64,000 nucleotides of DNA, taken from sequence record NC_070873.1; one strand, written 5' to 3'. The notes beneath the pieces are model-generated. The model was given only the letters and a program-made list of their open reading frames with translations. It was not told the DNA's origin and made no database searches. Shown here piece by piece: positions 1 through 64,000 of this stretch; the stretch's first letter is position 1, and each line of letters begins with the position of its first letter. Both the position numbers and the translations under genes were made by a program. The stretch comes from Escherichia phage St11Ph5.

Positions 1-83
1 GCTGGGGCTACACCCTTACACTCAACTAGCCCCCCCGGTATGTTGACGGTGTAGCCACTACCCTACCCCACCTTACACGTTAC

Positions 84-103
84 ACATGCTCCGCATGTTA
101 TGG
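84..103 (+). promoter_or_regulatory. Hairpin promoter of N4 vRNAP type (copy 1): stem ACATGC/GCATGT, loop TCC, then TATGG
   Basis: Perfect 6-bp inverted repeat with 3-nt loop; same architecture recurs 4 times upstream of early genes; the template-strand loop would be GGA. Confidence 0.55.
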
Positions 104-140
104 ACATGTCGTCCTATCGTCAACTATTGGAGCTATCATC

Positions 141-464
141 ATGACTACTCAAGCTACTGTACGTATGACCGCAGGAACTTTACTTGGTACTGTTAACTCA
201 GCTGCTACTACTGTTGCAGATACATTCAGTACAGCAACTAAAGCAGTAGGTATGCTTAATTCATATGTAAGTACTATGGCGGAGAAACAAGCCATTCGTA
301 CTAAATTAGAAATGCATACCTTTGTTAATAAACTGGCAGAGGAAACAGCTATGACTGAGACTCTGCGTAAGAAAAGTATCGAGGAATTCTGCAAGGATTC
401 AGAGAACGCTCGAATCTATAACGCAGAATATTCCAAAGTAATTGACATCCTGACTAAAGACTAA
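141..464 (+). CDS. hypothetical early protein (107 aa)
   Basis: ORF follows hairpin promoter, GGAG about 8 nt upstream of ATG, terminator immediately downstream. Confidence 0.6.
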   Translation: MTTQATVRMTAGTLLGTVNSAATTVADTFSTATKAVGMLNSYVSTMAEKQAIRTKLEMHTFVNKLAEETAMTETLRKKSIEEFCKDSENARIYNAEYSKVIDILTKD

Positions 465-471
465 ATCACCT

Positions 472-498
472 AGGAGACTCTTCGGAGTCTCCTGTTTT
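472..498 (+). terminator. intrinsic terminator (AGGAGACTC-TTCG-GAGTCTCCT then GTTTT)
   Basis: 9-bp GC-rich stem, TTCG tetraloop, T-run. Confidence 0.7.
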
Positions 499-554
499 GA
501 ACATTAGATAGATAGTCAAAAGTAGATAACTATCTACTTTAAGGATAGAAAATC

Positions 555-884
555 ATGACTAAATTCCGTTGTATCAAAGGCAATTGTGACATTCCTGTTG
601 GAACAATTATTGAAGGAGAACTTAAGGGTGAATATATAATTCTCACTAAGGATTCTACTATTCTAATGGGAGAAAAGCCTATCTTTGAGAAAGGAGAACC
701 AGTTAAGTTAACTGGTTACGTATGGCAATGGGAAGCCTGTGAAGATAAGGAAGAACTACTGGAACGTTATGAGAAAGCTGTTCGTGCCCATGAAATGCTT
801 GGTGCTCAAGACCCGGAAGATTGGTCTGGAATTGAGGAAGAGTATGAATCTGCTAAGGCAGAATTGCTTAAACGTTTGTCTTAA
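555..884 (+). CDS. hypothetical early protein (109 aa)
   Basis: ORF with AAGGA upstream of ATG. Confidence 0.6.
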   Translation: MTKFRCIKGNCDIPVGTIIEGELKGEYIILTKDSTILMGEKPIFEKGEPVKLTGYVWQWEACEDKEELLERYEKAVRAHEMLGAQDPEDWSGIEEEYESAKAELLKRLS

Positions 885-890
885 AAACCG

Positions 891-909
891 GAAGCTCCGC
901 TTCTATTGG
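891..909 (+). promoter_or_regulatory. Hairpin promoter of N4 vRNAP type (copy 2): GAAGC-TCC-GCTTC then TATTGG
   Basis: Same hairpin, TCC loop and downstream motif as copy 1. Confidence 0.55.
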
Positions 910-937
910 ATACATTTCAACCAATTAAGGAGCATCC

Positions 938-1153
938 ATGAACGTAAAATCTATCCGTATAATTGAGAATTGCTTTAGTGATAAACCAGTAGACCTCAGC
1001 AACTCAAGAAGGTCTACAGATAAAGAATATAAAGAGTTTCTATCCTTACTCGATGAATATCGTATGCAAGGGCATGTTGAATTACATGCCTTTCTGCATA
1101 ACTCAGGCTACTTCATGGACAAACTGGAAGCTAAAACAGGTTGTCCATTCTGA
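938..1153 (+). CDS. hypothetical early protein (71 aa)
   Basis: ORF with AAGGAG upstream of ATG. Confidence 0.6.
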   Translation: MNVKSIRIIENCFSDKPVDLSNSRRSTDKEYKEFLSLLDEYRMQGHVELHAFLHNSGYFMDKLEAKTGCPF

Positions 1154-1159
1154 AAACCA

Positions 1160-1179
1160 AGATGCTCCGCATCTTATGG
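1160..1179 (+). promoter_or_regulatory. Hairpin promoter of N4 vRNAP type (copy 3): AGATGC-TCC-GCATCT then TATGG
   Basis: Same architecture; preceded by AAAACC as in copy 2. Confidence 0.55.
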
Positions 1180-1278
1180 ATGATGTAAATGCATCCACTA
1201 ATCATTGAACTTTTATCCCTTTGTTTGGGTGTTCTCACCGACGAGTTCACCCGTAAATCACATAAATCTGGAGAGTAC

Positions 1279-1662
1279 AAAATGTCTATTCAAAAATTCA
1301 CTTTCGGTCAATCTAACGCTGCTGCTTCTACTGCTAAAGCTGATAAACCAAAAGCTCAGTTCTGGCTGAACATTGGTTATGTAGCCAATGAAGGCTCTGA
1401 TGATGAGAAATTCATCTCACTGCCTACTGGTATTCCACTGGATACTCAGGAACCGCTGCCTACTAATAGCAGCAATGCTGACTTCCGTGCTATGCGTTGT
1501 GCACAAAACGACTTGCTGGAACAGTTAATCCAATATGCTCAGAACCTGGAACCAGGTGAAGAAGGTATCATTAACCTGCAAGTTCAACTTCGTCGTGTGA
1601 AAGCAGAGGCTGCTGACATTCCAGCAGACGAGAATAAATATGCTCGTAAACTGACTTTCTAA
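1279..1662 (+). CDS. hypothetical early protein (127 aa; start moved downstream of the promoter)
   Basis: ATG at 1279 preceded by GGAGAG; the listed ORF start at 1189 would overlap the promoter hairpin. Confidence 0.55.
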
Positions 1663-1671
1663 TCAATTACA

Positions 1672-1700
1672 AGACTCCCTTCGGGGAGTCTTTTATTTTT
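1672..1700 (+). terminator. intrinsic terminator (AGACTCCC-TTCG-GGGAGTCT then T-run)
   Basis: 8-bp stem, TTCG loop, TTTTATTTTT. Confidence 0.75.
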
Positions 1701-1874
1701 AACTAGACGATAAGCTATTTCTACTTTTTGAGTATCTTTAGACGAAGGATACTGAAACAGTAACCAGATAGATATAGATTTATATTAGATGAAGGAGTAA
1801 CCATTATGCGTACATTATGTAACCGTTATAACTCACAGAAGATGATTAATATGTTACAACCTTAGGGCAGTAAG

Positions 1875-2102
1875 ATGTCACTGAATGCTCGTTGGCAGGT
1901 ATCCGTAAAAGATGAAAACGGTCACTGCTATGACCACTTCTTTGTAACTAAACCTACTCGTAAACAAATTCGTAAACTTCACAAAGTACGTAAGCATTAC
2001 TTACTTAGTAAATGCTACGAATGTGGCAAAAGGATAGAACTGGGTAAAGAATTTACCTTAGATGACTTAAACTATGCACACGCTGACTGCCTAAAAGGAT
2101 AA
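1875..2102 (+). CDS. small Cys-containing protein, possible zinc ribbon (75 aa)
   Basis: Paired Cys/His motifs (HCYDH ... CYECG ... HADC). Confidence 0.5.
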   Translation: MSLNARWQVSVKDENGHCYDHFFVTKPTRKQIRKLHKVRKHYLLSKCYECGKRIELGKEFTLDDLNYAHADCLKG

Positions 2103-2106
2103 GACT

Positions 2107-2325
2107 ATGTTGGACTTCATTGCGTTTGTAATACTCTGCTATGTGCTATATCGCCTACGTGGTTACATCCTCAATGGAGCCAAGTGGATAATTACTAAGC
2201 TGGTACTTATCTGTAAGTTACCAGTTGTATTAGTTAAGTGTTTGTTTGCTTCCATCATAGCTAAAGAGGTGCGTAAACAACTATGGGCTAAGGAAGCAGA
2301 AGACTATGTTAAGAGGAACCAGTGA
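2107..2325 (+). CDS. small hydrophobic (membrane) protein (72 aa)
   Basis: ORF with hydrophobic N-terminal segment. Confidence 0.45.
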   Translation: MLDFIAFVILCYVLYRLRGYILNGAKWIITKLVLICKLPVVLVKCLFASIIAKEVRKQLWAKEAEDYVKRNQ

Positions 2326-2471
2326 TGAATTATTCAGAATTGTGGCTTAAGTTTTATGAAGATTGGCTTAGTGCTGTATCTGGTAGACGCACCGAAGGTG
2401 ATATGAACCGGGCAAAGGAATTTGCAGATAATTGTATAAAGTCACTGAAGGAATCGGATGATGTTCACTGA
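2325..2471 (+). CDS. small ORF (48 aa), below the ORF-track cutoff
   Basis: ATG overlaps the upstream stop (TGATG); fills an otherwise empty plus-strand gap. Confidence 0.3.
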   Translation: MNYSELWLKFYEDWLSAVSGRRTEGDMNRAKEFADNCIKSLKESDDVH

Positions 2472-2634
2472 CATAGAATCTGCTATTGAAGAAGCTATGT
2501 ATCGTATGACCAGTGGTCCTCAAATAAGACACTATGGTCTGGTACAGAAAGGACACCTCATTGCTGTACGTATTGTACGTAACAGTAACCCTCAACGTTT
2601 TATGTGGACAACTAAATCATGCGTAAGTCATTAA
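2458..2634 (+). CDS. small ORF (58 aa), below the ORF-track cutoff
   Basis: ATG overlapping the previous ORF end; same strand and packing as neighbours. Confidence 0.3.
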   Translation: MMFTDIESAIEEAMYRMTSGPQIRHYGLVQKGHLIAVRIVRNSNPQRFMWTTKSCVSH

Positions 2635-2636
2635 TT

Positions 2637-2750
2637 ATGGGAACCAAAGAAGACGTACAGAAGATGAAAGAACGTCTAGCTGCTAAGAAACAAACGTCTG
2701 AACCTGTACGTCGTATCATAACCTTCAATCATCCAATCTTAGGAAACTAA
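2637..2750 (+). CDS. small ORF (37 aa)
   Basis: ATG 3 nt after previous stop; weak support. Confidence 0.2.
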   Translation: MGTKEDVQKMKERLAAKKQTSEPVRRIITFNHPILGN

Positions 2751-2752
2751 TC

Positions 2753-2965
2753 ATGTACTTTATAATCTTTATAGTATTGCTGTACCTTAACATTTGGCTA
2801 ACTAATGTAGCTGGTAATATTACTAAAACTTTTACTGCTAATAATGATGTCAGAGGTTTTGCAATATTTGGTTATGTTACTGCATTAACCAAGGGATTGA
2901 GCATAGGCTACGGCTTATGGTTCATATACTATTGTGTAGTCAATTTCCCATATTCATTTATATGA
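2753..2965 (+). CDS. small membrane protein (70 aa)
   Basis: Two hydrophobic segments in translation. Confidence 0.45.
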   Translation: MYFIIFIVLLYLNIWLTNVAGNITKTFTANNDVRGFAIFGYVTALTKGLSIGYGLWFIYYCVVNFPYSFI

Positions 2966-3025
2966 ACTGGCCTATATCAATAGCCATGTTTGTACTATTA
3001 ACATACGGTGCATTAGTAGAACTGG

Positions 3026-3056
3026 GAGTCCTCCATTAGGAGGGCTTCTATTTTTT
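3026..3056 (+). terminator. intrinsic terminator (stem around ATTA loop, then CTATTTTTT)
   Basis: 9-bp stem with G-U pairs plus T-run. Confidence 0.6.
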
Positions 3057-3103
3057 ATTCTTGAATAATTAGATATGTATTTAAATAGGAGAAATAACCT
3101 TGA

Positions 3104-3414
3104 ATGAAATTGTTTGTATACTTCCTCATTCAGCTAAGATAGCTGACCGGAATATACGTATCCATTTACCATTCCCATTAAGCAATCCATTCACTCGTAA
3201 TGAAAGAACCACAGTAGAAGATGTAGAGGTAGCTTATGAAGCTTACCTTCGTAATCGTCTTATTAGTGGTGATAAGCTAATTACAGCAGAGATGGAAAGG
3301 ATTGCATCCTTTGTAACGGATAGTACAGGTAAACCTGTTGGCTTAATTGGTACTGAATCTGACGTTAATGTTATTCGTAAAATATTACTGGAGGCACTCG
3401 GTGAACAATCTTAG
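3104..3414 (+). CDS. hypothetical protein (103 aa)
   Basis: ATG at 3104 preceded by AGGAG. Confidence 0.5.
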
Positions 3415-3646
3415 TGATGTCATCATAGATAAAACAATATTAGTGAATCCCAAAGGGTATGCCTGGTTCATGCTAAAGCATACCCGTAAGGTATATGTTA
3501 GAAAAGTATATATACGTAACTTTGGTAAGTTATCTTACAGAGAAGTACGTATTAATAATGAGATGTACTTTCTAGATGAGTCAGTGATTATCAAATCAAC
3601 CGAAGACAGAAAAGCCCCTTACTTTAACTATTACGGATTCAACTAA
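3401..3646 (+). CDS. hypothetical protein (81 aa), GTG start proposed
   Basis: GGAGG 10 nt upstream of in-frame GTG at 3401; the listed ATG at 3347 would overlap the upstream gene by 68 nt. Confidence 0.4.
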   Translation: MNNLSDVIIDKTILVNPKGYAWFMLKHTRKVYVRKVYIRNFGKLSYREVRINNEMYFLDESVIIKSTEDRKAPYFNYYGFN

Positions 3647-3647
3647 A

Positions 3648-3869
3648 ATGATGTACTCAACTGATTATGGTGTTTGCCCTGTATGTAACAAACGTAAAGG
3701 AGTCGCTAATCATAAGAAGTGTAGTCGTATCCTACAGAAACGACGGAACCAGGAAGAATGGGCTAAGGTATTGGAAAATCAGCATAAAGATGAGTTCAAG
3801 CAGATGGCTGTTAAGGCATCTACTCAGCTTATCCGTCGTACTAACTTCATAGAAGGTTATCAGAGATGA
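3648..3869 (+). CDS. small zinc-ribbon-like protein (73 aa)
   Basis: CPVC ... HKKC motif. Confidence 0.5.
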   Translation: MMYSTDYGVCPVCNKRKGVANHKKCSRILQKRRNQEEWAKVLENQHKDEFKQMAVKASTQLIRRTNFIEGYQR

Positions 3870-4222
3870 AACTAATCGTAGCTGGTGGAAGAGACTTCGT
3901 AGATACCAATCGTATGATTGAGGAACTACAGAAGTTAGTAAATTCAGGGAATATACCTGAATGTCCAGAATTAGTATGTGGCATGGTTCGTGGAGCAGAT
4001 ATATTAGCTTTCTATTTATGGAAATCTGCAAATATGCAGATACATGTATTCCGTGCTGAATGGGATGTCTATGGCAAATCTGCTGGATTCCGCAGAAATA
4101 AAGAGATGGGTGAATTCGCAGATGCTGCTGTATGTTTCTGGGATGGTAATTCCAAAGGAACCAAGCACATGATTGATATCATGCAGAGACTTAATAAACC
4201 CGTATACATCGTAAGGTACTAA
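3866..4222 (+). CDS. SLOG-type (DUF2493/YpsA-like) Rossmann-fold protein (118 aa)
   Basis: MKLIVAGGRDF N-terminal strand-Gly motif, GxVRGAD, conserved Phe-Trp-Asp-Gly-x-Ser-x-Gly-Thr near the C-terminus; by-eye resemblance only. Confidence 0.5.
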   Translation: MKLIVAGGRDFVDTNRMIEELQKLVNSGNIPECPELVCGMVRGADILAFYLWKSANMQIHVFRAEWDVYGKSAGFRRNKEMGEFADAAVCFWDGNSKGTKHMIDIMQRLNKPVYIVRY

Positions 4223-4480
4223 ATGATTATTACATATCCTACCTGTAGACCATTCAATTACATGGGGCAAACAATTGCAATACCTTTATGGGTTAAATAT
4301 GTTGCCCTGTTACCACGTACATATACTAGCAATAACTCTTCTCTTATGGGTTTTGCAAGAAAGCCTAAACTAACTGCCGAAGGTACTTGGGTATCTAAAG
4401 GAAGACAGGAAGAGATTGGTATTTGTAATTATGTGCCTGAAGATGACAAAACTTATTTAACAATGGAGAAGGTGAAGTGA
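4223..4480 (+). CDS. hypothetical protein (85 aa)
   Basis: ORF in operon-like string with start/stop overlap. Confidence 0.45.
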   Translation: MIITYPTCRPFNYMGQTIAIPLWVKYVALLPRTYTSNNSSLMGFARKPKLTAEGTWVSKGRQEEIGICNYVPEDDKTYLTMEKVK

Positions 4481-4791
4481 AAACTATTCTAGTAGTACAT
4501 GATTCTACATTTACTGATGTAGATAAGATGATGCGTAATATTGATTATGTATCTCAGACAAGCCAAGCATTCAATGAAGAGTTTACTCTGTACTGTAATG
4601 CCGAATCTCCACTGGTTCCTATTCTTAAGGAGTCAGGTCTACCCTTCTCTACAGAAAACTTTCCGGAAGAACCAGACTATGTAATCTCATTCATCTATGA
4701 CTTACATGATGGTTCTGAAACTAGTGAATTAGCTATGAACCAGTGGCGTAGTAAACGTCCTGTGTTCGCATTTCAGGTACTTAAACCATGA
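4477..4791 (+). CDS. hypothetical protein (104 aa), GTG start overlapping upstream stop
   Basis: GTGA overlap with previous stop; GGAGAAGG upstream. Confidence 0.45.
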   Translation: MKTILVVHDSTFTDVDKMMRNIDYVSQTSQAFNEEFTLYCNAESPLVPILKESGLPFSTENFPEEPDYVISFIYDLHDGSETSELAMNQWRSKRPVFAFQVLKP

Positions 4792-5168
4792 AGATTATGT
4801 CATTAGGCGATGACACCAATGCTTTACTTGGTGTATCTGCATGTCCAATTATTATTGTTAATAAACATCACGGTAAATCCGGTGAGTATATTGGACGTGG
4901 TTCACCATTAGGTAATCCATTCGTTATTGGTAAAGACGGTTCGAGAGAACAGGTTATAGCCAAGTATCGAGTATGGCTTAATGAGCAAATCATGAGAAAT
5001 AATCCAGTTGTATTGGATGAACTTAATCGTCTTGGTAATAAAGCCATTGACGAGAAAGGCTTAGCCTTACAGTGCTTCTGTTATCCGAAACCATGTCATG
5101 GTGAAGTTATTAAAGAGAAACTAGTGAAGGCTATGTATAACTATTTTGTGGAGAATCCTAATGGATAA
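4788..5168 (+). CDS. DUF4326-like protein (126 aa)
   Basis: YIGRGSPLGNPF and CYPKPCHG motifs resemble the DUF4326 signature; by-eye. Confidence 0.45.
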   Translation: MKIMSLGDDTNALLGVSACPIIIVNKHHGKSGEYIGRGSPLGNPFVIGKDGSREQVIAKYRVWLNEQIMRNNPVVLDELNRLGNKAIDEKGLALQCFCYPKPCHGEVIKEKLVKAMYNYFVENPNG

Positions 5169-5346
5169 ACAATGCAAATGTGGTAAAGGCCATGTATCTC
5201 AATGGGATGGTAAATGTGGTCATTGCCGAACCAAGAAGGAACAACGTGACCTTGAGTATGCTCTTACTTATTTAGAAGTAACCCGTCACTACAACAGTAT
5301 GACCACACACGATGCTTATACTTACAACAGAGAGGCATGTAAATGA
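5146..5346 (+). CDS. small Cys-rich protein (66 aa)
   Basis: CKCGKGH ... CGHC motif. Confidence 0.45.
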   Translation: MWRILMDKQCKCGKGHVSQWDGKCGHCRTKKEQRDLEYALTYLEVTRHYNSMTTHDAYTYNREACK

Positions 5347-5693
5347 AAGAAATCTTAGTATTCACTACTAATACACTTGGGCAACATACCAATGCTGCTG
5401 CCAAATTAGCTTATAAGAAGCATGGTGCTCGTTGGGGTATGGCCTATGGTCATTATGGTAATAGCTTTGCCATTCCAATAAAGGATGGTAATGGTAACCG
5501 AATTAAAGAAGGTGCTATCTATGGCTTCATTGAAGGCTTTATTGCCTATGCATCATCTAATCCACAGTGGGACTTTAAAGTCGTGAGTAATGACTATCTG
5601 GACCCATACCAATTCATTAATGTAACGGGCAATGTACTGTTACCAGAAGCATGGCGTAAACACTTAGGTGATGCTTACAACTACTGGAGCTAA
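5343..5693 (+). CDS. hypothetical protein (116 aa)
   Basis: ORF with ATGA overlap to the previous gene; Gly-rich motifs; no family recognised with confidence. Confidence 0.5.
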   Translation: MKEILVFTTNTLGQHTNAAAKLAYKKHGARWGMAYGHYGNSFAIPIKDGNGNRIKEGAIYGFIEGFIAYASSNPQWDFKVVSNDYLDPYQFINVTGNVLLPEAWRKHLGDAYNYWS

Positions 5694-5695
5694 TA

Positions 5696-5956
5696 ATGAC
5701 GTATGAAGAATTATGGTCTGCTCAAGTCAGAGCCAGAGCACTCACACGACATGACATCTATTGTGCATTACAGAACGAATTAAAGAGTCGTACTAAGCTG
5801 GGTCACATATCTGGCTTAGTTAAGATACCTATGACTAGCCTAGTCTGGCCTTACCAGAAGAAAAGTAATGAGTTTAATGGTAATGGTCTGCATGTACGTA
5901 TCGACTACATTGGTAATGAAAATAATATTCGTATTACCTTTTGGACTAAACGCTAG
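5696..5956 (+). CDS. hypothetical protein (86 aa)
   Basis: ORF 2 nt after previous stop. Confidence 0.5.
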   Translation: MTYEELWSAQVRARALTRHDIYCALQNELKSRTKLGHISGLVKIPMTSLVWPYQKKSNEFNGNGLHVRIDYIGNENNIRITFWTKR

Positions 5957-5961
5957 GTAAT

Positions 5962-5981
5962 AGCTGCTCCGCAGCTTTTGG
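5962..5981 (+). promoter_or_regulatory. Hairpin promoter of N4 vRNAP type (copy 4): AGCTGC-TCC-GCAGCT then TTTGG, upstream of the RNAPII genes
   Basis: Same hairpin/loop/downstream motif as copies 1-3. Confidence 0.55.
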
Positions 5982-6009
5982 TTATTAATCATATTTAGGA
6001 GAATAAGCG

Positions 6010-6828
6010 ATGTACTCATCTATTGAACATCAGAAGCGACTTGAAATCCTTTTCAACAAAAATCAATTACTCCCTCGCATGAGGAAGGAATTCGAGGACT
6101 CCGAAGAAATTGACTTTAAAGCTTTTGCTGCCTATTTAGAAATTGATTATAAGCTGCTCATTGATGCAATGGTGCAGATTGCCCTACATAAACGTGCTGA
6201 CATCCAAACTATGATTGGCTCTCTCATGAGTCACTCAGATGATGCTCAGTACATCGCTGACTGTCTGTATAAGATGGCAGAGAATGACTGCTTCAACTAT
6301 GACCCTACCATCGACAAGTTTGGTGTTATTTATGAGATTAGTGAAGATGTACAGATGGAACTGGAAGCATTCCAGTATCCATTACCTATCGTAAGTGCTC
6401 CTAAACCTGTTAAGTGTAACCGTGATACTGGTTACTACGAGAGCAGAGGTAGCATCATCCTCAAGAAGAACCATCATGAGATGGATGTCTGTCTTGACCA
6501 CATCAACCGCATGAATAACCAACGTCTCTGTATTAACTGGGACGTTGCTAACTATGTAAAAGACTCTCGTCCTAACATGGATAAACCTAAAGAAGGTGAA
6601 ACCCGTCAGGACTATGAGAAACGTGTTAAAGCCTTTGAGAAGTACAGTCGTACAGCTAAGGAAGTAATGGAGTTAGTGACCAAAGAAGGTAATAACTTCT
6701 CTTTGGCTCACAAATACGACAAGCGTGGGCGTACCTATGCCTGTGGCTACCACATCAACTATCAGGGAACCAGTTACAACAAAGCTGTACTGGAGTTCGC
6801 TGATAAGGAGTTAGTAAATGAAGACTAA
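6010..6828 (+). CDS. phage RNA polymerase II, N-terminal-type subunit (T7-like RNAP, split; 272 aa)
   Basis: YDKRGRTYACGYHINYQG resembles the T7 RNAP DWRGRVY...NPQG region; followed by the catalytic subunit. Confidence 0.7.
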   Translation: MYSSIEHQKRLEILFNKNQLLPRMRKEFEDSEEIDFKAFAAYLEIDYKLLIDAMVQIALHKRADIQTMIGSLMSHSDDAQYIADCLYKMAENDCFNYDPTIDKFGVIYEISEDVQMELEAFQYPLPIVSAPKPVKCNRDTGYYESRGSIILKKNHHEMDVCLDHINRMNNQRLCINWDVANYVKDSRPNMDKPKEGETRQDYEKRVKAFEKYSRTAKEVMELVTKEGNNFSLAHKYDKRGRTYACGYHINYQGTSYNKAVLEFADKELVNED

Positions 6829-7036
6829 CATTGGCTCCTATGAACTATGGGTTAATGAAGAGTGTGTCTACTCAGGTACATATGTGAAGTGCTTATACTT
6901 TGAGAAGCTTTACAAGCTTCAAAACCCTAAGAGTAAAACCATTATTTATAAACTATCTGCCGACGTAGTAACTGGCTAATCCATCCAATAAGCAGGCTCT
7001 CCATAGTGGGGAGCCAAGAAGCAAAAGGAACATAAA

Positions 7037-8254
7037 ATGCAACTGTTAACCGCTCGTGAATACCTGAAAGTAGATATCGCTAATAACTATGGCTTAGATA
7101 AGAAGACATGGGATGAGCGTATTGCCTGGTTTGATGAGAACGAAGCTAACCTGCTTAATCTGGTAGATGAAGCTGAAGATTCTGCTCTGTTCTTTGCTGG
7201 TGTAAACGCATGGAAAGACATGAAAGCAGGTAAGCCTATTGGTTATGCCGTAGCTCTTGATGCTACATCATCAGGCTTGCAGTTACTGGCTTGCCTGACT
7301 GGTGACCGCTCTGCTGCTGAATTGTGTAACGTAGTTAACTACATGGGTGAGAATGGTAAGCCATTACGTCGTGATGCTTATACAGTTATCTATCACAAGA
7401 TGCTGGACATCCTTGGTGAAGCATCACGTATTAAACGTAGTGATACTAAGCAGGCAGTTATGACTGCATTCTACGGCTCAGAAGCCAAGCCTAAAGAAGT
7501 ATTCGGTGAAGGTATTCGTCTCAAGACTTTTGAGAATGTAATGGAAACTGTTGCTAGTGGTCCTTGGGCACTTAACAAGTTCTTACTGCAATGTGGTAAT
7601 CCAGATGCTAACCGTTATATATGGGTACTCCCTGACAACTTCCATGCTGTCATTAAAGTCATGATTCCTGAAGTACAGACTGTTAACTTCTTAGGTAAGC
7701 CATTCGACATCACTCGTATGGTTCAGGGTACTGAAGAGAAGACACGTATGCTCTCTGCTAACATCACTCACTCTATTGATGGGATGGTGGTACGTGAGAT
7801 GCTGCGTCGTTGTAACTTCGACCGTGACTTAGTGGAAGCTGTGCGAGAACTCTGCGATGAAGGTCCATCAGAATATGGGGAGATTGCAGGTAATCTGGAG
7901 AAGGTACAGGAATTGTGGAGCCACTATGAGAAATCCGGCTTCTTATCCTTATCCATTCTGGATTATCTTGACCCATGTACTATTGCTTATGTAGACCGTC
8001 AGGTAGTAGCAGATATGATTGACACCATGCCTAAGAAGCCATTCCCTGTAATGACTGTACATGACTGCTTCCGTTGCCATCCTAACTACGGTAATGACCT
8101 ACGTCGTCAATACAATCAGATTCTGTCTGACATTGCTAAGAGTGACTTACTGGGCTTCATCCTGTCTCAGGTACTGGGACAAGAGTTCTCTGCTGGTAAG
8201 CTGGATGACAGCCTCTGGCAGGACATTCTTGAAACAGACTATGCATTAAGTTAA
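7037..8254 (+). CDS. phage RNA polymerase II, catalytic subunit (T7-like single-subunit RNAP palm; 405 aa)
   Basis: Motif A DATSSGLQ, motif B RSDTKQAVMTAFYGS, motif C TVHDCF. Confidence 0.85.
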   Translation: MQLLTAREYLKVDIANNYGLDKKTWDERIAWFDENEANLLNLVDEAEDSALFFAGVNAWKDMKAGKPIGYAVALDATSSGLQLLACLTGDRSAAELCNVVNYMGENGKPLRRDAYTVIYHKMLDILGEASRIKRSDTKQAVMTAFYGSEAKPKEVFGEGIRLKTFENVMETVASGPWALNKFLLQCGNPDANRYIWVLPDNFHAVIKVMIPEVQTVNFLGKPFDITRMVQGTEEKTRMLSANITHSIDGMVVREMLRRCNFDRDLVEAVRELCDEGPSEYGEIAGNLEKVQELWSHYEKSGFLSLSILDYLDPCTIAYVDRQVVADMIDTMPKKPFPVMTVHDCFRCHPNYGNDLRRQYNQILSDIAKSDLLGFILSQVLGQEFSAGKLDDSLWQDILETDYALS

Positions 8255-8270
8255 TAAACTAGCCTCATTC

Positions 8271-8306
8271 CTTCGGGAGTGGGGCTTATTTTTTCTTTGG
8301 AGGTAG
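8271..8306 (+). terminator. intrinsic terminator after the RNAPII genes
   Basis: 11-bp stem with TTCG loop followed by TTATTTTTTCTTT. Confidence 0.7.
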
Positions 8307-8311
8307 CAACT

Positions 8312-8494
8312 ATGCTAATCACTTTTGAAGTAATCTTTCAGCTAATACTGATAGTTTTATCTATACTGGTTCTGTCTACAATAGTTCATTCCCACAAGTC
8401 TAAGTTTGCCTACTGCTACTATGGGGCATACTCACTAGGTTGCTTTGTAATGGCAGGATGGATAGCTTTTACTATCTACTGTGTAAACAACTAA
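8312..8494 (+). CDS. small membrane protein (60 aa)
   Basis: ATG at 8312 after GGAGG; the listed start at 8279 lies inside the terminator hairpin. Confidence 0.4.
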   Translation: MLITFEVIFQLILIVLSILVLSTIVHSHKSKFAYCYYGAYSLGCFVMAGWIAFTIYCVNN

Positions 8495-8511
8495 CCCTCT
8501 TAACGGAGGGT
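8485..8511 (+). terminator. intrinsic terminator (AACCCTC ... GAGGGTT then TATTTTTT)
   Basis: 7-bp stem plus T-run. Confidence 0.6.
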
Positions 8512-8567
8512 TTATTTTTTACATGTCATGTATACTAATCCTGCTATTTACTTATGAGGAAATTGAT

Positions 8568-9401
8568 ATGCCAACTTTGAAAGTAGGTTTTAACAAAACC
8601 ACTAATGTCGCAACTGTACTGGATGCAGGTGGTTCTATCCCGGGTGGTTCCGTAGAAATAGGTACTTTTGTACACCCGGATGCTACCTACCCTGATAGTT
8701 TAGTTATCTTTCATGGTGTTCGTGATCTGCTGTATAAATGCTCTGCTAAAAACCCTGCTGAAGAGGGTTTCTGGCCTAACAACATTGTGGATATGCAGTC
8801 TATCTCTATTGATATGAAAGCTACTCCACGACTGACTATTGCTACCAAACTGCCTCGTGTAGTATCTGCTATCGAAGGTGAAGACATCAACTGGCATGTT
8901 GATGTAGCAGGTGGTAAAGCACCATTTACTTATAAATGGCAATTCAAAGCTAATACTGCTGGTGCAGCATTCGCTGATATTAGCTCCAGCACTAACCCAT
9001 CCGCTGCTACTGCAACATTGACCCTTAATGATGTAACAGCTGCTTCCGCTGGTACTTATAAAGTGATTGCTACTGATGCTAATGGAACCACGGTAGAAGA
9101 TGAGTCGTTGCTGGCTGTAGGCTACTACGAAGCAAGCTCCCTGGTAGCTACTCCTGATTCACTGGCTCTGTCTGTTGCTGCTGATATTGCTGCTGGTAAG
9201 ACCGTAACAATTGTTGCTATGCCTGTTGGTTCTTCTGCTGGTACTTTGTCTATCAAGACCGCTCCAGATTCTGCTCGTGCTACGGCTACCATTGCTGGTA
9301 ATGTACTGACAGTTAAGCCAGTGGCTGCTGGTGATGCTACTTCTGTAGTAGTTACCAACGGTACTGTCGATGTAACTATCTCTGTTACTGTTGCAGAGTA
9401 A
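8568..9401 (+). CDS. Ig-like domain protein, likely capsid decoration protein (N4 gp17-like position; 277 aa)
   Basis: Ala/Thr/Val-rich repeats with Big_2/Ig-like character; sits immediately after the RNAPII genes; ATG at 8568 after GAGGA. Confidence 0.55.
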   Translation: MPTLKVGFNKTTNVATVLDAGGSIPGGSVEIGTFVHPDATYPDSLVIFHGVRDLLYKCSAKNPAEEGFWPNNIVDMQSISIDMKATPRLTIATKLPRVVSAIEGEDINWHVDVAGGKAPFTYKWQFKANTAGAAFADISSSTNPSAATATLTLNDVTAASAGTYKVIATDANGTTVEDESLLAVGYYEASSLVATPDSLALSVAADIAAGKTVTIVAMPVGSSAGTLSIKTAPDSARATATIAGNVLTVKPVAAGDATSVVVTNGTVDVTISVTVAE

Positions 9402-9423
9402 GAGTATTTCTTTTTGTGGTTAT

Positions 9424-9449
9424 AGCCCTCCTTAGCGAGGGCTTTCTTG
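9424..9449 (+). terminator. stem-loop, weak terminator
   Basis: AGCCCTC-CTTAGC-GAGGGCT followed by TTCTTG. Confidence 0.4.
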
Positions 9450-9468
9450 TATCTATAGGAGAGTAAAA

Positions 9469-9783
9469 ATGGCGCAAAAATTGCGTGTATGGCACATTCC
9501 CCAAGTGCCAATGAAGGCATTTCAAGTAGAGACTAATAGTCTTCAGGAAGCTGTTAAGATTAAGAATGCGTTAGCAGATTATGATCTATTCCAATATGAG
9601 AACAATGTCAAAGGCGATTATGCTAATGCTAACGGTATTGAGATGTGGGATGAGACTATCTCCGATCAAGAACTAGTGGAGATGGGTTTAGAAGACCGTT
9701 GGGTAGATTGGTATATTGAAACTGAAGATGGTTTCTTTGATGACCCAGAAGAGTATCTGAATTATCTAATCAAGCAAGTATGA
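9469..9783 (+). CDS. acidic hypothetical protein (104 aa)
   Basis: ORF after AGGAGAG; strongly acidic, Trp-containing. Confidence 0.55.
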   Translation: MAQKLRVWHIPQVPMKAFQVETNSLQEAVKIKNALADYDLFQYENNVKGDYANANGIEMWDETISDQELVEMGLEDRWVDWYIETEDGFFDDPEEYLNYLIKQV

Positions 9784-9832
9784 TTGCTTTATTTGGGGTT
9801 ATAAACCCTGAAATGAAACCCTCAAGTTTGAC

Positions 9833-9862
9833 CTCCCTATTAAAGGGAGGTCTTTTTTTGAC
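9833..9862 (+). terminator. intrinsic terminator (GACCTCCC ... GGGAGGTC then TTTTTTT)
   Basis: 8-bp stem plus 7 T. Confidence 0.7.
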
Positions 9863-9884
9863 TTAAACATTCTGGAGCCAGGAA

Positions 9885-10097
9885 ATGTATAAAGAGATTG
9901 CATTCTTCTCATTCTTGCTAGGTGGTTTAATAGGTGCAGGATTTGTAGCTATTTCTAATACCTACTTTGGTTCTACTCCAAATTCTGTAACACAAACCCT
10001 CAAGCATGAATGTGAATTAAATATCCCTCGTAATCAAAACTGTGTAATGCAGTTCGTACCGGAGAAAAATGAATATCCACAATCTACATTTGGTTGA
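9885..10097 (+). CDS. small membrane protein (70 aa)
   Basis: Hydrophobic N-terminal segment; GGAG upstream. Confidence 0.45.
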   Translation: MYKEIAFFSFLLGGLIGAGFVAISNTYFGSTPNSVTQTLKHECELNIPRNQNCVMQFVPEKNEYPQSTFG

Positions 10098-10329
10098 GAA
10101 ACTGTATGAAGAATACAATGACAACCGACAGCAATTAGCTAGTTTGAAGAAGTCACCACATATGGTGAAAGTATCATTCAATGGTACGGATTTAGGACCG
10201 CAAGCTCGTACAAGAATACTTCCTGAACTGCTGTCATTTTATCAAAAGAGGATTGCTGTCTTAGAAAAACGCTTTGAGCATTTATGTGTAGATTTATCAC
10301 CACTCCCAGATGAAGGGGAAGATGAGTGA
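10069..10329 (+). CDS. hypothetical protein (86 aa)
   Basis: ORF; start uncertain (overlaps upstream by 29 nt). Confidence 0.4.
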   Translation: MNIHNLHLVEKLYEEYNDNRQQLASLKKSPHMVKVSFNGTDLGPQARTRILPELLSFYQKRIAVLEKRFEHLCVDLSPLPDEGEDE

Positions 10330-10511
10330 AATTAACCCAGTCCCAAGCAATCTTCCTTCGTATGGTTCAAGGTGGCTCTGCCACCAGCAACCGTAATAAC
10401 AAAACCGCACAGTCCCTTAAGAAGCTGGGCTTAGTTCAGTTCAATGCTGGTCTTGGGTGGTCATTAACCCTTATCGGTGTACTTAAACTCAATGAAATGA
10501 AAGGTAACTAA
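10326..10511 (+). CDS. hypothetical protein (61 aa), GTG start
   Basis: Weak; GTG start overlapping previous stop. Confidence 0.3.
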   Translation: MKLTQSQAIFLRMVQGGSATSNRNNKTAQSLKKLGLVQFNAGLGWSLTLIGVLKLNEMKGN

Positions 10512-10841
10512 ATGAAAACTTTACTTAAAGGTATTGCAGTAGCTGCACTGATAGCTTTAGCTCCAAATGCACAAGCAGTTAAACCAGAACCAATTCTGGA
10601 AGGTGCTCAGGCTTATCTGGATGACACTCGTGATGCATTCGGACAAGGATTCTTCATGGGCAGTATGATCTCTTACATCGAGAACACTAATAACTGTGTT
10701 CCAGATGGTATGAAGTATTCAGACATTCTGCCTAAGATTGCCAAAGTAGTTATTTATGACTCTGCAATCCTCAAACTGAAGAATACATCTCAAATTGTCG
10801 TGTACTCCGTACACAAGGCATATCCCTGCACTAAATCTTAA
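10512..10841 (+). CDS. secreted/periplasmic protein with N-terminal signal peptide (109 aa)
   Basis: MKTLLKGIAVAALIALAPNAQA signal-peptide-like leader, AQA cleavage motif. Confidence 0.55.
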   Translation: MKTLLKGIAVAALIALAPNAQAVKPEPILEGAQAYLDDTRDAFGQGFFMGSMISYIENTNNCVPDGMKYSDILPKIAKVVIYDSAILKLKNTSQIVVYSVHKAYPCTKS

Positions 10842-10875
10842 TCAGTAATCCCATTAGCTTTAGGAGAGTAAGTAA

Positions 10876-11928
10876 ATGGCAAGCATTGACTCCTTGACTG
10901 TATGTAATTCACGTCAAGCTCGTAACTTTATTATCCGTGCTCTGAAAGCAGGTAACGTACCGTTCCTGACTTCATCACCAGGTATGGGTAAATCTGCAAT
11001 TATTCGTTCTATTGCAGAAGAATTTGGTATGAAGCTGATAGACCATCGTCTGTCTACTTCTGCTCCGGAAGACCTTTCTGGCTTACCATTCCGTAATGGC
11101 GACCGTGCAGAATTTATTCCTTTCGCTGACCTATTCCCTATTGAAGGGGATGAAGTACCGGAAGGTTATAATGGCTGGCTCCTGTTCCTTGATGAGTTCA
11201 ACTCAGCTAAGAAAGAAGTGGTAGCTGCTGCATACAAGCTGATTCTCGACCGTATGACTGGTCAGAAAAAGCTTCATCCTAATGTGATGATTGTCTGTGC
11301 TGGTAACAAAGCCACTGACCGTGCCATTGTTAACCCACTAGGTACTGCAATGCAGTCTCGTGTGGTTCACTTCGAAATGGAACTTAACTTCGACATCTTT
11401 GTTGAAGATGTAATGATTCCTCAGCAATGGGATGAACGTCTGGTTGCATTCTTACATGCTAATCCTGGTTATCTGCATGACTTCGACCCAGCACATAAGA
11501 ATAAAACATTCTGTTGCCCTCGTACCTGGGACTTTGTTAACAAAGACCTCAAGAACCTGCCAGAAGGTGCTCTGCCTGATGAAGATTCTCTTTACTACGC
11601 AGGACACGTTACTGCTGGTAAAGCTACAGAGTTTGTTCAGTTTACTCAGGTATACAATCGTATCATTACGATTGAGAAGGTGGTCAAAGACCCATTGGGC
11701 TGTGCACTACCCGATGATAACAACCTGTGTTGGGCTACCGTTAACCACCTGGCTAACAAAACTACTGAAGAAAACTTCGCTGATGTTCTTCAGTACATTG
11801 AACGCTTTAAAACGTTCACCCATAAGATTCTGTACTTCCGTACAGTAGGCAGAGCATTACCAGAACTACAGGCTACCCCTGAATGGCGTAAGGCTGCTGC
11901 TAATATCTCTCGTTACATTCACGGATAA
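10876..11928 (+). CDS. AAA+ ATPase, MoxR-like (350 aa)
   Basis: Walker A SPGMGKSA, Walker B LLFLDEFN, MoxR-like spacing. Confidence 0.8.
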   Translation: MASIDSLTVCNSRQARNFIIRALKAGNVPFLTSSPGMGKSAIIRSIAEEFGMKLIDHRLSTSAPEDLSGLPFRNGDRAEFIPFADLFPIEGDEVPEGYNGWLLFLDEFNSAKKEVVAAAYKLILDRMTGQKKLHPNVMIVCAGNKATDRAIVNPLGTAMQSRVVHFEMELNFDIFVEDVMIPQQWDERLVAFLHANPGYLHDFDPAHKNKTFCCPRTWDFVNKDLKNLPEGALPDEDSLYYAGHVTAGKATEFVQFTQVYNRIITIEKVVKDPLGCALPDDNNLCWATVNHLANKTTEENFADVLQYIERFKTFTHKILYFRTVGRALPELQATPEWRKAAANISRYIHG

Positions 11929-11935
11929 TCACAAC

Positions 11936-13111
11936 ATGAACCAATTTCCTCAGCACACACTTAGTGATGAACAACTCATGCGTGAGTATGACCGTATTCA
12001 GGCGCAGGCGTTTCTCGGACGCAGTGCTGCGTTCTTTGGTTCATTGCTGTGTAGTCTTAAGTTCTCATGGAAACGTGAGGATTGCCCCACTGCATGTACT
12101 GATGGGATAGAACTCCATTTCAACCCAGACTTCTTTATCTGGATGTGTCCAGATGCAAGAGAAACAGTATTAATGCATGAACTATGGCATGTAGCATATC
12201 TACATGACATCCGTCGTGGAAGCCGTGACCCGGAAATCTGGAACCAGGCTTGTGACCACTTCATTAACCTTCAGTTAGAAGAAGATGGTTACAAGTTCAC
12301 TGGCATTGACAAAGGCATTTGCAAAGACCCTCAATATAAAGGATGGGTCGAAGAAGACATCTACGATGACCTGATGAAGAACCCTCAGAAAAGGCAGAAG
12401 CCCTCGGGGGGTGCTGGAGCAGGTCTTGCTGGCGACATGAAATCCCCCACTTCGGGGCAGTCCCAGGGTGCTGTTGTCAACAACGTAGTACGTGCAATGC
12501 AAAGCCAGAAAATGGCTGGTGGACAGATGCCCGGTAAGGGTGCTGGTCGTATGGAAGAGGTTATTACCCAATTCCTTAAACCAGTGGTTCCCTGGCAGGA
12601 AGTTCTGATGAACTTCTTTACCGACATTGATGACACACACTATACGTGGGCCAGACCTAATCGTCGTTACACTGATATCTATCTACCTTCCCTGGAAGAT
12701 GATGAAGGACGTTTACGTCACTTAGCCTACTTTGAGGATGTGTCTGGTTCTATTAGTAGTGCTGACTCTCTGCGTTTTAACTCAGAGGTTGCCTACGTTA
12801 AGAGCCAATTCAATCCTAAGAAGATGTCCTTAATTACCTTCGACGATATTATCCAGGAAGAGATAGACATCACTGAAGAAGATACTTTTGAAGAGATTAA
12901 GATTACAGGTCGTGGTGGTACAAGCCTTGTGCCTGTACGAGATTGGATTATTAAGAATAAACCAACCGCTGCAATCATATTCTCCGATATGTATGTTCGC
13001 CCAATGGAAGAATTGCCATTTGATATCCCTATCATCTGGTGTGTTCTGAATAATCCTAATGCTACCGTACCTTTTGGGGAGGTAGTTCATATCCCTAAAG
13101 GAATGAAATAA
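11936..13111 (+). CDS. vWA-domain protein with N-terminal zincin-like HExxH domain (391 aa)
   Basis: HELWH motif, DVSGSISS MIDAS-like motif; directly downstream of the MoxR ATPase. Confidence 0.7.
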   Translation: MNQFPQHTLSDEQLMREYDRIQAQAFLGRSAAFFGSLLCSLKFSWKREDCPTACTDGIELHFNPDFFIWMCPDARETVLMHELWHVAYLHDIRRGSRDPEIWNQACDHFINLQLEEDGYKFTGIDKGICKDPQYKGWVEEDIYDDLMKNPQKRQKPSGGAGAGLAGDMKSPTSGQSQGAVVNNVVRAMQSQKMAGGQMPGKGAGRMEEVITQFLKPVVPWQEVLMNFFTDIDDTHYTWARPNRRYTDIYLPSLEDDEGRLRHLAYFEDVSGSISSADSLRFNSEVAYVKSQFNPKKMSLITFDDIIQEEIDITEEDTFEEIKITGRGGTSLVPVRDWIIKNKPTAAIIFSDMYVRPMEELPFDIPIIWCVLNNPNATVPFGEVVHIPKGMK

Positions 13112-13617
13112 TGGTTGTTAATGGTAATTCTCTATATCGTTCTTCTCAGTTGCTAGATGTCCCTGACCGTAAGATATCCGAGCATGGTGTAAGCTACGGA
13201 TTGGGTGAAGCTGGTTATGATATTCGTATCAAACAGGATATTACCTTCTATCGCTTACTTGGGTTGATTCCAATGGTGAAGGTCGTTGATGGAAATCAAG
13301 TATCACGACATTTTGGTAAGTTCACATTGGCTTCAGCAATTGAGAAGTTCAACATGTCTCCGTCCTGTGTAGCTATCGTTCACGATAAGTCTACATGGGC
13401 AAGACGTGCATTATCCGTATTTAATACAGTAATCGAACCAGGGTGGAAAGGTTGGCTTACTTTAGAGCTTGCCTACCATGGTCGTAAGAAATTGCATATC
13501 CCGGCTGGTTCTGGGATAGCTCAAGTATTATTTCATCTGGTTCAGGAACCTGCTAATTACAATGGCAAGTACATGAACCAGGAAAACAAACCAGTAGCTG
13601 CAAGAAGCAGTAAATAA
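13111..13617 (+). CDS. dCTP deaminase/dUTPase-fold protein (168 aa)
   Basis: GVSYGLGEAGYDIRI and EPGWKGWLTLEL motifs resemble dCTP deaminase. Confidence 0.55.
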   Translation: MVVNGNSLYRSSQLLDVPDRKISEHGVSYGLGEAGYDIRIKQDITFYRLLGLIPMVKVVDGNQVSRHFGKFTLASAIEKFNMSPSCVAIVHDKSTWARRALSVFNTVIEPGWKGWLTLELAYHGRKKLHIPAGSGIAQVLFHLVQEPANYNGKYMNQENKPVAARSSK

Positions 13618-13626
13618 GGAAACAAC

Positions 13627-13836
13627 ATGTCAGTATTTCAAGTAACTCATGCAACCTCAGATGTACGCTTAACCATTAATGCTGCAAATGTAATTGCAGT
13701 AGAACAGATTCCACAGTCTGACCATGCACGCGTCATATTTGTAGATAATAACTATATAGAAACCAAAGAAACCTATCGTTCAGTACGTAATTACCTGAAG
13801 AAAGCACTTGCTTCTGCAAGCAAAGACGCTGAGTAA
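13627..13836 (+). CDS. hypothetical protein (69 aa)
   Basis: ORF with start near upstream stop. Confidence 0.45.
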   Translation: MSVFQVTHATSDVRLTINAANVIAVEQIPQSDHARVIFVDNNYIETKETYRSVRNYLKKALASASKDAE

Positions 13837-13909
13837 GTAGCTGCCTAAATAGCCCAGCATTGTTGGGCTATTTGTGAAGAAACTAACTCAACCCCACATA
13901 GGAACCATC

Positions 13910-14161
13910 ATGGAATCTTTAGCAGCAATCCTTGTTATGTTGTTTGTATTAGCTGTATACCTTATCCCTACTATCATTGCTTTTGCACGAGGCCATGCCT
14001 CTAAGTGGGGCATTGGTGTGCTAAACATCGTATTAGGTTGGTCACTGGTATTCTGGGTAGTAGCACTGATTTGGGCACTGTCCAATAAAGGAACTACAAT
14101 CGTTAACGTTGGTAGTGGTAACCAGTACAACGTGTCCCAAACGAGCAGTAAAGCAGAGTAA
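13910..14161 (+). CDS. superinfection-immunity (Imm)-like membrane protein (83 aa)
   Basis: IIAFARGH ... NIVLGWSLVFWVVALIWA matches the Imm family pattern; ATG at 13910 after AGGA. Confidence 0.5.
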   Translation: MESLAAILVMLFVLAVYLIPTIIAFARGHASKWGIGVLNIVLGWSLVFWVVALIWALSNKGTTIVNVGSGNQYNVSQTSSKAE

Positions 14162-14234
14162 CTAACCGAAGTATCCCCAAGAGGGTACTTCTGGAAGTTA
14201 CTTCCAGCTCATTGCTTATCCATCTCCTAACCCA

Positions 14235-14262
14235 AGCCCACCTAACCCGTGGGCTTTTTTAT
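14235..14262 (+). terminator. intrinsic terminator (AGCCCAC ... GTGGGCT then TTTTTTATTT)
   Basis: 7-bp stem plus T-run. Confidence 0.7.
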
Positions 14263-14292
14263 TTAAAGGTACTTCTTGTGACAAGTAGACGA

Positions 14293-14656
14293 ATGGTAAG
14301 TCTATCCTACAAGGACTGGACTTCGGTAAGCTGGAACAAACTGCAATGCTTGCTTTAGGTAAAACTATCCATGACCAAGTGGAAAGTGAAATTGAAGCAG
14401 ATATTTATACAAGAATGCAGGTTCTTATTAAGAAAAATGGGTTACTACCAGATCCCTTCATTCATACATTCCCCCAGAACCTCATCTGAAATCTAAGGTA
14501 GACCGAATCATAGATAAGTTCTGGCTTAACCCATGTAAGGATGACACGCAACTTTATCTGGCTCAAATACAAAAGAATCCTCGTACTAAGGATGTATTCA
14601 AAGGCAAGAGCACTACCCATCACTACCCCTGGTATAGAAGAGGTAGTAAATACTAA
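14293..14656 (+). pseudogene. possible frameshifted gene remnant (three short consecutive reading frames)
   Basis: Three abutting short ORFs in three frames, no convincing RBS; the last ends TAATG-coupled to the next gene. Confidence 0.2.
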
Positions 14657-15099
14657 TGCGTATTCCATTCCTAAGAAAAAGAGAACGAAATCCTGTTCTT
14701 TATAATAAAGGCATAGAGGATGAGTATGAACTCAACCGTAAAGCTCGTTCCTACACAACAAAATTATTCATGGGGACTAAAAACCCTGATAGATTATTGG
14801 ACTTTGTTTTTGAACAAGTCTTTATCATATACAGCTTAGCTATGTCTGCTGGTTCACAAGAAGTGAGTGATAAGGCAAGAGATGCTCTCTGTATGCTCCG
14901 TAAAGAGTATGAAGCCCTCATGTATGAAGACTTATACTCCTTTAAAAAAGAAACCGCTGTAGCGTGTTCTGTGGCTCTTACTGAAGGTGTAGCAGTATTA
15001 CAGGAACTACCTCGTAGTGAGTTTAAGCTGGTATACGTTCAGGTTAAGAAAATCACAGAGACGAGAAGTGGTATCACCAACTATCTAAGGTCATTCTAA
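14656..15099 (+). CDS. hypothetical protein (147 aa)
   Basis: ORF, stop overlaps the ThyX-like start. Confidence 0.5.
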   Translation: MRIPFLRKRERNPVLYNKGIEDEYELNRKARSYTTKLFMGTKNPDRLLDFVFEQVFIIYSLAMSAGSQEVSDKARDALCMLRKEYEALMYEDLYSFKKETAVACSVALTEGVAVLQELPRSEFKLVYVQVKKITETRSGITNYLRSF

Positions 15100-16043
15100 T
15101 GATTAAGGCAACTGTCATTGCAGATTCCGTTCATCCAGAAACAGGAACTCGTATCACAACCTTTGAATTGGTTTACCCCCGATTCATTCACAGTGAGTTT
15201 ATGACTCACCGTGTATTTAACCGTAACGCTTCAAGCAGTCGTGCTATCCCAACTGCTAAGTTAATCGAACAGGTTCGTAATGAACCAGTGATGCCAAGTC
15301 ACTGGGGTAAGAACCAGAAAGGAATGCAGGCAAGTGAAGAACTCACTCCTATGGAGATTAAGGATGCTGAGTTCATTTGGGAAAATGCTGCCTCTGTTGC
15401 TGCTGTGTATGCTGAACAACTTCGTCGCGGACAAGTACATAAGCAGATTGTTAATCGTATTCTGGAACCATTCACGCATATCCGTGTAGTGGTAACTTCA
15501 ACTAGCTGGGCTAACTTCTATGGATTGCGTGACCACAAAGATGCACAACCAGAGATTTGTAAACTGGCTCAAGCAATGCGTAAGGCACATGAGGAAAGTA
15601 CGCCAAGGGCATTACCATATGGGCAATGGCATCTACCTTATATTGCTCATATTGACCGTGTTGGGGCTTACAATTTCTGCAAACGTAATCGAATTACACG
15701 CGATGAACCAAGTGATGCAGAAGTGCATGGACTACTTCTCAAAGTAAGTGCTGCACGTTGTGCTCGTGCCTCATATAACAATTTTGAGGGACGTCCCTCT
15801 ACTATCGAAGAAGACCTTGGCTTATTCGCTAAGTTAGTGGAAAACCAACCTATTCATGCTTCCCCAACAGAACATCAAGCTACGCCTATGAACCTTAGTG
15901 AGAAGTATGTGAATAACATGAACCCAGTTACCTGGGAACAAGGTGTTACATCCATGGATAAAGAAGGTAATCTGTACTCAGGTAACCTGCTCCACTTTAT
16001 CCAATTCCGTAAGTTAATTCCTGGTGAGACTATTACTGAATGA
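15099..16043 (+). CDS. FAD-dependent thymidylate synthase ThyX-like (314 aa)
   Basis: HRVFNRNASSSR resembles the ThyX RHR...S..R motif; WANFYGLRDHKDAQPEI resembles the ThyX W.HF..LR...AQ.EI region. Confidence 0.55.
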   Translation: MIKATVIADSVHPETGTRITTFELVYPRFIHSEFMTHRVFNRNASSSRAIPTAKLIEQVRNEPVMPSHWGKNQKGMQASEELTPMEIKDAEFIWENAASVAAVYAEQLRRGQVHKQIVNRILEPFTHIRVVVTSTSWANFYGLRDHKDAQPEICKLAQAMRKAHEESTPRALPYGQWHLPYIAHIDRVGAYNFCKRNRITRDEPSDAEVHGLLLKVSAARCARASYNNFEGRPSTIEEDLGLFAKLVENQPIHASPTEHQATPMNLSEKYVNNMNPVTWEQGVTSMDKEGNLYSGNLLHFIQFRKLIPGETITE

Positions 16044-16278
16044 AAAACTAGCTCTATATGCAATGCTAACTAGTGGCTTACTCCCATTAATTTTCGCATA
16101 CAAAGTCGCCTTTGTATTAGAAACAGATATGCAGTTCATTCGAGCCAGTATTCTGTTATTAATAAGTGAGATTGGTTTGTGGTGTCTTTATTATATTGCT
16201 CGTGACTATGAAGCAATTCGCGAGCAAGAAGAAGTGAAAAAACAAATGATACGTTTTGTAGAACAAAATCGTAAGTAA
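16024..16278 (+). CDS. small membrane protein (84 aa)
   Basis: Two hydrophobic helices. Confidence 0.45.
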   Translation: MRLLLNEKLALYAMLTSGLLPLIFAYKVAFVLETDMQFIRASILLLISEIGLWCLYYIARDYEAIREQEEVKKQMIRFVEQNRK

Positions 16279-16305
16279 ACCTAAGACCTCCTCCGGGAGG
16301 TCTTT
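16279..16305 (+). terminator. intrinsic terminator (AGACCTCC-TCCG-GGAGGTCT then TTTTTTT)
   Basis: 8-bp stem plus T-run. Confidence 0.75.
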
Positions 16306-16338
16306 TTTTGGTTTCAATTAACTCTTTTAGGAGGGCAT

Positions 16339-16551
16339 ATGCCTGCTAAATACCGTATCAAAGACACACCTGTAATGTGTGAGGGTGAGAAAGGTGACAT
16401 TGTATATGCCTGTATCCAGGATGATTTCAATGCTGCTCAAATGCTAACCCAAATGACCAATACACTGCATGTATCTGTAACACTGGACCCTACCGGTGAC
16501 TATCCATGCTTCCCTATTCCTGCCCATAACCTGGAGCAAATCCATGATTAA
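16339..16551 (+). CDS. hypothetical protein (70 aa)
   Basis: ORF after AGGAGGG. Confidence 0.45.
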   Translation: MPAKYRIKDTPVMCEGEKGDIVYACIQDDFNAAQMLTQMTNTLHVSVTLDPTGDYPCFPIPAHNLEQIHD

Positions 16552-16858
16552 TCCTGAAGTAATTCATAGTAAAACCGGTAAGGCTATCCCACTTAGTGAG
16601 ATTGCAGTTACAGGTGATATTGCTGCTTGCCCGGCAAACATTGCCTCTTTATGTATGTGCATTGCTGCATTGGCAGAGGAACGTAAGTTATGGCTGGAAC
16701 CAAGCAAAGAAATGGTACTGGCTGGTATGGCTGAACTGAATGCACTTCTGAAAGAAATGTATGACGAGAATGGTCAATTAGTTGAACCAACTGATGACCA
16801 AATATCAGACACTGTAGTATTTGTCCTTCAAGCAATGGCAGGTAAACGTAATGGCTAA
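16544..16858 (+). CDS. hypothetical protein (104 aa)
   Basis: ATG at 16544 after GGAG. Confidence 0.45.
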   Translation: MINPEVIHSKTGKAIPLSEIAVTGDIAACPANIASLCMCIAALAEERKLWLEPSKEMVLAGMAELNALLKEMYDENGQLVEPTDDQISDTVVFVLQAMAGKRNG

Positions 16859-17042
16859 TGTAAATATTGCCTCAGAGAAAACGCATAGCATTCAGATTAA
16901 TGGATTAACTGAGTATCAGGTCTTATTCCTAATGAATGCTTTTCAAAATAGTCCAGTGGGCCACCATCCTAATGATGAACCACGAGAAGAAGCTGAACTA
17001 CGTAAAGCTATTTTTGATAAGTGTAAACAAGTTCTAATGTAA
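16849..17042 (+). CDS. hypothetical protein (64 aa)
   Basis: ATG overlapping previous stop. Confidence 0.4.
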
Positions 17043-17069
17043 GCAACATTTAATCTGGAGAGTAAATAA

Positions 17070-19637
17070 ATGTTAGTTGCAGATACCAATGAAGTAGCTA
17101 CCTCAGCGACACTGGGTGGCAAAGAAACAATTGCCTTTGGCATCTCTGATGACCCGGCATTCTTCCATGTATTAAGTACTTCCCTGTATAACAATCCTAC
17201 TCTGGCAGTAGTTCGTGAAACTATCTGTAACAGTTGGGATGCTCATATAGAAGCTGGTAAGACTGATAATCCTATTCGTATCACTATTGATACAGACAAC
17301 TTTATTACCTTCCGTGATTACGGTAGTGGTATTCCAGATGAACTCATTGGTTCCATTTATGGTGTCTATGGTGCATCTACTAAGAAGTCCAACAGTAGTG
17401 TTACCGGTGGCTTTGGTCTGGGATGTAAATCTCCATTCGCTTATACAGATAGCTTCCAGGTTACTTCATGGAACCAAGGAAAGATGTCGGTATATAACAT
17501 AGCTAAGGCTGCAATTGAGAATGATGGTAAGCCTGGTATTGTTCCTATTGTTACTAACATTCCTACTGAGGAATCCGGTTTGGAAGTTAAATTTCAGTTA
17601 GGTAAACATGATGTAAATACCTTCGTACATTACATCACATCAATCGTATTTAATGGTGAGATTAAAGCTGAGCTTAGTATTCCTAAACTAGTTAAAACAG
17701 AAGCAGGAAATAGTATTCAACAAGGTGACTACACTTTACTGAATACGCTGGGAATGTCATTTGAACCTGGTTCATATGATATGTCTGATAGCTGGTATCA
17801 GGGCTATATGGGTAACAGTAACATATTCGTTCGTTACGGCAACGTAATGTACCCAATAGTATCTAGCCCAGCTAGTGAAGAAGCTGTAGGTCTTATCCTC
17901 AACTTTATGAACATCATTGGTGCATCTAATTTAGTAGTTCAGGCTGCACCGGATACTCTAGCTATTGCCCCTAGTCGAGAAACACTGTCTAATCAGAAGT
18001 TAACCGACGATGGTATTACTACTCTATGTGTAGATTTAGTAAACCGTATGGAGAAAGAGATTAAGGCTAAGATTCCTGAAGCTATTAAACAGGTTGAGGA
18101 ATACGCCTCTAAATCCCCTACTTGCTTCTGGACCTATCCATCTTTTATGCTTGCTGTTACAGACAGAATCGTTCAACGTTATATGTCCTCTAGTTTGTGG
18201 GCTAAGCAACGTAAGCATCACATCAAGCATTGGCGTAATCTATCCAATAAAGCATTATTAGCTCGTCCTGAATATGCAGGTCTTAAGAAACTGTATGGTA
18301 AGGCTATGCGTGCTCTTAAGGATACTCGTGAAGAAAGTACATACTCCCCATTCCATGAATTAGTATATCGCCATCTACACTTACCTCAGCTTGCTGCTTT
18401 AAAAGCTACTGGTATTAAGTGGTCTGGTTACATAGTGAACCAGGGTAACAGTATTGACTTGGAGAAGGGTAAACTCGCTGACTACTTTAGGATATTCCAT
18501 AACTCTCATCAGAGTATTGGCATATTCACTACCAAGAACGTTGTAGTTACCCGACGTTTATCTGATTGTGCAGACTCTTTCTCATACTTCCCCGAATACA
18601 ACCGAGGTGACCTGGAGCGTACAGCTTTTGTTCACTTAGTTGGTCCTAAGAAGGGTGCAGCAGAAGAAGCTGTATCTAAGTTCACTGCTATGGGTTATCG
18701 GGTGATTGACCTTACTCAATATAATGAGTGGGACAAACCAACCAACTACCGCAGAGAGCAGGCTAAGATAGCTGCTGAGAAACGGGCTAAGACAATAGCT
18801 GCCAATAAAACCAAAGCAGGAGGTAAAACTAATGCTCTGATTTCATTGAATGCAGTTCTCGGCACTACCCCTGTACGGAATAAAAGTGGGGATTGGGATT
18901 CTAAACCGTACATTGACAAGGATTTTACTGACCCGAGCTTCCATGAGAAATATGGTTTCGTTGAGGTAGAGCAGCCTAAGTACTATGTACTAGCCAATCA
19001 GATTAGTTCTGGTAGTCCAATAACTGCCCGTATTGGAACCATGTGGAAATGGTATGAGTTATCTGATGAGATGAAAGCAGAGACTGTTGTCTGTCGTAAT
19101 CAAATCGAGGCTAACAAAGCCAAACGACGAGGTGCTATCCACATTGATGATGTTCGCTTTAATGAGTTGATGTCAGTTATTACCAGTAAAGGCTTCAAGA
19201 AGTATGTTACTGAACACCGCATCGGTATTCTGGATTACATAGGACTGGATGACAGAGAGTACTGGGAAATCCTCGACATACTGGGTCTAACATTCAAACC
19301 GTTACAGAATCTGATTTTTAAACCAGAGTATGAATGGGCATATGACTTTCTACGGAGTCGACCACATGACAACAAAGAAAAACTTGTTGAAATGGGCTGT
19401 ATTAAATCAGTAGATGACTTAGAGCCATATAGAATGATGGCTAATCCACGTAATCATAAGTACTTTAAAATTCTTAATGATTACAAAGAATTATTCAGTC
19501 ATAGCTGGAATAAAAATGACATCCTACAGACGCTGGACTTAGGTAGTTTGGTAAAACACCTTAAGAAGAATCCAGAGGATATTCCTGGGTTTAAGTCCCT
19601 CTACCGTAACCGTCTAAATAAACTGAAAGGTAACTAA
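17070..19637 (+). CDS. rIIA-like protein with N-terminal GHKL-type ATPase motifs (855 aa)
   Basis: DYGSGIP and GGFGLG motifs (Bergerat/GHKL-like); size and position consistent with rIIA. Confidence 0.65.
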   Translation: MLVADTNEVATSATLGGKETIAFGISDDPAFFHVLSTSLYNNPTLAVVRETICNSWDAHIEAGKTDNPIRITIDTDNFITFRDYGSGIPDELIGSIYGVYGASTKKSNSSVTGGFGLGCKSPFAYTDSFQVTSWNQGKMSVYNIAKAAIENDGKPGIVPIVTNIPTEESGLEVKFQLGKHDVNTFVHYITSIVFNGEIKAELSIPKLVKTEAGNSIQQGDYTLLNTLGMSFEPGSYDMSDSWYQGYMGNSNIFVRYGNVMYPIVSSPASEEAVGLILNFMNIIGASNLVVQAAPDTLAIAPSRETLSNQKLTDDGITTLCVDLVNRMEKEIKAKIPEAIKQVEEYASKSPTCFWTYPSFMLAVTDRIVQRYMSSSLWAKQRKHHIKHWRNLSNKALLARPEYAGLKKLYGKAMRALKDTREESTYSPFHELVYRHLHLPQLAALKATGIKWSGYIVNQGNSIDLEKGKLADYFRIFHNSHQSIGIFTTKNVVVTRRLSDCADSFSYFPEYNRGDLERTAFVHLVGPKKGAAEEAVSKFTAMGYRVIDLTQYNEWDKPTNYRREQAKIAAEKRAKTIAANKTKAGGKTNALISLNAVLGTTPVRNKSGDWDSKPYIDKDFTDPSFHEKYGFVEVEQPKYYVLANQISSGSPITARIGTMWKWYELSDEMKAETVVCRNQIEANKAKRRGAIHIDDVRFNELMSVITSKGFKKYVTEHRIGILDYIGLDDREYWEILDILGLTFKPLQNLIFKPEYEWAYDFLRSRPHDNKEKLVEMGCIKSVDDLEPYRMMANPRNHKYFKILNDYKELFSHSWNKNDILQTLDLGSLVKHLKKNPEDIPGFKSLYRNRLNKLKGN

Positions 19638-19641
19638 TCTG

Positions 19642-21690
19642 ATGAAAATCGAACTGATTTCTATCATCGCACTGGCAGTTGACAGTCGTAATCTTACATT
19701 GTGGAAGCCTGATGGCTCCACGATTGTATATCCTCAGAGCGACCCACGGGTTGCTCGCATTGTATCTGAAGCACAAACCAAAGGTTTGGGAACTACTAAA
19801 GACCAGATAGAAGTAAACATTGCACCAGAAGCAAACCTGCGTACTGAATATCTGGAAGCAGAGAAGAACACTAATGGATTCGTCCGTTTCTTCAAGGTAG
19901 CTAAAGCTAAACTTAAAGAGTTCTTCCAGGATGGTACAGGTATCCAACCTGCACACATAGTCTCAGATATTAAGCTGGGTAATCCTACTAAGACATTAGT
20001 ATCTAAAGCCATGGATACCTTCCTGGCTGTGCAGGCTAATGAACCAGAAGTAACTGTAACAGACGGTTGCTACGACAGACGTGACAATCTGATGTGGGTT
20101 ACTGGCTGGGATAAGGACCATAACCATCCTGCACTGGTTCGCTTTATTAACGATGTATTGTATTGGGGTTATGCCCATACCGACCGTATTCTTGCACAAG
20201 AGTGGCCTATTGCAATCCGTGCAGTATCCGATGATGAAATGAGTGAGTTTGCTAAACAAGCTAAGCACATCAAAGGAGTACACATTGTATTTACCAGTCG
20301 TGATGTAACTCCATTTCCTTACGTAGAAGTAGCTAAAACTACGAACCAGGATAAACTGGCTGCTGCTTCTGAGAAGTTGGCTGCATTGGGGGCTATTAGC
20401 ACCGATGACGCTAACTTCCACACTGAAGTGAAAGAAGACGAAGTGGTTGTTGCTGTTACCAACAATGGGGTTATTCCTGGAGTTGAAAACCTGCATCGTC
20501 ACTTACGTCAGTCTGCCAAGCTGAAAGACTACAAGGGCTTTACTAAGTTCCTTGAGCGTCTGGCTCCGGTTATTAAAGACCGTCTGCACTCAGTAGAAGA
20601 CCTGATGAAGTTCATGGAGACTGCTGAATTACCTATTGCTGATGATGGTTCAATCCTGTTCCTCAAACGTCTTCAGTATAAAGACAAAGAAAATGGTAAA
20701 CGTGTATTCGTTGACTGTCACTCAGGTAACATTCGTCAGTGGGTAGGCTGCAAAGTGCAGGTACGTGAAGACCTGGTAGACCCTGACCGTCGTCAGGACT
20801 GCTCTAATGGTCTACACGTAGCATCCATGAGCTATATCCGTAGCTTCGGTGGTAACGTAACTATCCTTGGTAAAGTAGCACCAGAAGATGTATTTGCTGT
20901 TCCTCAGTACAGCACCAATAAGATGCGTGTATCTGCATATCATATTATTGCTGAACTACCAGAAGAGGAACGTAATAACGTTAACAACGGTATCTATCTG
21001 TCTAAGACAGAAGTAGGTAAGAAATTGCTTAACGATGCTATCGTTGGGAACCATAGTTCACCCACCACACTTATTATGGTTGGTGGTCATCGTGGAACTA
21101 ACCTCAAATACACCAATCTCACATCTGGTTCTGTAGAACAATTCCGTACAATTGCTAGTAAAGAAGCACTGAACATGGAAGAGTCACTGAATGAAGCTGT
21201 AGCTGCTGAACCAGTGAAGGCTACTGACCTTAAACCTGTTATTAAGAAGGCTCCTACTGTGAAAGAACAAATCCAGGAACTGGTCAAAGAGTTCCTTAGT
21301 GCAACAACACCGGAAGATAAGTTAGCTGCTGCTGACCTTCTGGTAGAACTGCGTTCCAAAGCCAGAAAGCCTTGGGGTGCATTCGATGTAGGTAGTGATG
21401 TAGTAGCTAAGATTGCTGATGTACGTGCAACCTATACAGCTAAACCTATTGGTAAACCTAAAGCTGTTAAGCAGGATAAGACAGTTAAACCCACTAAATC
21501 TAAGCCTGCTATTAATGGTACTAATGCCAATATCATCAGAGGTTATCTAGCAGATAGTGGTATGTCCGATTATCAGAAAGCCCACTCCATTCATGACCTG
21601 AAACGTGCAGCTAAGAAGTCATACGCTGCTATGGGTCTTACTGAAGAAGAGTGCAAAGCCATTGATAAACTGAAGCACCATCTTAAGTAA
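19642..21690 (+). CDS. rIIB-like protein (682 aa)
   Basis: Called mainly by synteny directly after the rIIA-like gene. Confidence 0.45.
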   Translation: MKIELISIIALAVDSRNLTLWKPDGSTIVYPQSDPRVARIVSEAQTKGLGTTKDQIEVNIAPEANLRTEYLEAEKNTNGFVRFFKVAKAKLKEFFQDGTGIQPAHIVSDIKLGNPTKTLVSKAMDTFLAVQANEPEVTVTDGCYDRRDNLMWVTGWDKDHNHPALVRFINDVLYWGYAHTDRILAQEWPIAIRAVSDDEMSEFAKQAKHIKGVHIVFTSRDVTPFPYVEVAKTTNQDKLAAASEKLAALGAISTDDANFHTEVKEDEVVVAVTNNGVIPGVENLHRHLRQSAKLKDYKGFTKFLERLAPVIKDRLHSVEDLMKFMETAELPIADDGSILFLKRLQYKDKENGKRVFVDCHSGNIRQWVGCKVQVREDLVDPDRRQDCSNGLHVASMSYIRSFGGNVTILGKVAPEDVFAVPQYSTNKMRVSAYHIIAELPEEERNNVNNGIYLSKTEVGKKLLNDAIVGNHSSPTTLIMVGGHRGTNLKYTNLTSGSVEQFRTIASKEALNMEESLNEAVAAEPVKATDLKPVIKKAPTVKEQIQELVKEFLSATTPEDKLAAADLLVELRSKARKPWGAFDVGSDVVAKIADVRATYTAKPIGKPKAVKQDKTVKPTKSKPAINGTNANIIRGYLADSGMSDYQKAHSIHDLKRAAKKSYAAMGLTEEECKAIDKLKHHLK

Positions 21691-21702
21691 TAGCCTGTTC
21701 AA

Positions 21703-21737
21703 ATAGCCTCACTTATAATAAAGTGAGGCTATCTTTG
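21703..21737 (+). terminator. stem-loop (12-bp stem), possible terminator
   Basis: ATAGCCTCACTT ... AAGTGAGGCTAT followed by CTTTG. Confidence 0.4.
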
Positions 21738-21752
21738 AAGAGGAAATAAGCT

Positions 21753-22148
21753 ATGTCTAAAGTATTCAGAAGTAATCGCAAAGCAACTGATGAAGACATC
21801 ATTCGTATGAATGCTGTTGGTCTGTCCCTCGCAACTATCGCTAAGACGTTGGGGGTTCACCCCACTACGGTTACTTTGCGATTGCGTTCTCTAAACATTG
21901 AACCAGCCGATACACGTCGGACGTTCATGGAAAACGTATTACGACCTTTACCAACCCATGTGGCTGATTGGCTATCAGAACAAGTTGGTCCTGCTTATGA
22001 GATTCGTTCATATGTAAGAGACTTGATTCTGGAGGCATATAACAATCGTCACCTTAACCAAGAGAGTGAGCATGACAAGTTCATCCGTTTGTACGCTGGC
22101 AAATACGGAAGCCTGGTTCCGGAAAGCAGTACCAAATCCGACGAGTAA
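21753..22148 (+). CDS. helix-turn-helix DNA-binding protein (131 aa)
   Basis: HTH-like segment AVGLSLATIAKTLGVHPTTVTLRLR. Confidence 0.5.
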   Translation: MSKVFRSNRKATDEDIIRMNAVGLSLATIAKTLGVHPTTVTLRLRSLNIEPADTRRTFMENVLRPLPTHVADWLSEQVGPAYEIRSYVRDLILEAYNNRHLNQESEHDKFIRLYAGKYGSLVPESSTKSDE

Positions 22149-22527
22149 GAACATTAGTACCCAGATGGGTTGCCATCTGGAAGAAGTAGAAGAAATGCTT
22201 CAGACCATTTATCCAAATGGTAGTTACGATGCAGAATTACTGCAACGTGCACAAGATGCCATTACAAATCTGGCAAACCATATGAAACGTAATGACGATG
22301 CTTATCGCATTGACGCTAGTACCAGTCTGCTGGACTCATTGGCTGACCAGATTGTTACAGCAACTGGCGTCGGTACTTTCCTTGGGATGAATGTCCCTGG
22401 AGCATTGGCTGAGGTCAATCGCTCAAACTATTCTAAGTTTGAAGATGGTGAGCCTGTCTTCAATGAGAATAAGAAAGTTATGAAAGGGAAAGACTACACT
22501 CCCCCGGATTTAACCCCTTACATCTAA
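22066..22527 (+). CDS. MazG-like nucleotide pyrophosphohydrolase (153 aa; start uncertain)
   Basis: LEEVEEML ... EVNRSNYSKF pattern typical of all-alpha NTP-PPase; overlaps the upstream ORF by 83 nt. Confidence 0.5.
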   Translation: MSMTSSSVCTLANTEAWFRKAVPNPTSKNISTQMGCHLEEVEEMLQTIYPNGSYDAELLQRAQDAITNLANHMKRNDDAYRIDASTSLLDSLADQIVTATGVGTFLGMNVPGALAEVNRSNYSKFEDGEPVFNENKKVMKGKDYTPPDLTPYI

Positions 22528-22548
22528 CCCTCTACGGAGGGTTTTTAC
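22526..22548 (+). terminator. intrinsic terminator (AACCCTC-TACG-GAGGGTT then TTTT)
   Basis: 7-bp stem, tetraloop, T-run. Confidence 0.65.
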
Positions 22549-22559
22549 TGGAGATTTTA

Positions 22560-23870
22560 ATGTTTTCCAAACCTACCAAAGCCCCGCTGAACAAGGGGCA
22601 AGAAGCGGTTGCGAAGGAGTTCTTCGACTTCCTGCTCAACCCTAATGCTACCGAATTCAATATTAGTGGCCCAGGGGGAACTGGCAAGACATTCCTGATG
22701 TCGCACCTCATTGATGACACAATGCCTGCATATATGGAAACTTGCTCCCTTATGGGAACCAAGCCTCTGTATAACGAAGTTGTTATGACTGCGACCACGA
22801 ACAAAGCTGCTGAAGTTCTGGCTCAGGCTACTGGACGTCCAACATCTACCTATCATTCCTTTCAGGGGCTGATTGTTAAAAATGACTTTAAGACTGGTGA
22901 GGCTAATGTCGTGCCGTCTAAATCATTCAATATTAAGAAGAACAAAATCATCTTCGTAGACGAAGCATCCATGATTGACCGTCAGTTACTTAAGTATGCT
23001 CGTGAAGGTACTCACCAGTGCAAACTGGTATTCGTAGGAGATGCTTCTCAGCTTCTGCCTGTTAAAGAGAATAAGTCTCCAGTGTATGCAGGTAATATCC
23101 CAACACACTATCTGACTGAACAGATGCGTACCGATGCACCGGAACTTAAAGCATTGCACCAGCAATTGCGTGATACGGTGGAAGGTAAGACAGGCTTCCT
23201 GCCTATTAAATGTATTCCAGGCATCATTGACTGGGTACAGGGAGAAGAGATGGAGAAACTGGTTCTCAGTCACTTCACTCAACCTACCAATAGCCGTATT
23301 GTTGCTTACACAAATGACCAGGTTATTAATTACAATAACTACATTCGTAAAGCCAATGGCTACGTGGGTGAATACTCCATTGGTGAACAGTTAGTTTCTA
23401 ACTCTGCTGTTCGCTTAGGTGTGGAAGACCGTCTGTCTATTGAGCAGGACGTAAAACTCATTGACCAGGATAGTAGTACTCGCATGATTCAGGTTACAGG
23501 TGACCTGGAACTGGAAGTTCGTGATAGTACTCTGGACCTTGGTTATGGTGGTATTGTAAGTGAAGTTCCAGTACCTACTGACCCAGACTACTTCAACCGT
23601 TTGGTTAAGTGGCTTGGTAAAGAGAAGAACTGGGAACCTTACTTCCGTCTTAAAGAAACCATTCCAGACCTGCGTGCTACTCATGCATGTACTGTCCATA
23701 AATCACAAGGCTCTACTTACGACACAATCTTCATTGATGCAGATGACCTCTCAAGCTGTCGCCAACCTGATATGGTTGCCCGTCTGCTTTACGTCGCTGT
23801 GTCCCGTGCACGTAAGCGAGTAGTGTTCTATGGCAATCTTGTCAGTAAGTATGGTGGTCTAACTTTCTAA
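22560..23870 (+). CDS. SF1 DNA helicase, Dda/RecD-like (436 aa)
   Basis: Walker A GPGGTGKT, Walker B FVDEASM, C-terminal TVHKSQGSTYD and VAVSRARK motifs. Confidence 0.8.
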   Translation: MFSKPTKAPLNKGQEAVAKEFFDFLLNPNATEFNISGPGGTGKTFLMSHLIDDTMPAYMETCSLMGTKPLYNEVVMTATTNKAAEVLAQATGRPTSTYHSFQGLIVKNDFKTGEANVVPSKSFNIKKNKIIFVDEASMIDRQLLKYAREGTHQCKLVFVGDASQLLPVKENKSPVYAGNIPTHYLTEQMRTDAPELKALHQQLRDTVEGKTGFLPIKCIPGIIDWVQGEEMEKLVLSHFTQPTNSRIVAYTNDQVINYNNYIRKANGYVGEYSIGEQLVSNSAVRLGVEDRLSIEQDVKLIDQDSSTRMIQVTGDLELEVRDSTLDLGYGGIVSEVPVPTDPDYFNRLVKWLGKEKNWEPYFRLKETIPDLRATHACTVHKSQGSTYDTIFIDADDLSSCRQPDMVARLLYVAVSRARKRVVFYGNLVSKYGGLTF

Positions 23871-23880
23871 GGGAGGATAT

Positions 23881-24411
23881 ATGCCTCAGATTGGTTCAGC
23901 GACTATTGGTCAAGTTGCCAATAGCAGTGAGATAGTCAAACACCTGTTCTTAGCAGAACTGGTTCGTCTTGATAGTGTGTTAAACGGTATCATTGATAAG
24001 AATGACCGTATCAATGGTATTGATGTATCGGCTGGATTCCTTTATCAAGGGGAGTTCTATCAACGTTCTAATGCTGCCAGACCCCCAACCTACGGAGAAC
24101 GATTAACACTTAATCCAGAACTATGGCCTGCAATGGACAAGTATCTGAAAGCCTCCAGCCGTCTGATTATGGAAGTACACCTCGTTAACCAGACTGTATA
24201 TCGCCTGGTTCGTGGTTGTATGTCCTATCAGGATGTACGTGATGCTTTACCTGAATGCCTGGTAGCCCAGGACCAGACTGGTAAGTACAAGGAACTGCCA
24301 CGTACTCGTGAAGCAGCCTGGACACTTGCTGGTGATGCTATGGCAATCAAGCAGTATGAGAAGATTCTGCCATCTATTGAGTACTATGCAGCTTCCCATC
24401 TGATTTTCTAA
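23881..24411 (+). CDS. hypothetical protein (176 aa)
   Basis: ORF after GGGAGG. Confidence 0.5.
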   Translation: MPQIGSATIGQVANSSEIVKHLFLAELVRLDSVLNGIIDKNDRINGIDVSAGFLYQGEFYQRSNAARPPTYGERLTLNPELWPAMDKYLKASSRLIMEVHLVNQTVYRLVRGCMSYQDVRDALPECLVAQDQTGKYKELPRTREAAWTLAGDAMAIKQYEKILPSIEYYAASHLIF

Positions 24412-24420
24412 GGTAAAGCT

Positions 24421-27000
24421 ATGCGTTACATCACCTCTCAAGATACGGGTAAGTATCCTATTGCTATCCTCGGTCATCAAATCCGAAGGGAGGAGATGAT
24501 TAAAACCTACCTGCTGCCTAATGACCTAAGTATGGAAGATTTCATCTTCATTGAACTTCATTCTGCCCCTGGTAAGAAGAAGACTCCTGCAAGGGAGATT
24601 AAGGAGTTCATACAGCAGGAACTGCAACAAGTACTGGATGATGCAGAGACTCAGTACATTATCTGTACCGATTCTGATTACTTTAAAATACTGACTAAAG
24701 AAGCTAAAGCAGAGGCTAACCTCGGCTATGTTTGTGACTCAGTATGGGGTAAGCAGAAGGTTATCTATGCACCTAGCTACAGACAGGTCTTTTATGACCC
24801 TCCTGTAGTGAAATCCAAGATTGCTCAGGGTATGGATGCATTACTTAACCACATTCGTGGACAGTATGCTGAACCAGGTCATGGAATCATTGAGTTTGAA
24901 GCCTACCCAGATACTCCGGAAAAGATTAAAGCCTGGTTAGACCAATTGCTTGAGATGAATAAGCCTCTGGCTATAGATATCGAAGCATTCGGTTTAAAAC
25001 ACTATAACGCCGGTATAGGGACAATTACATTCTGTTGGAGTAAGACACAAGGCATAGCCTTTAATGTGGACTACGAGCCGATTCCTGGAGCTACTGAAGC
25101 ACCTTATGGGCGTATCAACAGAAATGATATTGTTCGAAATCTTCTACGTGAGTTCTTCATTAAGTACACCCAACGGCAGATGTATCACAACATTAGCTAT
25201 GACGTGTATGTGCTTATCTATCAGTTATTCATGGATAATCTGATTGATACAGAAGGCTTACTGCATGGCATGGAAATCATGCTACGTAATTGGGACTGTA
25301 CTAAGTTAATCACCTACTTGGCTACTAACAGTTGTGCTGGTAATCACCTTAGTCTGAAAGACCAGGCTCAAGAGTATGCTGGTAACTATGCTCAGGATGA
25401 TATCAAAGACATCCGTCTTATTCCTAATGAGCAACTGTTACGCTACAACCTCATTGATGGTTTATGTACTTGGTACACCTATGAGAAGCACTGGGATACC
25501 TTGGTAGCTGATGACCAACTGGATGTTTACAACAACATCTTTAAGCCAGCTTGTGAAGACATCATCCAGATGCAATTAACCGGTATGCCTATGAATATGG
25601 ATACCGTTAACCAAGTAGCTAAGGAGATGGAAACTGACAGGAACCAAGCTCTGAAAACTATTCGTGAGTCTAAGCTCATGAAGAATTTCACCCTGATGCT
25701 TCGTCAGGAATGGGTAGATGATAAGAATGCTAAGCTCAAGAAGAAGCAGGTGACGCTTGCTGACTGTGACATCGAGTTTAATCCAAACTCCGGTCCACAA
25801 TTACAGAAGCTGTTATTTGATTATATTGGCTTACCGGTTCTTGGTCTTACTAAGAGCAAGCAACCTGCTACTGACGGTGACACTATTAAAGCACTGCGTA
25901 CACACACGCAGAGTGAAGATGTTAAGGAACTGCTCAATGCACTTATCGACTATAAGCTCGTGGATAAGATTATCACTAGCTTTATACCAGCTTTCAGGAA
26001 TGCCCAACCCGGGCCGGATGGATGGCACTACCTATTCGGCAACCTCAATCTGGGAGGCACAGTCTCCGGTAGGCTATCGGCTTCAGAGCCAAATCTACAA
26101 ACAATTCCATCCGGCTCTAAATATGCCAAGAAGATTAAGAAATGCTTCGAAGCTCCTCCAGGCTGGATATTTTGCGGCTTGGATTTCGCCTCGCTGGAAG
26201 ACAGAATCTCTGCACTAACTACTAAAGACCCACAGAAGCTTAAGGTATATACCGATGGCTATGATGGGCACAGTCTCCGTGCATATGCTTACTTTGGTGA
26301 GCAGATGCCAGACATAGAAGACACAGTAGAATCCATTAACTCCATTCAGCATAAGTACAAATCATTACGTAGTGACTCGAAGGCTCCAACCTTCTTGCTT
26401 ACCTATGGTGGTACGTATATGGGGTTAATGAAAAACTGTGGCTTCTCTGAAGAGAAAGCTAAGACTACAGAGAAGCGTTATCACGACCTCTATGTAGTTA
26501 GCGACCAGTGGGTTCAGGCTAAGCTAGACGAAGCTGCCAAAACTGGTTATGTTACTGCCGCATTCGGTTTGAGAGTGCGTACTCCTTTACTGGCTCAGGT
26601 TTTACGTGGGACATGTAAGACTCCGTATGAAGCAGAAGCAGAAGGCAGAACTGCTGGTAATGCTTTAGGGCAAAGCTGGTGTCTACTGAATAACCGTGCT
26701 GGTTCAGAATTTATGCGTAAAGTCAGAGCCAGTGAGTTCAGGTTAGATATACGTCCTAGTATTCATATTCACGATGCTCAGTACTTCATGATTCGTGACA
26801 ACATGGATACCTTGCAGTTCACGAACAAGCACTTGGTTGAGGCCGTTAACTGGCAAGACCATCCCGATATTGCTCATCCAGAAGTTGGTTTGGGTGGGGA
26901 ACTATCCTTGTTTTACCCAACGTGGGCTAACGAGATTGAAATTCCAAATCACGCTACCCCAGAAGAAGTTCATCAAATAATTCAAAAGGCATTCGCATGA
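24421..27000 (+). CDS. DNA polymerase, family A, with 3'-5' exonuclease domain (859 aa)
   Basis: Exo I LAIDIEAFG; motif A LDFASLEDRI; motif B RSDSKAPTFLLTYGG; motif C HIHDAQ. Confidence 0.85.
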   Translation: MRYITSQDTGKYPIAILGHQIRREEMIKTYLLPNDLSMEDFIFIELHSAPGKKKTPAREIKEFIQQELQQVLDDAETQYIICTDSDYFKILTKEAKAEANLGYVCDSVWGKQKVIYAPSYRQVFYDPPVVKSKIAQGMDALLNHIRGQYAEPGHGIIEFEAYPDTPEKIKAWLDQLLEMNKPLAIDIEAFGLKHYNAGIGTITFCWSKTQGIAFNVDYEPIPGATEAPYGRINRNDIVRNLLREFFIKYTQRQMYHNISYDVYVLIYQLFMDNLIDTEGLLHGMEIMLRNWDCTKLITYLATNSCAGNHLSLKDQAQEYAGNYAQDDIKDIRLIPNEQLLRYNLIDGLCTWYTYEKHWDTLVADDQLDVYNNIFKPACEDIIQMQLTGMPMNMDTVNQVAKEMETDRNQALKTIRESKLMKNFTLMLRQEWVDDKNAKLKKKQVTLADCDIEFNPNSGPQLQKLLFDYIGLPVLGLTKSKQPATDGDTIKALRTHTQSEDVKELLNALIDYKLVDKIITSFIPAFRNAQPGPDGWHYLFGNLNLGGTVSGRLSASEPNLQTIPSGSKYAKKIKKCFEAPPGWIFCGLDFASLEDRISALTTKDPQKLKVYTDGYDGHSLRAYAYFGEQMPDIEDTVESINSIQHKYKSLRSDSKAPTFLLTYGGTYMGLMKNCGFSEEKAKTTEKRYHDLYVVSDQWVQAKLDEAAKTGYVTAAFGLRVRTPLLAQVLRGTCKTPYEAEAEGRTAGNALGQSWCLLNNRAGSEFMRKVRASEFRLDIRPSIHIHDAQYFMIRDNMDTLQFTNKHLVEAVNWQDHPDIAHPEVGLGGELSLFYPTWANEIEIPNHATPEEVHQIIQKAFA

Positions 27001-27302
27001 CCAAAAGTACTAAAGAAACTGTAGTCAGAAAATATCATTGGATGGTAGCAGCACAGGTAGTATTCCAACTTCCTAAAGTGGATGATGGTTCCCTGCTTAC
27101 CATGAATACAATGTTGCTCACTGATGAACCTTATGTGACCTATAAAGATTTGGCCCGTGCCAATCACTCCCTGAAAATTAGTCTGGACCAACGCTTCGAT
27201 ACCTCAGTTGACTTGAAAGACATTGTTTACCTGTCTCTTAGCAACCTGGGTCTGATGTCTGAACCAGAGTTCCAGGCAAACATGATTCCTAAGGAGAAGT
27301 AA
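26997..27302 (+). CDS. hypothetical protein (101 aa)
   Basis: ATGA start/stop overlap with the polymerase gene. Confidence 0.45.
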   Translation: MTKSTKETVVRKYHWMVAAQVVFQLPKVDDGSLLTMNTMLLTDEPYVTYKDLARANHSLKISLDQRFDTSVDLKDIVYLSLSNLGLMSEPEFQANMIPKEK

Positions 27303-27769
27303 TGGCTAAGCTCTCCGGTGGATTGAATAACTGGTATGTAGTACCAGTTAAGCACCCTCAACGGAAAGAGCAAGAGCCATATCAAGCGGAGTGTGAGGAT
27401 ATTATCCAAGCACTGGGCATGACCTTCGATGAAGGTTGTGCCTTTAAAGCTCTATGGCGAAATGCTGCTGCCCGTATGGGTAATGGTAAACCAGGAAACA
27501 CTTCAGTATATGACGCTGAAAAGCTAGTTCATTACGCTAATCGTATTCTTACTAAGGAGAAGTTAGTAGATGAATTGCCTGCCACAGATACCACTGCTAT
27601 TGGGAGATGCTGGCATTACCCAGGAAATGGGAAGCCTTATATAACAACAAACTTTCAGTTCATTGAGGTAGCCTACAAAGGTGAGCTAGATAATATAGTC
27701 AGCTATAACTTCGATGAGGTAGAGGGTATTCGCTGGAACCAGGTGCATAAATACAGGATTACCTACTGA
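27302..27769 (+). CDS. hypothetical protein (155 aa)
   Basis: ORF, start abutting previous stop. Confidence 0.5.
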   Translation: MAKLSGGLNNWYVVPVKHPQRKEQEPYQAECEDIIQALGMTFDEGCAFKALWRNAAARMGNGKPGNTSVYDAEKLVHYANRILTKEKLVDELPATDTTAIGRCWHYPGNGKPYITTNFQFIEVAYKGELDNIVSYNFDEVEGIRWNQVHKYRITY

Positions 27770-28749
27770 TGAAGATAACCAACAACCATGATGTCTCACT
27801 GGCCCTGGCTGTATGGCTATTACATGACGAGTATGATTACGTAGACAATCCTAAGTATTTGTCTGTTACTACATTGCTTAAGCCTATTAAGCAAATCGTC
27901 ATGAAACATCGTGTAGATCTAAGTGACCAGTCAATTGATGTTATGGATTTCGTCTCCACATCAATGGGTACTGGTTTACATGATTCTATCGAGAAAGCCT
28001 GGAAGTTAGGCCATAAGACTGCATTGAAGAAGTTGGGGTATCCTCAACGAGTAATTGATGCAGTAGTTATTAACCCAACCAAAGCAGACTTTGATGCTAA
28101 CCCTGACCTTATCCCAATCTACATTGAACAACGTGGAACCAGGGTAGTTAAGGGTTGGACTATCGGTGGTAAGTTCGACATCGTAACAGAAGGTCTGTTA
28201 CAAGACTTTAAGTCTACCTCAACCTATTCCTGGGTTGCTGGTTCCCGTGATGATGAACATAAGATGCAAGGCAGCTTGTACCGTTGGATTCACAACGACA
28301 TCATCACCGAGGATGTAATTCGTATTAACTACATCTTCACTGACTTCATGAAACACATGGCTAATAGCAATCCGAACTATCCTGCTAATCGTATTATGCA
28401 TAAGGATATTCCGTTGCTATCTGTCGATAAGACTGAACGTTGGGTAGAAGAGAAGATTCACCTCATTGAGAAATACTGGAATGCACCTGAAGAGGAAATT
28501 CCTGAATGTACTGACGAGGAGTTGTGGCGAACAGAGCCACAGTTCAAGTACTTCTCTGATGCTTCTAAGGTAGATGTACCTGGAGCCAGAAGTACCAAAA
28601 ACTTTGATGATATGGCATCTGCTCGTATCTTCATGGCTGAAAAAGGTGGCAAGGGTGCTATCAAGGTCGTGGAGGGGCAGGTTAAGCGTTGTCTATACTG
28701 CCCTGTCGCATCCATTTGCAAACAAAGAGAGAGATATTTTCCATCATGA
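27769..28749 (+). CDS. PD-(D/E)xK nuclease, Cas4/RecB-like with C-terminal Cys cluster (326 aa)
   Basis: GKFDIV ... LLQDFK (D ... DxK), QGSLY (QhxxY-like), C-terminal CLYCPVASIC (C-x2-C-x5-C). Confidence 0.55.
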   Translation: MKITNNHDVSLALAVWLLHDEYDYVDNPKYLSVTTLLKPIKQIVMKHRVDLSDQSIDVMDFVSTSMGTGLHDSIEKAWKLGHKTALKKLGYPQRVIDAVVINPTKADFDANPDLIPIYIEQRGTRVVKGWTIGGKFDIVTEGLLQDFKSTSTYSWVAGSRDDEHKMQGSLYRWIHNDIITEDVIRINYIFTDFMKHMANSNPNYPANRIMHKDIPLLSVDKTERWVEEKIHLIEKYWNAPEEEIPECTDEELWRTEPQFKYFSDASKVDVPGARSTKNFDDMASARIFMAEKGGKGAIKVVEGQVKRCLYCPVASICKQRERYFPS

Positions 28750-30899
28750 GTATTGACCTTACCGGAGTAGTGCATCATCCGGCGATTGAAGAAATCGTAG
28801 ATGTGCTCTGCAATAAAACCCAGAATAATGACCGGGGATTCTTCCGTGTCGAAGTAGCCTACTTCTTGGCTAAAATGGCATCCTGCATGGGTGCAACCAT
28901 TGTAACTAAAGACCGTGGTGACCTGCCGGTAAACATCTACGCTATTGCGTTGGCTACATCTGGTTTCGGTAAAGGTCACTCAATAAATATCATTGAAGAC
29001 GGGTTCATGACTGGCTTCCGTAAACGCTTTATGGAAGACACCATGCCCGTCATTGCAAATGACCGTTTATGGAAGATTGCTAACGAACGTTCTGCACGGC
29101 AGGGTACTGACCAGCAGGAAGAGTTTGATAAAGTTGAGGCAGAGTATAAACGTGCAGGAGCATATCCGTTTACGTTTGACTCTGGTACTCCACCGGCAGT
29201 TAAACAACTACGTCATAAACTGTTAATGGCTGGGTGTGGTTCAATCAACCTTCAGATTGATGAAATTGGTTCAAACCTGCTGGCTAATACGGACGTGTTA
29301 ACACTATTCCTGGAGCTATATGACCAGGGTAAGGTTAAGCAGAAGCTAACCAAGAACACTGCTGAAAGCGTTCGTGGTGAAGAACTGGATGGTAAGACCC
29401 CAGCTAACCTGTTGCTATTTGGTACACCAAGTAAGCTACTGAATGGTGGTCAGACCGAAGACCAGTTCTATGATTTCCTTGATACAGGGTATGCACGTCG
29501 TTGTCTGTTTGCCATTGGGCATTTAGACAAACGAGCACATGCAACAATGTCTCCAGAAGAAATCTACCGTAACCTGATTAAGCAGGATAACGTACAGTCT
29601 CTAGGTAAGTGGGCCAATCACTTCCATAGTCTGGCTGACCCAAACTTGTTCGGCTTTAAGATGGTCGTGGAAGATGCAGTGGGTATTGCACTGATTACTT
29701 ACAAAATTGATTGTGAGAAACAAGCAGAAGCTATGGCTGACCACGAAGAAATTCGTAAAGCTGAAATTTCCCACCGTTACTTCAAAGCACTTAAACTGGC
29801 TGGTGCATTGGCGTTTGTTGACCAGAGTTCATTCATTGAGATGTCCCACCTTAAACAAGCAATTCTGCTTGTAGAAGAATCCGGGGCAGCATTCCAGGGT
29901 ATTCTCAATCGTGAGAAAGCCTATGTGAAGCTGGCTAAGTATATTGCCTCTGTAGGTAAAGAGGTAACTCATGCTGACTTGCTGGAGTCGTTACCATTCT
30001 ATAAGAGTGGCAATGCAGCTCGTAATGAAATGATGACCCTTGCTACAGCATGGGGCTACAAACAGCACATCATCATTAAGAAAACCTTCAATGAAGGCAT
30101 TGAGTTCTTCCGTGGTGAAACTCTGAAAGAAACTGACATCAATGAGATGATAGTGGCTTATAGTGATAGCTTTGCTTATGACTACATTGGTGAACGTGTA
30201 CCGTTCGACCAGTTGCATGTATTAACCCAAGCTCCCGGTATGCACTGGGTAAACCATCACATGAAGAATGGACATCGTTCTGAAGAGAACGTTATTCCAG
30301 GATTTAACATGATTGTTATTGACTGTGATGGTGGAGTACCACTGCATACGTGCCATGAACTGATGAAGGAATATAAGTTCATGACCTATACCACTAAGCG
30401 GCATTCTGATGAAGAGAACCGATTCCGACTGATTATTCCAATGAACTATGAGTTACACCTCGACACCGAGGAATACAAAGAGTTCATGAATAACGTCATG
30501 TCTTGGCTACCGTTTGAAACGGATGAATCTGCTAACCAACGAGCCAAGAAGTGGATGTCCTGCGAGACTGGTTCCTATCATTACAATCTTGAAGCAAATC
30601 TGTTGGATGTGCGTGATTTTATTCCTCGTACTAGTAAGAACGAGCAGTTCCAGATCCAGATGAAGGAAGTACAGTCGTTGGATAATCTGGAGCGTTGGTT
30701 CGCTAGTCGTATTGCTACCGGTAACCGTAATAATCAAATGATTAAGTACGCACTGGCATTGGTTGACAGTGGTTGGGATTTTGCCCAAGTACAGCAAGCC
30801 GTCCACTCATTCAATAAGAAACTGGCTAATCCATTGCCAGATGATGAGTTGAATGCAACCGTAATGGTCACCGTGGCTAAACGCTTCGCTGGCAAGTAA
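28746..30899 (+). CDS. DNA primase, archaeo-eukaryotic-primase type with PriCT-like C-terminus (717 aa)
   Basis: MIVIDCDGG (hhhDhD AEP motif I), RFRLIIP, C-terminal GNRNNQMIKYALAL; start moved to ATG 28746. Confidence 0.6.
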   Translation: MSIDLTGVVHHPAIEEIVDVLCNKTQNNDRGFFRVEVAYFLAKMASCMGATIVTKDRGDLPVNIYAIALATSGFGKGHSINIIEDGFMTGFRKRFMEDTMPVIANDRLWKIANERSARQGTDQQEEFDKVEAEYKRAGAYPFTFDSGTPPAVKQLRHKLLMAGCGSINLQIDEIGSNLLANTDVLTLFLELYDQGKVKQKLTKNTAESVRGEELDGKTPANLLLFGTPSKLLNGGQTEDQFYDFLDTGYARRCLFAIGHLDKRAHATMSPEEIYRNLIKQDNVQSLGKWANHFHSLADPNLFGFKMVVEDAVGIALITYKIDCEKQAEAMADHEEIRKAEISHRYFKALKLAGALAFVDQSSFIEMSHLKQAILLVEESGAAFQGILNREKAYVKLAKYIASVGKEVTHADLLESLPFYKSGNAARNEMMTLATAWGYKQHIIIKKTFNEGIEFFRGETLKETDINEMIVAYSDSFAYDYIGERVPFDQLHVLTQAPGMHWVNHHMKNGHRSEENVIPGFNMIVIDCDGGVPLHTCHELMKEYKFMTYTTKRHSDEENRFRLIIPMNYELHLDTEEYKEFMNNVMSWLPFETDESANQRAKKWMSCETGSYHYNLEANLLDVRDFIPRTSKNEQFQIQMKEVQSLDNLERWFASRIATGNRNNQMIKYALALVDSGWDFAQVQQAVHSFNKKLANPLPDDELNATVMVTVAKRFAGK

Positions 30900-30955
30900 G
30901 CAAACAGGAGTCTTTCTTTGGTTTGAAGGACTCCTAAATTAAATGAGGAAAAATA

Positions 30956-31708
30956 ATGTCCGAAGTAATTCCCAATGATATGAACACTCAGCTAATCCTG
31001 ATTGCAGGATTCTCAGCGAGTGGTAAATCAGCATCACTGCGTAACATCCGGAACCAGGAACGCTGGCTCTATCTGAATACTGAAGCAGGTAAACGTCTGC
31101 CTTTTCGTAACAAGTTCAATACCTATAACATTGAAGACCCTTACCAAATCTGGGAAGCATTTGATGTTGCATCTCCTGGTGGAGAAATGGCAGATGATGT
31201 TGATGGTATCATCATTGACTCAGCAACCTTTATGATGGATATGCTGGAATCCCAGTACGTATTGCCTTCTGCAAATACGCAAAAGGCATGGGGTGACTTT
31301 GCACAGTTCTTTAAGATACTGCTGCAACAAAAAGTCGTTAAGTTTGGTAAGCCAGTAATCATTACTGCCCATGCTAAAGACGAACTTGATGAAGCTGCTG
31401 GTGTAATGAAAACATTCATCCCAGTGAAAGGTTCTCTGAAGAATAACGGGCTTGAAGCCTACTTCTCTACAGTGGTTTACGCAGAACGTGTAGACATTAA
31501 AGAACTGGAGAAGTACGGAAACAAGATGCTTGAAATTACGGAAGAAGAACGTGACTTAGGGTATAAGCACGTATTCCAGACCCGTCCAACTAAGAAGTCG
31601 GTCGGTAAACGACTTCGTTCTCCAATGGGTATGTTCGATAAGTCCGAGACTTACATTGATAACGATGCCCAAAAACTCTTAGACCATCTGGCTGAATACT
31701 ACGCTTAA
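30956..31708 (+). CDS. P-loop ATPase, RecA-fold (AAA_24/Sak4-like) (250 aa)
   Basis: Walker A GFSASGKS, Walker B IIIDSATF. Confidence 0.5.
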   Translation: MSEVIPNDMNTQLILIAGFSASGKSASLRNIRNQERWLYLNTEAGKRLPFRNKFNTYNIEDPYQIWEAFDVASPGGEMADDVDGIIIDSATFMMDMLESQYVLPSANTQKAWGDFAQFFKILLQQKVVKFGKPVIITAHAKDELDEAAGVMKTFIPVKGSLKNNGLEAYFSTVVYAERVDIKELEKYGNKMLEITEEERDLGYKHVFQTRPTKKSVGKRLRSPMGMFDKSETYIDNDAQKLLDHLAEYYA

Positions 31709-31747
31709 GCGTTTGCCTGGTTGTTAATCACTTATTAGGAAAATCAT

Positions 31748-32551
31748 ATGTCATTGTTCAGTAATCTGAAAGAAAAAACCAAAAACGTTGAAGCTGTTAA
31801 AGACTCCCTTGGTGGTGGTGGCTTCGGTGCAAAAGAAACCGATATCTACACTGGTACTGTAAAAGTAGCTTACGTAGGCAAAGCTGACTCTGGTGCAGAT
31901 TGGATGCAGTTAATCATTGAAGACCTGAAGAACTCTGATGGCGTACCTGCTGGTGAGTTCCGTGCTCAGGTGTACTTCACTTCTGGTAATGCTAAAGGCA
32001 ACAAGCCGACTTACGAGAAGAACGGTAAAGAGTACTTCTTGCCTGGCTACACTGTCATTAACGACATGATGCTGATGGCTACCGGTACTGAACTGCCTGA
32101 AGCTGACTTCGAAGAGAAGATTGTTAAAGTCTATGACTTCGATGCTAAAGCAGAAGTTAATAAATCCGTCATGGTTCCGGTTGACCTGGTAGGTCAGACT
32201 GTTACCTTCGCTCTGGAAAAGGTTCTGGAATCCAAGCAGGTTAAAGGTGACAACGGTTACGTTGACTCCGGTGAAACTCGTGAAGTAAACGAGATTCAGA
32301 AAGTGTTTCATCCGGAACTGTTGGTCACAGTCGTCGAAGGTCAGGAAGCAGAGAAGGCTGAGAAAGAACTGACCCCAGAACTGGCTGTATTCTATGCAGC
32401 ATGGCTGGAAAAGAACAAAGGCAAGACTCGTGACAAGACTAAGAGTTCTGCTGGTGGTAATGGTAAAGGTGGCTTACCTCCTAAACCAGGTGCAGGTGCT
32501 GGCACAGGTACTGCTCCTGCTGGTGGTAAATCACTGTTCGGTAAACGTTAA
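31748..32551 (+). CDS. single-stranded DNA-binding protein candidate (N4 SSB-like size/position; 267 aa)
   Basis: Position in replication module, about 265 aa, Gly/Pro/Ala-rich flexible C-terminal tail; no canonical OB motif recognised by eye. Confidence 0.4.
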   Translation: MSLFSNLKEKTKNVEAVKDSLGGGGFGAKETDIYTGTVKVAYVGKADSGADWMQLIIEDLKNSDGVPAGEFRAQVYFTSGNAKGNKPTYEKNGKEYFLPGYTVINDMMLMATGTELPEADFEEKIVKVYDFDAKAEVNKSVMVPVDLVGQTVTFALEKVLESKQVKGDNGYVDSGETREVNEIQKVFHPELLVTVVEGQEAEKAEKELTPELAVFYAAWLEKNKGKTRDKTKSSAGGNGKGGLPPKPGAGAGTGTAPAGGKSLFGKR

Positions 32552-33105
32552 TGAAAATCCCAATTGTCGGTGCAGACATTAGTCTCCGCAATTGGGGTTT
32601 AGCTCGTGGGATGCTGGACATTGAGTCCGGTGTCTTCGAGCAGGTCGAACTTAAACTGGTTCAAACTGAAGTTGACCACAACAAACAAGTTCGAACCAAC
32701 TCCAAAGATATACAAGCCGCTCACGATTTGTTTCTTGGTTGTGAGGAATGGTTACGGTCTGCTAAAGCAGTATTCGTAGAAGTACCAGTAGGCTCTCAGT
32801 CTGCTAACGGTATGAAATCCTATGGAGTATGCGTAGGATTAATCGGTGCATTCCGTGCATTGGGTTGTCCAATCTTTGAAGTATCCCCAATTGAAAACAA
32901 ACTTGCACTGGTCGGTGATAAAACTGCATCCAAAGACACGATGATTCGTGCTGCTCATGCCATTTATCCTGAAGCCAACTGGCTCACTGATAAGAAAGGT
33001 AAACTTCTAAATAAGAATGAGCACTTAGCAGATGCAATCGGTGCAATCCATGCTGGTGTAAATCTCCCAGCTTTCCAGAACCTCATTAAGTTATTAAAGG
33101 CGTAA
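32551..33105 (+). CDS. RuvC-like Holliday junction resolvase (184 aa)
   Basis: N-terminal MKIPIVGADIS and C-terminal LADAIGAIHAG resemble RuvC-fold catalytic segments. Confidence 0.55.
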   Translation: MKIPIVGADISLRNWGLARGMLDIESGVFEQVELKLVQTEVDHNKQVRTNSKDIQAAHDLFLGCEEWLRSAKAVFVEVPVGSQSANGMKSYGVCVGLIGAFRALGCPIFEVSPIENKLALVGDKTASKDTMIRAAHAIYPEANWLTDKKGKLLNKNEHLADAIGAIHAGVNLPAFQNLIKLLKA

Positions 33106-33106
33106 T

Positions 33107-33550
33107 ATGCAAATCATTTTGAACCAGTCCGAAGTAGAAGCTGCTGTACAGGCTTATGTCGATGATCAAATCAATCTTGCTGGTGACATCAATATTGTCA
33201 TCAATGCAGATGGTACTGCCTCCGTTGGTATTAATGAAGAGGTAAGTCATGATGATGACACCCCACCCGTGGTAGAGAAGAAGACTCGTCGTTCTCGTAA
33301 GAACCCACAAGAAGCTAAACATCGTCCGGTAGAACCAGAACCGGAAGAAGTAGCTGAAGAGGTAAAGGTAGAAGAAACCCAGACCTCTACTGGTGGTCAG
33401 AACGAGAGTTCTACGCCGGAACCTGAAGAAGAAGCAGTAACTGAACCAGAAGCACAAGAAGAAGTTGTGCAGGAAGAAGTTAAGGCTGAAGAACCAGCAG
33501 AAAAACCTGCTACTAAGCCTTCACTGTTCGCTGGCCTTAAACGTAGTTAA
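33107..33550 (+). CDS. highly acidic Glu/Pro-rich protein (147 aa)
   Basis: Low-complexity PEPEEE/EEV repeats in the C-terminal two thirds. Confidence 0.5.
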   Translation: MQIILNQSEVEAAVQAYVDDQINLAGDINIVINADGTASVGINEEVSHDDDTPPVVEKKTRRSRKNPQEAKHRPVEPEPEEVAEEVKVEETQTSTGGQNESSTPEPEEEAVTEPEAQEEVVQEEVKAEEPAEKPATKPSLFAGLKRS

Positions 33551-33781
33551 TCTGGTAGGTGGCTCAGAAGCTGCTGCTAGGTGTGGTAGTGTTTATAGTC
33601 CTGATGCTACTACTGGTCAGGATTATAGACGTGTCGGCTCCATACATAGCTTTTATCATCACTGTCATTATCCTGTGGAAATGCAGTGGTAAACACGGTG
33701 GTGACAAGCCGCCAGAGTAACAACAACCGAACCAGTGTGCAGGAATACTCTCCCCTGTGCATTGGTTCAACTGAGGCCAAT

Positions 33782-33952
33782 ATGAACAAATTTACTATTC
33801 ACTGGTTTAATGGAAAGGTTAGTTCTTTCATGGGTGGAGAACCTGCTGAAGGAAAGAAAGCATTTCACATTGAATCAGAAGGCTGCAAAATCTTAGTACC
33901 GTATGTTTGGTATAAAGATGGTGAAGTAGAAGCATTAAAAAAGAGTAGTTAA
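33782..33952 (+). CDS. small hypothetical protein (56 aa; start moved to internal ATG)
   Basis: GAGG upstream of ATG 33782; the N-terminal part of the listed ORF lies in a likely non-coding stretch. Confidence 0.3.
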   Translation: MNKFTIHWFNGKVSSFMGGEPAEGKKAFHIESEGCKILVPYVWYKDGEVEALKKSS

Positions 33953-34352
33953 TATCGTGAAGGGTTCTGTTAGAATCCTTTGAGATAGGAACTCCTATCA
34001 TAACCTTTCTTAACTTAATCTTTGCCGTATGGCACTGACGCTAGGGTTTATGCCCATCCGTCAGGTAGACTATTTTAAGAATGGGTTATCACAGCAAATG
34101 TAAAGCAACATTCGGGTTAATCAATGGCCTCTCCCTATAGGGGCCATTTCTGAATCTTAGGCTATATCCCAAAGGTTAGCATCTTTGGGATAAGGCTTCA
34201 GATCCCTTATCAACTAACGCTCATGCTGAGCACAACATTAACCAATAATGTCGGATAGTTCATTACGCTATTCATCCAGCATCGAGATGTTAGGTCTTAC
34301 ATGTAACATAGGGTATAAAGGGAGGACTCGTCCCCTCCCTCCTATTATAATG

Positions 34353-34422
34353 GTCGGGGTAGCACGTAGGCATGTGCAGAAGGTCGCTACTTCTCTCGCT
34401 GGTTCGAATCCAGCCCCTGACC
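34353..34422 (+). tRNA. candidate tRNA (70 nt; anticodon loop reads gt-CGC-ta), no encoded CCA
   Basis: Hand fold: acceptor 34353-59/34415-21 (7 bp, one G-U), D-stem GCAC/GTGC, anticodon stem AGAAG/CTTCT, T-stem GCTGG/CCAGC with TTCGAAT loop; short variable region is atypical. Confidence 0.4.
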
Positions 34423-34878
34423 TACTGACATCCTATCAATGAGTACATTAGGCTAACGTGCGGAGGTTTACACTGTAGCCGGTGTAGGTGGAGAAGACGG
34501 CAGGGTAGCTACCTGTGCTTAGTGTACTCTTTGATAGTTTTCGTAAGCGATTATGCGGTTTTTTAGAAATGAACCAATAACATAAATGCAAACGATGATG
34601 TTGTTCTGATGGCGGCGTAATAGCCTGTAAGTCAGCAAGGTCTTCCTATTCCTTGTAAATAAATTCGGCGCAGTGGCCCGCTGTAATTAATAATGGGCAC
34701 ACAACAGGTAAGAGCATTGGGTAATGTCAGCCTTGGTTCGAAGTCGAAAGACATGCGGTAATACCCAGCCAAAGTTCCAGTGCTCTTTCCGTTGTGGAAA
34801 TGCAAGCACAACAAGTCCAGACGATATCTGAGTGACTATAAAAACAGATGGAGCCAGGTGGAATCCCTGGCAATCAAT

Positions 34879-35270
34879 TCCGGTGTAGGTACTAGTGTCG
34901 TGCACGGCATGAGTGTTCTGGTTCGAGTCCAGACGCCGGAACCAATTACCAGTTGCACGAGATGGCTTGACATGTTCAAGTTTGGACTAAGTGTGACACC
35001 GCTAGATTGGAGGGCTGCTGCGGTAAGCTATAGACTCCAACCGGGGGTTCGAATCCCTCACTGGTAACCAATTCAAAGTAGCATTGCACTAATCCATCCC
35101 GGAGTTCAAAGACCAAACATGGAGCAGTGCTACTTTGAATTAGAAGAATTAAGGTGGGTCTGGTGAAGTAGATAGGGTTCGATTCCCTCCGGTAGAGTAA
35201 TCTACTAGCGTGCTTGGTGCATGAATAAGACTTAATACTGGTGGTTCGATTCCATCCCCCACTACCTATT
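34879..35270 (+). ncRNA. cluster of tRNA-like elements (GGTTCGAnTCC T-arms with acceptor-like 3' ends, two ending A-CCA at 34944 and 35070)
   Basis: Four T-arm motifs at 34917-33, 35043-59, 35173-89, 35240-56; acceptor partners sit 63-124 nt upstream, so canonical cloverleaves could not be completed by hand. Confidence 0.3.
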
Positions 35271-35794
35271 TGAGGTGTAACAGTTAAATCCAGTTGCCGG
35301 AAGTGCTATTCTAGATACGCTGCCAATGTGTGAACGGTAAGGCTGTACAGGACTCGGACTCCCACCTCAAACCAAAGTCGCCAGGTACTTATGGCAAACG
35401 GGTAGTAACGAACTAGTCATTCGTCAAACGCCCAACCTATTATGAGTCAGCAAGAACGCCTTCACTTAAACTTAAACAATATGAAAAGTTTCCGTAGATA
35501 CTATATAGGGGTATGTAGGGGCTACGAAGAAGGAGCCAGTTAAAGTCTGGCATGGCTCGCCTATTAATAGAGAACATAGTCCTGATTGCATTGCACTCTA
35601 AAGACAATGCCGGTGAGACAGTCCGGCACTCTAGTTATTGTAAACATACCCACTGACGAGTGGGTATGAGTATGAGCAGACTATAATGCTCAAATACAGT
35701 TATCTATTATCGGACTATCAATCCTGTTTGCTGGTACAAGCACCGGTGGTAATAGTTAACTGGCCTAACCTCGTTAGCTGCGTTAAAGCTACTA

Positions 35795-35820
35795 AGTCCC
35801 TCTTCGGAGGGACTTTTTTA
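35795..35820 (+). terminator. intrinsic terminator (AGTCCCTC-TTCG-GAGGGACT then TTTTTTA)
   Basis: 8-bp stem, TTCG loop, T-run. Confidence 0.75.
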
Positions 35821-35841
35821 TTTGAAAGTAGGAGAAATACT

Positions 35842-36117
35842 ATGGCTAAATATCGTAAAAAACCTGTTGAGATTGAAGCTTTTCAATGGGACGGTAGTCT
35901 TAATCTGAACAAAGAACCAACTTGGATAGTAGATGCTCTTCATAATGGGGTAGTCTGGTTCTCTGGGAAGGATAATAAATTATGTATCAGAACTCTGGAG
36001 GGTATCTTAACTGCTTCCCCCAATGACTATATTATCCAAGGTATACATGGGGAGCTATATCCGTGTAAACCAGATATATTCCTGGAAACCTATATCAAAT
36101 CAACAACCGTAAGCTGA
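35842..36117 (+). CDS. hypothetical protein (91 aa)
   Basis: ATG after GTAGGAG. Confidence 0.5.
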   Translation: MAKYRKKPVEIEAFQWDGSLNLNKEPTWIVDALHNGVVWFSGKDNKLCIRTLEGILTASPNDYIIQGIHGELYPCKPDIFLETYIKSTTVS

Positions 36118-36263
36118 AACTATGATTGACCTAATTTCTACTCCGTATGCCTATGAGGTAACGGATAACCGAGGACATAAGTACTTGGTATTTGCAGGTA
36201 GCGTAGCCTATAACAACGCAGTCATGTTTAAGTACAAACTCAAACCACTCTATGAGGCTAATA

Positions 36264-36644
36264 ATGGCAACAGTAAGTAAAGAAGCAATCGAAGCTAAGA
36301 TTAAGAGCGTTTACTATTTTAATGGTGCTGACGCAGTGAAATCTGCATTCGTTGACCCATTTGCACTTCCAGTAGACGATTTGGCTAACCTGGGTCTGAC
36401 AACCCATTGTGTAATCATTCTGGAAAATGGATTCAAAGTTGAAGGCAAATCCGCCTGTGTAGACCCGGCTATCTATGATGAGCAAAAAGGTCGTCAGTAT
36501 GCATATGAAAATGCATTCAATAAGATTTGGGAATTAGAGGGTTACCTGCTACGCCAGGCACTGCATGAGAAAGAAGAGACTGCTAAAGCTCTGGCTTCCT
36601 TTGCAGAAAACAACACTTGTGATGGTGGTGGTTGTACAATCTGA
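36264..36644 (+). CDS. hypothetical protein (126 aa)
   Basis: ATG at 36264 after GAGG. Confidence 0.5.
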   Translation: MATVSKEAIEAKIKSVYYFNGADAVKSAFVDPFALPVDDLANLGLTTHCVIILENGFKVEGKSACVDPAIYDEQKGRQYAYENAFNKIWELEGYLLRQALHEKEETAKALASFAENNTCDGGGCTI

Positions 36645-36726
36645 TTCAAAGGTGTAAGGTAGTTTTTACCGAAAGGTACTGAACTACCCGACAAAGTAGT
36701 AAGGCTCATGAAGCCAAAACAAAACA

Positions 36727-36754
36727 AGCCCTCCTAGTGAGGGCTTTCTCATTT
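36727..36754 (+). terminator. stem-loop, probable terminator
   Basis: AGCCCTC-CTAGT-GAGGGCT followed by TTCTCATTT. Confidence 0.5.
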
Positions 36755-36777
36755 AATGGAAAGACTCTAGGAGCACT

Positions 36778-37071
36778 ATGGAACTCTTTAAGAAGGGTCA
36801 GCTTATACCAAAGCGTATTGGTGGATTACATGTCCATCGTAAAGCCCGACACCGTTTAACCTTTGGTTGTGATGTACAAATTGATGGTAATAGCTGGATT
36901 GCTGTACCGGATACAGGAATTGCAATGGTTCTCTGTAAGAAGTTAGGTATTCGCAGAAACAACGGTACTTACCAAAACGTAGATGCAGATTTTGTAGATA
37001 TTTACTTTGAAGCTAACAAGATTGATTATGTAATCAAGACTGGCAAAAAGATTCTTGTAGTTAAGAAATAA
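36778..37071 (+). CDS. hypothetical protein (97 aa)
   Basis: ATG after AGGAG. Confidence 0.5.
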   Translation: MELFKKGQLIPKRIGGLHVHRKARHRLTFGCDVQIDGNSWIAVPDTGIAMVLCKKLGIRRNNGTYQNVDADFVDIYFEANKIDYVIKTGKKILVVKK

Positions 37072-37077
37072 AATAGA

Positions 37078-37102
37078 AGCCCCTCATTAGAGGGGCTTTT
37101 TC
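37078..37102. terminator. bidirectional terminator between convergent plus-strand genes and the minus-strand vRNAP gene
   Basis: AGCCCCTC-ATTA-GAGGGGCT flanked by T-runs on both strands. Confidence 0.7.
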
Positions 37103-37104
37103 AT

Positions 37105-40100
37105 TTAGTTAGTTAGGTTGAGCCATGGGTTCAGGGTATGGGCACGTAAGCCTTGTCCTAAACCGAAGGAGTAACCGAGATTACCCTGTGCAGCAATGCT
37201 AAAGATGTTGTCCTGAATAGGAAGACCGACGTTACCAAACATGGTAGGAGTTGGAGCCAGCATAGCCATAGCAGCATGTACTGGGTTATTACGAATCATG
37301 GACACTGCAACTTTTGCAGAACGAATCTTAAAGTTGTAGAACCACATTAAACCAACACTTTCCATATATCCACGGAAGCGTCCTGGTAAACGGTCATAGT
37401 TAATGAACTCTTCCGTTACACGTCCTAGTGCTTCTTCACGAGTCTTGCCTTTACGCTGGGTCAGTTCATCATAGATGATTGCTTTAGCGATAAAGTCAGA
37501 GTACTCAACTGTCTTCTGGATACCCTGGAAGAGGGCAGTATCCTTAGTGATAAGTGCATAACGCCCTGCGTTACGTACAGACTTAGGCAGCTTATCAGCC
37601 AGCTTATCCATGTATTCGTGAATCTTACCTTCAGTAATCAGGATGTCATCACGCCCAATACCAGCATCTGCAATTGAAGAGAACTCACCAGCTTCTAACA
37701 GAGGCCAGATACTCAAACGTTTATGGCTATCCGTGATGGACTGAATCTCAGCCTTAAGTTTACGAATCTGGTTCGGGTTGGTAGCTGCACGTAATTCTGC
37801 TTCTGCATCTACCTGGCGCAGACGAGATTTTAGGTACTGATTAATCTCAGCAGTTTTCTGTGGAATGCTCTTAGCAATGTTCTTAACAGGTACACCACGA
37901 GCAACCATCTGGTAAAGGTTAGCCAGGAAGTTAACAGCAGGTACAACTACTGACTTAACTACAATCAGAGTCTTAGCTTCTTTAACTAAGTTCTGAACCA
38001 GATTCTCACCACCCATTACATACTTATAAGCACGGTTGCCAAATACACCCAGCATAGCTTTCTTGAAGGTATCCAGTGTTTCTGGGGACCAACGAGAATT
38101 ACCAGACCAGGCATCACCAACAGAAGCTGCACGATAACCAAGAGCATCATTGAGCATGTCACGACGTACCCATAACTCACCCGGACCAAACAGACTTTCT
38201 GCTTTCTGACGAGTTTCACTGTTCATCAGCTTAAGTGCATCAGCAGTTACTGGGTCCAGTTTAGAACCAAGAAGGTTAACGTACTGGGACTTATTAGAGG
38301 CAGACATCTTAATATCGTTCTCATACATGCTATGCAGATTCTCAATAAGCATGTCGTTGAAACGCTGAGCCTTAGCCTCTTCCACCTGACGTCCACGCCA
38401 TACACCAATCGCACGAGCAAGATGGTTCTCACCTTCGATGTGCTTCAGCATATTAGGGTCAATGGATTGCTCGTAAGCAACCACATTACCATTGGCATCA
38501 TATACAGGCAGCAATGGTTCATTACCACGTTCACCGCGAGCCAGTGCTTTAGTAACACGGTCCACGGAAGGCTTGTCAGTGATACGACCAGCTACCATGG
38601 TTCCCATAGTAAAGCCTGTACCAAGGTCTACGCCACCAGCAGTATTGCGAACGTTCTGCAGGATACCCTGTGAGAATGGAGCCTGTGCCTGTACTGGTGC
38701 AAAGTAGTAGCTACGTGCTGGCCCACGATTAGCAGAGCTACCCTGATAAGTGCCCAGTCGTACATAGGATTTCTCAATCAAATCAGCAAACTGACTATCT
38801 TCAGCAACAATCAGGTTAACACCCTGTTTAGTCTCACCAGGGATATATCCTTTGTACTGGTTCAAGGTTGCACGACTATCAGACTTAGCTTTAGCCATTT
38901 CGTCTTTACGCTGACCAACCAGGTAAGAAGTAGCAAAGTCCATACCTTCAATTTCTGTCTGAGCCAGTGAAGATAACATCTCACGGTCAGTCTTATTCAT
39001 TGCTTCCAGTGCATACAGAGTAATCAGTTTATCCAGCTGAGCTACATCTACAACAGAACGTGTAGTCTTACGTTCGCCCAGCAATCGAGAAATTGCAGTA
39101 GCATTACGCAGCAGGTTATTACCAACAGTACCATTAATCATGTACTGAGCCAGTTGCTTAGATTTACGGTTAATCAAAGACCAGTTACGTCCGGCTTGTT
39201 TCTGCAAATCTGCTTCCAGTTTATTAACCTCACGGTCAACAATCTTCTGGTCAGTTAGCAAGTCACGGATTTCAGCCAAAGACATAGTGTCACGCAGAAC
39301 AGCTAAGTCAGTTTTACCCATACCGGTATGCATTGCTTTCCACTCCTCATTAGTCAGCTTACGGCTGAACTTAGATGCGATAGTGGTAGGTAAATGTTCA
39401 CGGAACTGTTGACGGTCAGCCTGTACCTGTGCACGTACTGCTTTAATCAAATCATACACAGAAGCATTGCTCTTAGTACGTCCGATTATGTCATTAACCA
39501 GGTCATGGAAAGGTTGCCATACTTTACCCTGGTTCATTGCAGCCATAACACCTTCAGCTACGATTGAACCATTCTTCTCTGTAGCAATAGCAGCTATCAG
39601 TTGTGCAGCATGAGCAGCACCTTTGACCAATGGGTTCTTGGTATTAGCCGCAACTTCACGAGCACCTTCCAAAGCACGGGTAGACAGCACATCAATAGAA
39701 TCCACCAGATACTGGTTAGCACGGTCGATAGCATTACCAGTAGGAGTAGCAACGGAATCATAGAAGGATTCTGCATTAAGACTGGTCTGCATGATTGTCT
39801 GAGCCAGTGCATCCATACCTTCCTGTACGTTAGTGGCTTTAGTATCACCTGCAACACGAGCATTCAGACTAGCCATTGCAGCAGTACCGATGTTAGTCAG
39901 CATTGCGTCAACAGTATTGCCAGATTTCTTATCTGCTTTCATAACAGGAATATCAGCCAGCACCTTACGTACTTCTTCACTTACCATTGCCAGACCAACA
40001 AAGGTAGGCAGTAAGGAAGAACGACCATGTGCATCAAACTCAATGTTGTTAGCACCCATGATGGTATCGAACTTCTGCTGTGCATAGTAACGGTCAGCAG

Positions 40101-43100
40101 GGTTAGTACTATCTGGGTCAGCCATGAATACTTCGACGGTCAGGTTCTTAGTAACATGTGTGTAGTATTCCTGTGCACGAGCCAGGGCAGCTGGGTTAAT
40201 AGCAGCCTCAGTAGCTAGTGCAGCAACAATGTTAGTGAAGAGACGCTGTTCCTGCATATTCATGGTGAAGCCATGGGCCTGAACATCACGGGTTACTTTG
40301 GTTGCATTCACTACTGCATCAGAGAACTTACCTTTGCGAATTACTTGCTGTACTGGTTCTGAACCAATGTAGTTAGTAATTAGCTTATCGAAGGTTTTCC
40401 CTAATTCTTCCAGACGGGTATTGTTACCATATGCTTTGTTATGGAACAGGGTAGTGTCTTTGGCTACAGTAGCAGTAGGAGCTTGTCCACGCATTACTAC
40501 AGCAGAGTTAAACAGTAAGCCAGAGAACATATCATCTGCATTAGCCGGAGCTTTCTTACGTCCGAATACCAGACGCTTGATTGCTTCATATACAGCCTGA
40601 ACCATCGTTTTAAGTGCAGTGGTTTTCTTCTGCTTATTAATAAGTTCACGGTTAGTTAATCCCCAAGCCATGTACTCATTCAGTGCAGCAGCTTTAGCCA
40701 TTGCTGGTTCAATGAAGCCATTAGACAAGTGACCATTAATGGTATTCAGTGCATCAGCATATGCTTCACGTACTGCCGGAGATTCATCATAAACATCCAG
40801 AGCACGGAACTGGTTCATCAGGTCTTCAATATTCTGGACAGCTTCATTAGGAGTACCTTCGTAGTGAGCCAGTACAGATTCAAAAGTAGAAGCATGTACC
40901 AATTCATGAACCAGAGTCTCTAATGAAGGAGTAACTAAGTAGATGGTCTTATCTTCAAAGTTAGTCCAGCCATATGCATTACCTGCTTCAGCAGCCTCAA
41001 TATCTTCTGGTGCTGGGCGAGTAATATTCTTCTCAATAGCATAGGCATCCAGTTGAGAAGGTGTACCATAAACAACCTTATAGTCTTTAGCAGCAAGGGA
41101 TTTCTGTATTTCTTTCAATACTTCTTGCTGTTCAGGAGACATCTCTTTAGCCAATTTAGTAATAGCAGTATTAGACAGCAGACGTACACCAGATTTCAGT
41201 ACACGACCAACTTGTTCCATTGCTGGTACTTCTTTCACTGGTTCTGCTTTAGCAGCACGTACTGCATCACGACGCTTGTTTAATTCAGCATCAAACAGTT
41301 CGTTCAGCTTAGCTACTTGCTGGTCTACAGTTAAACCTTCCAGAGAGATTTTACCGTTGTTCACATAAGGAGCACCAACAGCAGCCATCTGGTCAACAGT
41401 GACCTGTACCTGGTCCATTACCTTGTGACGAATATCTACACCCAGGGCAATGTTACGCAGATTACGCTCAATTAATGCAATACCAGAATCTTTAATCATA
41501 GAAATTTTATAATCTCTATCACCATCTACTCTGGTAATCTGAGCACGTTGATCAAAGTCTAAAGCAGACTTCGCAATAGCATCTATTGCTGCATCGGACA
41601 GCTTATTTAAATCAACATTCTTAGCAAACTTAGAGAAAGACTCATAAACATTCTTGATAGGGTTACCCTGCCAGGAAGTATATACAGCCTCGTTAGCTTT
41701 ACGGCTTGCATCAGTAATGTCATTGATACCAATGTTCATACCATCAAAGATTTTCAGGGTATTCTTTGGAGCACCTTTCATAGTAGAAAGAGTCTGCATC
41801 ATCATGCCATCACCAGTACCGATGGTCATAAATGGAATACCTGCTACACCTGCCTGCGAAGGAGCATAGATGCTCATTGGCACACGCATACGGTCATCTA
41901 AGTTAGTAGCCAGTACTTGGTTAGCAACATCAGTATTTTCACTACCTGCAATGTAGAAAGTCTGGGAACCAGTCTCAATCATTGGAGCCAGTGGTGCTAA
42001 GCTATTCTGAATTTCATTCAGTTCTTTCTGTGTTAAGAAATCACCTTTCTTCCATGTTGGGTCTTTTTCTTTTTCTGCCAGTTTAGCCTGTACTGCCTGT
42101 TGGAACATATCCTGCAATACCAGAGATTGAATCTGGGTAGCCTTCTGTAAGTTCTCCGTAGATTGCATCAACCCTTCACCAACAGTGAATCGGATACTTT
42201 GTCTCATAGGCTCAACAAAGAAGTGCAGCATATTCTCTTGTAAGTTCTTAAGAGCATCCCCGGATACGGTAAACTCCCGGGGATCTAACTTACCAGTCAG
42301 AACACCATCTACTTCTTTAATGAATAACTTACCTTTACGCTTAGCTGGAATATTTCCAGTCAATGCTTTCATAGAAGTAAGGAAGGTATCCAGCATAGCC
42401 TGAGCATCGGCTTCAGATGCAGCCTCCTTACCAAACATCGCCATAGCTGGGGAAATGTTAGGGTCAACAGCACGGGCTTTTAGAACGTCGCTTAAGCGTT
42501 CATAGATGGTATCAGTAATTGCACTTACCATCTTGCCAGCAATACCACGTGCGCCAGAACCATAGATGGTAATGGTTAGTGGGTTTTTAGCGATACCACG
42601 TTTCAAGTCCAGAGTACCGTCTTCCTTAAGATTGAAGTCTTTAATGAACAAATCCATTAGCTTCTGGAGATGGTCCATCTGGTTTATAACAGGAATATTT
42701 TTACTATAAGCATTGCGTAATTCATTTAGATAGAATTGCAGACTATTAGTAGATGCTTCATACAGGTCAACACTGTCTTCCTGAGTATGATGCTCATTCA
42801 TGGTCTTACCGGCTTTACCGAAGAACAAACCACCTTTGGCAGTATTCTTAATCCAGTTTGGAGTGAACTTACCACCGGTCATTAATACCATTGCGTTGAT
42901 TGGACCGTTGGTTACACCATCGGCTTCAACGTACAGTGGGGTATTAAAGTTGGCACGGTCATCACTGTTAAGATAACGGGCATATTCCATAAGAGCCATA
43001 AGAGCTACAAAGGATTTATCATTACCAAGAGATGTTCTCAGAATATCCACTGCATCAGTAGGTAAGTATCCAGACTTATCAAACTCAACCATCATATCTA

Positions 43101-46100
43101 CAGCAGGTTTCAGCTTACCTTCCAGAGCTTTGGTAAGTTCTTCTGACATAGTTTCACGAGTCATTTTATGAACTTTGATACCTAATGCCTGAGCCAGTCC
43201 AAGCTGGAAGCCTGAGAAGTCTTCATTGTTCTGATTCGATAAATCCAGAGTAGCTTTAGTAGGTAAGATAGCCTCACGAACCAACTTAGCTGATTGAGGA
43301 TTATATTTACCTAACATCTGCATACGACCAACACGGGTCATATTGTAAGCATAGTGAATAGGCACAGTGGAAATGTCTTCACTCTGTGCTCTCACCTGTT
43401 CAATAACAGAGAACAATTGGTTGTAAGAATCCTCTACTGAACGGTTTTTACCTTCCAGAGATTTAGCATGGTTCTTATTAAGTAAATCCTTATCCAGAGT
43501 ACCAGCACCCATCAATTCGAGGATACGGTCTTTACCTAAAGCCTCATAGAACTGAACCATTGGGGTATGCACAAAGAACTCTGTAGCCTGCTCTGCTTTA
43601 AGGGCAGCTTTCTGTTCCGGAGTATTACGGACAGCAGGGTTACGTAACTGAGTATGAGCCACGGGAGGAATGTCATCACCGAAATACAGTTTCTCTACTG
43701 GTTCTACGAGGACAGCTTCCTCGATAGCAGTAGGGAATTTGTTAATAGCGTCGGTATCATCCAGCTTCTCAATGGTATACAGACCAATAGTCTTATTGGA
43801 TTCTGGGTCAATTTCAGACACATCCAGCATGGACTCTTTAACTTCACCCATTTCAATAAGGGAAGATAGAATCTCTGTAGCCATTGCCATCGGGATACCT
43901 TTGGTATAACCCAGTGGTGCATCAGCATTACGATTAAGTCCCCAGTAAGATTCAATCTTTTGAGCCAGTGAGTTAGTAGCTTCTACTAAGGTTTGTGCAT
44001 TCTCAAATTCTGCGAGGATACCTTCTGGTAACAAGGAAGCATTTACACCAGTAATTGCAGCCACATCCTGCATGTCTTTAATAGCAGCATTCTGTGTAGC
44101 AGTAAGTCGCCATTGCAGACCAGCAAGTACAGCAGTCTCTAACAATTGGTCATTGAACTTAAAGGTGTCTCCGTCTTTCTCTACGATATTAAGTAACTTA
44201 CCACCTACCCAACGGTTAGCTTCAGTACCTTCTGCAAAACGTTTACCAACGTTCTTGTTAGCAAGGAATTTAGTCAGACGGTCAGACAAAGTAGTCTTCA
44301 GAGTTTCACCAAACTCAAATAAGTCCTGGTAACGCTTAATCACATCACTTGTGAGAGCGTTATTTTCTTTTTGAGTAAATGCTTCAAAACGAGCAGCAGA
44401 AGACAGTGCTTTATTAACATCAGTTAAAGGAGATTCAGAACCAATGGTACGGGACTTAGGTTCTTCTGGCAGACTAAATGCTTTAAGGAACTGGTTCGGT
44501 GTCTTTTCATTGTTATAGACAGGGAACACTGCTTCCATTCCCGATAGAGGTTTACCACCAACAGTATAGTCTGCTTTCAGTTGAGCCAGTGATACTTCTT
44601 CTTTCTCAACGTTATTGGTATTAAGCCCAGATGTATCTACACCAATCTGAATCAGTGCATTGTTTGCTTCTACGAATGATTGAACAGTATTGAATTGTTC
44701 AGCAGTTAGCTTCTGATTATCAAACAATTGCAGAGATACGAACGGTTGCTCACTACCTTTATAGAAAGTAGAACGTACAGCACCAGTATCCAGAGACATG
44801 TCACGATAACCATCATGACCAAATACGTCAGACAGACTGATATGGTCGCCATTGGAACCAACAACAGTACCATCAGCGAATAGCCATGGACTATCTCTAC
44901 GGTCACCATACTTATTAAGAGTATCTTGTGAAATAGTATTCTCTTTCACATAAGAATCTCTTTCAGATTCAGTAGGCTGTTCAACGATATCCTGTTTTTC
45001 AGACTGGTTCTCAGGTTCTTTTACGGTTTGTGGTTTAGACTCTTTAATAGTAGGTTCTGTTTTAACAGCTTCACTAACAGAGGGTTTAGTCTGTACAGTA
45101 GGGGTAACTGGTTCCTGTTTTGTAACAGGAGCTTCATCAACCTGATTCACTGGTTCATTAGTCTGTTGGGATTGAGCAGCATCAAGATTGCCCTGACGGA
45201 ACTCTTTAACTACCTGGGCAGCAGGCTTGTTCAGACGTGAATCCAATGGGGTAACTTTCACATGAGAAACATTAAGCTCCGGGTAAGCCGTAGCAAGTGC
45301 GTTAGCAATATCAGCTACGGTCTTGGCTTCCAGTCCTACTTGCTGGGCAAACTTAACAGACTTGGTATCATACGGATTGACACCGAGGCCAGTACGACTA
45401 CGTACCCATTCACGCGAGGGAGTAAGAGCCTGATAATGGACAGACTTATTCTTATCCGCATTCCCAGAAATCAGATGCTCATTCAACGCTCCGACCTTAT
45501 TCTGCATGTGCTGGGCGAACTTCATAAAGTCGTCGAGATAAGCGGAAGCCAAATCGAAGTTACCAGAGTTGTACGCAGAACGAATGCGTTTAGCATGTTG
45601 CAACGCAGAGTACTGGCCTTCATTAGAACGAGACTCGTCGGTTTTAATCTGTTTACTAACAATGTCTTGAGGACGTAAGCCTAGTTCTTCTGCTTTAGCA
45701 TCAAATTCTCGTGCTCCTTGTAATAGAGCAGCAGCAGATTGCAGGGCAGCACGCTGACGATTCCCCAGTGTAATCTTACCTTCACTTGCATGTTTCAGAA
45801 CCATGTTCACTGAATCTGCATCCAGCACTTCTGGAGACATATCAGCAGCCATAGCAATGTTGTTTGCCTGAGCTTGGTTAGCTTCTTCAGTAGCTTTCAG
45901 TTTACCTGCTTCAGCCTGTTCCTGAATCATAGAATGGATGGCACGGAATGCACGGAGTACCTTCGGTGTATTCTGAACATTAGCCATCAGGCCAGAGAAT
46001 TGGTCAACAATATTAGCAGCAGGAGAACCCTGTTCCAGATTAGCCAGAGCACCAGGGTCACGGTTAATGAAGCTATCCATAGACATGATGTTGTCATACA

Positions 46101-47910
46101 TCTGGATTGCAGCTTCCATTTGAACGTTAGGGTCTTCGGCAGTATTAACCAGGTCAGCCATCTTCTGAATAGCTTCAACACGGTTAGTGGAACCAGAAAC
46201 AGCTTCACGGATTGCCGGGCTAGCTTGTTCCAGTTCTACTGGGTCAAACTTCATTGCCTGAGTTAAGTCAGCAGCATACTGAGTAGCAGCAGCTTTCTCT
46301 TCAGGAGAAATATCCATTGCATCTACTGCTTCCTGAACAGTTGCTTGAGCCTGTTCTGCCTGAGCAGTAGCTTCTTGTGCAGCAGCATTAACTGTAGCGT
46401 CTGATACAGGGGATGCTTGTTCATTTCGCTTAGCAACTTCTTCGCCACGCTGAACCAGGATGTTAGTAATAGGAGAAGCAGCTTTTGCTAATGCATTACC
46501 AGCCAGAGAAGCAGCAGCCATGGTAGTACGTACAGCAGGACCAACGGCAGCACCAGCAGCTTTAACAGTTGCACCAGGAGCTTGAGCAACTCCAGCAGAA
46601 CCGAAGCCATACAATGCACCAAGCCCGGTTTGTTCACCAACACCTTTAAGCAAATCACGCTTAGCATCTACATTACCTTGAATTGCCTTGTTCTGTGCAA
46701 GCTGACTTGTACCAGACTGGATACCTTCTTCTACAGTCTCACGCAGCATGTTAGAACCAGCACCAGCCAGTGAACCTACCTTAAGTGGATTAAGTTCAAA
46801 CTTGGATACCAGTGGACCAGTAAGAGCAGCAACCGGAGCAGTTAAGCCAGCAGCAGTAATACCTGTTTCAGATGCAGTTTGACGACGTGCTTCTTCAGGA
46901 GATAAACCATCTTTAATATGCTGTTGGTATACAGGGGATTTAGCAGCCAGTTCACTAAACGGCATTTCCATAATTTCATTAGCAGTTTGTTGGTATGCAC
47001 CACCAGCTTCCATACCACCAATTGCTATAGCAGGTGCAGCAACACGACCAGTAGCCAATGCAACCTGTGCAGGACGTGAACCTAATTCAGCAGCTAAGGT
47101 AATACCCTTAACAGCTTTATCCCCACCTACCATTACTTTACCGAGTGCGGATACACCACGAATCAATGGACCACCGGTAAAGAGAGAACCAACACCCTCA
47201 GCCAGACCATCAGTAGCAGCCATGCCATTGGACAAAGTGTTAACAACAGAATCGTAAGCATCACGTCCAATGCGAGACAGGGAAGCAACGAGTTCGCTTT
47301 CTCCTTTAGCAATATCCTGCTTATAGAGTTTCTCATTCTCCTGTGCAGATATTACGTTCTGGTTCTGTACTACATTACGACGAGCATTCAATGCATCAGA
47401 CTGTAGGTTATGTACACCTTTATTCAACCAGTCAAGACCGGAAGCAATGGATGCCCCGGCATTATCATTGACCAAGCCTGTGCCAAGAGCAGCAATGCCC
47501 CCAAGGGTATTAGCAACACCAAGACCAACACCAGAAAGGGTATCACCAAGTGCTTCACCATATGTACGACTCTTAGTTAAATCACGACGAACAGCATTAG
47601 CTGCATTGACACGAGCATTGAGAATGTCCATTCCTTGCTCATTGCCGTACTTGTTTATGATTTCAAGAGGAGAGGCGTTAGTAAAATCTGCCTGAATAGA
47701 ACCTGGGTCAAATGCACCAGCACCTAAGTTACCAGTACGACCTGCCTGCAATTGGTAGGCATTCTGAGGAGTTAATTGGAAAGGGTTTTGCCCTTGTTCA
47801 GCTTGTTTCCGAGAGGTTGCAGTAGAGACATCGACTTGCTTAGCAGTAGTGATGCTGTCTGCGAAACCTGCCAGACGGTCAAATGTTGACATAGCATGAT
47901 TCCTGTTCAA
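37105..47910 (-). CDS. giant virion-encapsidated RNA polymerase (N4 gp50-like vRNAP), 3601 aa
   Basis: Single uninterrupted 10.8-kb ORF; size and position (first gene of the minus-strand late block, convergent with the replication block) are hallmarks of N4-like phages. Confidence 0.8.
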   Translation of the reverse strand: MNRNHAMSTFDRLAGFADSITTAKQVDVSTATSRKQAEQGQNPFQLTPQNAYQLQAGRTGNLGAGAFDPGSIQADFTNASPLEIINKYGNEQGMDILNARVNAANAVRRDLTKSRTYGEALGDTLSGVGLGVANTLGGIAALGTGLVNDNAGASIASGLDWLNKGVHNLQSDALNARRNVVQNQNVISAQENEKLYKQDIAKGESELVASLSRIGRDAYDSVVNTLSNGMAATDGLAEGVGSLFTGGPLIRGVSALGKVMVGGDKAVKGITLAAELGSRPAQVALATGRVAAPAIAIGGMEAGGAYQQTANEIMEMPFSELAAKSPVYQQHIKDGLSPEEARRQTASETGITAAGLTAPVAALTGPLVSKFELNPLKVGSLAGAGSNMLRETVEEGIQSGTSQLAQNKAIQGNVDAKRDLLKGVGEQTGLGALYGFGSAGVAQAPGATVKAAGAAVGPAVRTTMAAASLAGNALAKAASPITNILVQRGEEVAKRNEQASPVSDATVNAAAQEATAQAEQAQATVQEAVDAMDISPEEKAAATQYAADLTQAMKFDPVELEQASPAIREAVSGSTNRVEAIQKMADLVNTAEDPNVQMEAAIQMYDNIMSMDSFINRDPGALANLEQGSPAANIVDQFSGLMANVQNTPKVLRAFRAIHSMIQEQAEAGKLKATEEANQAQANNIAMAADMSPEVLDADSVNMVLKHASEGKITLGNRQRAALQSAAALLQGAREFDAKAEELGLRPQDIVSKQIKTDESRSNEGQYSALQHAKRIRSAYNSGNFDLASAYLDDFMKFAQHMQNKVGALNEHLISGNADKNKSVHYQALTPSREWVRSRTGLGVNPYDTKSVKFAQQVGLEAKTVADIANALATAYPELNVSHVKVTPLDSRLNKPAAQVVKEFRQGNLDAAQSQQTNEPVNQVDEAPVTKQEPVTPTVQTKPSVSEAVKTEPTIKESKPQTVKEPENQSEKQDIVEQPTESERDSYVKENTISQDTLNKYGDRRDSPWLFADGTVVGSNGDHISLSDVFGHDGYRDMSLDTGAVRSTFYKGSEQPFVSLQLFDNQKLTAEQFNTVQSFVEANNALIQIGVDTSGLNTNNVEKEEVSLAQLKADYTVGGKPLSGMEAVFPVYNNEKTPNQFLKAFSLPEEPKSRTIGSESPLTDVNKALSSAARFEAFTQKENNALTSDVIKRYQDLFEFGETLKTTLSDRLTKFLANKNVGKRFAEGTEANRWVGGKLLNIVEKDGDTFKFNDQLLETAVLAGLQWRLTATQNAAIKDMQDVAAITGVNASLLPEGILAEFENAQTLVEATNSLAQKIESYWGLNRNADAPLGYTKGIPMAMATEILSSLIEMGEVKESMLDVSEIDPESNKTIGLYTIEKLDDTDAINKFPTAIEEAVLVEPVEKLYFGDDIPPVAHTQLRNPAVRNTPEQKAALKAEQATEFFVHTPMVQFYEALGKDRILELMGAGTLDKDLLNKNHAKSLEGKNRSVEDSYNQLFSVIEQVRAQSEDISTVPIHYAYNMTRVGRMQMLGKYNPQSAKLVREAILPTKATLDLSNQNNEDFSGFQLGLAQALGIKVHKMTRETMSEELTKALEGKLKPAVDMMVEFDKSGYLPTDAVDILRTSLGNDKSFVALMALMEYARYLNSDDRANFNTPLYVEADGVTNGPINAMVLMTGGKFTPNWIKNTAKGGLFFGKAGKTMNEHHTQEDSVDLYEASTNSLQFYLNELRNAYSKNIPVINQMDHLQKLMDLFIKDFNLKEDGTLDLKRGIAKNPLTITIYGSGARGIAGKMVSAITDTIYERLSDVLKARAVDPNISPAMAMFGKEAASEADAQAMLDTFLTSMKALTGNIPAKRKGKLFIKEVDGVLTGKLDPREFTVSGDALKNLQENMLHFFVEPMRQSIRFTVGEGLMQSTENLQKATQIQSLVLQDMFQQAVQAKLAEKEKDPTWKKGDFLTQKELNEIQNSLAPLAPMIETGSQTFYIAGSENTDVANQVLATNLDDRMRVPMSIYAPSQAGVAGIPFMTIGTGDGMMMQTLSTMKGAPKNTLKIFDGMNIGINDITDASRKANEAVYTSWQGNPIKNVYESFSKFAKNVDLNKLSDAAIDAIAKSALDFDQRAQITRVDGDRDYKISMIKDSGIALIERNLRNIALGVDIRHKVMDQVQVTVDQMAAVGAPYVNNGKISLEGLTVDQQVAKLNELFDAELNKRRDAVRAAKAEPVKEVPAMEQVGRVLKSGVRLLSNTAITKLAKEMSPEQQEVLKEIQKSLAAKDYKVVYGTPSQLDAYAIEKNITRPAPEDIEAAEAGNAYGWTNFEDKTIYLVTPSLETLVHELVHASTFESVLAHYEGTPNEAVQNIEDLMNQFRALDVYDESPAVREAYADALNTINGHLSNGFIEPAMAKAAALNEYMAWGLTNRELINKQKKTTALKTMVQAVYEAIKRLVFGRKKAPANADDMFSGLLFNSAVVMRGQAPTATVAKDTTLFHNKAYGNNTRLEELGKTFDKLITNYIGSEPVQQVIRKGKFSDAVVNATKVTRDVQAHGFTMNMQEQRLFTNIVAALATEAAINPAALARAQEYYTHVTKNLTVEVFMADPDSTNPADRYYAQQKFDTIMGANNIEFDAHGRSSLLPTFVGLAMVSEEVRKVLADIPVMKADKKSGNTVDAMLTNIGTAAMASLNARVAGDTKATNVQEGMDALAQTIMQTSLNAESFYDSVATPTGNAIDRANQYLVDSIDVLSTRALEGAREVAANTKNPLVKGAAHAAQLIAAIATEKNGSIVAEGVMAAMNQGKVWQPFHDLVNDIIGRTKSNASVYDLIKAVRAQVQADRQQFREHLPTTIASKFSRKLTNEEWKAMHTGMGKTDLAVLRDTMSLAEIRDLLTDQKIVDREVNKLEADLQKQAGRNWSLINRKSKQLAQYMINGTVGNNLLRNATAISRLLGERKTTRSVVDVAQLDKLITLYALEAMNKTDREMLSSLAQTEIEGMDFATSYLVGQRKDEMAKAKSDSRATLNQYKGYIPGETKQGVNLIVAEDSQFADLIEKSYVRLGTYQGSSANRGPARSYYFAPVQAQAPFSQGILQNVRNTAGGVDLGTGFTMGTMVAGRITDKPSVDRVTKALARGERGNEPLLPVYDANGNVVAYEQSIDPNMLKHIEGENHLARAIGVWRGRQVEEAKAQRFNDMLIENLHSMYENDIKMSASNKSQYVNLLGSKLDPVTADALKLMNSETRQKAESLFGPGELWVRRDMLNDALGYRAASVGDAWSGNSRWSPETLDTFKKAMLGVFGNRAYKYVMGGENLVQNLVKEAKTLIVVKSVVVPAVNFLANLYQMVARGVPVKNIAKSIPQKTAEINQYLKSRLRQVDAEAELRAATNPNQIRKLKAEIQSITDSHKRLSIWPLLEAGEFSSIADAGIGRDDILITEGKIHEYMDKLADKLPKSVRNAGRYALITKDTALFQGIQKTVEYSDFIAKAIIYDELTQRKGKTREEALGRVTEEFINYDRLPGRFRGYMESVGLMWFYNFKIRSAKVAVSMIRNNPVHAAMAMLAPTPTMFGNVGLPIQDNIFSIAAQGNLGYSFGLGQGLRAHTLNPWLNLTN

Positions 47911-47959
47911 ACTTATATCGTATAAGAAGTTTCACTGTACAGTAAGTGAATGTAAGAGA

Positions 47960-47979
47960 AAAGCCCCGGATGGGGCTTT
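47960..47979 (-). other. stem-loop in the intergenic region upstream of the vRNAP gene
   Basis: AAAGCCCC-GGAT-GGGGCTTT; weak U-run on the minus strand. Confidence 0.35.
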
Positions 47980-47995
47980 ATTAGTATGTAAGATT

Positions 47996-49942
47996 TTATC
48001 GAGGTTGCATATAGGGAGGTAAACCCTCTGCTAATTTTCGATAACGTTTAGCTCGTTCTTCATCTTCACGACTACGCTCACGTTCTACTGAAGCATTAGA
48101 ACGGAAGTTCTGTGGAACCAGGTTTCCTTGGTCAGCTACCACAGTATTGACAGCAGCATCTAGTGCAGCTCGTGCTCTTGCTAACTCAGCCTCACGAGCA
48201 GGAATAGTAGCAGCAAGTCCACTTTGCCCAGCAGCTACACGACGACGGGTATCAGCAAGCAAGGCTTCTGCTTGTGTTACCTGGTTCTGAGCATTTTCAA
48301 TATTACCCTGTACCTGAGTAAGAACATTATCACGAGCAGTAGCTTCAATACCTTCCCCACGTCGTACCGAACGTGCTAGTTCTCTGGCAACGGTATCATC
48401 AATACGAATACCACCACCACCCTCATTGGAGATGAATGGATTAAGTGCATCAAGTGCTCGACTAATCATACCTTCCGGTACGTTGGTAGTAGACTGCTTA
48501 AGAATCTCAGCAGCTACAGCAGGAGACTGACCGGATTCCTGCATAACATCATTCAGTCGAGCTATCATCCATCCTTTCTCAGAACCTTTAAAAGCATCCT
48601 TAAGAAGACGGTCTGCTACTTCACCAATGGTAGAGTTGTCACGTAATGCACGAGCATAGTTAGCAGTAATAGTTCCAGTATTATCTTCAGACTGGCGAGC
48701 AGCAACTGTATTGCCTGCCATGTTTGAGACTACTTGCTGGGTCTGTAACTGTTCAAGAGGTGCACCTACTTCTGCCTGTGCAATTAACTGACGTGCTTCA
48801 CTCCATGGCATATCCTTATAACCACCAACACCCAAGTCAGGCAATGCAGCCCAAGTCTTGGAAAGGTTACCACTCTTACGGTCATTGAAGATTGCTTCAG
48901 CTATTTTGTCCTGTACTTCAGGAGTCATTTGCTGATTACGCCAATCTGAACCAAGCACCTTAGGTGCATAGTCTTCCAGAGTAGCTTTATTAATCTGAAA
49001 TGCTCCTACAGGGGAATGACCTTGTGACGGGTTATTAATCATAGTTTGTTGATGATTAGTAACCTCACCCAGTGTCATTTCAGTAATAGGCTTATCAGTA
49101 GCAGCAAAGGTATATGTTGCATCATAAGGAGAACCAGAACGAGTACCAGCAGTTCCCGGAGCAGGGCCAGAAGGAGACACAGCATAAGTACCCGGGAATC
49201 TCTGGTTCACACCTCGCATGATTGCAGCACGTACACCAGGAGAAGCATTCTGCATAGCAGACTCTGCCAGTGTAAGAGCATCCATAGGTGTAGAAGCACT
49301 ACGGAAAATGTCTGTCAATATACCGGATGCAGCTTGTGAATCAGCATCATTACGTTGAGCCACACCCAAATCAAAACGGTTCTGTGCTTGGTTAATAGCC
49401 TGACCACCTTGCCCTTGAAGACGACTCAGCATATCCAGTTGTTGATCAGCAGGGAGTGTAGACAGTGCCTCTCGGGTTTGTCCCAATGCAGAATTAATAC
49501 GGTTCTGGTCACCGGACTGATAAGCCTCAGACAGCAGTCGAATAGCTGGAGAAGCATTATCCAGTGCAGAGTTAACATCCTTTAAGCGACCAAAGTTATA
49601 AGCATTGAAGTCATTGATTCCCTGTTGACCTTGCTGAGTCAGAAGTGTACCTGCTCGCTCATCCAGATTCTGAAGGGTATGTTGGTTTACCAATGAAGGG
49701 TCAACCCCCTGAAACAGTGCACCAGATGCCAGAGCATTACGATACTCAGTAGGGTCTTGATACTGCATAGCATTCATCATGACGGCATTGCCAGCCTCCT
49801 GCTTGGCAGCGTTCTGGAAGTTACCCAGTGCATCACTTAAGCCGGAGGTGGCGCTACCAATCATGCTTCCAAATGTGCGAATGCTGTCACCAACTCCGGA
49901 GAAGTTAGGTGCATCAACATTACGCCATGTAATTTGAGCCAT
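47996..49942 (-). CDS. virion-associated protein (648 aa), possible cell-wall-acting domain
   Basis: Large late ORF beside vRNAP; GAFQINKATLEDYAP loosely resembles the lytic transglycosylase GLMQ region (weak). Confidence 0.55.
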   Translation of the reverse strand: MAQITWRNVDAPNFSGVGDSIRTFGSMIGSATSGLSDALGNFQNAAKQEAGNAVMMNAMQYQDPTEYRNALASGALFQGVDPSLVNQHTLQNLDERAGTLLTQQGQQGINDFNAYNFGRLKDVNSALDNASPAIRLLSEAYQSGDQNRINSALGQTREALSTLPADQQLDMLSRLQGQGGQAINQAQNRFDLGVAQRNDADSQAASGILTDIFRSASTPMDALTLAESAMQNASPGVRAAIMRGVNQRFPGTYAVSPSGPAPGTAGTRSGSPYDATYTFAATDKPITEMTLGEVTNHQQTMINNPSQGHSPVGAFQINKATLEDYAPKVLGSDWRNQQMTPEVQDKIAEAIFNDRKSGNLSKTWAALPDLGVGGYKDMPWSEARQLIAQAEVGAPLEQLQTQQVVSNMAGNTVAARQSEDNTGTITANYARALRDNSTIGEVADRLLKDAFKGSEKGWMIARLNDVMQESGQSPAVAAEILKQSTTNVPEGMISRALDALNPFISNEGGGGIRIDDTVARELARSVRRGEGIEATARDNVLTQVQGNIENAQNQVTQAEALLADTRRRVAAGQSGLAATIPAREAELARARAALDAAVNTVVADQGNLVPQNFRSNASVERERSREDEERAKRYRKLAEGLPPYMQPR

Positions 49943-49954
49943 GATGGTTTCCTA

Positions 49955-50398
49955 TTAACGAGTTAGCTTATTAGCTGCAATGTAAGCATCAGCTGAAGAC
50001 TGGTCACGGTTCTCTGCTGTAGCACGACTACGAGCACGGTCTTCTAGTGCAGTGTTATAAGACTTAATCTGGTTATTCAGGTTAGTGTTAGTAACACTCT
50101 TAGCAAAGTTCAACTGGTCTTTGGCTAACTTATTAGCCTGGAAACCACTGTAGATATTAGCTAATGAACCAAGTGCACCAAGCCCTAACTGAAAGGTAGG
50201 TACGTTCATGCCCAACTGATTAGCTGAACCAGACATGAGCGAAGTAGGGGTAGATGCACCCAAATTAGTACCCATACCAATAGCTGCACCTGGGTTATAG
50301 TTCATAGCCGAGGTATTAAAGTTCTGATTGTTATTAGACATCCAAGACATAGCAGCTGGCTGTGGGGTTTGGTTGCCTGTTAAGAATGACAAATCCAT
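49955..50398 (-). CDS. hypothetical virion protein (147 aa)
   Basis: Late-module ORF, Asn/Ser/Gly-rich. Confidence 0.5.
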   Translation of the reverse strand: MDLSFLTGNQTPQPAAMSWMSNNNQNFNTSAMNYNPGAAIGMGTNLGASTPTSLMSGSANQLGMNVPTFQLGLGALGSLANIYSGFQANKLAKDQLNFAKSVTNTNLNNQIKSYNTALEDRARSRATAENRDQSSADAYIAANKLTR

Positions 50399-50411
50399 GG
50401 GGATTCTCCTG

Positions 50412-53066
50412 TTAAACTAGGTCAGTATTAAGGGTCATGTCAGAGTAGTTGCCAATCATGTCTAGAGACAAGTCAGCTATATCTGAACCAGTCATAAGAG
50501 TACGTGATAAGAATGAATCCAGTGACTCCATTGACACGAATTGCATTGGGTCAATTACACCCTGCCCAGCAGTACCAAACATTTCTTCATACTGCTTATT
50601 GATTGCCATCATATCAGTATTGTACTGCTGCATTACTTTCTCTGCTTTCTGAATAGTAGCAGCCGTAGATGCATTAATATACTGACTAATACCATTACCT
50701 ACCGAACTGGTAAGCTGCATGATGTTTTGGGCATTCATCATCTCACCTGCTAGGGTGGATAAGGATGTACCAGTAGACAAAGCAGTACCAACATTCATAG
50801 CTACCAATGAAGCAATAGCAGCAATGATAAAACCTAGCTTATCTCCGAACAGTGCAGTGGATACTTTTGTAGTAATGGATATCAGAATCATTGCAGCAAT
50901 AGCATTTGCTACAGCACCAACTATTACAGCAGCTAATCCAACAAAACCAAGAGAAGCACCAACTGCACCATATGCTCCAAGTATACCTGCACCACCAGCA
51001 CCCATAGTGAATACGGATACAACGACAGCAACTACAACAACCACAATCTTAAAAGCAGATGTTTGGTACCACTTCTGCTTAACCTTCTTATATGAGTTCA
51101 TCACTAAGTAGGAACAGGCAGTGGATAACTGAGTACTTCGAACCAGTGACATTGAACGGTAGATGTTAGTATGTAGTGGAATAATGAATCCACTCTCCTC
51201 TGCATCACCCATTGCTTCGGCAACATCAATGTGCACTGACTTATTCTTATATACCCTGTTATTGTGGTTTAGACCCAGTACCCTGAGTTTACGGTAAGTG
51301 TTATTACCATCCTGCCAAAGCAACTCATACTCCTGCATCGAATAGAATGTATATGTTACTTCAAGTTTCTTAGCAGAACCGGAGTTAGAAGCTGTCCTTA
51401 TGTTCTTGCGAGTAAGAGTTATATCTCCTGCATACCTGGCTCGAAGTTGTCCTTGCTTAGCACCAGACCATGCTTGTCCTGAGTGAGTAGTTTCGGATAC
51501 ATAGTTCCAGCCAATAGTCATGTCATATTTGTAATGCTTATTACTATGTACCCTAAACTCTCGCTTAGGTATGACTGGATATTCTGGAAGTGGCGGGGGA
51601 GTTCCAATAGTATGCCCCTCAGTTCTGTTCCACCATTCTACATATACATCAACTGCATCATTAGCTGCCTGATACCCTGCAATCACTGCCTCCAAAGTTG
51701 GGTAGGTTGGGTCAGGAGGGAATGCTTCAGTAGCCATCTGAAAGAAGCGATAGATGTATTCCTTGGCAGTATCTTCAGGAGTATTAAGAGATACACCGAA
51801 TGTTCCATAAATGTACTGAATATCACCTATATCATCATTCTTCTTAAGCTCTGTCACTACCTTATCAATTTTCCCACCAGTAGCTTTATAAAGGGCTTTC
51901 TTACAGTGTGGGTAGATTGGGTCATTCTCTACCCATTGTTTATCATTCCTGATTGGAATGAATGGATAGAACCGGTTATCAGTAGCCTCAGTTTCAAACA
52001 GTGAATCTAGTGCAACGTTACCAGAGTTCTGCTTATAGATAAGCATCTTAGGCGTACCAACAGCAGTCATCTCAGTATCAGTACGAGTAGTCTGAGATGA
52101 GTACTTACGAACCAGTGTCTCTGTGGTTGTAGTAATTGTATCGGTACGAGTAACACCACCACCTATATCAACTACATTGGTAGTCACAACAGTACTGGAC
52201 TGAATCTCACCAAACTTTTTATGAGTCATTACTCTGTCAGATACAACTACAGTCACATCATCAGGTTTCTCAGTGAATCCTCTACGGTAAACCTTAACGT
52301 AAGAGTTCCAGTTATCCACACTTGGCTCAGTGACAGTACTATCTTCATCTGGTCTGCCATCAGAGTAAACAGAATGAGTATGTATAGTCTTAATAAGGTT
52401 GGTTGTATTAGCCGTCGTATCGCTTGAAATGGTAGTCCATAACAAAGTGGAGGGTAAGTCATCCTCATCATCATAGACAGTAGTCGGTCCTACTACAGGT
52501 GGATTAATAGAAGGGGATTTGTAAAAAGAGTAATCAGCATAGAGATACAAAGCACCTGGTTCAAAGTTAGTAGGTGTGAATTTAATAGTAGAACCTCCAT
52601 CCAAGGAGGTCATAGTAATTTCATTGATATCTTCATCAATGTCGATGTCGAATCGTTCCATGATTCGACTTGGAGCATTCTCATAAAGATACTGGTCACA
52701 CCATTGTTCAAAGTCAGCAAAGCCAATCTCTGCTGCCTGAACGTAGACAGACTCTCCAGCAGGTGGTGTAATTTGACCCTCTATAACAGTAGGGTCAATC
52801 TTAGCCAGTACACCTAATGAAGAACCAGCCATGCCAACTTCTGAATCATAGTGATTCTTACTCCAGCTGGAGAACAGTCGCATACGAATACCCGGCCCAT
52901 TCAGATAACTATCAGAGATAGTGTCTGCCATAGTGAATCCTGTATTTGAAACGATATTGCCTATGACTACAGTCTTCATATAGTTAGGGCGTTTATGTAT
53001 ATCCCCTGCCATGTTATAGACAGAGGATGCTACGTATACTTTGGTCTTCCCACTGAATAAGCCCAT
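50412..53066 (-). CDS. virion internal/ejection-type protein with C-terminal multi-helix hydrophobic region (884 aa)
   Basis: About 130 aa of consecutive Gly/Ala/Val-rich hydrophobic helices near the C-terminus. Confidence 0.55.
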   Translation of the reverse strand: MGLFSGKTKVYVASSVYNMAGDIHKRPNYMKTVVIGNIVSNTGFTMADTISDSYLNGPGIRMRLFSSWSKNHYDSEVGMAGSSLGVLAKIDPTVIEGQITPPAGESVYVQAAEIGFADFEQWCDQYLYENAPSRIMERFDIDIDEDINEITMTSLDGGSTIKFTPTNFEPGALYLYADYSFYKSPSINPPVVGPTTVYDDEDDLPSTLLWTTISSDTTANTTNLIKTIHTHSVYSDGRPDEDSTVTEPSVDNWNSYVKVYRRGFTEKPDDVTVVVSDRVMTHKKFGEIQSSTVVTTNVVDIGGGVTRTDTITTTTETLVRKYSSQTTRTDTEMTAVGTPKMLIYKQNSGNVALDSLFETEATDNRFYPFIPIRNDKQWVENDPIYPHCKKALYKATGGKIDKVVTELKKNDDIGDIQYIYGTFGVSLNTPEDTAKEYIYRFFQMATEAFPPDPTYPTLEAVIAGYQAANDAVDVYVEWWNRTEGHTIGTPPPLPEYPVIPKREFRVHSNKHYKYDMTIGWNYVSETTHSGQAWSGAKQGQLRARYAGDITLTRKNIRTASNSGSAKKLEVTYTFYSMQEYELLWQDGNNTYRKLRVLGLNHNNRVYKNKSVHIDVAEAMGDAEESGFIIPLHTNIYRSMSLVRSTQLSTACSYLVMNSYKKVKQKWYQTSAFKIVVVVVAVVVSVFTMGAGGAGILGAYGAVGASLGFVGLAAVIVGAVANAIAAMILISITTKVSTALFGDKLGFIIAAIASLVAMNVGTALSTGTSLSTLAGEMMNAQNIMQLTSSVGNGISQYINASTAATIQKAEKVMQQYNTDMMAINKQYEEMFGTAGQGVIDPMQFVSMESLDSFLSRTLMTGSDIADLSLDMIGNYSDMTLNTDLV

Positions 53067-53067
53067 A

Positions 53068-53910
53068 TTAGTTCAGCCCGTTGTTAGACTTCAGCTTGGT
53101 CAGAATGGTATCAATACTTGCGTTAGTGAAGCCATTCGGTGGGTTCAAGCCTTCGTCAATAGTCTTCTGAGTAATCCATGCATCAGTAAACAACTTAGAT
53201 GCTTTAACCTCTGCATCACGTTGGTAAGAAGTAATCTGTTGAGAGTACAACTCTTTCTGTTTACCTACAGAACCCTTAACTACTGCACCATCAGTACGAG
53301 TGTCCAGCGTCTGTGCACGTTGTGCTTCTGTCTGCTCAGTAAGCAATTTAAGCTGTTGGGGTAACATCTGACTAGCATTAAACAATGCAGCACAGTATGT
53401 CTCAGACTCAGTAGCAATCTTTAACTTAGTAAGTGCATATTCACTCTTAGCAGACAATGCCTGAATCTTAGCTAGTACATACTGAGCTTTAGAGGTAGCC
53501 AATGTGACACGAGCAGTAACTGCTTGAATCTGTGCCAGTGCAGCAGCCCAGTATGCCTGGTCACGACCAAGTAAGAACTGAACAGCATTACTCATGCAAG
53601 ATTCCATCATAGCAATGTATGCTTTGGTATATTCACCACCTGTAATGCGGTTAGCCTTAAACTCAGCTTTAAGGTGATTGTGAGCAGATTCCATTAATGC
53701 ATCAAACGTACCACTACCACCTACTTCACGGGTAGTAAGGGATTCATTGGTTATTTTGGTAATGGCTCCAAAGATTGGAGAATCATCCCCACCTGGGATA
53801 TCCCATTCGGGACCGGACATATCAATATCAGGGAGGGTAAAGTCATCACCCTTAGTCAACTCTTCAAGGAGTCGGTTAGCTTCTACCTCAGCAGAACAAG
53901 ACATAATCAT
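53068..53910 (-). CDS. virion structural protein (280 aa)
   Basis: Late-module ORF with coiled-coil-like Ala/Gln-rich segment. Confidence 0.5.
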
Positions 53911-53980
53911 TCCTCTTGGTTCAAAAAGAAACGGCCCACGGAGTTACCCCAGTGAGCCGTGTTGAACTGTAGCTTATACG

Positions 53981-54622
53981 TTAATCGTTAAGGCTACCAG
54001 CAGCAATCTGTGCTTGAGCCAGCTGAGCCAGTTCAGCTTCAGTCAACGGAGGCAGTACTTCAATGGAGAACTCACGTGCTTCTGTTGCACGGATGTCCGG
54101 TAAGCCATTCTTACCTTTACGAGTCGTAATGTTGATAAACTTACGCTCTTTAAGGAACTCGTAGATACAATACGGAATATGATAACCATTGTCGGTTACT
54201 TCACCGAACGGAACAAACTTACGTACAGTACCCATATATTCGTTAGCTACGGTGATAATCTCACCCGGCAGGTCTTTCTTCTTAGGATCGAGGTTCTGGA
54301 TACGTACACGAATCAGTCGAGTCTGCTCTGCACGAATCTTCTGACCCAGGGTCATCTTCTTAACACCAGCTTCCTGTTTTTCACCAAGGGGGTTAACAGC
54401 AGCTTCCTCTACTACTGGTTCATCTTTTACTTGTGCAGCTTCAATCTTCTCACGAAGCTTCTCAACGGAAATGTTGTTAGAGAACTTAATATTCATCAAC
54501 GTTGCACGTTGCTTAAGAACTTCAAGTTCGCTAGGCATTGCAATATCGTTAACGGTATCTTCGTTGCCCTGTACGTTTACTTCTACGTCAGTGGTCGGTT
54601 TATCGTTAATGCTCATGTTCAT
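53981..54622 (-). CDS. hypothetical structural protein (213 aa)
   Basis: ORF immediately downstream of the capsid gene. Confidence 0.5.
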   Translation of the reverse strand: MNMSINDKPTTDVEVNVQGNEDTVNDIAMPSELEVLKQRATLMNIKFSNNISVEKLREKIEAAQVKDEPVVEEAAVNPLGEKQEAGVKKMTLGQKIRAEQTRLIRVRIQNLDPKKKDLPGEIITVANEYMGTVRKFVPFGEVTDNGYHIPYCIYEFLKERKFINITTRKGKNGLPDIRATEAREFSIEVLPPLTEAELAQLAQAQIAAGSLND

Positions 54623-54652
54623 ATTTCCTGCGGTTCATTTAGTTTTATTAAG

Positions 54653-54683
54653 AGGGGGACATAAGTCCCCCTTGTTTTATTTC
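54653..54683. terminator. GC-rich hairpin directly downstream of the major capsid gene
   Basis: AGGGGGAC-ATAA-GTCCCCCT; T-run strong on plus, weak on minus. Confidence 0.45.
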
Positions 54684-54689
54684 GGACTA

Positions 54690-55892
54690 TTACAGAGGAG
54701 CAACAGTCTTAATCAGAGCCAGACGTTCTGGGCGTTTAACCAGGATACCATAGTACCACTTGATAGAACTGAAGCCAGTTTCACCATACGGGTCATTACG
54801 GTCAGCAGTTTCTTTACCAGGCATCTTAGTCATGATGGTGAACTTAACAGACTTACCATCAGTCTGGAAGCCAATGGTAGAGAAGGAATCATCACCAACT
54901 ACCAGCATCGGGAACACGTCGTAGTGCTCCTGACCAGATACCATAGAGCTACGATAACCTGGGTTATTGCTAACCTGTGCACCAGCACCTGCCCAATGCA
55001 GCATCTCAGGAACCTGGATAATACGGAACTTATCAATACAACCGATTTCACCATTCATCAGTGTACCAGCATCAGCATAGTGCTGAACTTCGATGAATGC
55101 TTTATTACCAAACAGGTCTTTCATCGCTTTCAGTTCTGGAACTAGTTCAGAACCAACGTACATCACACGAGTACCACCAAGTACTTTGGTATCTGTCAGT
55201 TTAGAACCAGTGATGATAGTAGTCTGGGTCGGGGTACGGTTCTCAGTAAGAATCTGGTCAAGACGCATCAGGTTCTTATAAGAAACTACAGACGGAGTAG
55301 CACCTTCACCAGTGATGGTAGCATCAGAGACAGCAGCACCTGCATACAGTACAGTACCGGCAGCAGCCAGCAGGTCTTTCTGGAGAACAGCTTCAGTCAA
55401 CTGTACAGCACCATTCATCAGTTCACGAGACAGGTGTTCTTTCAGTTGGTCATCAGAATCAAAGTCCAGAGACTCTTGAGTAAATTCGTAGAAGAAACCG
55501 AACTTATGAATAGAGCCTTCACGAGCCAGACGAGTAAAGCCTACACGGTTAACACGACCACCGTTCTCTGACAGCAGAGGCAGTTTAGAAGTGATGTTAC
55601 CAACGTCTTTGGAAGAACCATACAGGTTACCGTTAACGATGGTAGCACCATTAGCATCAATACCCTGGTCGTTAATGTTCTTATCGTCGAGCAGAGGAAC
55701 GTACTCATACACCTTAACAGTCTTACCGTAGTTCTTCGGCATGTTAACGGTGTTAGCCAGAGGCATAAAATACTGATCTTTACGGGACTGAATAATAGCT
55801 TTCTTCAGCCAGTAATAGGTATTCATCTGGTCGGAACCAGCACCATCAATGCTAGATTTCTGACCGTCAATTGGAGCGTTATAGTTTAACAT
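54690..55892 (-). CDS. major capsid protein (N4 gp56-like size/position; 400 aa)
   Basis: 400-aa late ORF between scaffold-like and downstream structural genes; hairpin immediately after. Confidence 0.6.
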
Positions 55893-55908
55893 ATCATCTC
55901 ATTCCTGT

Positions 55909-57129
55909 TTAAAGACTACCCGGTACTGGGAGTTTAGCGAAATCTTCATCACTCATAGCGAGTGGGTTTACAATAGGTGTTGCTTTACGTGTAGCAGCCC
56001 GATTAAGGGAAGCTGCTTTAGCTTGCTCGTTGTTAGCCAGAGTTTGCTTAGGTTGTGCTACACGCACTACCGGCTGAACTGCTGGTTTAACTGCTTGTAC
56101 CGGTTCAGGCTTAGCCACTTGGTTAAATGCTCCTTGTTGTGCAAGGAGGTTACCAACGTAGTTATAAGCCTGAATGAACGGAGTACCTACCGGAATCTGA
56201 CCTAACACCTGAAGACGATTCACTTCATTAGCAATGGTGTCATAAATACCATTCTCACGTTGTTCGTGAATAGTGTGGAGTAGACCACGATTCTGATAAA
56301 GAGCATCTTTACTGGCAGCATCCCATGTCGAGCTAATAACACCTAATGTAGCTTGTCCTTCTTGAGTAGACTTTAAGTCGTCAATTTCGGTTGCAAAATC
56401 TGCTTCGGTGTCTGTAACACGGTGTTTGCCACCCTGGTAGTTAATTTCCTCTTCTGGATTAAAGTCCAGAGGATCTGTACCAGAGTCCTTCAACAACTTT
56501 TTAATGGCTTCAGGATTCTTCTTATCCAGGTCAATCAGGAAAGAAAGTTTTTCCTCATCCATTAAACCGTTGTTTTGTAGCATCAGCATTACCTTACGGT
56601 ACGGCTGAAGTTCTTGCATCTTACGAGTATAGTTAGCACCCATCTGCATCAGGCTAATGGCCTCCTCCGGTGAACGGGGAGTAATCATTTTGCCGTTAGC
56701 TTTAAAAGGAGCCATCAACTTCTCATAACCTTCCTTATAGTTGAAGTCAGCAGGCAGACCTTCAGACTGTTTGCCTTCTTCTTTCTGTTCCTGGCCTGGT
56801 TCAGCAGTAGAAGGTTCAGCTTTAGTAATCGGCTTACCGTTACTATCAACTTCTGTGTCAACAACTTTATCATCAACTTTATCAGAAGTTAAAGAATTTG
56901 CTGAATCATCTTCATCTGGGTCAGGTTCAGTGGAGGTTTCTTCGGTTGGTAGGTCTTCAACAGCAGGGGTGTCAACTTCTTCATCAGGAGTCTGTACGCC
57001 GTTGGTTTCTGGGTTGTTCTGAGTGGAAGTGTCTTCCTCAGTGATAATAGCTGGGGCTTCCATATTCAGAATCTCATCATCCGACATTGCGAGAATGTCG
57101 GAAGCTGTGGTTGCAGCTTCCGTAGTCAT
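55909..57129 (-). CDS. scaffolding-like protein (acidic, 406 aa)
   Basis: Acidic low-complexity N-terminus (D/E/T/P-rich); lies between the portal and capsid genes. Confidence 0.45.
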   Translation of the reverse strand: MTTEAATTASDILAMSDDEILNMEAPAIITEEDTSTQNNPETNGVQTPDEEVDTPAVEDLPTEETSTEPDPDEDDSANSLTSDKVDDKVVDTEVDSNGKPITKAEPSTAEPGQEQKEEGKQSEGLPADFNYKEGYEKLMAPFKANGKMITPRSPEEAISLMQMGANYTRKMQELQPYRKVMLMLQNNGLMDEEKLSFLIDLDKKNPEAIKKLLKDSGTDPLDFNPEEEINYQGGKHRVTDTEADFATEIDDLKSTQEGQATLGVISSTWDAASKDALYQNRGLLHTIHEQRENGIYDTIANEVNRLQVLGQIPVGTPFIQAYNYVGNLLAQQGAFNQVAKPEPVQAVKPAVQPVVRVAQPKQTLANNEQAKAASLNRAATRKATPIVNPLAMSDEDFAKLPVPGSL

Positions 57130-57148
57130 AGGAAATATCTCCGGTTAA

Positions 57149-57493
57149 TTATTCGTCTTCAGGTTCAGCACGAACTGCATCGAGTTCTTCTTCTACCTGA
57201 AGAATAACGTCAGCTTCGTTTTCGCCCATACGAATGGCAAGGTCGAGCCAACGACGTAAGTGACCAGCAGCTTGAGCCATGTTCAATGCATCTGCACGGT
57301 TATTAGGTTCAAGCAGTGGGTCACCAGACTCCTGCACGTAACGTGCACAATCTTCCACACAGAACTGGCGAAGGATTACTTTACGGAACAGTGGATTCTC
57401 CAGAAGTTTACGTACATCTTCTGCATGTGCAACTGCACCTTTAGCAGCTTCCAGTCGATGTTCCAGTCCTGCGATTGTTGATTCTTTACTCAT
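57149..57493 (-). CDS. hypothetical protein (114 aa)
   Basis: ORF between the portal and scaffold-like genes. Confidence 0.5.
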   Translation of the reverse strand: MSKESTIAGLEHRLEAAKGAVAHAEDVRKLLENPLFRKVILRQFCVEDCARYVQESGDPLLEPNNRADALNMAQAAGHLRRWLDLAIRMGENEADVILQVEEELDAVRAEPEDE

Positions 57494-57506
57494 GTGAAGG
57501 TCTGCC

Positions 57507-59777
57507 TTATAAGTTCATACCAAGAGCCGATGCTGGGTCTTGGCTAGGGTCATAAAACTGGGAACTAAGTGAATAAGTCGGGTCTTGCTGTGCAGCTAAG
57601 TCACGTTCCTGTAAAGAGTTCCCGTTAGTCAAAGTGTTATATCCGACAGCAGCAGATATATTGGGGGTAGTTTCACCTTCTTTAGTAGGTGTTGTCAACG
57701 CCTTAGTTATTTGAAGGTTCTGGTTTCCTTGAGACTGTGCTTTTTGTTTCTCCATATCACGAGCATGTTTAGTACCAGATTCCTGTTCCAGATAATCCAG
57801 GTCTTTAAGATCACCACTAGAAATAGCTTCTTTAGCTTTAGCATTATTGAGTGCAATCTTACTTTTCAACTCTTCATTCTCAAGCTGTGCTTTCTGAATT
57901 GCCAATTGCTTAAGCTGTTCTTCCATAGGGTCTGGCTGTGGTTTCCATGTACGTAATTCATGAGCAAGGTCCGGCATACGTTTAAGTTCTGCAATCTTAG
58001 CTACAAGAGATAACGTAATAGTCTGGTCAACTGTATTACCTAATGTTTGAACCATGAAGCTTAAATCCTGAGACTTCTGGTTATCAATTTCAGCAGTATT
58101 AATATCAACCTCAATATCGAAGTTACCTTTAAGGTCTTCACGATTAATTTCTACATACTGCTCATTAGTAATACGTACCACTTCCTTCTCAGATAAGAAC
58201 ACAGCATTCATTGCACAAATCTTAGTACCAATGTCTGCCATACCCTTAGCTAATCGACGAAGGATTGCCATCTCACGTTTGGATGCTGCATCAAGTGCAC
58301 CACGAATACCAGCAGCCACATCTCCATACGCTGCACCAGTTACGCCACCAGAAAATGCTTTAACACCTGTTAGTGCTTCTGCTTCCTGATTCTGCATCTG
58401 AGTCATTACTATTGCCGACTGAGGTAGTTCCGGGAACTTATGCTCCATAATGGCCTGACTAGGGTTACCCTGCATTGGGTTGTATTCATAGTCTTGCCCG
58501 TCATCATATCGACGACGGTTCAGGGTATCTAACATCCCCTTGGGGTAACCACGCTGTCCATTTGCACTTCGACCTAACAGGTCAATCATCCCACGCATAG
58601 TTGCACCAAGAATTGCTTGGTTATCTCCTAACAGTTCAGCATCAGCCTCACCATAGAGTTCACGTTTACGAGGCATATAGGGAACAACTACCAAGGGCAA
58701 CTTACCATCCGGGAATGGGTTCTTCTCCATACGAATAAGAGTAGAGCCAATCCAGGTAGCGACAATTGGTTCCAGTGAACCATCATCGTTGATGTCATAG
58801 AATCCCCAGTATTCATAAGCGACTACTTTCTTACGAAGTGCATCCTTAAACTGGAAGTCACCAGGAGTTTTACTTTCATGGTCTGGGTCAGTCATAGGAC
58901 TGGAACTTTCCCAGTCAATCTTATCCAGGTTATGGTAACGGTCTTTGTTCTTCATAAGGTCTGCTTTGCACGTCTCAAATGAGATAACTGCATAAAGAGC
59001 CTTATCCAAATCACCATTACAGCTTGGGTCAATAACTACGTTATTTGGGTTAAGCATTTCAACAGTAGGTCTGTTAACCAGTGCTTTCTCTACTTCTACA
59101 TCAGTAACACCAGTCTGAATTGCATAGGTAGCTTCTCCAGTTTCATTGAAGTAGTTAACAGCTTCCTTGATATCTTCCGGCATTGTTTCATCATACTCAC
59201 GGGGATTCTCTGCCTGAAGCTGTAGAGCCTGCTGAAGAATATCTGCTTGTTCCTGGTTCTCAATTGGATACAACTGGAAGACTGGAGTTTCTGTTTTAAT
59301 CTTAACAGTCTTACGTTCCCAACCGATACGAGCAATACCAGTACCATCATCTACGACACTGTGTACGTAATCATCCACCAATTTTACTTTATTAAGCTGG
59401 GTACGGAATTGGTAGTTAAGAACTAGCTCATTCTGACGTGCAGCTAACTCATCTTCAAAAGTTACAGGGGTTACCTTAAAGAGTTTATTGGATGAGAGGA
59501 ATGGTTCAGACAATGGTGCATAACGCCATTCTGCCTGACGGCGAACCAGTCTAGGTTGGACTTGTGAACGACCTTTAACCTTTGGGGGTTTAGCCTTACC
59601 CTTAACTTCCATCAGGTCATTCCACTCACGAATCTGTGCCATGATTGCATCGTGGGCAGGTTTAGCTGATTCCAAATCGCCTTTCAGTAATTGGATACTT
59701 GGTTCCTTCTTCCAGTCCGTTAACTTCTCTGATTGAGCCGGGTCTGGTAAAGGCTTAAAAGTGTCTTGGTGTTCCAT
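57507..59777 (-). CDS. portal protein (N4 gp59-like size/position; 756 aa)
   Basis: About 750-aa ORF upstream of the scaffold/capsid genes on the late strand. Confidence 0.6.
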
Positions 59778-59779
59778 AG

Positions 59780-60286
59780 TTATTCCTGTTCAAAAAGTTT
59801 ACGGTCAGCCTGAATCTGTTTACCCAACTCAATTAGTTGGCTGTCACGGAGTCTAACAGTTGCCCGGAGTTCTTCAACCAAACGTCTGCCTTCTTCAAGA
59901 CTGTTGTCGAGTCTGGCTGCATGGCTTGCAAGACTTCTGCACTCAAAGGTTCCGGATTCGGCTTGACGTTTATATACCGATGCTCGTCTTTCAGACTGTT
60001 GCATCCGGCTGTCGTAATCACTGCTAACGCGAGCAAGCTCGCTTGCGTAATTACTCTCAGCCGTCTGCAACCGGGAAGTGAGTAACCCGACTTCATAACT
60101 ATGGTTTCTTTGGAGAGCATTGTATTTGTCCTGTAATTTTTGTGTTGCCTTTTGGTCTTCGACCTTTTGGGCATCCCACTTCTTTTGAACAGTAGACTGT
60201 CCATTGGAGTTACCCCAAAAGTAAATGGTGGCCCCAAGGACCACCACCAGAAGATAAGGCCAACCTTTAGAGATTAGCATCTTCAT
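59780..60286 (-). CDS. i-spanin (Rz-like): N-terminal TM helix plus periplasmic coiled coil
   Basis: [26 protein letters not shown] then charged coiled-coil region; GGAGG 6 nt upstream of the ATG at 60286; directly downstream of the endolysin. Confidence 0.55.
59833..60096 (-). CDS. o-spanin (Rz1-like) lipoprotein embedded in the +1 frame of the i-spanin gene
   Basis: Signal peptide with lipobox-like ITTAGC and a Pro-rich mature region, entirely inside the Rz-like gene. Confidence 0.45.
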   Translation of the reverse strand: MKSGYSLPGCRRLRVITQASLLALAVITTAGCNSLKDEHRYINVKPNPEPLSAEVLQAMQPDSTTVLKKADVWLKNSGQLLDSVTAN

Positions 60287-60902
60287 TACATGCCTCCAGT
60301 GGCACATTGCCTATTCGGTTAGCTACCCAACCATACGTAAAGTCTGGCATGTTTAATGAGGTGTAGTGGTTCAGTTGTTTGGCATCAAGTAACTTAATCA
60401 TTACCTGACATGCTGCAACTTTGCCTCGTTTTTTCTGTAATGCTTTATATGCATTAACAGTACTTGTACCGACTTTACCATCAACCTGTATTTTAGGGTA
60501 GTCTTTGCCGTCACGGGACATTTCATTAAGAGATAACTGCAACCACTTAGCAGGACGGGTTACACCAGTGTTAACACCAGCATCAACCAGCTTGTGTGTT
60601 ACAGCAGGAGATATATCAGCAAAGGCTACGAAGTTAGGCTTAAGTACGTAGTCATCAATGTATATCTCAGCAGCCATCTCTTTAGACAAACCTTTCATAG
60701 AACCATCCCAACCATACTCAGTAGCCAGAACTTCTTTATGAGATTTAGCTACCGATTGGGTAATTCCATGGTTAGTTTCCCCACCTGGGTCACGAGGATT
60801 GTTTACGTAACCCCCTTCCATATAGAACACTGCCCCCAGGATAGCAGCGACAACTCCTCCCACTGCACCACCTTTCGCAGCAAGTTTTTGTTTAGCTTTC
60901 AT
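60267..60902 (-). CDS. endolysin, GH108-type N-acetylmuramidase with N-terminal SAR-like segment and PG-binding-like C-terminus (211 aa)
   Basis: EGGYVNNPRDPGGETNHGIT (GH108 EGGY motif); Gly/Ala-rich weakly hydrophobic N-terminus. Confidence 0.75.
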   Translation of the reverse strand: MKAKQKLAAKGGAVGGVVAAILGAVFYMEGGYVNNPRDPGGETNHGITQSVAKSHKEVLATEYGWDGSMKGLSKEMAAEIYIDDYVLKPNFVAFADISPAVTHKLVDAGVNTGVTRPAKWLQLSLNEMSRDGKDYPKIQVDGKVGTSTVNAYKALQKKRGKVAACQVMIKLLDAKQLNHYTSLNMPDFTYGWVANRIGNVPLEACNEDANL

Positions 60903-61152
60903 GTGAATCTTCCTTTGGTCGGAAACGTATTAATCTGCCTATGATATTTAAGGCAAACAGTGCGATTGCAATATTGGAACCATGAGGAATGTCTTCCAGG
61001 ATGTGTCGAGGTAATCCTGTCAGCATTGGTTGGATAATATCTATGGCAGAAAACATAATTAACCCAAGCGTACTAATCTGAATGGATGCCCACTTCCAGC
61101 ATCTTTTCCAGTTAGGTACTAACTCTACCTTTCTATTTAACCTGCGAACCAT
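60892..61152 (-). CDS. holin-like small membrane protein (2 TM; 86 aa; start moved to internal ATG)
   Basis: Two hydrophobic helices; GGGAG 8 nt upstream of the ATG at 61152; immediately upstream of the SAR endolysin. Confidence 0.4.
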   Translation of the reverse strand: MVRRLNRKVELVPNWKRCWKWASIQISTLGLIMFSAIDIIQPMLTGLPRHILEDIPHGSNIAIALFALNIIGRLIRFRPKEDSHES

Positions 61153-61466
61153 GCGAATATCTCCCGTCTTGCAGCAGCCAATACACCAATAATTGCACCT
61201 GCCCCAGCCCATACCCACTTACCGAAAATCCCTGCACCAACAACTTTATGCTTAATGGTGATGAACTCTTCAATAGTAGGTTCATTCTTAGCTAAGCTAT
61301 CCTCCACATTCTTTAGTCTATTGCCTATGTCATTGATTGAATCTCGTAGTTCTACTAGAGTCTCCTCTAGTTTCTCACGGTCCTGCCTTTCCCTTGTCTG
61401 GTTCTCAAACAGAGTCTTCAATCGTTCCTCCAACCTGACTAGGAGTAGTTCACCCGATTCATTCAT
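61137..61466 (-). CDS. coiled-coil protein with C-terminal TM anchor (109 aa)
   Basis: Charged helical N-terminus, GAGIFGKWVWAGAGAIIGVLAA C-terminal hydrophobic segment. Confidence 0.45.
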   Translation of the reverse strand: MNESGELLLVRLEERLKTLFENQTRERQDREKLEETLVELRDSINDIGNRLKNVEDSLAKNEPTIEEFITIKHKVVGAGIFGKWVWAGAGAIIGVLAAARREIFAWFAG

Positions 61467-61639
61467 AATATTACCGTAGTTGTGTAGTTAGAATCCCCAA
61501 TAGGGTCATATCATAAGATGACTCATAGATAATACTTAGTATGATGGAGTACATCCAGACATAGTGTCTGCCTTAGACATTATTGTAAGAAGTGCAGGTA
61601 CAGTGAGAGAATGGGGAATGCAAACAGTAAACTCTATAT

Positions 61640-61668
61640 AGGAAAAGCCCCCTTAATTGGGGGCTTTT
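61640..61668 (-). terminator. terminator-like hairpin downstream of the tailspike gene
   Basis: AAAGCCCCC-TTAATT-GGGGGCTTT then U-rich on the minus strand. Confidence 0.5.
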
Positions 61669-61682
61669 AGTAATGTCACATG

Positions 61683-63590
61683 TTATACAAAGTAAACCAA
61701 TGTACCTATGATACGTGAATTATTCCCCAGTGCTGCAACAGAACCAGAAATACCCACTGCTGAGGCTGTAGATGCAGAGATCATGATATTGGAGTTCAGT
61801 GCTTCTGCTCGGATATACAAGCCATAAACAGGTAAGGCAAGTTCAGCATAGTAGCCTACACTACCTGTACCTGTGGTATCACCACACGCAAAAGGCAGAC
61901 CTAAAATTGCTGACTGATTCCCTGTACCAATAGTATTGATATGAATATCAAACTCTACTGTTACCTTACGACCTTCTTTACGGTACTTACCCTTCTGAAT
62001 GTTATAAGTAGCATTACCACCTACAGAAGGGGTCCATGTACCTTCTATAACATCAGAGGATGTCCATGCATTTGGTGATAATGGTGGGTTATTGACAACA
62101 GTGAATTTAGCACCAGCACCTGAGTTGTAGGGGATGAATACAGGATTAATACGAGCAAAGGTGTTATTAACCTGTTCATCAAGGTTGTTCATATCAATCA
62201 GAACCTGTCCATTAGCAAATGTACTAACAGCAATATCCTCTACTACCCAATCACGTAGCTTAACGTTACCATCCATCATTCCGATGATGCGACCATTATT
62301 CCCTATCTTCTCACTATGCATGTTGATGTAACAGTTACGGATTCGTACACTCTGTGGGAAAAGGTAGTTTGCAGGATTAGTCTTGTCACTAAGTACTGAA
62401 ACCATCCAAGGTCGTACAGCTGTACTCACCTCTGTGTAGTATCCATCAATAATAGCACCGTGAGCATTTGGCCCAAGAAGAATACCTCCAGTACAGTGGT
62501 GTGCGTTACCTCCAATTACACGGCACATTGTAGAGTTGATATATGCAAAGTAACCTAAGTCTTGGTTATCGTATGCACCCATTGAGCAATCACGTATGGT
62601 AAATCGTGAGTTACCGCCATCATAGGCACTACCATCAGTCTTCTTGCCAAGGAGAGCTATGAAACTACCAGTTGCTACTGTACTGAAGTAGGTATGTTTC
62701 TCACAACACTCAATGATCCCATCCCAGTTCTCATACTGAGAATAGATGTCATAGGTTGCAGAGTTACCATAGTCCATAAAGATGCAGTATCTGATTCTAG
62801 GTGTGAATACGAAGGACTTAATGAAAATACCGAAACCTGCTTGCACACCACCAGTGAATCGCAGACCCTCTATAGTGTATTCAGACTGATAGAAGTTATC
62901 AGCAGTAGGTGCATCTTCTGGAGTTGGGTCACCTAAGTACATTGCTGCACCAGTACCTGAGTAGTCCAGAGTAGCTGACTGAAAACCATATACTGCTACA
63001 GGGCGTGTAAAGTTTATACCAGTAGTATACTTATAATGACCAGCAGGAAAGATAACAGAAATGGGTGCAGAGTATTTGGCTCGGGAGTTTACCCAAGCAA
63101 CCATAGCCTGAATAGCAGCAGTGTCATCGGTAATCCCATCACCTACTGCACCAAAGTCCTTCAGACTTACCCAATCACCTAATGCAGCCTGTACAGTGCG
63201 AGCAACTTCACCAACACGTCCGGTAATGTGACCAACCTTACTAGAGCCAGTGTTAGAAGCCAGTTCGTCATATACTGCTGTAATGGCTTCATTGACTCGT
63301 ACAGCAATGTCATTTGGTGCAGGAAGTAGACTAACGGTAATACCCCCTGGGTTATAGGTTAATTGGTCACCATTTACATTAGCAATGGTTGCCCCGGAGG
63401 GGAGAGTAGGTAAAGTCCATATCTTCTTAGCATTACGATCGAAGAGTATAGTCTTATCATCTAGCAATGTATTAGTATTCGTACTGAGAATAACTTTACC
63501 TTCTGCTACGTTACATGCACGAGCAATGGCTTGTATATTGGTAAGAATACCCGTAGAGCCTTTACCACCTTGAGAGAACATCTCGTTCAT
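61683..63590 (-). CDS. tailspike/tail fibre with pectate-lyase-like right-handed beta-helix domain (635 aa)
   Basis: LKDFGAVGDGITDDTAAIQAMV is the characteristic N-terminal motif of pectate-lyase-3/beta-helix depolymerase domains. Confidence 0.7.
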   Translation of the reverse strand: MNEMFSQGGKGSTGILTNIQAIARACNVAEGKVILSTNTNTLLDDKTILFDRNAKKIWTLPTLPSGATIANVNGDQLTYNPGGITVSLLPAPNDIAVRVNEAITAVYDELASNTGSSKVGHITGRVGEVARTVQAALGDWVSLKDFGAVGDGITDDTAAIQAMVAWVNSRAKYSAPISVIFPAGHYKYTTGINFTRPVAVYGFQSATLDYSGTGAAMYLGDPTPEDAPTADNFYQSEYTIEGLRFTGGVQAGFGIFIKSFVFTPRIRYCIFMDYGNSATYDIYSQYENWDGIIECCEKHTYFSTVATGSFIALLGKKTDGSAYDGGNSRFTIRDCSMGAYDNQDLGYFAYINSTMCRVIGGNAHHCTGGILLGPNAHGAIIDGYYTEVSTAVRPWMVSVLSDKTNPANYLFPQSVRIRNCYINMHSEKIGNNGRIIGMMDGNVKLRDWVVEDIAVSTFANGQVLIDMNNLDEQVNNTFARINPVFIPYNSGAGAKFTVVNNPPLSPNAWTSSDVIEGTWTPSVGGNATYNIQKGKYRKEGRKVTVEFDIHINTIGTGNQSAILGLPFACGDTTGTGSVGYYAELALPVYGLYIRAEALNSNIMISASTASAVGISGSVAALGNNSRIIGTLVYFV

Positions 63591-63885
63591 AGCAACCTCT
63601 TTGTTTTTCTAGAAGACCTCGCTTCAGCGGGGTCTTATAACTAGGTAAGTACACGGTAGCGTAGGCCAGTATGCATTATCTTATCTAGACTTTTCCTCTT
63701 ACTAGATACAATAACCATCCATTCCCTCCTACAATGTTACACCAACCTTTCATATTAATACTTGGAATACACTAAGAGCAAACCTAGATAGTCAGGGAAC
63801 AAGTCATAGACTCCAGAGCGGCACTCATAGGTGTGCTGTGAGCTATCATAGGTCTGCCCTTGTGTACACTAAGATATTAACCTGC

Positions 63886-64000
63886 TTACGCAGAAGATAC
63901 AGAAGGTTTCTTCATTGCACGACGTTGTACATCCTTAGCAATGGCGTAAGCCTGCTTAGGGTCACACTCTTCCTTGATGAGTTCTTCTGTGTTCCGGCGT
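63886..64000 (-). CDS. 3' end of a minus-strand gene continuing beyond the window (partial)
   Basis: Open minus-strand frame from the window edge to the stop at 63886-63888. Confidence 0.3.
   Translation of the reverse strand, partial: RRNTEELIKEECDPKQAYAIAKDVQRRAMKKPSVSSA

Follow-up and report, generated by a model that had tools for sequence, protein, structure and literature searches.

A disordered acidic protein of N4-like phages ends in a peptide common to both termini of the phage SSB, suggesting a role as docking adaptor

What does a small, strongly acidic protein do at the end of a phage replication block? Such a protein is encoded in Escherichia phage St11Ph5 (NC_070873.1), within the 64,000-nucleotide stretch of DNA analysed here (the window), and a first-pass annotation made from the letters alone had likened it to DNA mimics that counter restriction or bind nucleoid proteins, or else to chaperones. 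The open reading frame is a real gene: PHROG profile searches match it over its full length to phrog_7641 (residues 1-147, E 5.3e-70) and also to phrog_18842 (E 1.9e-12), it has 685 database homologues, and its length varies among close relatives in whole-codon steps, from 145 to 150 aa. The window comes from an N4-like phage of the genus Gamaleyavirus (Schitoviridae), and its acidic protein is orthologous to gp47 of phage N4 (YP_950525), whose name we use below; the orthologue in phage G7C is annotated 'similar to gp47 of N4'. The family extends across many Schitoviridae genera (116 phage records, 21 representatives at 50% identity, 393 profile hits), is labelled "hypothetical protein" everywhere among annotated relatives, and has no described function. 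No virion association of gp47 has been reported, and the protein is mentioned neither in the CRISPRi-ART paper nor in the N4 virion paper (PMC13434306). The "gp47" of a Pseudomonas N4-like Thoeris preprint is a tail-fibre chaperone that bears the same number under a different numbering.

The coordinates of the locus are collected in Table 1. The order of the block, in N4 numbering, is primase gp43, Sak4-like annealase gp44, SSB gp45, junction resolvase gp46 and gp47. The TAA stop of gp46 (33103-33105) falls within the spacer between the putative Shine-Dalgarno sequence and the start codon of gp47, a single base separating stop from ATG, and this arrangement suggests that gp46 and gp47 are translationally coupled. 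The gene does lie downstream of a RuvC-like gene, as first annotated, and at the end of the replication block; it does not, however, directly precede the structured-RNA island, because two small ORFs (33559-33720 and 33782-33952) intervene. Between 33400 and 36200, ARAGORN detects a single tRNA-like gene, tRNA-Ala(cgc) at 34352-34423, and Rfam yields no match at gathering score. An antisense ORF (33086-33457, minus strand) is without support and is the Phe/Leu-rich mirror of the GAA-rich coding strand.

Table 1. Features of gp47 and its neighbours in the window
Feature	Coordinates	Strand	Basis and remarks
Sak4-like RecA-family annealing ATPase (N4 gp44 orthologue)	30956..31708	+	phrog_124, E 1.2e-49; Pfam AAA_24
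SSB (N4 gp45/N4SSB orthologue)	31748..32551	+	phrog_743, E 3.6e-88
SSB N-terminal peptide MSLFSNLKEK	31748-31777	+	terminus conserved in 115/120 homologues
SSB C-terminal tip KSLFGKR	32528-32548	+	terminus conserved in 120/120 homologues
RuvC-like junction resolvase (N4 gp46 orthologue)	32551..33105	+	phrog_159, E 1.9e-42; annotations of relatives; directly 5' of gp47
Shine-Dalgarno-like AAGG	33097..33100	+	read from sequence; 6 nt 5' of gp47 ATG
gp47 orthologue CDS	33107..33550	+	ORF list, phrog_7641, G7C annotation; ATG to TAA, 147 aa plus stop
N-terminal folded domain (predicted)	33107..33238	+	aa 1-44, helix 7-21, beta-hairpin 28-42; AlphaFold2; conserved family-wide
Proximal segment, predicted disordered, with basic patch EKKTRRSRKNPQEAKHRPV	33239..33331	+	aa 45-75; charge profile, pLDDT <50
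Polyanionic linker, predicted disordered	33332..33508	+	aa 76-134, Glu/Pro/Val/Ala-rich; pLDDT <50
Conserved C-terminal tip ATKPSLFAGLKRS with S-L-F-x-x-L-K	33509..33547	+	conservation, pLDDT 69-77

The composition of gp47 is extreme and its architecture simple. Among the window's 63 ORFs that reach 100 aa in length, gp47 ranks first in acidity (-0.143 charge per residue, pI 4.3, 19% Glu, 8% Pro), and the view that a short folded N-terminus is followed by about 100 residues of low-complexity acidic sequence agrees with both the charge profile and structure prediction, with the refinement that the tail is mostly rather than wholly polyanionic: residues 1-45 are free of low complexity, residues 51-75 (containing EKKTRRSRKNPQEAKHRPV) are net basic, and residues 76-147 are 31% Glu with a net charge of -16. 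The AlphaFold2 model, built from a 122-sequence alignment, places a helix at 7-21 and a hairpin at 28-32/38-42 with pLDDT 65-88; pLDDT stays below 50 across residues 44-128, which we read as predicted disorder, and climbs to 69-77 over the last 18 or so residues. Tandem Repeats Finder detects no tandem repeat in the ORF, and hence the "PEPEE/EEV-type" sequence is a compositional bias and not a repeat.

Conservation follows the same division. Entropy among close relatives is lowest in the N-domain (0.047 bits), slightly higher in the tip (0.075) and highest in the linker (0.237), the fastest-evolving and an indel-tolerant part, so that the linker is 3-5 times less constrained than N-domain and tip. 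The linker is nevertheless net negative in 134 of 134 unfused homologues (median -11.5) while its sequence drifts: the acidic tail is conserved in related phages as a composition and not as a sequence. The basic patch is more restricted, with a strongly basic 12-mer (net at least +4) in just 32 of 136 homologues, mainly the closer relatives of the window; we dropped the idea that it is an AT-hook, given this distribution and an RGRP-like core in only 2/136. The first-pass annotation had noted neither the basic-hydrophobic tip, where conservation of the tail is highest, nor the linkage and fusion to a resolvase described below.

Is the acidic tail a decoy for proteins of the host? Searches of Pfam, NCBIfam and PDB sequences with gp47 returned no significant family, the matches to Menin (E 0.21), RaiA (E 0.6) and short-chain dehydrogenase models, these last far under their cut-offs, being at chance level, and Foldseek found no neighbour of the model in the PDB (best E 0.59, to ribosomal protein fragments), the N-domain being small and the model mostly disordered. 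A polyanionic mimic or chaperone directed at restriction enzymes or nucleoid proteins of the host would account for a linker so strongly and consistently acidic, and disordered acidic tails can indeed mimic ssDNA, as those of T7 gp2.5 and E. coli SSB do. Yet gp47 resembles neither Ocr nor ArdA nor any Pfam or NCBIfam family, its acidic part is predicted to be disordered rather than to form a rigid DNA-like surface, and conservation within its tail is highest in a basic-hydrophobic peptide rather than in the acidic run. In all genomes examined the gene belongs to the middle-gene replication/recombination module instead of standing among early anti-host genes, and it persists in phages whose hosts differ widely, whereas genes against restriction tend to be accessory and patchily distributed. 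The proposal thus finds no support in family or fold matches, in the disordered tail or in the location of the gene, and we consider it very improbable. One narrower form survives, in which the acidic tail may mimic ssDNA towards the phage's own basic-tailed SSB.

The tip points in another direction. A C-terminal peptide of the form [KR]-x-S-L-F-[AG]-[GN]-L-[KR] is conserved in 136/138 gp47 homologues (by the looser measure of [LIM]F within the last 16 aa, likewise 136/138), and in the window it reads KPSLFAGLKR, within the longer peptide TKPSLFAGLKRS. In the alignment P138, S139 and F141 are invariant and L140 and L144 at least 90% conserved, the final 12 aa carry a net positive charge in 132 of 134 homologues, and the Phe stands 6 residues from the C-terminus in the window and 6-13 in many homologues. 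Between the window and N4-type isolates the ten codons of KPSLFAGLKR show six synonymous and zero non-synonymous differences; because they vary only synonymously, selection acts on the peptide and not on the DNA.

Closely similar peptides stand at both ends of the phage SSB. Its N-terminus reads MSLFxNLK, or more loosely M-S-L-F-x-x-L, and its C-terminus is of the KSLFGKK type (homologue counts in Table 1), the latter following the pattern [KRP]-S-L-F-[GAS]-(N)-K-K across 19 annotated genera and 62 non-redundant loci. AlphaFold2 predicts for this SSB an OB-like core with pLDDT above 90, an N-terminal peptide that forms a short helix held by a flexible, Gly-rich tether, and a disordered basic tail; Foldseek relates the model to PrgE and OB-fold SSBs, with PrgE as best, though weak, PDB neighbour (E 8e-4, TM 0.26-0.47). 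The SSB tail is net positive in 120/120 homologues (median +7), opposite in charge to the gp47 linker.

Several comparisons indicate that the likeness exceeds chance. Among plausible genes of the window, SSB and gp47 alone have [ST]LF in their last 14 aa, the six other matches being short frames or antisense. With a PSSM of the SSB N-terminal peptide, the gp47 tip ranks third of 38,222 six-frame positions, after SSB itself and a spurious antisense frame; applied to 136 gp47 homologues, the same matrix finds its best match within the C-terminal 22 residues in 99, with a median best score of 6.3 against -8.0 for shuffled sequences. Judged from these sequence comparisons, the S-L-F peptide is common to the gp47 tip and both SSB termini beyond chance, and the gp47 tip is closer to the N-terminal SSB peptide (S-L-F-x-N-L-K) than to the C-terminal one. 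Covariation of SSB and gp47 tips across 62 loci was not significant (p 0.03-0.24 without phylogenetic correction), in a test whose power is low with a near-invariant motif.

Could the peptide instead be a motif for the host sliding clamp (beta, DnaN), tethering SSB and gp47 to it? The clamp-binding consensus is Q-L-[SD]-L-F, which a terminal x-x-S-L-F after a disordered linker resembles, and the clamp pocket is conserved across bacteria. The L-F is there, but the Gln of position 1 is missing, its place being taken by K, R or P in almost every tip of gp47 and SSB, and the N-terminal copy in SSB is atypical for a clamp motif. N4 replication is, moreover, described as proceeding largely without functions of the host replisome, and tethering to the clamp seems to us scarcely credible.

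The second line of evidence comes from the neighbouring gene. gp47 lies directly 3' of a junction resolvase in the window, in 19 annotated genera and in all 70 informative IMG/VR loci, namely those with enough downstream sequence, and in 13 of 15 annotated relatives with separate genes the gap between the two is -26 to +15 nt. By PHROG profiles and GenBank annotation (the Pfam RusA and RuvC models remain sub-threshold, at E 0.03-0.04), the resolvases of the 70 loci comprise 45 RuvC-like proteins of the N4 gp46 type, 6 of the phrog_1770 RuvC-like subfamily and 19 RusA-like proteins. At 11 of the 19 RusA-type loci resolvase and gp47 form a single ORF, in which PHROG matches assign about residues 1-130 to RusA and the remainder, from about 132 to the end, to gp47; all fusions seen involve RusA and none RuvC. 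gp47 is not itself a RusA-like nuclease, since its weak match to the 'RusA-like' phrog_14238 (E 6.6e-4) covers profile positions 145-263, the gp47 part of such fusions, and by these profile positions gp47 holds no resolvase catalytic domain.

Adjacency to the resolvase is weak evidence alone, because the whole replication block is syntenic family-wide. Still, gp47 might be an accessory of the resolvase that works through its N-domain, by dimerising or by binding junction DNA, its tail and tip being secondary (for solubility or autoinhibition) and unrelated to SSB. The strict position 3' of the resolvase, the start and stop codons that overlap or lie close together, the 11 natural fusions and the standing of the N-domain as the most conserved part of gp47 would all fit such a role. 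That gp47 is kept beside two unrelated resolvase folds nevertheless argues against a specific contact between N-domain and resolvase, one small domain being unlikely to bind both RuvC-like and RusA-like proteins; PDB sequence and fold searches show the N-domain to be unlike any known resolvase accessory domain. Conservation of the tip, moreover, almost equals that of the N-domain, and its likeness to the SSB termini exceeds what chance would give. A purely accessory function is for these reasons distinctly unlikely.

We infer that gp47 docks, through its SSB-type terminal peptide, onto SSB or a shared partner of SSB on recombination intermediates, a proposal that we consider evenly balanced between right and wrong. 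Taken together, the observations suggest a docking adaptor of the replication/recombination machinery rather than an anti-restriction DNA mimic. In this model gp47 would consist of three parts, an alpha/beta N-domain of about 44 residues, a disordered linker of about 90 residues that is first basic and then strongly acidic, and the peptide KPSLFAGLKR, with S-L-F as the docking motif by which gp47 would take a site otherwise used by the SSB termini. This site may lie on the SSB core, as the neighbour-contact site responsible for cooperativity, or on a common SSB client such as the polymerase gp39 or the Sak4-like ATPase; the latter, gp44, may by analogy be a client of the SSB tip. Once docked, gp47 would sit on replication and recombination intermediates coated with SSB, and the junction resolvase, as its neighbour or fusion partner, would be brought to the same intermediates. 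The polyanionic linker would serve as a flexible, DNA-repelling spacer. It may also rival ssDNA for binding in the SSB cleft, with gp47 then providing in trans an acidic tail of the kind that this SSB family lacks. The N4 reference genome (NC_008720) could count against docking, for there a 1-nt deletion, at a run of four A, takes away the gp47 tip; if this is real and no error of sequencing, N4 is a natural mutant without the tip, and laboratory growth does not require it.

A different partner could be the host RNA polymerase. One study reports that C-terminal residues of N4SSB are essential for activating host RNA polymerase and that they contact beta-prime, the sigma-70 enzyme being activated through the conserved beta-prime C-terminus (PMC4496689). 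gp47 might bind beta-prime as N4SSB does, as a competitor, a timer or a co-activator of late transcription coupled to recombination and resolution, and an S-L-F tip kept in SSB and gp47 in phages of alpha-, beta- and gamma-proteobacteria fits a highly conserved host target. This presupposes, however, that the key N4SSB residues are those of S-L-F; the gp47 tip resembles the N-terminal SSB peptide more than the C-terminal one, nothing connects RNA polymerase with junction resolvases, to which gp47 is fused in some phages, and a literature search found no experiment on gp47. We regard beta-prime as an unlikely partner. Docking and transcription could also be combined, with S-L-F-x-x-L-K as a common plug for a Schitoviridae interaction hub and gp47 as a beta-prime decoy or co-activator that does not bind DNA, times the late switch, is tied to resolution and contributes an ssDNA-mimicking tail in trans; we would give this composite only a small chance of being right.

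N4-like phages form a large, widely isolated family that is of interest for therapy, and they need the SSB C-terminus to express their late genes. What is new here is that a second, universally conserved protein ends in the SSB peptide, that the SSB N-terminus has the peptide too, and that the tails of the two proteins are oppositely charged. A "hypothetical protein" now comes with concrete hypotheses that are open to cheap experiments, which could identify the docking site around which this family organises its replication, recombination and late transcription. The RusA-gp47 fusions also suggest how junction resolvases reach SSB-coated DNA. Should docking prove wrong, gp47 would still be a well-described, conserved, disordered acidic protein.

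How does gp47 compare with known systems? Ocr and ArdA are folded, rigid mimics of B-DNA encoded by early or accessory genes; gp47 shares their strongly net negative charge, but its acidic part is predicted to be disordered, without an ordered carboxylate surface, and it is a non-homologous core protein of the recombination module. A nearer parallel is offered by proteins that dock through flexible tails. T7 gp2.5 and gp4 are replisome proteins with flexible tails that carry a Phe-containing docking peptide for a common partner, and E. coli SSB has a linker and a DDDIPF tip, its acidic disordered tail being able to compete with ssDNA. In gp47, too, a disordered linker precedes the motif, but the N4-group tip KxSLFxxLK is basic-hydrophobic, its Phe is not at the extreme C-terminus and its flanks are not acidic; the N4 group also divides acidic tail and DNA-binding core between separate polypeptides.

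Tails that mediate contacts between SSB molecules are known as well. [quoted passage not shown] Both act within one protein species, whereas here a second protein, gp47, has the peptide. In phage HK620, Sak4 binds the last six residues of SSB, and loading and annealing depend on them (PMC5928155). There as here Sak4 is found beside SSB, but the HK620 SSB is of the classical bacterial type with an acidic NDYPPF tip, and HK620 is without a gp47-like third protein. The C-terminal activating region of N4SSB resembles the gp47 tip in that S-L-F, flanked by basic residues, closes a disordered tail; N4SSB differs in its core, which is OB-like and binds ssDNA, and in its basic Gly/Ala/Pro/Lys tail, where gp47 has a small unrelated domain and an acidic tail. 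Closest of all are N4 gp47 and its orthologues (PHROGs 7641, 18842 and 27655), which occupy the same position after gp46 and share the three-part architecture, although in the Gamaleyavirus version, which does not differ in kind, the hairpin region is shorter than in N4 and a strongly basic patch is added.

The window is the genome of a Gamaleyavirus (N4-like, Schitoviridae) whose 31700-34000 interval is 96% identical by megablast to Escherichia phages ShWW44, ECBP1 and Bp4 and to the G7C group. [quoted passage not shown] The last matches phrog_7641, a PHROG of unknown function, over its full length (E 5e-70), and the annotation of its G7C orthologue notes a similarity to N4 gp47; the protein clearly belongs to the N4 gp47 family, which is uncharacterised. 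Searches of Pfam, NCBIfam and the PDB, by sequence and by fold, returned nothing significant for gp47, and a literature search found no statement on gp47 of N4-like phages. Some database names mislead: one homologue (P0244) is called "outer membrane biosynthesis protein TonB" because its linker is rich in Pro, Glu and Lys, and the UniRef cluster of Zuri gp47 (P0143) inherited "Holliday junction resolvase" from fusion proteins.

Coordinates of gp47 and neighbouring genes in the window, and segments of the gp47 and SSB proteins
Feature	Position	Strand	Description	Basis
Sak4-like ATPase gene	30956-31708		N4 gp44 orthologue	N4 gene order
SSB gene	31748-32551		N4 gp45 orthologue	N4 gene order
RuvC-like resolvase gene	32551-33105		N4 gp46 orthologue	N4 gene order
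gp47 ribosome-binding site	6 nt 5' of ATG	+	AAGG	sequence
gp47 CDS	33107-33550	+	ATG to TAA, 147 aa, real ORF
gp47 N-terminal part	residues 1-45		ordinary composition	charge profile
gp47 basic segment	residues 51-75		basic overall	charge profile
gp47 acidic linker	residues 76-134		strongly acidic; 31% Glu and net -16, both over 76-147	charge profile
gp47 C-terminal end	last ~12 residues		net charge basic once more	charge profile
SSB N-peptide	residues 5-10		short helix, pLDDT about 69	AlphaFold2
SSB N-peptide tether	residues 17-25		Gly-rich, floppy	AlphaFold2
SSB core	residues 30-230		beta-rich, confident	AlphaFold2
SSB tail	residues 234-261		disordered	AlphaFold2

The resolvase stop codon falls within the spacer between the AAGG and the ATG of gp47, so the two genes appear to be translationally coupled. 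With 19% Glu and a pI of 4.3, gp47 exceeds in acidity every other window ORF of at least 100 aa (63 in total); Tandem Repeats Finder detected no DNA repeat in the ORF, and the low complexity is compositional bias. An AlphaFold2 model built on an alignment of 122 sequences has a helix (7-21) and a beta-hairpin (28-32/38-42) at pLDDT 65-88, then residues 44-128 below 50, which we read as disordered, and a climb to 69-77 across the final ~18 residues. ORF, charge profile and model thus confirm the anatomy proposed in the first-pass annotation, a folded-looking N-terminal part followed by a low-complexity acidic tail. An overlapping antisense ORF (33086-33457, minus strand, 123 aa) is regarded as spurious; it is without database support, and its Phe/Leu/Arg-rich composition mirrors the GAA-rich coding strand.

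Homologues were collected as representatives clustered at 50% identity (21 clusters), by tblastn against phage records (116 records, from phages of Escherichia, Achromobacter, Rhizobium, Erwinia, Salmonella, Pseudomonas, Stenotrophomonas, Klebsiella, Agrobacterium and Xanthomonas), by profile search (393 proteins) and in three alignments (A1-A3), and a three-part plan of N-domain, linker and C-terminal peptide is common to all of these sets. The N-domain reads MQITLNQxEIExALxxYV and then the hairpin. The linker, rich in Glu, Ala, Pro, Val and Thr, varies in sequence and length, and its acidity, for which the first-pass annotation had proposed a check in relatives, is kept: it is net negative in 134/134 unfused homologues (median -11.5). 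That annotation likened the acidic tail to those of DNA-mimic or chaperone-like proteins such as anti-restriction or nucleoid-protein-binding factors; we found no support for either target, gp47 failed the tests that could be run for membership among Ocr/ArdA-type mimics, and we consider this reading highly unlikely.

The third part of the plan is the C-terminal tip. The peptide [KR]-x-S-L-F-[AGS]-[GN]-L-x-[KR] closes 136 of 138 homologues, and the two without it look frameshifted or truncated. Among 120 close relatives, mean column entropy rises from 0.047 bits (N-domain) through 0.075 (tip) and 0.150 (basic segment) to 0.237 (acidic linker), and their length variants are set apart by whole codons. 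Over the ten codons of KPSLFAGLKR the window differs from N4-type isolates at six synonymous positions and at no non-synonymous one, so selection is acting on the peptide. The annotated C-terminus of gp47 in the N4 reference (NC_008720; locus L006, 5679-6113) is out of frame (...KKYRKKRLKNQYKPNLLCLQV), with ...EVQEEEAKEPVQAKPSLFAGLKR and a stop in another frame. The Enquatrovirus isolates 3HA13, VEc25 and AL25 read GAAGAAGAAAAAGAAG, with five A where N4 has four (A-run near L006 position 6050), and the fifth restores the conserved tip to frame; either the N4 reference was missequenced at this point or N4 is a natural laboratory mutant without the tip.

The same peptide ends the phage SSB, encoded two genes upstream: GGKSLFGKR in the window, AAKSLFGKK in N4SSB, and [KRP]-S-L-F-[GAS]-(N)-K-K across 19 annotated genera and 80 IMG/VR loci. 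It lies within the last 10 residues of 120/120 diverse SSB homologues and recurs at the N-terminus of 115/120 (MSLFGNLK, MSNLFGNLK), the form to which the gp47 SLFAGLK is closer than to the C-terminal one. Among stop-to-stop frames of 40 aa or longer in the window, eight carry [ST]LF within the final 14 residues. SSB and gp47 alone among them are plausible as genes, the remaining six being short or antisense frames. In a scan of 38,222 six-frame window positions with a PSSM from 78 unique SSB N-peptides, SSB ranked first and the gp47 tip third, second place falling to an antisense frame inside gene 19642-21690. The best match lay within the last 22 residues of 99/136 gp47 homologues; the median best score was 6.3 versus -8.0 for shuffled sequences. 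Reading the tip instead as a host clamp-binding motif fails the tests run, the defining Gln being missing, and is most improbable.

In the PDB, the best neighbours of the SSB model (mean pLDDT 81) are PrgE from pCF10 (E 8e-4) and SSBs with an OB fold, and the confidence of the model increases slightly at the C-terminal S-L-F. The placement of the N-peptide on a Gly-rich tether in this model suggests a role in neighbour contact (cooperativity). The Gly/Ala/Pro/Lys-rich SSB tails are basic in 120/120 homologues (median +7), unlike the acidic tails of classical SSBs, and opposite in charge to the gp47 linker.

IMG/VR was surveyed with an SSB profile, and the loci so found were searched with HMMs for the gp47 N-domain and two resolvase types. 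In 70 of them the sequence continues for 1.5 kb or more past SSB, and each of these has a gp47-like ORF after a resolvase, 68 found by HMM and two divergent ones (L069 5331-5900, L103 5423-5725) recognised through tip, N-terminal pattern and position. The resolvase is of the N4 gp46 RuvC-like type in 45 loci (L069 and L103 included), of the divergent RuvC-like subfamily phrog_1770 in six and RusA-like in 19, of which 11 have a single fused RusA-gp47 ORF. RusA-gp47 fusions were also seen in Rhizobium phages RHph_X3_15 and RHph_Y38, Sinorhizobium phage ort11 and Pseudomonas phage ZC03, and proteins P0213 and P0236 are fusions with gp47 as well; by PHROG matches, RusA covers roughly residues 1-130 and the gp47 families run from about 132 to the end. 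Unfused pairs overlap or lie 1-15 nt apart in 13/15 annotated relatives. Since gp47 follows three resolvase types and is fused in some, it keeps its slot whichever fold comes first, and gp47 presumably works when covalently joined to one. Such an arrangement could also house a resolvase accessory acting through the N-domain only, which we think quite unlikely.

Several variants and neighbours were seen along the way. One metagenomic Schitoviridae clade (L080 4702-5178, L093 4729-5235, L096 4436-4909), with a phrog_1770 RuvC-like resolvase beginning MLYLGIDPGFTG, has variant ends in SSB (...KKKLFG) and gp47 (...KSIFSK). In Agrobacterium phage OLIVR1 (L021), gp47 directly follows a RuvC-like resolvase in two ORFs, gp80 (2364-2801) and gp81 (2831-2995), the latter being its conserved C-terminal end (...NEHLADAIAAIHAG...); the gene is frameshifted or a pseudogene, or else the sequence is in error. 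Directly downstream of gp47 in the window, a 53-aa ORF (33559-33720, plus strand) with a long hydrophobic stretch encodes a predicted membrane protein (phrog_19025, E 5e-9), and small hydrophobic ORFs occupy this place in N4 (unannotated), Pylas (gp62, one annotated TMD), L069, L080, L093 and L096. G7C has an HNH endonuclease gene, gp47.1 (L002 3182-3679), between gp47 and the small ORF; at this place the window and its closest relatives lack an ORF as large, and this suggests that the gene is a mobile insertion. The ORF-poor stretch 33950-35700, first labelled a structured-RNA island, holds one tRNA-like gene by ARAGORN, tRNA-Ala(cgc) at 34352-34423, where relatives have 2-7 annotated tRNAs; Rfam gave no match at gathering score.

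Why would gp47 end like the SSB? We suggest that S-L-F-x-x-L-K is a docking peptide and that the gp47 tip would bind where the SSB termini do, either on the SSB core itself or on a client that the two proteins share. In this way gp47, together with its neighbouring or fused resolvase, would reach SSB-coated recombination intermediates, with the acidic linker as a flexible spacer that may also compete with ssDNA for the unusually basic-tailed SSB. [quoted passage not shown] Against docking, tip covariation between SSB and gp47 is not significant (62 loci), adjacency to the resolvase counts for less in a block that is syntenic throughout, the fusions seen are RusA-type only, the gp47 N-domain is without a structural neighbour, and a 1-nt deletion removes the tip in the N4 reference. 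On balance we give this overall picture about an even chance of being right. N4SSB activates host sigma-70 RNA polymerase at late promoters through essential C-terminal residues, with ssDNA binding dispensable and the conserved C-terminus of beta-prime as target (PMC4496689); that gp47 is itself a beta-prime ligand modulating late transcription seems unlikely.

The docking hypothesis is specific and testable, and it touches the long-standing question of how the N4SSB C-terminus works. We found no prior description of the common SSB/gp47 peptide or of the resolvase-gp47 fusions. gp47 is a universally conserved, unstudied protein and not a categorically new system. Its nearest functional analogues are the C-terminal tails common to T7 gp2.5 and gp4 and the linker-plus-tip of E. 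coli SSB; PrgE and P12 come close too, with the contacts made by their tails. The gp47 tip is basic-hydrophobic, whereas these systems, as grouped here, have an acidic tip; unlike any of them, the N4 group places the DNA-binding core and the acidic tail on separate proteins and carries the peptide three times, at the N-terminus and C-terminus of SSB and at the C-terminus of gp47.

Follow-up and report, generated by a model that had tools for sequence, protein, structure and literature searches.

Positions 34536–34698 in the DNA of Escherichia phage St11Ph5 (NC_070873.1; the whole stretch analysed, 64,000 nt, is called the window) are, to judge by sequence comparison and predicted fold, homologous to the coding piece of two-piece (permuted) tmRNAs; no tRNA half of the alanine-accepting kind can be recognised. 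The initial annotation of this intergenic region missed its most informative feature, the tmRNA-type tag frame with its pseudoknots. The region is very probably a tRNA/stable-RNA island that also contains this coding-piece homolog (the core). The reading we consider best, with a probability of about 0.5, is a co-transcribed and processed array of stable RNAs whose orphan tmRNA message module acts on host trans-translation. Features of the island are listed in Table 1.

Table 1. Features of the non-coding island, in window positions
Feature	Position	Strand	Characteristics
5′ non-coding leader	33953–34351	+	Sequence read; ORF list and PHROG scan without credible coding
GC-rich hairpins of the leader	~34127–34146, 34164–34192, 34321–34340	+	Sequence read
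TATTATAAT	34343–34351	+	End of leader; not called by promoter scan
Non-canonical tRNA	34352–34423	+	ARAGORN call, anticodon CGC; MFE fold is a cloverleaf, z = -3.2
Long helix 0	34434–34539	+	CUAUCAAUGAGUACAUUAGGC x GCUUAGUGUACUCUUUGAUAG; fold z = -3.9; sequence paralog of helix 1
Core, 5′ part	34536–34587	+	AGUUUUCG...GCGA, PK1-like fold, A-rich linker, invariant resume context AUAAAU
Tag frame	34588–34620	+	GCA AAC GAU GAU GUU GUU CUG AUG GCG GCG UAA = ANDDVVLMAA, stop
H5-like helix	34606–34635	+	3′ half of tag x downstream sequence; stop codon in loop
PK2	34636–34668	+	Hairpin CAAGG-UCUUCCUAUU-CCUUG; loop pairs with UUCGG at 34664–34668
PK3	34669–34698	+	GCGCAG-u-GGCCC-g-CUGUA..AUUAAUAAU-GGGC
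Long helix 1	34700–34802	+	CACAACAGGUAAGAGCAUU x AGUGCUCUUUCCGUUGUGG; fold z = -4.6
Conserved module	34805–34875	+	GUCCAGACGAUAUCUG...CCAGGUGGAAUCCCUGG; fold unremarkable
66-nt tRNA-like RNA	34879–34944	+	Acceptor UCCGGUG (34879–34885) / CGCCGGA (34934–34940), A73, encoded CCA
124-nt expanded tRNA-like RNA	34947–35070	+	Acceptor UACCAGU (34947–34953) / ACUGGUA (35060–35066), A73, CCA
Long helix 2	35072–35143	+	AAUUCAAAGUAGCAUUGC x GCAGUGCUACUUUGAAUU; 18 contiguous pairs, z = -7.2
Composite/decayed tRNA-like unit, ~110 nt	35153–35262	+	Two T-arm motifs (35176, 35243); fold z = -0.8
~100-nt structured domain	35270–35371	+	Closed by UUGAGGUG/CACCUCAA
Hairpin	35491–35530	+	UCCGUAGAU..UAUAGGGGUAUGUAGGGG..CUACGAA
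Intrinsic terminator closing the island	35794–35825	+	Sole strong + strand terminator in 33800–35950; sequence read

From 5′ to 3′ the core has a PK1-like pseudoknot, the resume context AUAAAU/GCA, a 10-codon tag, a stop codon in a helix loop, PK2 and PK3. The segment AUAAAU/GCA...UAA (34582–34620) combines the A-rich context, GCA resume codon and AND...Ala tag of tmRNA. The nearest known system is the coding piece of two-piece tmRNAs of Alpha- and Betaproteobacteria, cyanobacteria and marine phages such as Melnitz (RF04321, RF01849, RF01850; PMC9004378). Shared with it are an A-rich linker ending in AUAAAU before GCA, a 10-residue tag (AND followed by small or hydrophobic residues and Ala), a stop codon in the loop of the helix formed by the 3′ half of the tag, and a next pseudoknot with S1 UGAGG/CCUYA; linker, tag type and this post-tag pseudoknot (S1 UGAGG) match genuine permuted genes. 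In alignment with such genes the core 5′ segment, AGUUUUCG...GCGA, resembles the tmRNA D-loop analogue UUCGAC..GCGAC. Unlike the two-piece tmRNAs, the phage core lacks both a 5′ acceptor strand and, upstream, an acceptor piece (T-arm, CAGCUCC-ACCA), and is followed by an extra pseudoknot and long stem modules. The last four residues of the phage tags are LMAA, LAVA, RMVA or KAAA instead of ALAA, and the hosts of the core phages are enterobacteria, whose own tmRNA is one-piece.

The predicted fold is backed by compensatory changes. In the core alignment 92.8% of cells pair, vs 36–47% with the partners slid, and 12 pairs show double changes. Helices 1–3 are paired in 95–97% (pair counts) and nearly invariant; PK1, being almost invariant, is not proven by covariation, and its S2 has another register in the window lineage. 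As in tmRNA, the stop codon lies in a helix 5 loop and pseudoknots flank the message; H5 (double changes at all four outer pairs), PK2 and PK3 are supported by compensatory changes. The PK2 stem covaries at three of five pairs, and its loop and downstream partner covary over families (CCGA/UCGG, CCAG/CUGG, CCAA/UUGG, UCGA/UCGA, CUAG/CUAG; one mismatch in the window); the layout is that of PK2 in genuine permuted tmRNAs. Covariation in PK3 involves two of five S1 pairs, and S2 occurs in at least seven complementary sequence types of 4–9 bp.

The tag frame is known in 23 nucleotide versions coding for 14 peptides, each with 10 sense codons and then a UAA or UGA stop. Internal stops are absent from all 23 versions in this frame and present in 22 and 18 of them in the other two. 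Codon 10 is always GCN, with all four N used. The pN/pS ratio is 0.59, vs ~1 in the other frames, a value of modest weight as it comes from 24 nt of related sequences in a frame partly constrained by H5 pairing too. An alternative AUG frame starting from AUAAAUGCAA gave ORFs of 5–9 codons with variable ends and pN/pS ~1, and was rejected as the selected frame.

The Rfam models recognize the tag stretch below their thresholds. The window reaches 31 bits with tmRNA_permuted (E = 7.6e-4; gathering threshold 47 bits) and matches beta_tmRNA too; for the tag regions of the window and of phages C1 and Ag3, tmRNA_permuted, beta_tmRNA and alpha_tmRNA gave E of 1e-2 to 4e-4. In the RF04321 alignment the 113-position TLD portion of the model is deleted. 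A two-piece permuted gene has an acceptor piece (T-arm, 3′ acceptor strand, CCA), a spacer and then a coding piece that opens with a GGGG-type 5′ acceptor strand, and the window locus is not of this kind. The 14-mer AUAAAUGCAAACGA marks genuine permuted tmRNA genes elsewhere (IMG/VR): among 36 other tag-bearing IMG/VR loci, ARAGORN reports a tmRNA in 19, of which 17 are permuted genes with that tag.

The island (33953–35841) lies between a CDS ending at 33952 and a CDS starting at 35842, and the ORF list has only short ORFs in between. The four longest are without a PHROG match, except for one 40-residue family overlapping the hairpin and tRNA region; the ORFs flanking the island on both sides are strong PHROG family matches. 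The view of the initial annotation that this 1.9-kb gap in an N4-like phage has no credible coding capacity and holds RNA instead of protein genes is thus upheld; the window belongs to a Gamaleyavirus (G7C-like, N4-like). That annotation had also made its case depend on conservation and covariation in relatives, and both are present. An Rfam search that it proposed reached no gathering score anywhere in the window and gave the sub-threshold tmRNA-type matches on the tag region. It had singled out a sequence directly before the tRNA; TATTATAAT does adjoin the tRNA, but the promoter scan made no call there.

The island is conserved throughout Gamaleyavirus (97.5% identical in ShWW44, at equal coordinates), and annotators have entered varying pseudo-tRNAs there; the present finding accounts for such inconsistent pseudo-tRNA annotation of N4-like genomes. 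The counterpart in phage N4 is the gp47–gp48 gap (NC_008720, 32112–33632), at the same locus, with the SSB/resolvase/small-gene block on one side and the genes that precede the virion RNA polymerase on the other. Common to both are the 66-nt CCA RNA, its upstream module, the ~100-nt domain and the terminal terminator. N4 differs in having four genuine tRNAs (tRNA-Asn, Ser, Thr and Pro, 50–77 bits) and no tag module, whereas the window has the tmRNA-like core and no tRNA that passes Rfam.

There are five copies of the T-arm motif GGTTCGANTCC in the 64-kb window (34401, 34920, 35046, 35176 and 35243), each on the + strand and inside the island; the chance expectation is 0.02, and none of 100 shuffles reached five. 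T-arm motifs besides that of the tRNA had been claimed initially, and the count bears this out. The unit first folded by hand as a full cloverleaf is supported as such by ARAGORN and by its MFE structure, yet falls below the Rfam gathering score. We call it non-canonical since its best Rfam match, tRNA-Sec, scores 30.2 bits vs a threshold of 47. It has the anticodon loop GUCGCUA (CGC), a 6-bp D-stem with a 4-nt loop lacking GG, U at position 37, no encoded CCA and no G3:U70; the ARAGORN ‘tRNA-Ala’ of the window has U3:A70 or C3:G70, depending on the register. A counterpart of this tRNA was found in ECBP1.

Two further units end in A-CCA, as initially described; in each the T-arm is followed by a 7-nt strand, A and CCA, with a perfect 5′ partner of the strand. 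The 66-nt RNA has the T-arm UCUGG-UUCGAGU-CCAGA, no D-arm and no anticodon; where the anticodon arm would be, there is a hairpin with the 4-nt loop UGCA, which shows a compensatory change in one relative (L070). Its acceptor has C3:G70 rather than G3:U70. The 66-nt sequence is identical in N4 and UE-S5a, within a block of 96% identity, and some records carry it as tRNAscan ‘tRNA-Undet’. The 124-nt RNA has a canonical T-arm and enlarged arms at the D and anticodon positions; its single-sequence fold is no better than shuffles. Relatives show compensatory changes in its acceptor (C3:G70 to U3:A70) and T-stem (G:C to A:U). For both units there was no ARAGORN call and no match to the Rfam tRNA model (RF00005) even at E <= 10, and the N4 copy of the 66-nt unit likewise has no such match; the suspicion that these units do not fit a normal tRNA was correct. 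Given the compensatory acceptor, T-stem and hairpin changes in relatives, we take the two units to be selected structured RNAs with a tRNA-like 3′ domain.

In a third unit, 35153–35262, the ends pair solely as GUGGG/CCCAC (5 bp), and the 3′ end is ACC without an encoded CCA. The same relic T-arms are found in UE-S5a. Among the alternatives initially offered (unusual or decayed tRNAs, or an RNA with a tRNA-like 3′ domain), the last applies to the 66-nt and 124-nt units, while the T-arms at 34732, 35176 and 35243 are decayed or embedded relics. Stable RNAs of ~120–140 nt with tRNA-like acceptor/T-arm ends are encoded in the T4 tRNA cluster (‘species 1 and 2’, bands C and D). In size and in their tRNA-like ends they resemble the 124-nt and ~110-nt units; T4 is not known to have a tag module. 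A scan of viral sequences with CTGGTTCGAGTCCAG returned mostly generic tRNA T-arms and, beyond those, re-found only N4-like copies.

We propose that the island is the Gamaleyavirus version of the N4 tRNA cluster, which would be made as one transcript ending at the terminator 35794–35825. The transcript would presumably be cut at the tRNA-like structures and long helices by RNase P-type and 3′-end processing. Ordinary tRNAs would have been lost, leaving one non-canonical tRNA, the 66-nt and 124-nt CCA RNAs, T-arm relics, portable modules and the core. As frame, stop codon and SmpB-type resume context are all conserved, we infer that the core may still be read on ribosomes as a trans-translation template, a mechanism to which we give less than even odds. 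Proteins would then receive a tag peculiar to the phage, with LMAA or LAVA at its end in place of the host ALAA, and tagging could boost or redirect ribosome rescue and alter the fate of tagged proteins in infection. A tRNA-like partner delivering the template would not be an alanine acceptor, and the only local candidate is the anticodon-less 66-nt CCA RNA.

It is also conceivable, though unlikely, that module and 66-nt RNA act as anti-rescue decoys and inhibit host trans-translation rather than serve as template and carrier. The 66-nt RNA would then titrate SmpB in the way of a TLD-only tmRNA, and the message RNA would occupy binding sites of ribosomes, S1 or RNase R, shielding phage products from tagging. 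Mycobacteriophage DS6A does have a TLD-only tmRNA, the tRNA-like half on its own, and tmRNA is strongly inhibited by a similar molecule, chargeable or not (PMC4131195; PMC11915505). The 66-nt RNA is likewise a ~65-nt tRNA-like molecule with acceptor, T-arm and CCA and without D-stem, anticodon or tag. Its shape fits that type; it has C3:G70 in place of G3:U70, and no tmRNA family scores there. The main element of the window is the opposite half, a message without TLD. The decoy reading is consistent with the lack of alanine identity in the island and with the separate, independent distribution of the two domains (N4 has the 66-nt RNA alone, C1 the message module alone). On the other hand, a decoy has no need of a fixed 10-codon frame, a conserved stop and a codon-10 Ala kept through four synonymous codons.

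Searches with blastn found the core in 588 phage records from at least six families (Felix O1-like, Vi1-like, T1-like, lambdoid, N4-like and Erwinia phages). It is also present in E. coli prophages, in 147 of 5426 genomes, almost always unannotated. Near-identical cores in unrelated phage families, such as those of the window podovirus and siphovirus C1 (92.6% identity), indicate horizontal transfer. HNH endonuclease ORFs lie directly 3′ of the core in two phages (L026 and L119) and adjoin it in Felix O1/FO1a; a 16-nt direct repeat is found on both sides of the core in another (L053). These observations, together with the plainly decayed state of many elements (the T-arm relics), would also suit a decaying tRNA cluster with a now functionless fragment of a phage tmRNA that was once complete, maintained and passed between phages through recombination and homing endonucleases directed at RNA genes. 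We consider such a relic unlikely: neutral relics would gather indels and stops, whereas the core is intact throughout this range, with compensatory changes in four helices and a frame that is always open. Furthermore, there are copies with a promoter and a terminator of their own, namely those of the sipho-type (promoter TTGACA-17-TAGATT). The lambdoid copies are located in the late leader, just 3′ of pR′/qut and tR′. The literature searched for the tag peptides or for ‘tmRNA-like’ elements of these phage families contained nothing pertinent, and a scan of the genome collection with GGTGTGATTAATAA yielded 120 chance matches, none with a tag nearby.

The long hairpins reported initially were confirmed, both for helix 2 and for the stem at 34164–34192, seen in the sequence. 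Helix 2 is the third paralog of the GUAAGAGCAUU / AGUGCUCUUU helix type, and its N4 counterpart has 24 bp and a T-arm cap. Helix 0 is capped by a decayed tRNA-like insert repeating CCGGUGUAGGU of the 66-nt unit, and a helix of this kind also precedes the core in lambdoid and Vi1-like members. Helix 1 has a 50-nt insert with a degenerate T-arm (34732–34748) and an alternative 3′ partner CACAAC at 34797–34802; among phages its strands are conserved and the insert is hypervariable. N4 has the module at 34805–34875 too (96%), as do phages of Klebsiella and Salmonella that belong to other families. The ~100-nt domain also occurs in ~150-kb myoviruses of Klebsiella, Enterobacter, Pantoea and Pectobacterium, and its N4 version has the same interior inside a wholly different yet complementary closing helix, GUGGGAUG/CAUCCCAC. 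Counterparts of the hairpin at 35491–35530 are found in N4 and in tmRNA-like RNA genes of siphoviruses C1 and L068.

In architecture only, the three long helices recall YrlA (a long stem with a tRNA-like cap and no free acceptor ends), and the phage-borne GOLLD and ROOL RNAs also adjoin tRNAs. YrlA scored 17–19 bits, vs 69, on T-arms only. A single ornate RNA of ~1.3 kb (34430–35825), GOLLD/ROOL-like, with the tag- and tRNA-like parts as mere structural domains, would explain the one terminator for the entire island, the chain of strongly folded helices with three paralogous long stems and the recurrence of the modules together near tRNAs in several phage families. This is very unlikely, as neither GOLLD, ROOL nor another large-RNA family matched at E <= 10, the modules are independent and differ in order between phages, the presence of encoded CCA ends implies that small RNAs are cut out separately, and the conserved reading frame would be left unexplained.

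ARAGORN, which the initial annotation had suggested as a check, reports one tRNA and no tmRNA in the window; its tmRNA mode misses the tag module. The same mode was negative in 52 of 55 core members, and in the two members where it calls the family tag as a tmRNA the structure is spurious. The call in phage Mordin, 750 nt long, was rejected for spanning three genuine tRNAs, with a 5′ domain from inside tRNA-Lys; that in L068 was rejected for a borrowed downstream tRNA and an invented tag. When all 7-bp helices followed by NCCA were enumerated in the island, none had G3:U70, and an acceptor with G3:U70, A73 and CCA, the tRNA-Ala identity, is absent there. Carrier phage C1 has neither a tRNA nor a tmRNA anywhere in its genome. 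We scanned the surroundings of the 55 cores for a T-arm, a 7-nt strand and NCCA with a complementary 5′ strand nearby; every G3:U70 found there belonged to a true tRNA-Ala gene, a long-range chance pairing or an 82-nt element of Felix O1.

Other ways of completing the molecule were tried and rejected. An acceptor piece GAAAACU-N-CCA that could pair with the core 5′ AGUUUUC was not found. The duplex of C1 RNA with E. coli ssrA (-159 kcal/mol) was no better than the shuffle mean (-170 kcal/mol). Closure of the message ring by pairing between the strands on either side of the core (‘e0:d1 = P2’) fits the window, lambdoid and Vi1-like members and fails for the sipho-type, which starts at the core. 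In the sipho-type the promoter occupies the place of the 5′ acceptor strand, so a classical one- or two-piece tmRNA cannot form. A complete but unusual tmRNA, standard or permuted, whose tRNA-like domain the programs miss, is scarcely credible: the ‘permuted tmRNA’ with the family tag that ARAGORN calls in Mooglevirus phages, repeated in genome announcements (PMC4319497; PMC4392139), is the 750-nt structure rejected above, no 7-bp helix with NCCA in the window carries G3:U70, and the Felix O1 D-armless element, although it has G3:U70, A73 and CCA directly 3′ of the core, is a self-contained minihelix 3′ of the message, not a linked domain.

[quoted passage not shown] In expert censuses of phage genomes, ssrA is confined to mycobacteriophages, Bacillus phage G and, more recently, marine phages (PMC4131195; PMC9004378). 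We tentatively suggest that hundreds of enterobacterial phages carry an orphan tmRNA message domain whose tag is kept open by selection, with no linked alanine-accepting tRNA-like domain. A conserved, structured and frame-preserving message half without a tRNA half would be new. The element has gone unannotated in E. coli prophages and in several coliphage and Salmonella phage families that are among the most thoroughly studied, and the core alignment could be used to build a covariance model for its annotation. If the suggestion is true, there may be a new way of loading a tag template onto ribosomes, with no tRNA-like domain at all or with a non-alanine carrier, for example the 66-nt RNA, as a separate molecule; alternatively, these may be phage RNAs of a new class, which reprogram or block ribosome rescue and tag-dependent proteolysis in the host. 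Phage manipulation of ribosome rescue and ssrA-dependent degradation, and template function apart from its carrier, would thereby become testable.

At the centre of the island lies a tmRNA message module that has no tRNA-like domain (TLD), is not annotated and is widespread in enterobacterial phages. No Rfam family reached its gathering score anywhere in the window; in a permissive Rfam search of the island the top matches were tmRNA_permuted (31 bits, E = 7.6e-4) and beta_tmRNA, both on 34517-34669. The alignment covers a reading frame for a tag, ...CAUAAAU GCA AAC GAU GAU GUU GUU CUG AUG GCG GCG UAA, encoding ANDDVVLMAA and a stop codon. The E. coli SsrA tag, ANDENYALAA, likewise has 10 codons. 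The initial annotation had described the island without this core; it was the permissive search that revealed the tag frame.

A blastn search with 34430-34720 detected ~100-190 nt around the frame in 588 phage records of unrelated groups, with carriers in Felixounavirus, Mooglevirus, Ackermannviridae (Ag3, PhiSH19, Magnus), ~46-kb siphoviruses (C1, HC6, ZX4, BUCT610), lambdoid HK633, Salmonella N4-like phages and Erwinia phages. The copies in phage records are almost never annotated; of 5426 complete E. coli genomes, 147 have the HK633-type copy, in every case on the chromosome and without PGAP annotation. Scanning IMG/VR for the invariant 14-mer AUAAAUGCAAACGA and adding the GenBank loci brought the family to 55 members.

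The 55 members contain 23 distinct nucleotide versions of the tag, translated into 14 peptides (including ANDDVVLMAA, ANEEMYLAVA, ANDNVFLAVA, ANDNTFLAVA, ANDDLMLMAA, ANDSEMRMVA and ANDTEFKAAA). In each version the tag frame consists of exactly 10 sense codons before a UAA (21) or UGA (2) stop. Internal stops are absent from this frame but interrupt 22 and 18 of the 23 versions when the other two frames are read. The tenth codon is GCG, GCC, GCU or GCA and therefore invariably encodes alanine; synonymous changes occur at Leu and Arg codons. The pN/pS ratio is 0.59 in the tag frame versus 1.02 and 0.91 in the other frames, for a set of mutually related sequences in which codons 1-2 and part of codon 3 are set by the search pattern and the 3' half of the frame is also paired in helix 5 (H5).

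In alignment A1 (31 sequences from several families) the proposed helices are 92.8% paired, versus 36-47% when the partners are slid by 1-3 columns, and twelve pairs have changes on both sides. The PK2 pairings are CCGA/UCGG, CCAG/CUGG (HK633), CCAA/UUGG (Felix), UCGA/UCGA (locus L016) and CUAG/CUAG (L053, an IMG/VR sequence). The PK2 loop of the window and of phage ShWW44 (34645-34648 versus 34665-34668) is CCUA, with one mismatch to UCGG; siphovirus C1, otherwise 93% identical here, has CCGA, as does the family consensus. Since the sequence upstream of the tag is almost invariant, a PK1-like fold there can only be called possible. In ECBP1-type Gamaleyaviruses PK2 and PK3 are swapped for different sequences, again pseudoknot-forming, and the linker GAUUAUCAAACGAC resembles UAUAAUCAAACGG of genuine permuted tmRNAs.

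Features of the island, the core and related loci (window coordinates unless a locus is named)
Feature	Position	Description
Island	33953-35841	between small CDS ending 33952 and CDS starting 35842
64-aa ORF	34248-34442 (+)	overlaps hairpin and tRNA; matches tiny phrog_37481 (40 positions)
tRNA, anticodon CGC	34352-34423	ARAGORN call; cloverleaf fold
Three paralogous long helices	34434-34539, 34700-34787, 35072-35143	type ..GUAAGAGCAUU[insert]AGUGCUCUUUCC..
Core	34536-34698	tmRNA-like message element
H5		tag 3' half with downstream sequence; stop codon in loop; 4/4 outer pairs compensatory
Hairpin after H5		stems CAAGG/CCUUG, UGAGG/CCUCA, CGGGG/CCCCG, CUGGG/CCCAG, CAUGG/CCAUG
PK2		post-H5 hairpin loop with conserved AAUUCGG; versions read from sequences
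PK3		S1 covaries; S2 in at least 7 complementary versions, 4-9 bp
Portable module	34805-34875	GUCCAGACGAUAUCUG...CCAGGUGGAAUCCCUGGCAAUC
66-nt unit	34879-34944	acceptor stem 7-8 bp, canonical T-arm, A73, CCA
124-nt unit	34947-35070	compensatory changes in close relatives: acceptor stem C:G to U:A, T-stem G:C to A:U
~100-nt domain	35270-35371; L131 2222-2330	recurs in other families
82-nt D-armless element	L007 (Salmonella phage FO1a) 1395-1476; also Felix O1 (L009), L018, L075	directly after core
HNH ORFs	L026, L119 (IMG/VR), directly after PK3; L007 474-959, 1447-1839	beside or inside RNA module

The same 14-mer context occurs in 36 further tag-bearing IMG/VR loci, with an ARAGORN tmRNA in 19; 17 of the 19 calls are permuted two-piece genes with that tag, in each of which the acceptor piece (...GGACGCGGGUUCGACUCCCGCCAGCUCCACCA) is evident and the coding piece starts GGGGCUGAACUGGUGAUCGACAUGCGAC. 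The linker, tag type, H5 and next pseudoknot (S1 UGAGG) are common to these genes and the phage core, and the 5' end of the core, AGUUUUCGUGAGCGAC, resembles their D-loop analogue; because of these matches we take the core to descend from the coding piece of a two-piece tmRNA. Two-piece tmRNAs on phages are known from marine phages (PMC9004378). An exhaustive search of 543 RefSeq phages found ssrA only in mycobacteriophages and Bacillus phage G, along with the TLD-only DS6A (PMC4131195), and the 'ssrA' of the Felix O1 and Moogle genome announcements is a repeated ARAGORN call (PMC4319497, PMC4392139).

ARAGORN detected no tmRNA in 52 of the 55 members; the calls in the other three borrow unrelated tRNAs, one also with an invented tag. 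Enumeration of all 7-bp helices followed by NCCA in the window gave none with G3:U70, and the whole 46.7-kb C1 genome has no tRNA, tmRNA or Rfam match. A candidate alanine acceptor, the sole one seen next to any core, is found only in Felixounavirus sensu stricto: the 82-nt element, with acceptor CGGGGCG/CGCCUCG (G3:U70), A73, CCA and an anticodon arm of the tRNA-Arg(UCU) type. In Mooglevirus this position is occupied by an ordinary tRNA-Arg(UCU). The family thus generally consists of a message domain to which no TLD is linked. The core of Shigella phage Ag3 is located in a 1.85-kb non-coding region, ~190 nt downstream of a 66-nt tRNA-like element (L006 984-1049, GGCGAGG...CCUCGCC) with a truncated 5-nt 'anticodon' loop and CCA not encoded, a second anticodon-less tRNA-like RNA near a core.

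In C1 the element is a stand-alone gene, antisense to its neighbours, with its own terminator and a promoter (TTGACA-17-TAGATT) whose predicted start lies ~8 nt before AGUUUUCG. In lambdoid members it lies in the late leader, downstream of pR'/qut and tR', and would therefore be expressed only after Q antitermination. In HK633 (L005 944-1900) and in the E. coli prophages of the 147 genomes, O26:H11 strain 11368 among them, the module sits between pR'/tR' and the holin gene, the place occupied by tRNAs and stx in Stx phages. Several phages have HNH homing-endonuclease genes directly next to the core, which suggests endonuclease-driven spread of RNA cassettes between unrelated phages; together with near-identity between families, this points to horizontal, cassette-like spread of the core. 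In the 53.7-kb phage genome L053, copies of a 16-nt direct repeat, CTCTATGGTATGTTTA, stand on either side of the ~230-nt core, and the downstream one extends into the ribosome-binding site of the gene that follows; this looks like an insertion with target duplication.

The initial annotation had described the island as devoid of credible coding capacity and containing T-arm motifs, A-CCA ends and long perfect hairpins, and all four observations hold. Its ORFs are short, and the four longest matched no PHROG family save one of 40 residues, phrog_37481, which probably collects over-annotated ORFs of related genomes rather than a real protein; both flanking ORFs have strong PHROG matches. All five copies of GGTTCGANTCC in the 64-kb window (0.02 expected) lie on the + strand within the island. 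Behind two of the T-arms come a 7-nt strand, A and CCA, with perfectly complementary 5' strands 66 and 124 nt upstream, and the long helices are real. The single proposed tRNA stands as an ARAGORN call and a cloverleaf fold but lies under the Rfam gathering score (permissive best match tRNA-Sec, 30 bits).

The island is 97.5% identical, at the same coordinates, to that of Escherichia phage vB_EcoP_ShWW44 and is kept mosaically in ECBP1, Bp4, G7C, PhAPEC5/7 and other Gamaleyavirus genomes (Schitoviridae, N4-like), annotated variously as 'tRNA-Thr/Ile/Cys/Xle/OTHER/Pseudo/Val' or left blank. Its only strong terminator is at its end, and the virion RNA polymerase (a 3601-aa ORF) is encoded just downstream. 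At the same position N4 has a 1.5-kb non-coding gap between gp47 and gp48 with four genuine tRNAs (Asn, Ser, Thr and Pro; 50-77 bits), the identical 66-nt CCA unit in a block of 96% identity, the module that directly precedes this unit, the ~100-nt domain and, at the end, a terminator. By this comparison the island is a tRNA and stable-RNA cluster of N4-like phages. The initial interpretation, unusual or decayed tRNA-like RNAs in an N4-like phage, was right in that part and overlooked the central message module.

The 66-nt unit, identical also in UE-S5a and listed as 'tRNA-Undet' by some annotators, lacks a D-stem, and its anticodon arm is replaced by a hairpin whose loop has 4 nt and which shows compensatory changes in a Salmonella N4-like phage; the shape of the unit is like that of a tmRNA TLD or of the TLD-only RNA of DS6A, but its 3:70 pair is C3:G70. 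Unit 35153-35262 and the T-arm at 34732 look decayed. Between phage families the strands of the long helices are conserved and the inserts hypervariable; some inserts contain T-arms. This type of long-stem unit (..GGUAAGAGCAUU / AGUGCUCUUUCC..) recurs at L131 1930-2050 and upstream of the core in loci L095 and L022, and in several families it borders the core on one side or on both; its architecture recalls Y RNA-like YrlA, although no model gave a match. The portable module is shared, at 85-98% identity, by N4 and by 38-61-kb phages of Klebsiella and Salmonella (9NA, Segz_1, SopranoGao and others). The ~100-nt domain, without an Rfam match, is also present in ~150-kb Klebsiella, Enterobacter, Pantoea and Pectobacterium myoviruses; its interior is nearly identical in the window and N4, yet the 8-bp closing helix is wholly different and still complementary.

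The comparisons establish homology to the tmRNA coding piece, conserved structure and frame, wide distribution and, in some members, expression signals. The island may be transcribed as one precursor that is cut at the tRNA-like structures; the core RNA would still be read on ribosomes as a tag template, adding a phage-type tag that ends in LMAA or LAVA, not ALAA. In the chief alternative, the separated halves would inhibit trans-translation in the host, as a TLD-only RNA is known to do (PMC4131195); this reading accounts for the missing alanine identity but leaves the preserved tag frame unexplained. Readings of the island as a relic or hitchhiker, as a single large RNA or as a complete tmRNA are less likely. 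What these phages maintain is a conserved tag without visible means of use.

Follow-up and report, generated by a model that had tools for sequence, protein, structure and literature searches.

Homology to N4 proteins of solved structure identifies the 47996-53066 region of the Escherichia phage St11Ph5 genome as the "ejection cassette" of the Schitoviridae together with its gate. The best overall explanation of the region, to which we give a probability of about 0.5, is a tail plug, an outer-membrane pore, and a periplasmic tunnel that would itself bear a lysozyme-like domain acting on the cell wall. The window analyzed was a 64,000-nucleotide stretch of St11Ph5 DNA (NC_070873.1), to which all positions refer. 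St11Ph5 is an N4-like coliphage (Schitoviridae, ECBP1/Gamaleyavirus-type) that is 93.6% identical at the nucleotide level to an ECBP1-like phage, and it represents a different genus-level lineage (ECBP1/Gamaleyavirus-like) from N4. The region encodes, on the minus strand, homologues of N4 gp51 (648 aa), gp52 (147 aa), and gp53 (884 aa), gene identities that sequence homology makes nearly certain. The N4 proteins (PDB 11mn, 9yf4, and 9yft; Bellis et al., Nat Commun 2026, PMC13434306) are orthologues sharing 46% (global), 70%, and 56% identity, respectively, and the cassette order gp54-gp53-gp52-gp51-gp50 is the same as in N4 (NC_008720). As all three proteins have solved N4 counterparts, the general proposal of ejection machinery, made in a previous sequence-only reading of this DNA, was correct but already published. 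That reading had described 648-aa and 884-aa proteins, whose open reading frames we confirmed on the minus strand at 47996-49942 and 50412-53066, and had offered both as candidates for a trans-envelope conduit; this held for the 648-aa tunnel homologue but was not supported for the 884-aa protein, a tail-plug homologue. The 147-aa open reading frame (49955-50398) between the two genes was absent from it. The relevant features were:

37105..47910, minus strand: virion RNA polymerase (vRNAP, gp50 homologue), 3601 aa, predicted cargo and third ejection protein (Pfam)
47996..49942, minus strand: gp51 homologue ("66 kDa protein"), predicted ejected periplasmic-tunnel protein, 648 aa (PDB, PHROG 6126)
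48758..49141, minus strand: lambda-lysozyme-like (lysozyme superfamily) domain of the gp51 homologue, residues 268-395, without canonical motif I
48770..48772, minus strand: Glu391 codon, the domain's only invariant acidic residue, at the C-terminal end of the last helix
48968..49006, minus strand: GAFQINKATLEDY, residues 313-325, counterpart of lambda R G65-Y77 (GRYQLLSRWWDAY) (translation, hhalign)
49955..50398, minus strand: gp52 homologue ("16.5 kDa protein"), predicted ejected outer-membrane pore-former, 147 aa (PDB, PHROG 2646)
50412..53066, minus strand: gp53 homologue, predicted tail plug of the tail-gating complex, 884 aa (PDB, PHROG 2220)
50757..51071, minus strand: Gly/Ala/Val-rich hydrophobic segment, plug residues 666-770 (Kyte-Doolittle, composition)
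53068..53910, minus strand: gp54 homologue, 280 aa, predicted tail tube sealed by the plug (PDB matches)
60267-60902: GH108 + PG_binding_3 protein, a separate gene adjoining a small DUF7940 gene

The 884-aa protein matched 9yft_FA over residues 1-883 (E 0), with residues 660-770 near-identical, as well as the DEV plug 9ze4_M (E 5.5e-18) and PHROG 2220; its homology to N4 gp53 was full-length and included both hydrophobic-knot segments. In N4, gp53 residues 29-56 and 670-716 form a "hydrophobic knot" corking the tail tube, and the single-copy plug, which lies mostly outside the tube and is tethered to one gp65 sheath subunit, seals the gp54 dodecamer and is still found on emptied particles (PMC13434306). 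The 280-aa protein matched 9lc0_K/9yf4 "Gp54" (E 6e-125) and 9d80_C (E 3e-149). Residues 666-770 of the plug homologue (105 aa) are 49% G/A/V and 74% G/A/V/I/L/M/F, include 4 charged residues, and reach 2.57 in Kyte-Doolittle windows, and the first half of this stretch corresponds to the N4 knot segment 670-716. A polar tail of 114 residues (19% G/A/V) then leads to the C-terminus, and therefore the protein does not end in about 130 residues of hydrophobic helices, as had been claimed. By analogy with N4, a single copy of the gp53 homologue would cork the gp54 tail tube with its hydrophobic segment. The sequence-only reading had instead made the 884-aa protein a candidate for the trans-envelope conduit, a role in which these Gly/Ala/Val-rich helices would insert into host membranes. 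Residues 666-770 do match transmembrane segments in hydrophobicity, and the N4 knot was resolved only at 670-716, the next ~160 residues being unresolved in the tail lumen (PMC13434306), which leaves room for a membrane-active role after release. However, an oligomer would be needed to pass a 3601-aa protein, and N4 gp53 is single-copy, mostly outside the tube, tethered to gp65, and retained on emptied particles; furthermore, the pore and tunnel roles were experimentally assigned to N4 gp52 and gp51 (PMC13434306). The conduit role, already disfavored, is thereby highly improbable.

The 147-aa protein matched 9yf4_OA (E 7.5e-44), DEV 8vxq_A (E 2.4e-4), and PHROG 2646, and its homology to N4 gp52 and DEV gp73, together with its location between gp53 and gp51, identified it as a member of the gp52 family. 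N4 gp52 has channel activity, and its outer-membrane pore role was assigned experimentally (PMC13434306). The St11Ph5 homologue would reside in the tail lumen until it inserts into the outer membrane and forms a pore there.

The 648-aa protein matched 11mn_A (E 2.7e-115) and PHROG 6126 (E 7e-303 over residues 1-648), a full-length homology, and its gene occupies the same-strand place between the gp52 and vRNAP genes. N4 gp51 is a virion protein, gone from emptied particles, that forms a decameric channel, and the role of periplasmic tunnel in the ejectosome was assigned to it; it touches the portal in the virion and was proposed to bind gp50-NTD (PMC13434306). It has also been assigned as a T7 gp15/IVP-C homologue (Hardies et al., PMC4819975). 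The N4 authors described an all-helical tunnel protein in which a peptidoglycan hydrolase was not apparent and, seeing no hydrolase signature, proposed activity in trans (PMC13434306). The St11Ph5 gp51 homologue would similarly be stored around the portal, ejected after gp52, and assembled into a periplasmic tunnel (a decamer in N4) through which the 3601-aa vRNAP and the DNA pass. A Pfam domain search of the vRNAP returned N4_RNAP_helical (E 4e-99), vRNAP_dom, and vRNAP_plug, and found no lysozyme or transglycosylase families.

Directly C-terminal of the segment solved in N4 (residues 52-255), residues ~268-395 of the gp51 homologue are very probably homologous to lambda lysozyme, a lytic transglycosylase, and the domain has apparently gone unreported. 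By hhalign, a 151-sequence domain profile aligned to lambda R with a probability of 93.5% (E 2.3e-7), placing residues 268-378 on lambda R 28-138, and hmmsearch of the domain against lambda R recovered three colinear pieces (E 1.8e-4, database of one). Members of the gp51-domain family matched PHROG 90 "endolysin" at about 1e-6, beginning about 25 profile positions past lambda's start, and PHROG 90 contains lambda R (3.9e-62). An AF2 model reached a pLDDT of 94.6 and a pTM of 0.88; Foldseek on a first, weaker model gave no match. These comparisons pointed to a lysozyme-like fold closest to lambda R. Native gp51-family sequences fell below every Pfam and NCBIfam threshold, with weak matches to PF06737 or PF01464 in 17 of 39 members and no other recurrent family. 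PF01464 (SLT/GH23; motifs E-S, GLMQ, and AYNxG) was matched by 5 of the 39 relatives (best E 0.011), the two inspected matches scoring 12.0-12.2 bits (GA 21.3) over profile positions 34-83 only, and a PF01464 search with the 648-aa protein returned no match; an SLT/GH23 assignment was thus not supported. Nor was an assignment to PF06737 (Rpf-type transglycosylase-like), in which the catalytic CESGG helix is N-terminal, as native relatives scored at most 16.8 bits over profile positions 22-71 against a threshold of 27. A segment of the 648-aa protein had previously been likened to the GLMQ region of lytic transglycosylases; its GAFQI does lie within a lysozyme-fold domain, but scores for the SLT "GLMQ" family itself stayed below threshold.

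The conservation of the domain followed the glycan-binding groove of lambda lysozyme, whose sugar-contacting residues have been described (PMC6916166). GAFQINKATLEDY includes the counterparts of sugar-contacting lambda Gln68 and Tyr77, and hhalign paired Q316 with Q68, Y325 with Y77, Q344/D345 with Q91/D92, W364 with W124, and Y375 with F135. G313 (100%), Q316 (99%), Q344, and W364 were all conserved at 99-100%. Family-4 lytic transglycosylases have four consensus motifs (PMC4656821), and those after motif I, taken in our own reading of the alignment as GxYQ, (S/T)PxxQD, and WAxLP, are present in the gp51 domain. The domain is also the most conserved part of gp51, with a top-residue frequency of 0.60 versus 0.25-0.51 elsewhere, and occurs in 509 clusters at 50% identity and in 138 phage records. 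It would probably engage peptidoglycan: after refolding in the periplasm, the gp51 domains would form a ring that contacts the wall around the nascent tunnel. A vestigial fold reused only for protein contacts, such as decamer formation, binding to the N-terminal domain of the vRNAP, or packing against the portal, would have no role at the wall. Conservation by itself, however high, does not reveal the partner, and the portal contact and proposed gp50-NTD binding of N4 gp51 (PMC13434306) agree with that possibility. However, the conserved positions are lambda sugar-contacting residues and not a new surface, and the domain also turns up outside gp51, either with nothing but a hydrophobic tail or C-terminal on unrelated long proteins, and beside a canonical-motif version in a myophage. 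A portable module for catalysis or binding would fit this distribution better, and a purely structural role is improbable.

Compared with lambda R (GH104, family-4 lytic transglycosylase; PDB 1AM7/3D3D), which is a free endolysin, the gp51 domain forms an internal part of an ejected structural protein of 648 aa, lacks the N-terminal Glu19 helix and ~13 helix 4 residues, and has an additional helix (291-302) and an invariant Glu on its last helix. Motif I, the N-terminal helix leading to the catalytic Glu (lambda Glu19, "SEGT"), was absent, as the alignment begins at lambda 28; Pro/Gly/Ala occupied the position of its Glu, within a G/A/S/P linker. Upstream, no conserved acid was found in 151 representatives, with acidic residues at no more than 12% per column. 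The non-gp51 architectures stop directly after an E-x-G motif or begin directly at YDVVYG, indicating that the Glu helix is part of the domain and the motif-I helix is not.

Glu391, found in 151 of 151 representatives, is a candidate relocated catalytic acid, whereas at the colinear lambda position, E148, just 66 of 82 close relatives have Glu. When the profile was permuted, E391 aligned on lambda E19 and the score against lambda R rose from 47.9 to 51.5, a small gain (+3.6), and the reversed-helix control scored 47.6. Permuted constructs reached 21-25 bits (E 3e-5 to 5e-4) against PF06737, with controls at 0-16 bits, although these constructs were devised after a resemblance to ESGG had been noticed. 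Catalysis by the domain is plausible; that it proceeds through E391 we put at slightly short of even odds. Local cleavage of glycan strands, as by the T7 gp16 lytic-transglycosylase domain, would be the most likely action of the domain ring, with invariant Glu391 on the C-terminal helix acting as the single catalytic acid and so substituting for the N-terminal "EGT" helix of lambda lysozyme, which the domain has lost. We tentatively suggest that the missing wall-opening enzyme of N4-like phages could be this domain, in effect a circularly permuted or active-site-migrated lytic transglycosylase, of which about ten copies would surround the tunnel and gain activity only upon ejection and refolding in the periplasm.

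An inactive domain could also serve as a peptidoglycan-binding collar that fixes the tunnel in the sacculus while host transglycosylases or a co-packaged enzyme cleave. The loss of the motif I catalytic Glu in 151/151 representatives, with the equivalents of lambda Q68, Y77, W124, and F135 kept, is consistent with such a collar, as is the view of the N4 authors, who saw no hydrolase signature and suggested activity in trans (PMC13434306); similarly, a lysozyme domain is named in the paper on the A-1(L) hub, where lytic activity is reported for the other two domains alone. However, a binder has no obvious need for an invariant helix-end Glu with Ser/Val-Gly after it, a pattern seen in the catalytic motifs of related transglycosylases, and one acidic residue suffices in lambda-type, SLT-type, and Rpf-type enzymes. 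We consider the collar alone less likely than a catalytic domain. Less likely still, an ordinary endolysin could open the peptidoglycan, or the tunnel could use natural pores, leaving the gp51 domain irrelevant. The separate GH108 + PG_binding_3 gene would supply such an enzyme, and the N4 suggestion of activity in trans (PMC13434306) would accommodate it. However, strong conservation of the gp51 domain across 509 clusters would be left unexplained, and none of the present results places the GH108 product in virions. Its gene stands in an apparent lysis-cassette position, presumably so by analogy with N4.

The same logic, in which a podophage opens the wall locally by means of a muralytic module on an ejected internal virion protein, applies to T7 gp16, with a lytic transglycosylase at its N-terminus, and to phiKMV gp36, with a lysozyme at its C-terminus. 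The T7 gp16 fold belongs to the SLT/GH23 sub-family. The gp51 domain differs in fold sub-family, is central rather than terminal, has a putative activity, and is carried by the tunnel protein and not by the inner-membrane protein. Internal virion proteins variably carry tail lysozyme domains (Hardies et al., PMC4819975). In Pseudomonas phage DEV, gp72, gp73, and gp74 (PDB 8vxq, 9ze4) are the functional counterparts of tunnel, pore, and plug, and the gp52 and gp53 homologues are still recognizable by sequence. The gp51-domain profile found no DEV chains in the PDB at E<=10; DEV gp72 therefore appears to be without the lysozyme-like domain, which would not be universal among Schitoviridae ejectosomes.

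A bridge between the gp51 domain and lambda R was provided by ASV44767.1 (865 aa, annotated hypothetical) of the Agrobacterium jumbo phage Atu_ph07, a myophage and not N4-like, which matched both the gp51-domain HMM (8e-18) and lambda R (5e-12). It shares the insertion "LTGMTLGEI" with the gp51 domain but, unlike it, has kept both the longer helix-4 region seen in lambda and a canonical motif I (LDLIGKTEGTD); Glu is absent at its E391 position, with which lambda E148 is colinear.

The gp51 domain may be the wall-opening activity that a 2026 study failed to find (PMC13434306), and it offers a concrete candidate that can be tested by mutation. Catalysis through E391 would mean that the active site had been relocated within the lysozyme superfamily, whereas an inactive domain would probably still serve as a collar anchoring a transient trans-envelope channel to peptidoglycan. 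N4 itself carries the domain in its gp51, with the invariant Glu (AETG) present, and so do at least 138 sequenced phages, among them therapeutic-type phages of Escherichia, Klebsiella, Achromobacter, Stenotrophomonas, and Burkholderia. The N4 gp51 construct that was solved (residues 1-359; channel segment 52-255, PMC13434306) stops within the domain, whose presence suggests a reason for the disorder past residue 255 in that truncated protein.

The region at 47996-53066 carried three tandem minus-strand ORFs (648, 147 and 884 aa) separated by two gaps of 12-13 nt, and a 1-nt gap lay between the end of the 280-aa ORF and the 884-aa ORF. The genes and their closest structural counterparts were as follows.

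Genes of the ejection and tail-plug region and their N4 counterparts
47996-49942, minus strand: 648-aa ORF, gp51, "66 kDa protein" (PDB 11mn_A, E 2.7e-115)
49955-50398, minus strand: 147-aa ORF, gp52, "16.5 kDa protein" (9yf4_OA, E 7.5e-44)
50412-53066, minus strand: 884-aa ORF, gp53 (9yft_FA, E 0 over residues 1-883; also the DEV plug, 9ze4_M)
upstream of the 884-aa ORF, minus strand: 280-aa ORF, gp54 tail tube
after the 648-aa ORF, minus strand: 3601-aa ORF, vRNAP

The DNA of the segment was 93.6% identical to Escherichia phage vB_EcoP_ShWW44 and 93.2% identical to ECBP1, both N4-like podophages, and Gamaleyavirus records were also among its matches. Gene order was the same as in N4, with global identities of 46% (gp51), 70% (gp52), 56% (gp53) and 72% (gp54). 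The assignment of these genes, like their functions in ejection and plugging, is already known. At 47890-47910 (minus strand), the mechanically called vRNAP ORF begins at a TTG (MNRNHAMSTFDR…); the true start may be the ATG six codons downstream (MSTFDR…), yielding a protein of 3595 aa.

The N4 ejection cassette consists of gp50, gp51 and gp52 (PMC13434306). In full virions, the N-termini of gp52 lie in the tail lumen; the protein forms channels in bilayers and was proposed to build an outer-membrane complex. Channel-forming gp51, proposed as the periplasmic tunnel, accounts for portal-surrounding density that is lost in empty particles, and its 1-359 construct is a decameric channel ordered only over residues 52-255. 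The single-copy tail plug is gp53, residues 29-56 and 670-716 of which weave a "hydrophobic knot" corking the gp54 tube. Its last ~160 residues, in the lumen, are not resolved; a single gp65 subunit tethers the plug, which stays on empty particles. No peptidoglycan-opening activity was apparent in the N4 system to the authors of that study (PMC13434306). Its abstract names gp51 as the outer-membrane complex and gp52 as the periplasmic tunnel, while the text and figure legends (Fig. 6c) reverse this; the roles used here are those of the text and figures. In the 147-aa gp52 homologue, residues 27-92 gave a sub-threshold Pfam match to Ntox22, "Bacterial toxin 22" (E 9.8e-5, 22.9 bits, gathering threshold 25), which is probably compositional, given the abundance of N, Q, G and S at the N-terminus.

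A sequence-only reading had proposed the 648- and 884-aa proteins as a trans-envelope conduit. For the 648-aa protein this agreed with what is published of gp51; the 884-aa protein, being the gp53 homologue, is instead the plug, and the gp52 homologue had been omitted. The hydrophobic helices described in the 884-aa protein are real, spanning residues 666-770 with 49% G/A/V, 4 charged residues in 105 and Kyte-Doolittle 19-residue windows of up to 2.57. A polar tail of 114 residues follows, and the description of a protein that "ends in about 130 residues" of such helices was therefore imprecise.

The transglycosylase-like motif noted in the 648-aa protein (GAFQINKATLEDY, residues 313-325) was placed by comparison of sequence profiles within a lysozyme-fold domain (residues ~268-395; 48758-49141, minus strand) that is very probably homologous to lambda lysozyme (lambda R), at a probability of roughly 90%. 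Searches of Pfam and NCBIfam with the native proteins and the isolated domain, relaxed to E<=10, matched neither a lysozyme nor a transglycosylase family, and phmmer and domain-profile hmmsearch against PDB sequences recovered only N4 gp51, the remainder being noise (GH66 dextranase, KIX domains). Used as the query of an exhaustive HMMER search, residues 262-400 matched 509 clusters (50% identity); in nearly every case the protein was 550-900 aa long and the matched segment similarly central. In a 91-sequence full-length alignment the domain was the best-conserved segment of the gp51 family. When a profile built from 151 representatives was compared with the lambda R family by hhalign, the probability was 93.5% (E 2.3e-7, 97 columns) and residues 268-378 matched lambda 28-138; hmmsearch against lambda R alone found three colinear pieces (E 1.8e-4, database of one). 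Because the lambda R homologue search gave only relatives of at least 85% identity, the lambda profile was shallow (Neff 1.5) and the similarity was underestimated.

Further matches pointed to the same relationship. An 865-aa protein of phage Atu_ph07, found by tblastn, matched both the gp51-domain HMM (8e-18) and lambda R (BLASTP, 5e-12), thus linking the two families. The PHROG 90 "endolysin" family, which lambda R matches at 3.9e-62, was matched at ~1e-6 by the domain-family members P0207 and P0153, and 17 of 39 members gave weak matches to PF06737 or PF01464, with no other family recurrent. N4 gp51 itself (4197-6131 of the N4 DNA, L002) has the domain at about residues 265-392. The published 1-359 construct (deltaC-gp51, cryo-EM) stops mid-domain, which may explain the disorder beyond residue 255.

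The sugar-contacting residues of lambda lysozyme (PMC6916166) were placed on the gp51 homologue by the hhalign register.

Lambda sugar-contacting residues, gp51-homologue equivalents and conservation
Q68: Q316, conserved 99%
Y77: Y325, Y/F 83%
Q91/D92: Q344/D345, 99% / 96% acidic
W124: W364, conserved 99%
F135: Y375, Y/F 85%

In family-4 transglycosylases, the N-terminal helix ends in motif I, which bears the essential Glu (lambda Glu19; PMC4656821, PMC6916166). This helix was absent from the domain: every alignment began at about lambda residue 28, the position equivalent to "EGT" read "PGT", and the 30 columns before the domain formed a G/A/S/P linker without a conserved acid. Short proteins started exactly at the YDVVYG motif, confirming that the domain stands without the motif-I helix. 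Under a non-catalytic reading, the domain would serve as an anchor; we regard this as rather unlikely, and as second to cleavage. The domain has a single invariant acidic residue, E391 (151/151), at the C-terminal end of the last helix and followed by S/V/T-G, most commonly as "ESGG"; proteins with a C-terminal domain stop just past this motif. At the position of lambda Glu148, colinear with E391, only 66 of 82 close relatives had Glu, and the Atu_ph07 protein kept motif I and had no Glu at the E391 position. Two other acids were rejected as the catalytic residue: E288 (in ITEMT), which is Q/S/T in most relatives, and E293 (in GEV), a position with 56% E, 24% D and 14% Q.

When the last helix was placed before the core, the hhalign match extended to lambda 13-27, with E391 on Glu19. 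The score of the permuted profile rose from 47.9 to 51.5 (reversed-helix control, 47.6), and permuted constructs scored 21-25 bits on Pfam PF06737 (E 3e-5 to 5e-4, gathering threshold 27), against 17.7 bits for the window's own sequence and 0-16 bits for reversed-helix controls; these gains were small, and the constructs were designed after the ESGG-type resemblance had been noticed. In T4 lysozyme, a late helix abuts the catalytic Glu11 through an Arg145 salt bridge. Together, these results were suggestive, but not proof, of E391 as a catalytic acid relocated by circular permutation or migration. E391 acting as the acid in local cleavage would be the single most likely outcome, a tentative reading at somewhat under even odds.

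A sequence of entry can be proposed in which the first three steps were shown or proposed for N4: receptor binding would displace the gp53-type plug, gp52 copies would exit from the tail to open the outer membrane, and gp51 would follow and assemble the tunnel. The lysozyme-like domains would then refold and engage the glycan strands surrounding the tunnel. They come immediately after the segment that forms the channel, near the middle of the protein and therefore plausibly mid-periplasm.

The domain was carried by 138 phage records, 40 of which were sampled and name the protein "virion structural protein", "structural protein", "66 kDa protein" or "hypothetical protein"; source names of the domain homologues were only "hypothetical protein". 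No prior lysozyme or transglycosylase assignment to gp51 was found in the literature and annotation searched, coverage of which was incomplete, so that earlier notice is possible. Hardies 2016 (PMC4819975) called gp51 only an IVP-C homologue, and the lysozyme fusions reported by Iyer 2017 concern some N4-like RNAPs rather than gp51. What is new is the lysozyme-type domain in gp51, where the most recent structural paper (PMC13434306) sees no such activity. As in T7 gp16 and phiKMV gp36, a muralytic-type module would be borne on an ejected podophage protein; unlike in those proteins, the fold here is lambda-type, lacks motif I and is embedded centrally in a tunnel protein.

Other architectures were also observed. 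The short P0153 (261 aa) and P0207 (256 aa) begin at YDVVYG, one of them having a hydrophobic C-terminal segment, and the long P0246 (852 aa) and P0252 (848 aa) have the domain at the extreme C-terminus, stopping just after the E-x-G motif. The Atu_ph07 protein (ASV44767.1; L003 2459-5056), named "hypothetical protein" in a jumbo phage of 490 kb, contains a lambda-type lysozyme domain of canonical form at ~504-645 with the motif TEGTD; its best PHROG match was 430, "baseplate hub subunit and tail lysozyme", and the C-terminal region (…TNAHVVG…) may be a peptidase.

No muralytic domain was detected in the vRNAP. One further wall enzyme was present in the genome.

60267-60902, minus strand: 211-aa GH108 plus PG_binding_3 protein, adjoining a small DUF7940 gene (pair spans 60267-61218)

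By analogy with N4, this pair presumably represents a lysis cassette, and nothing places the GH108 product in virions. The endolysin of N4 is an N-acetylmuramidase of a different family, and the endolysin type of this phage would therefore differ from that of N4. At 61683-63590 (minus strand), a 635-aa protein matched a pectate-lyase-like/RHGA domain (E 1.5e-11); it is probably a depolymerase of the tailspike or appendage kind and not a gp65/gp66 of the N4 type. Cumulative GC skew reached its maximum near 38 kb (~36000-40000), and the genes examined beyond 37 kb were on the minus strand.
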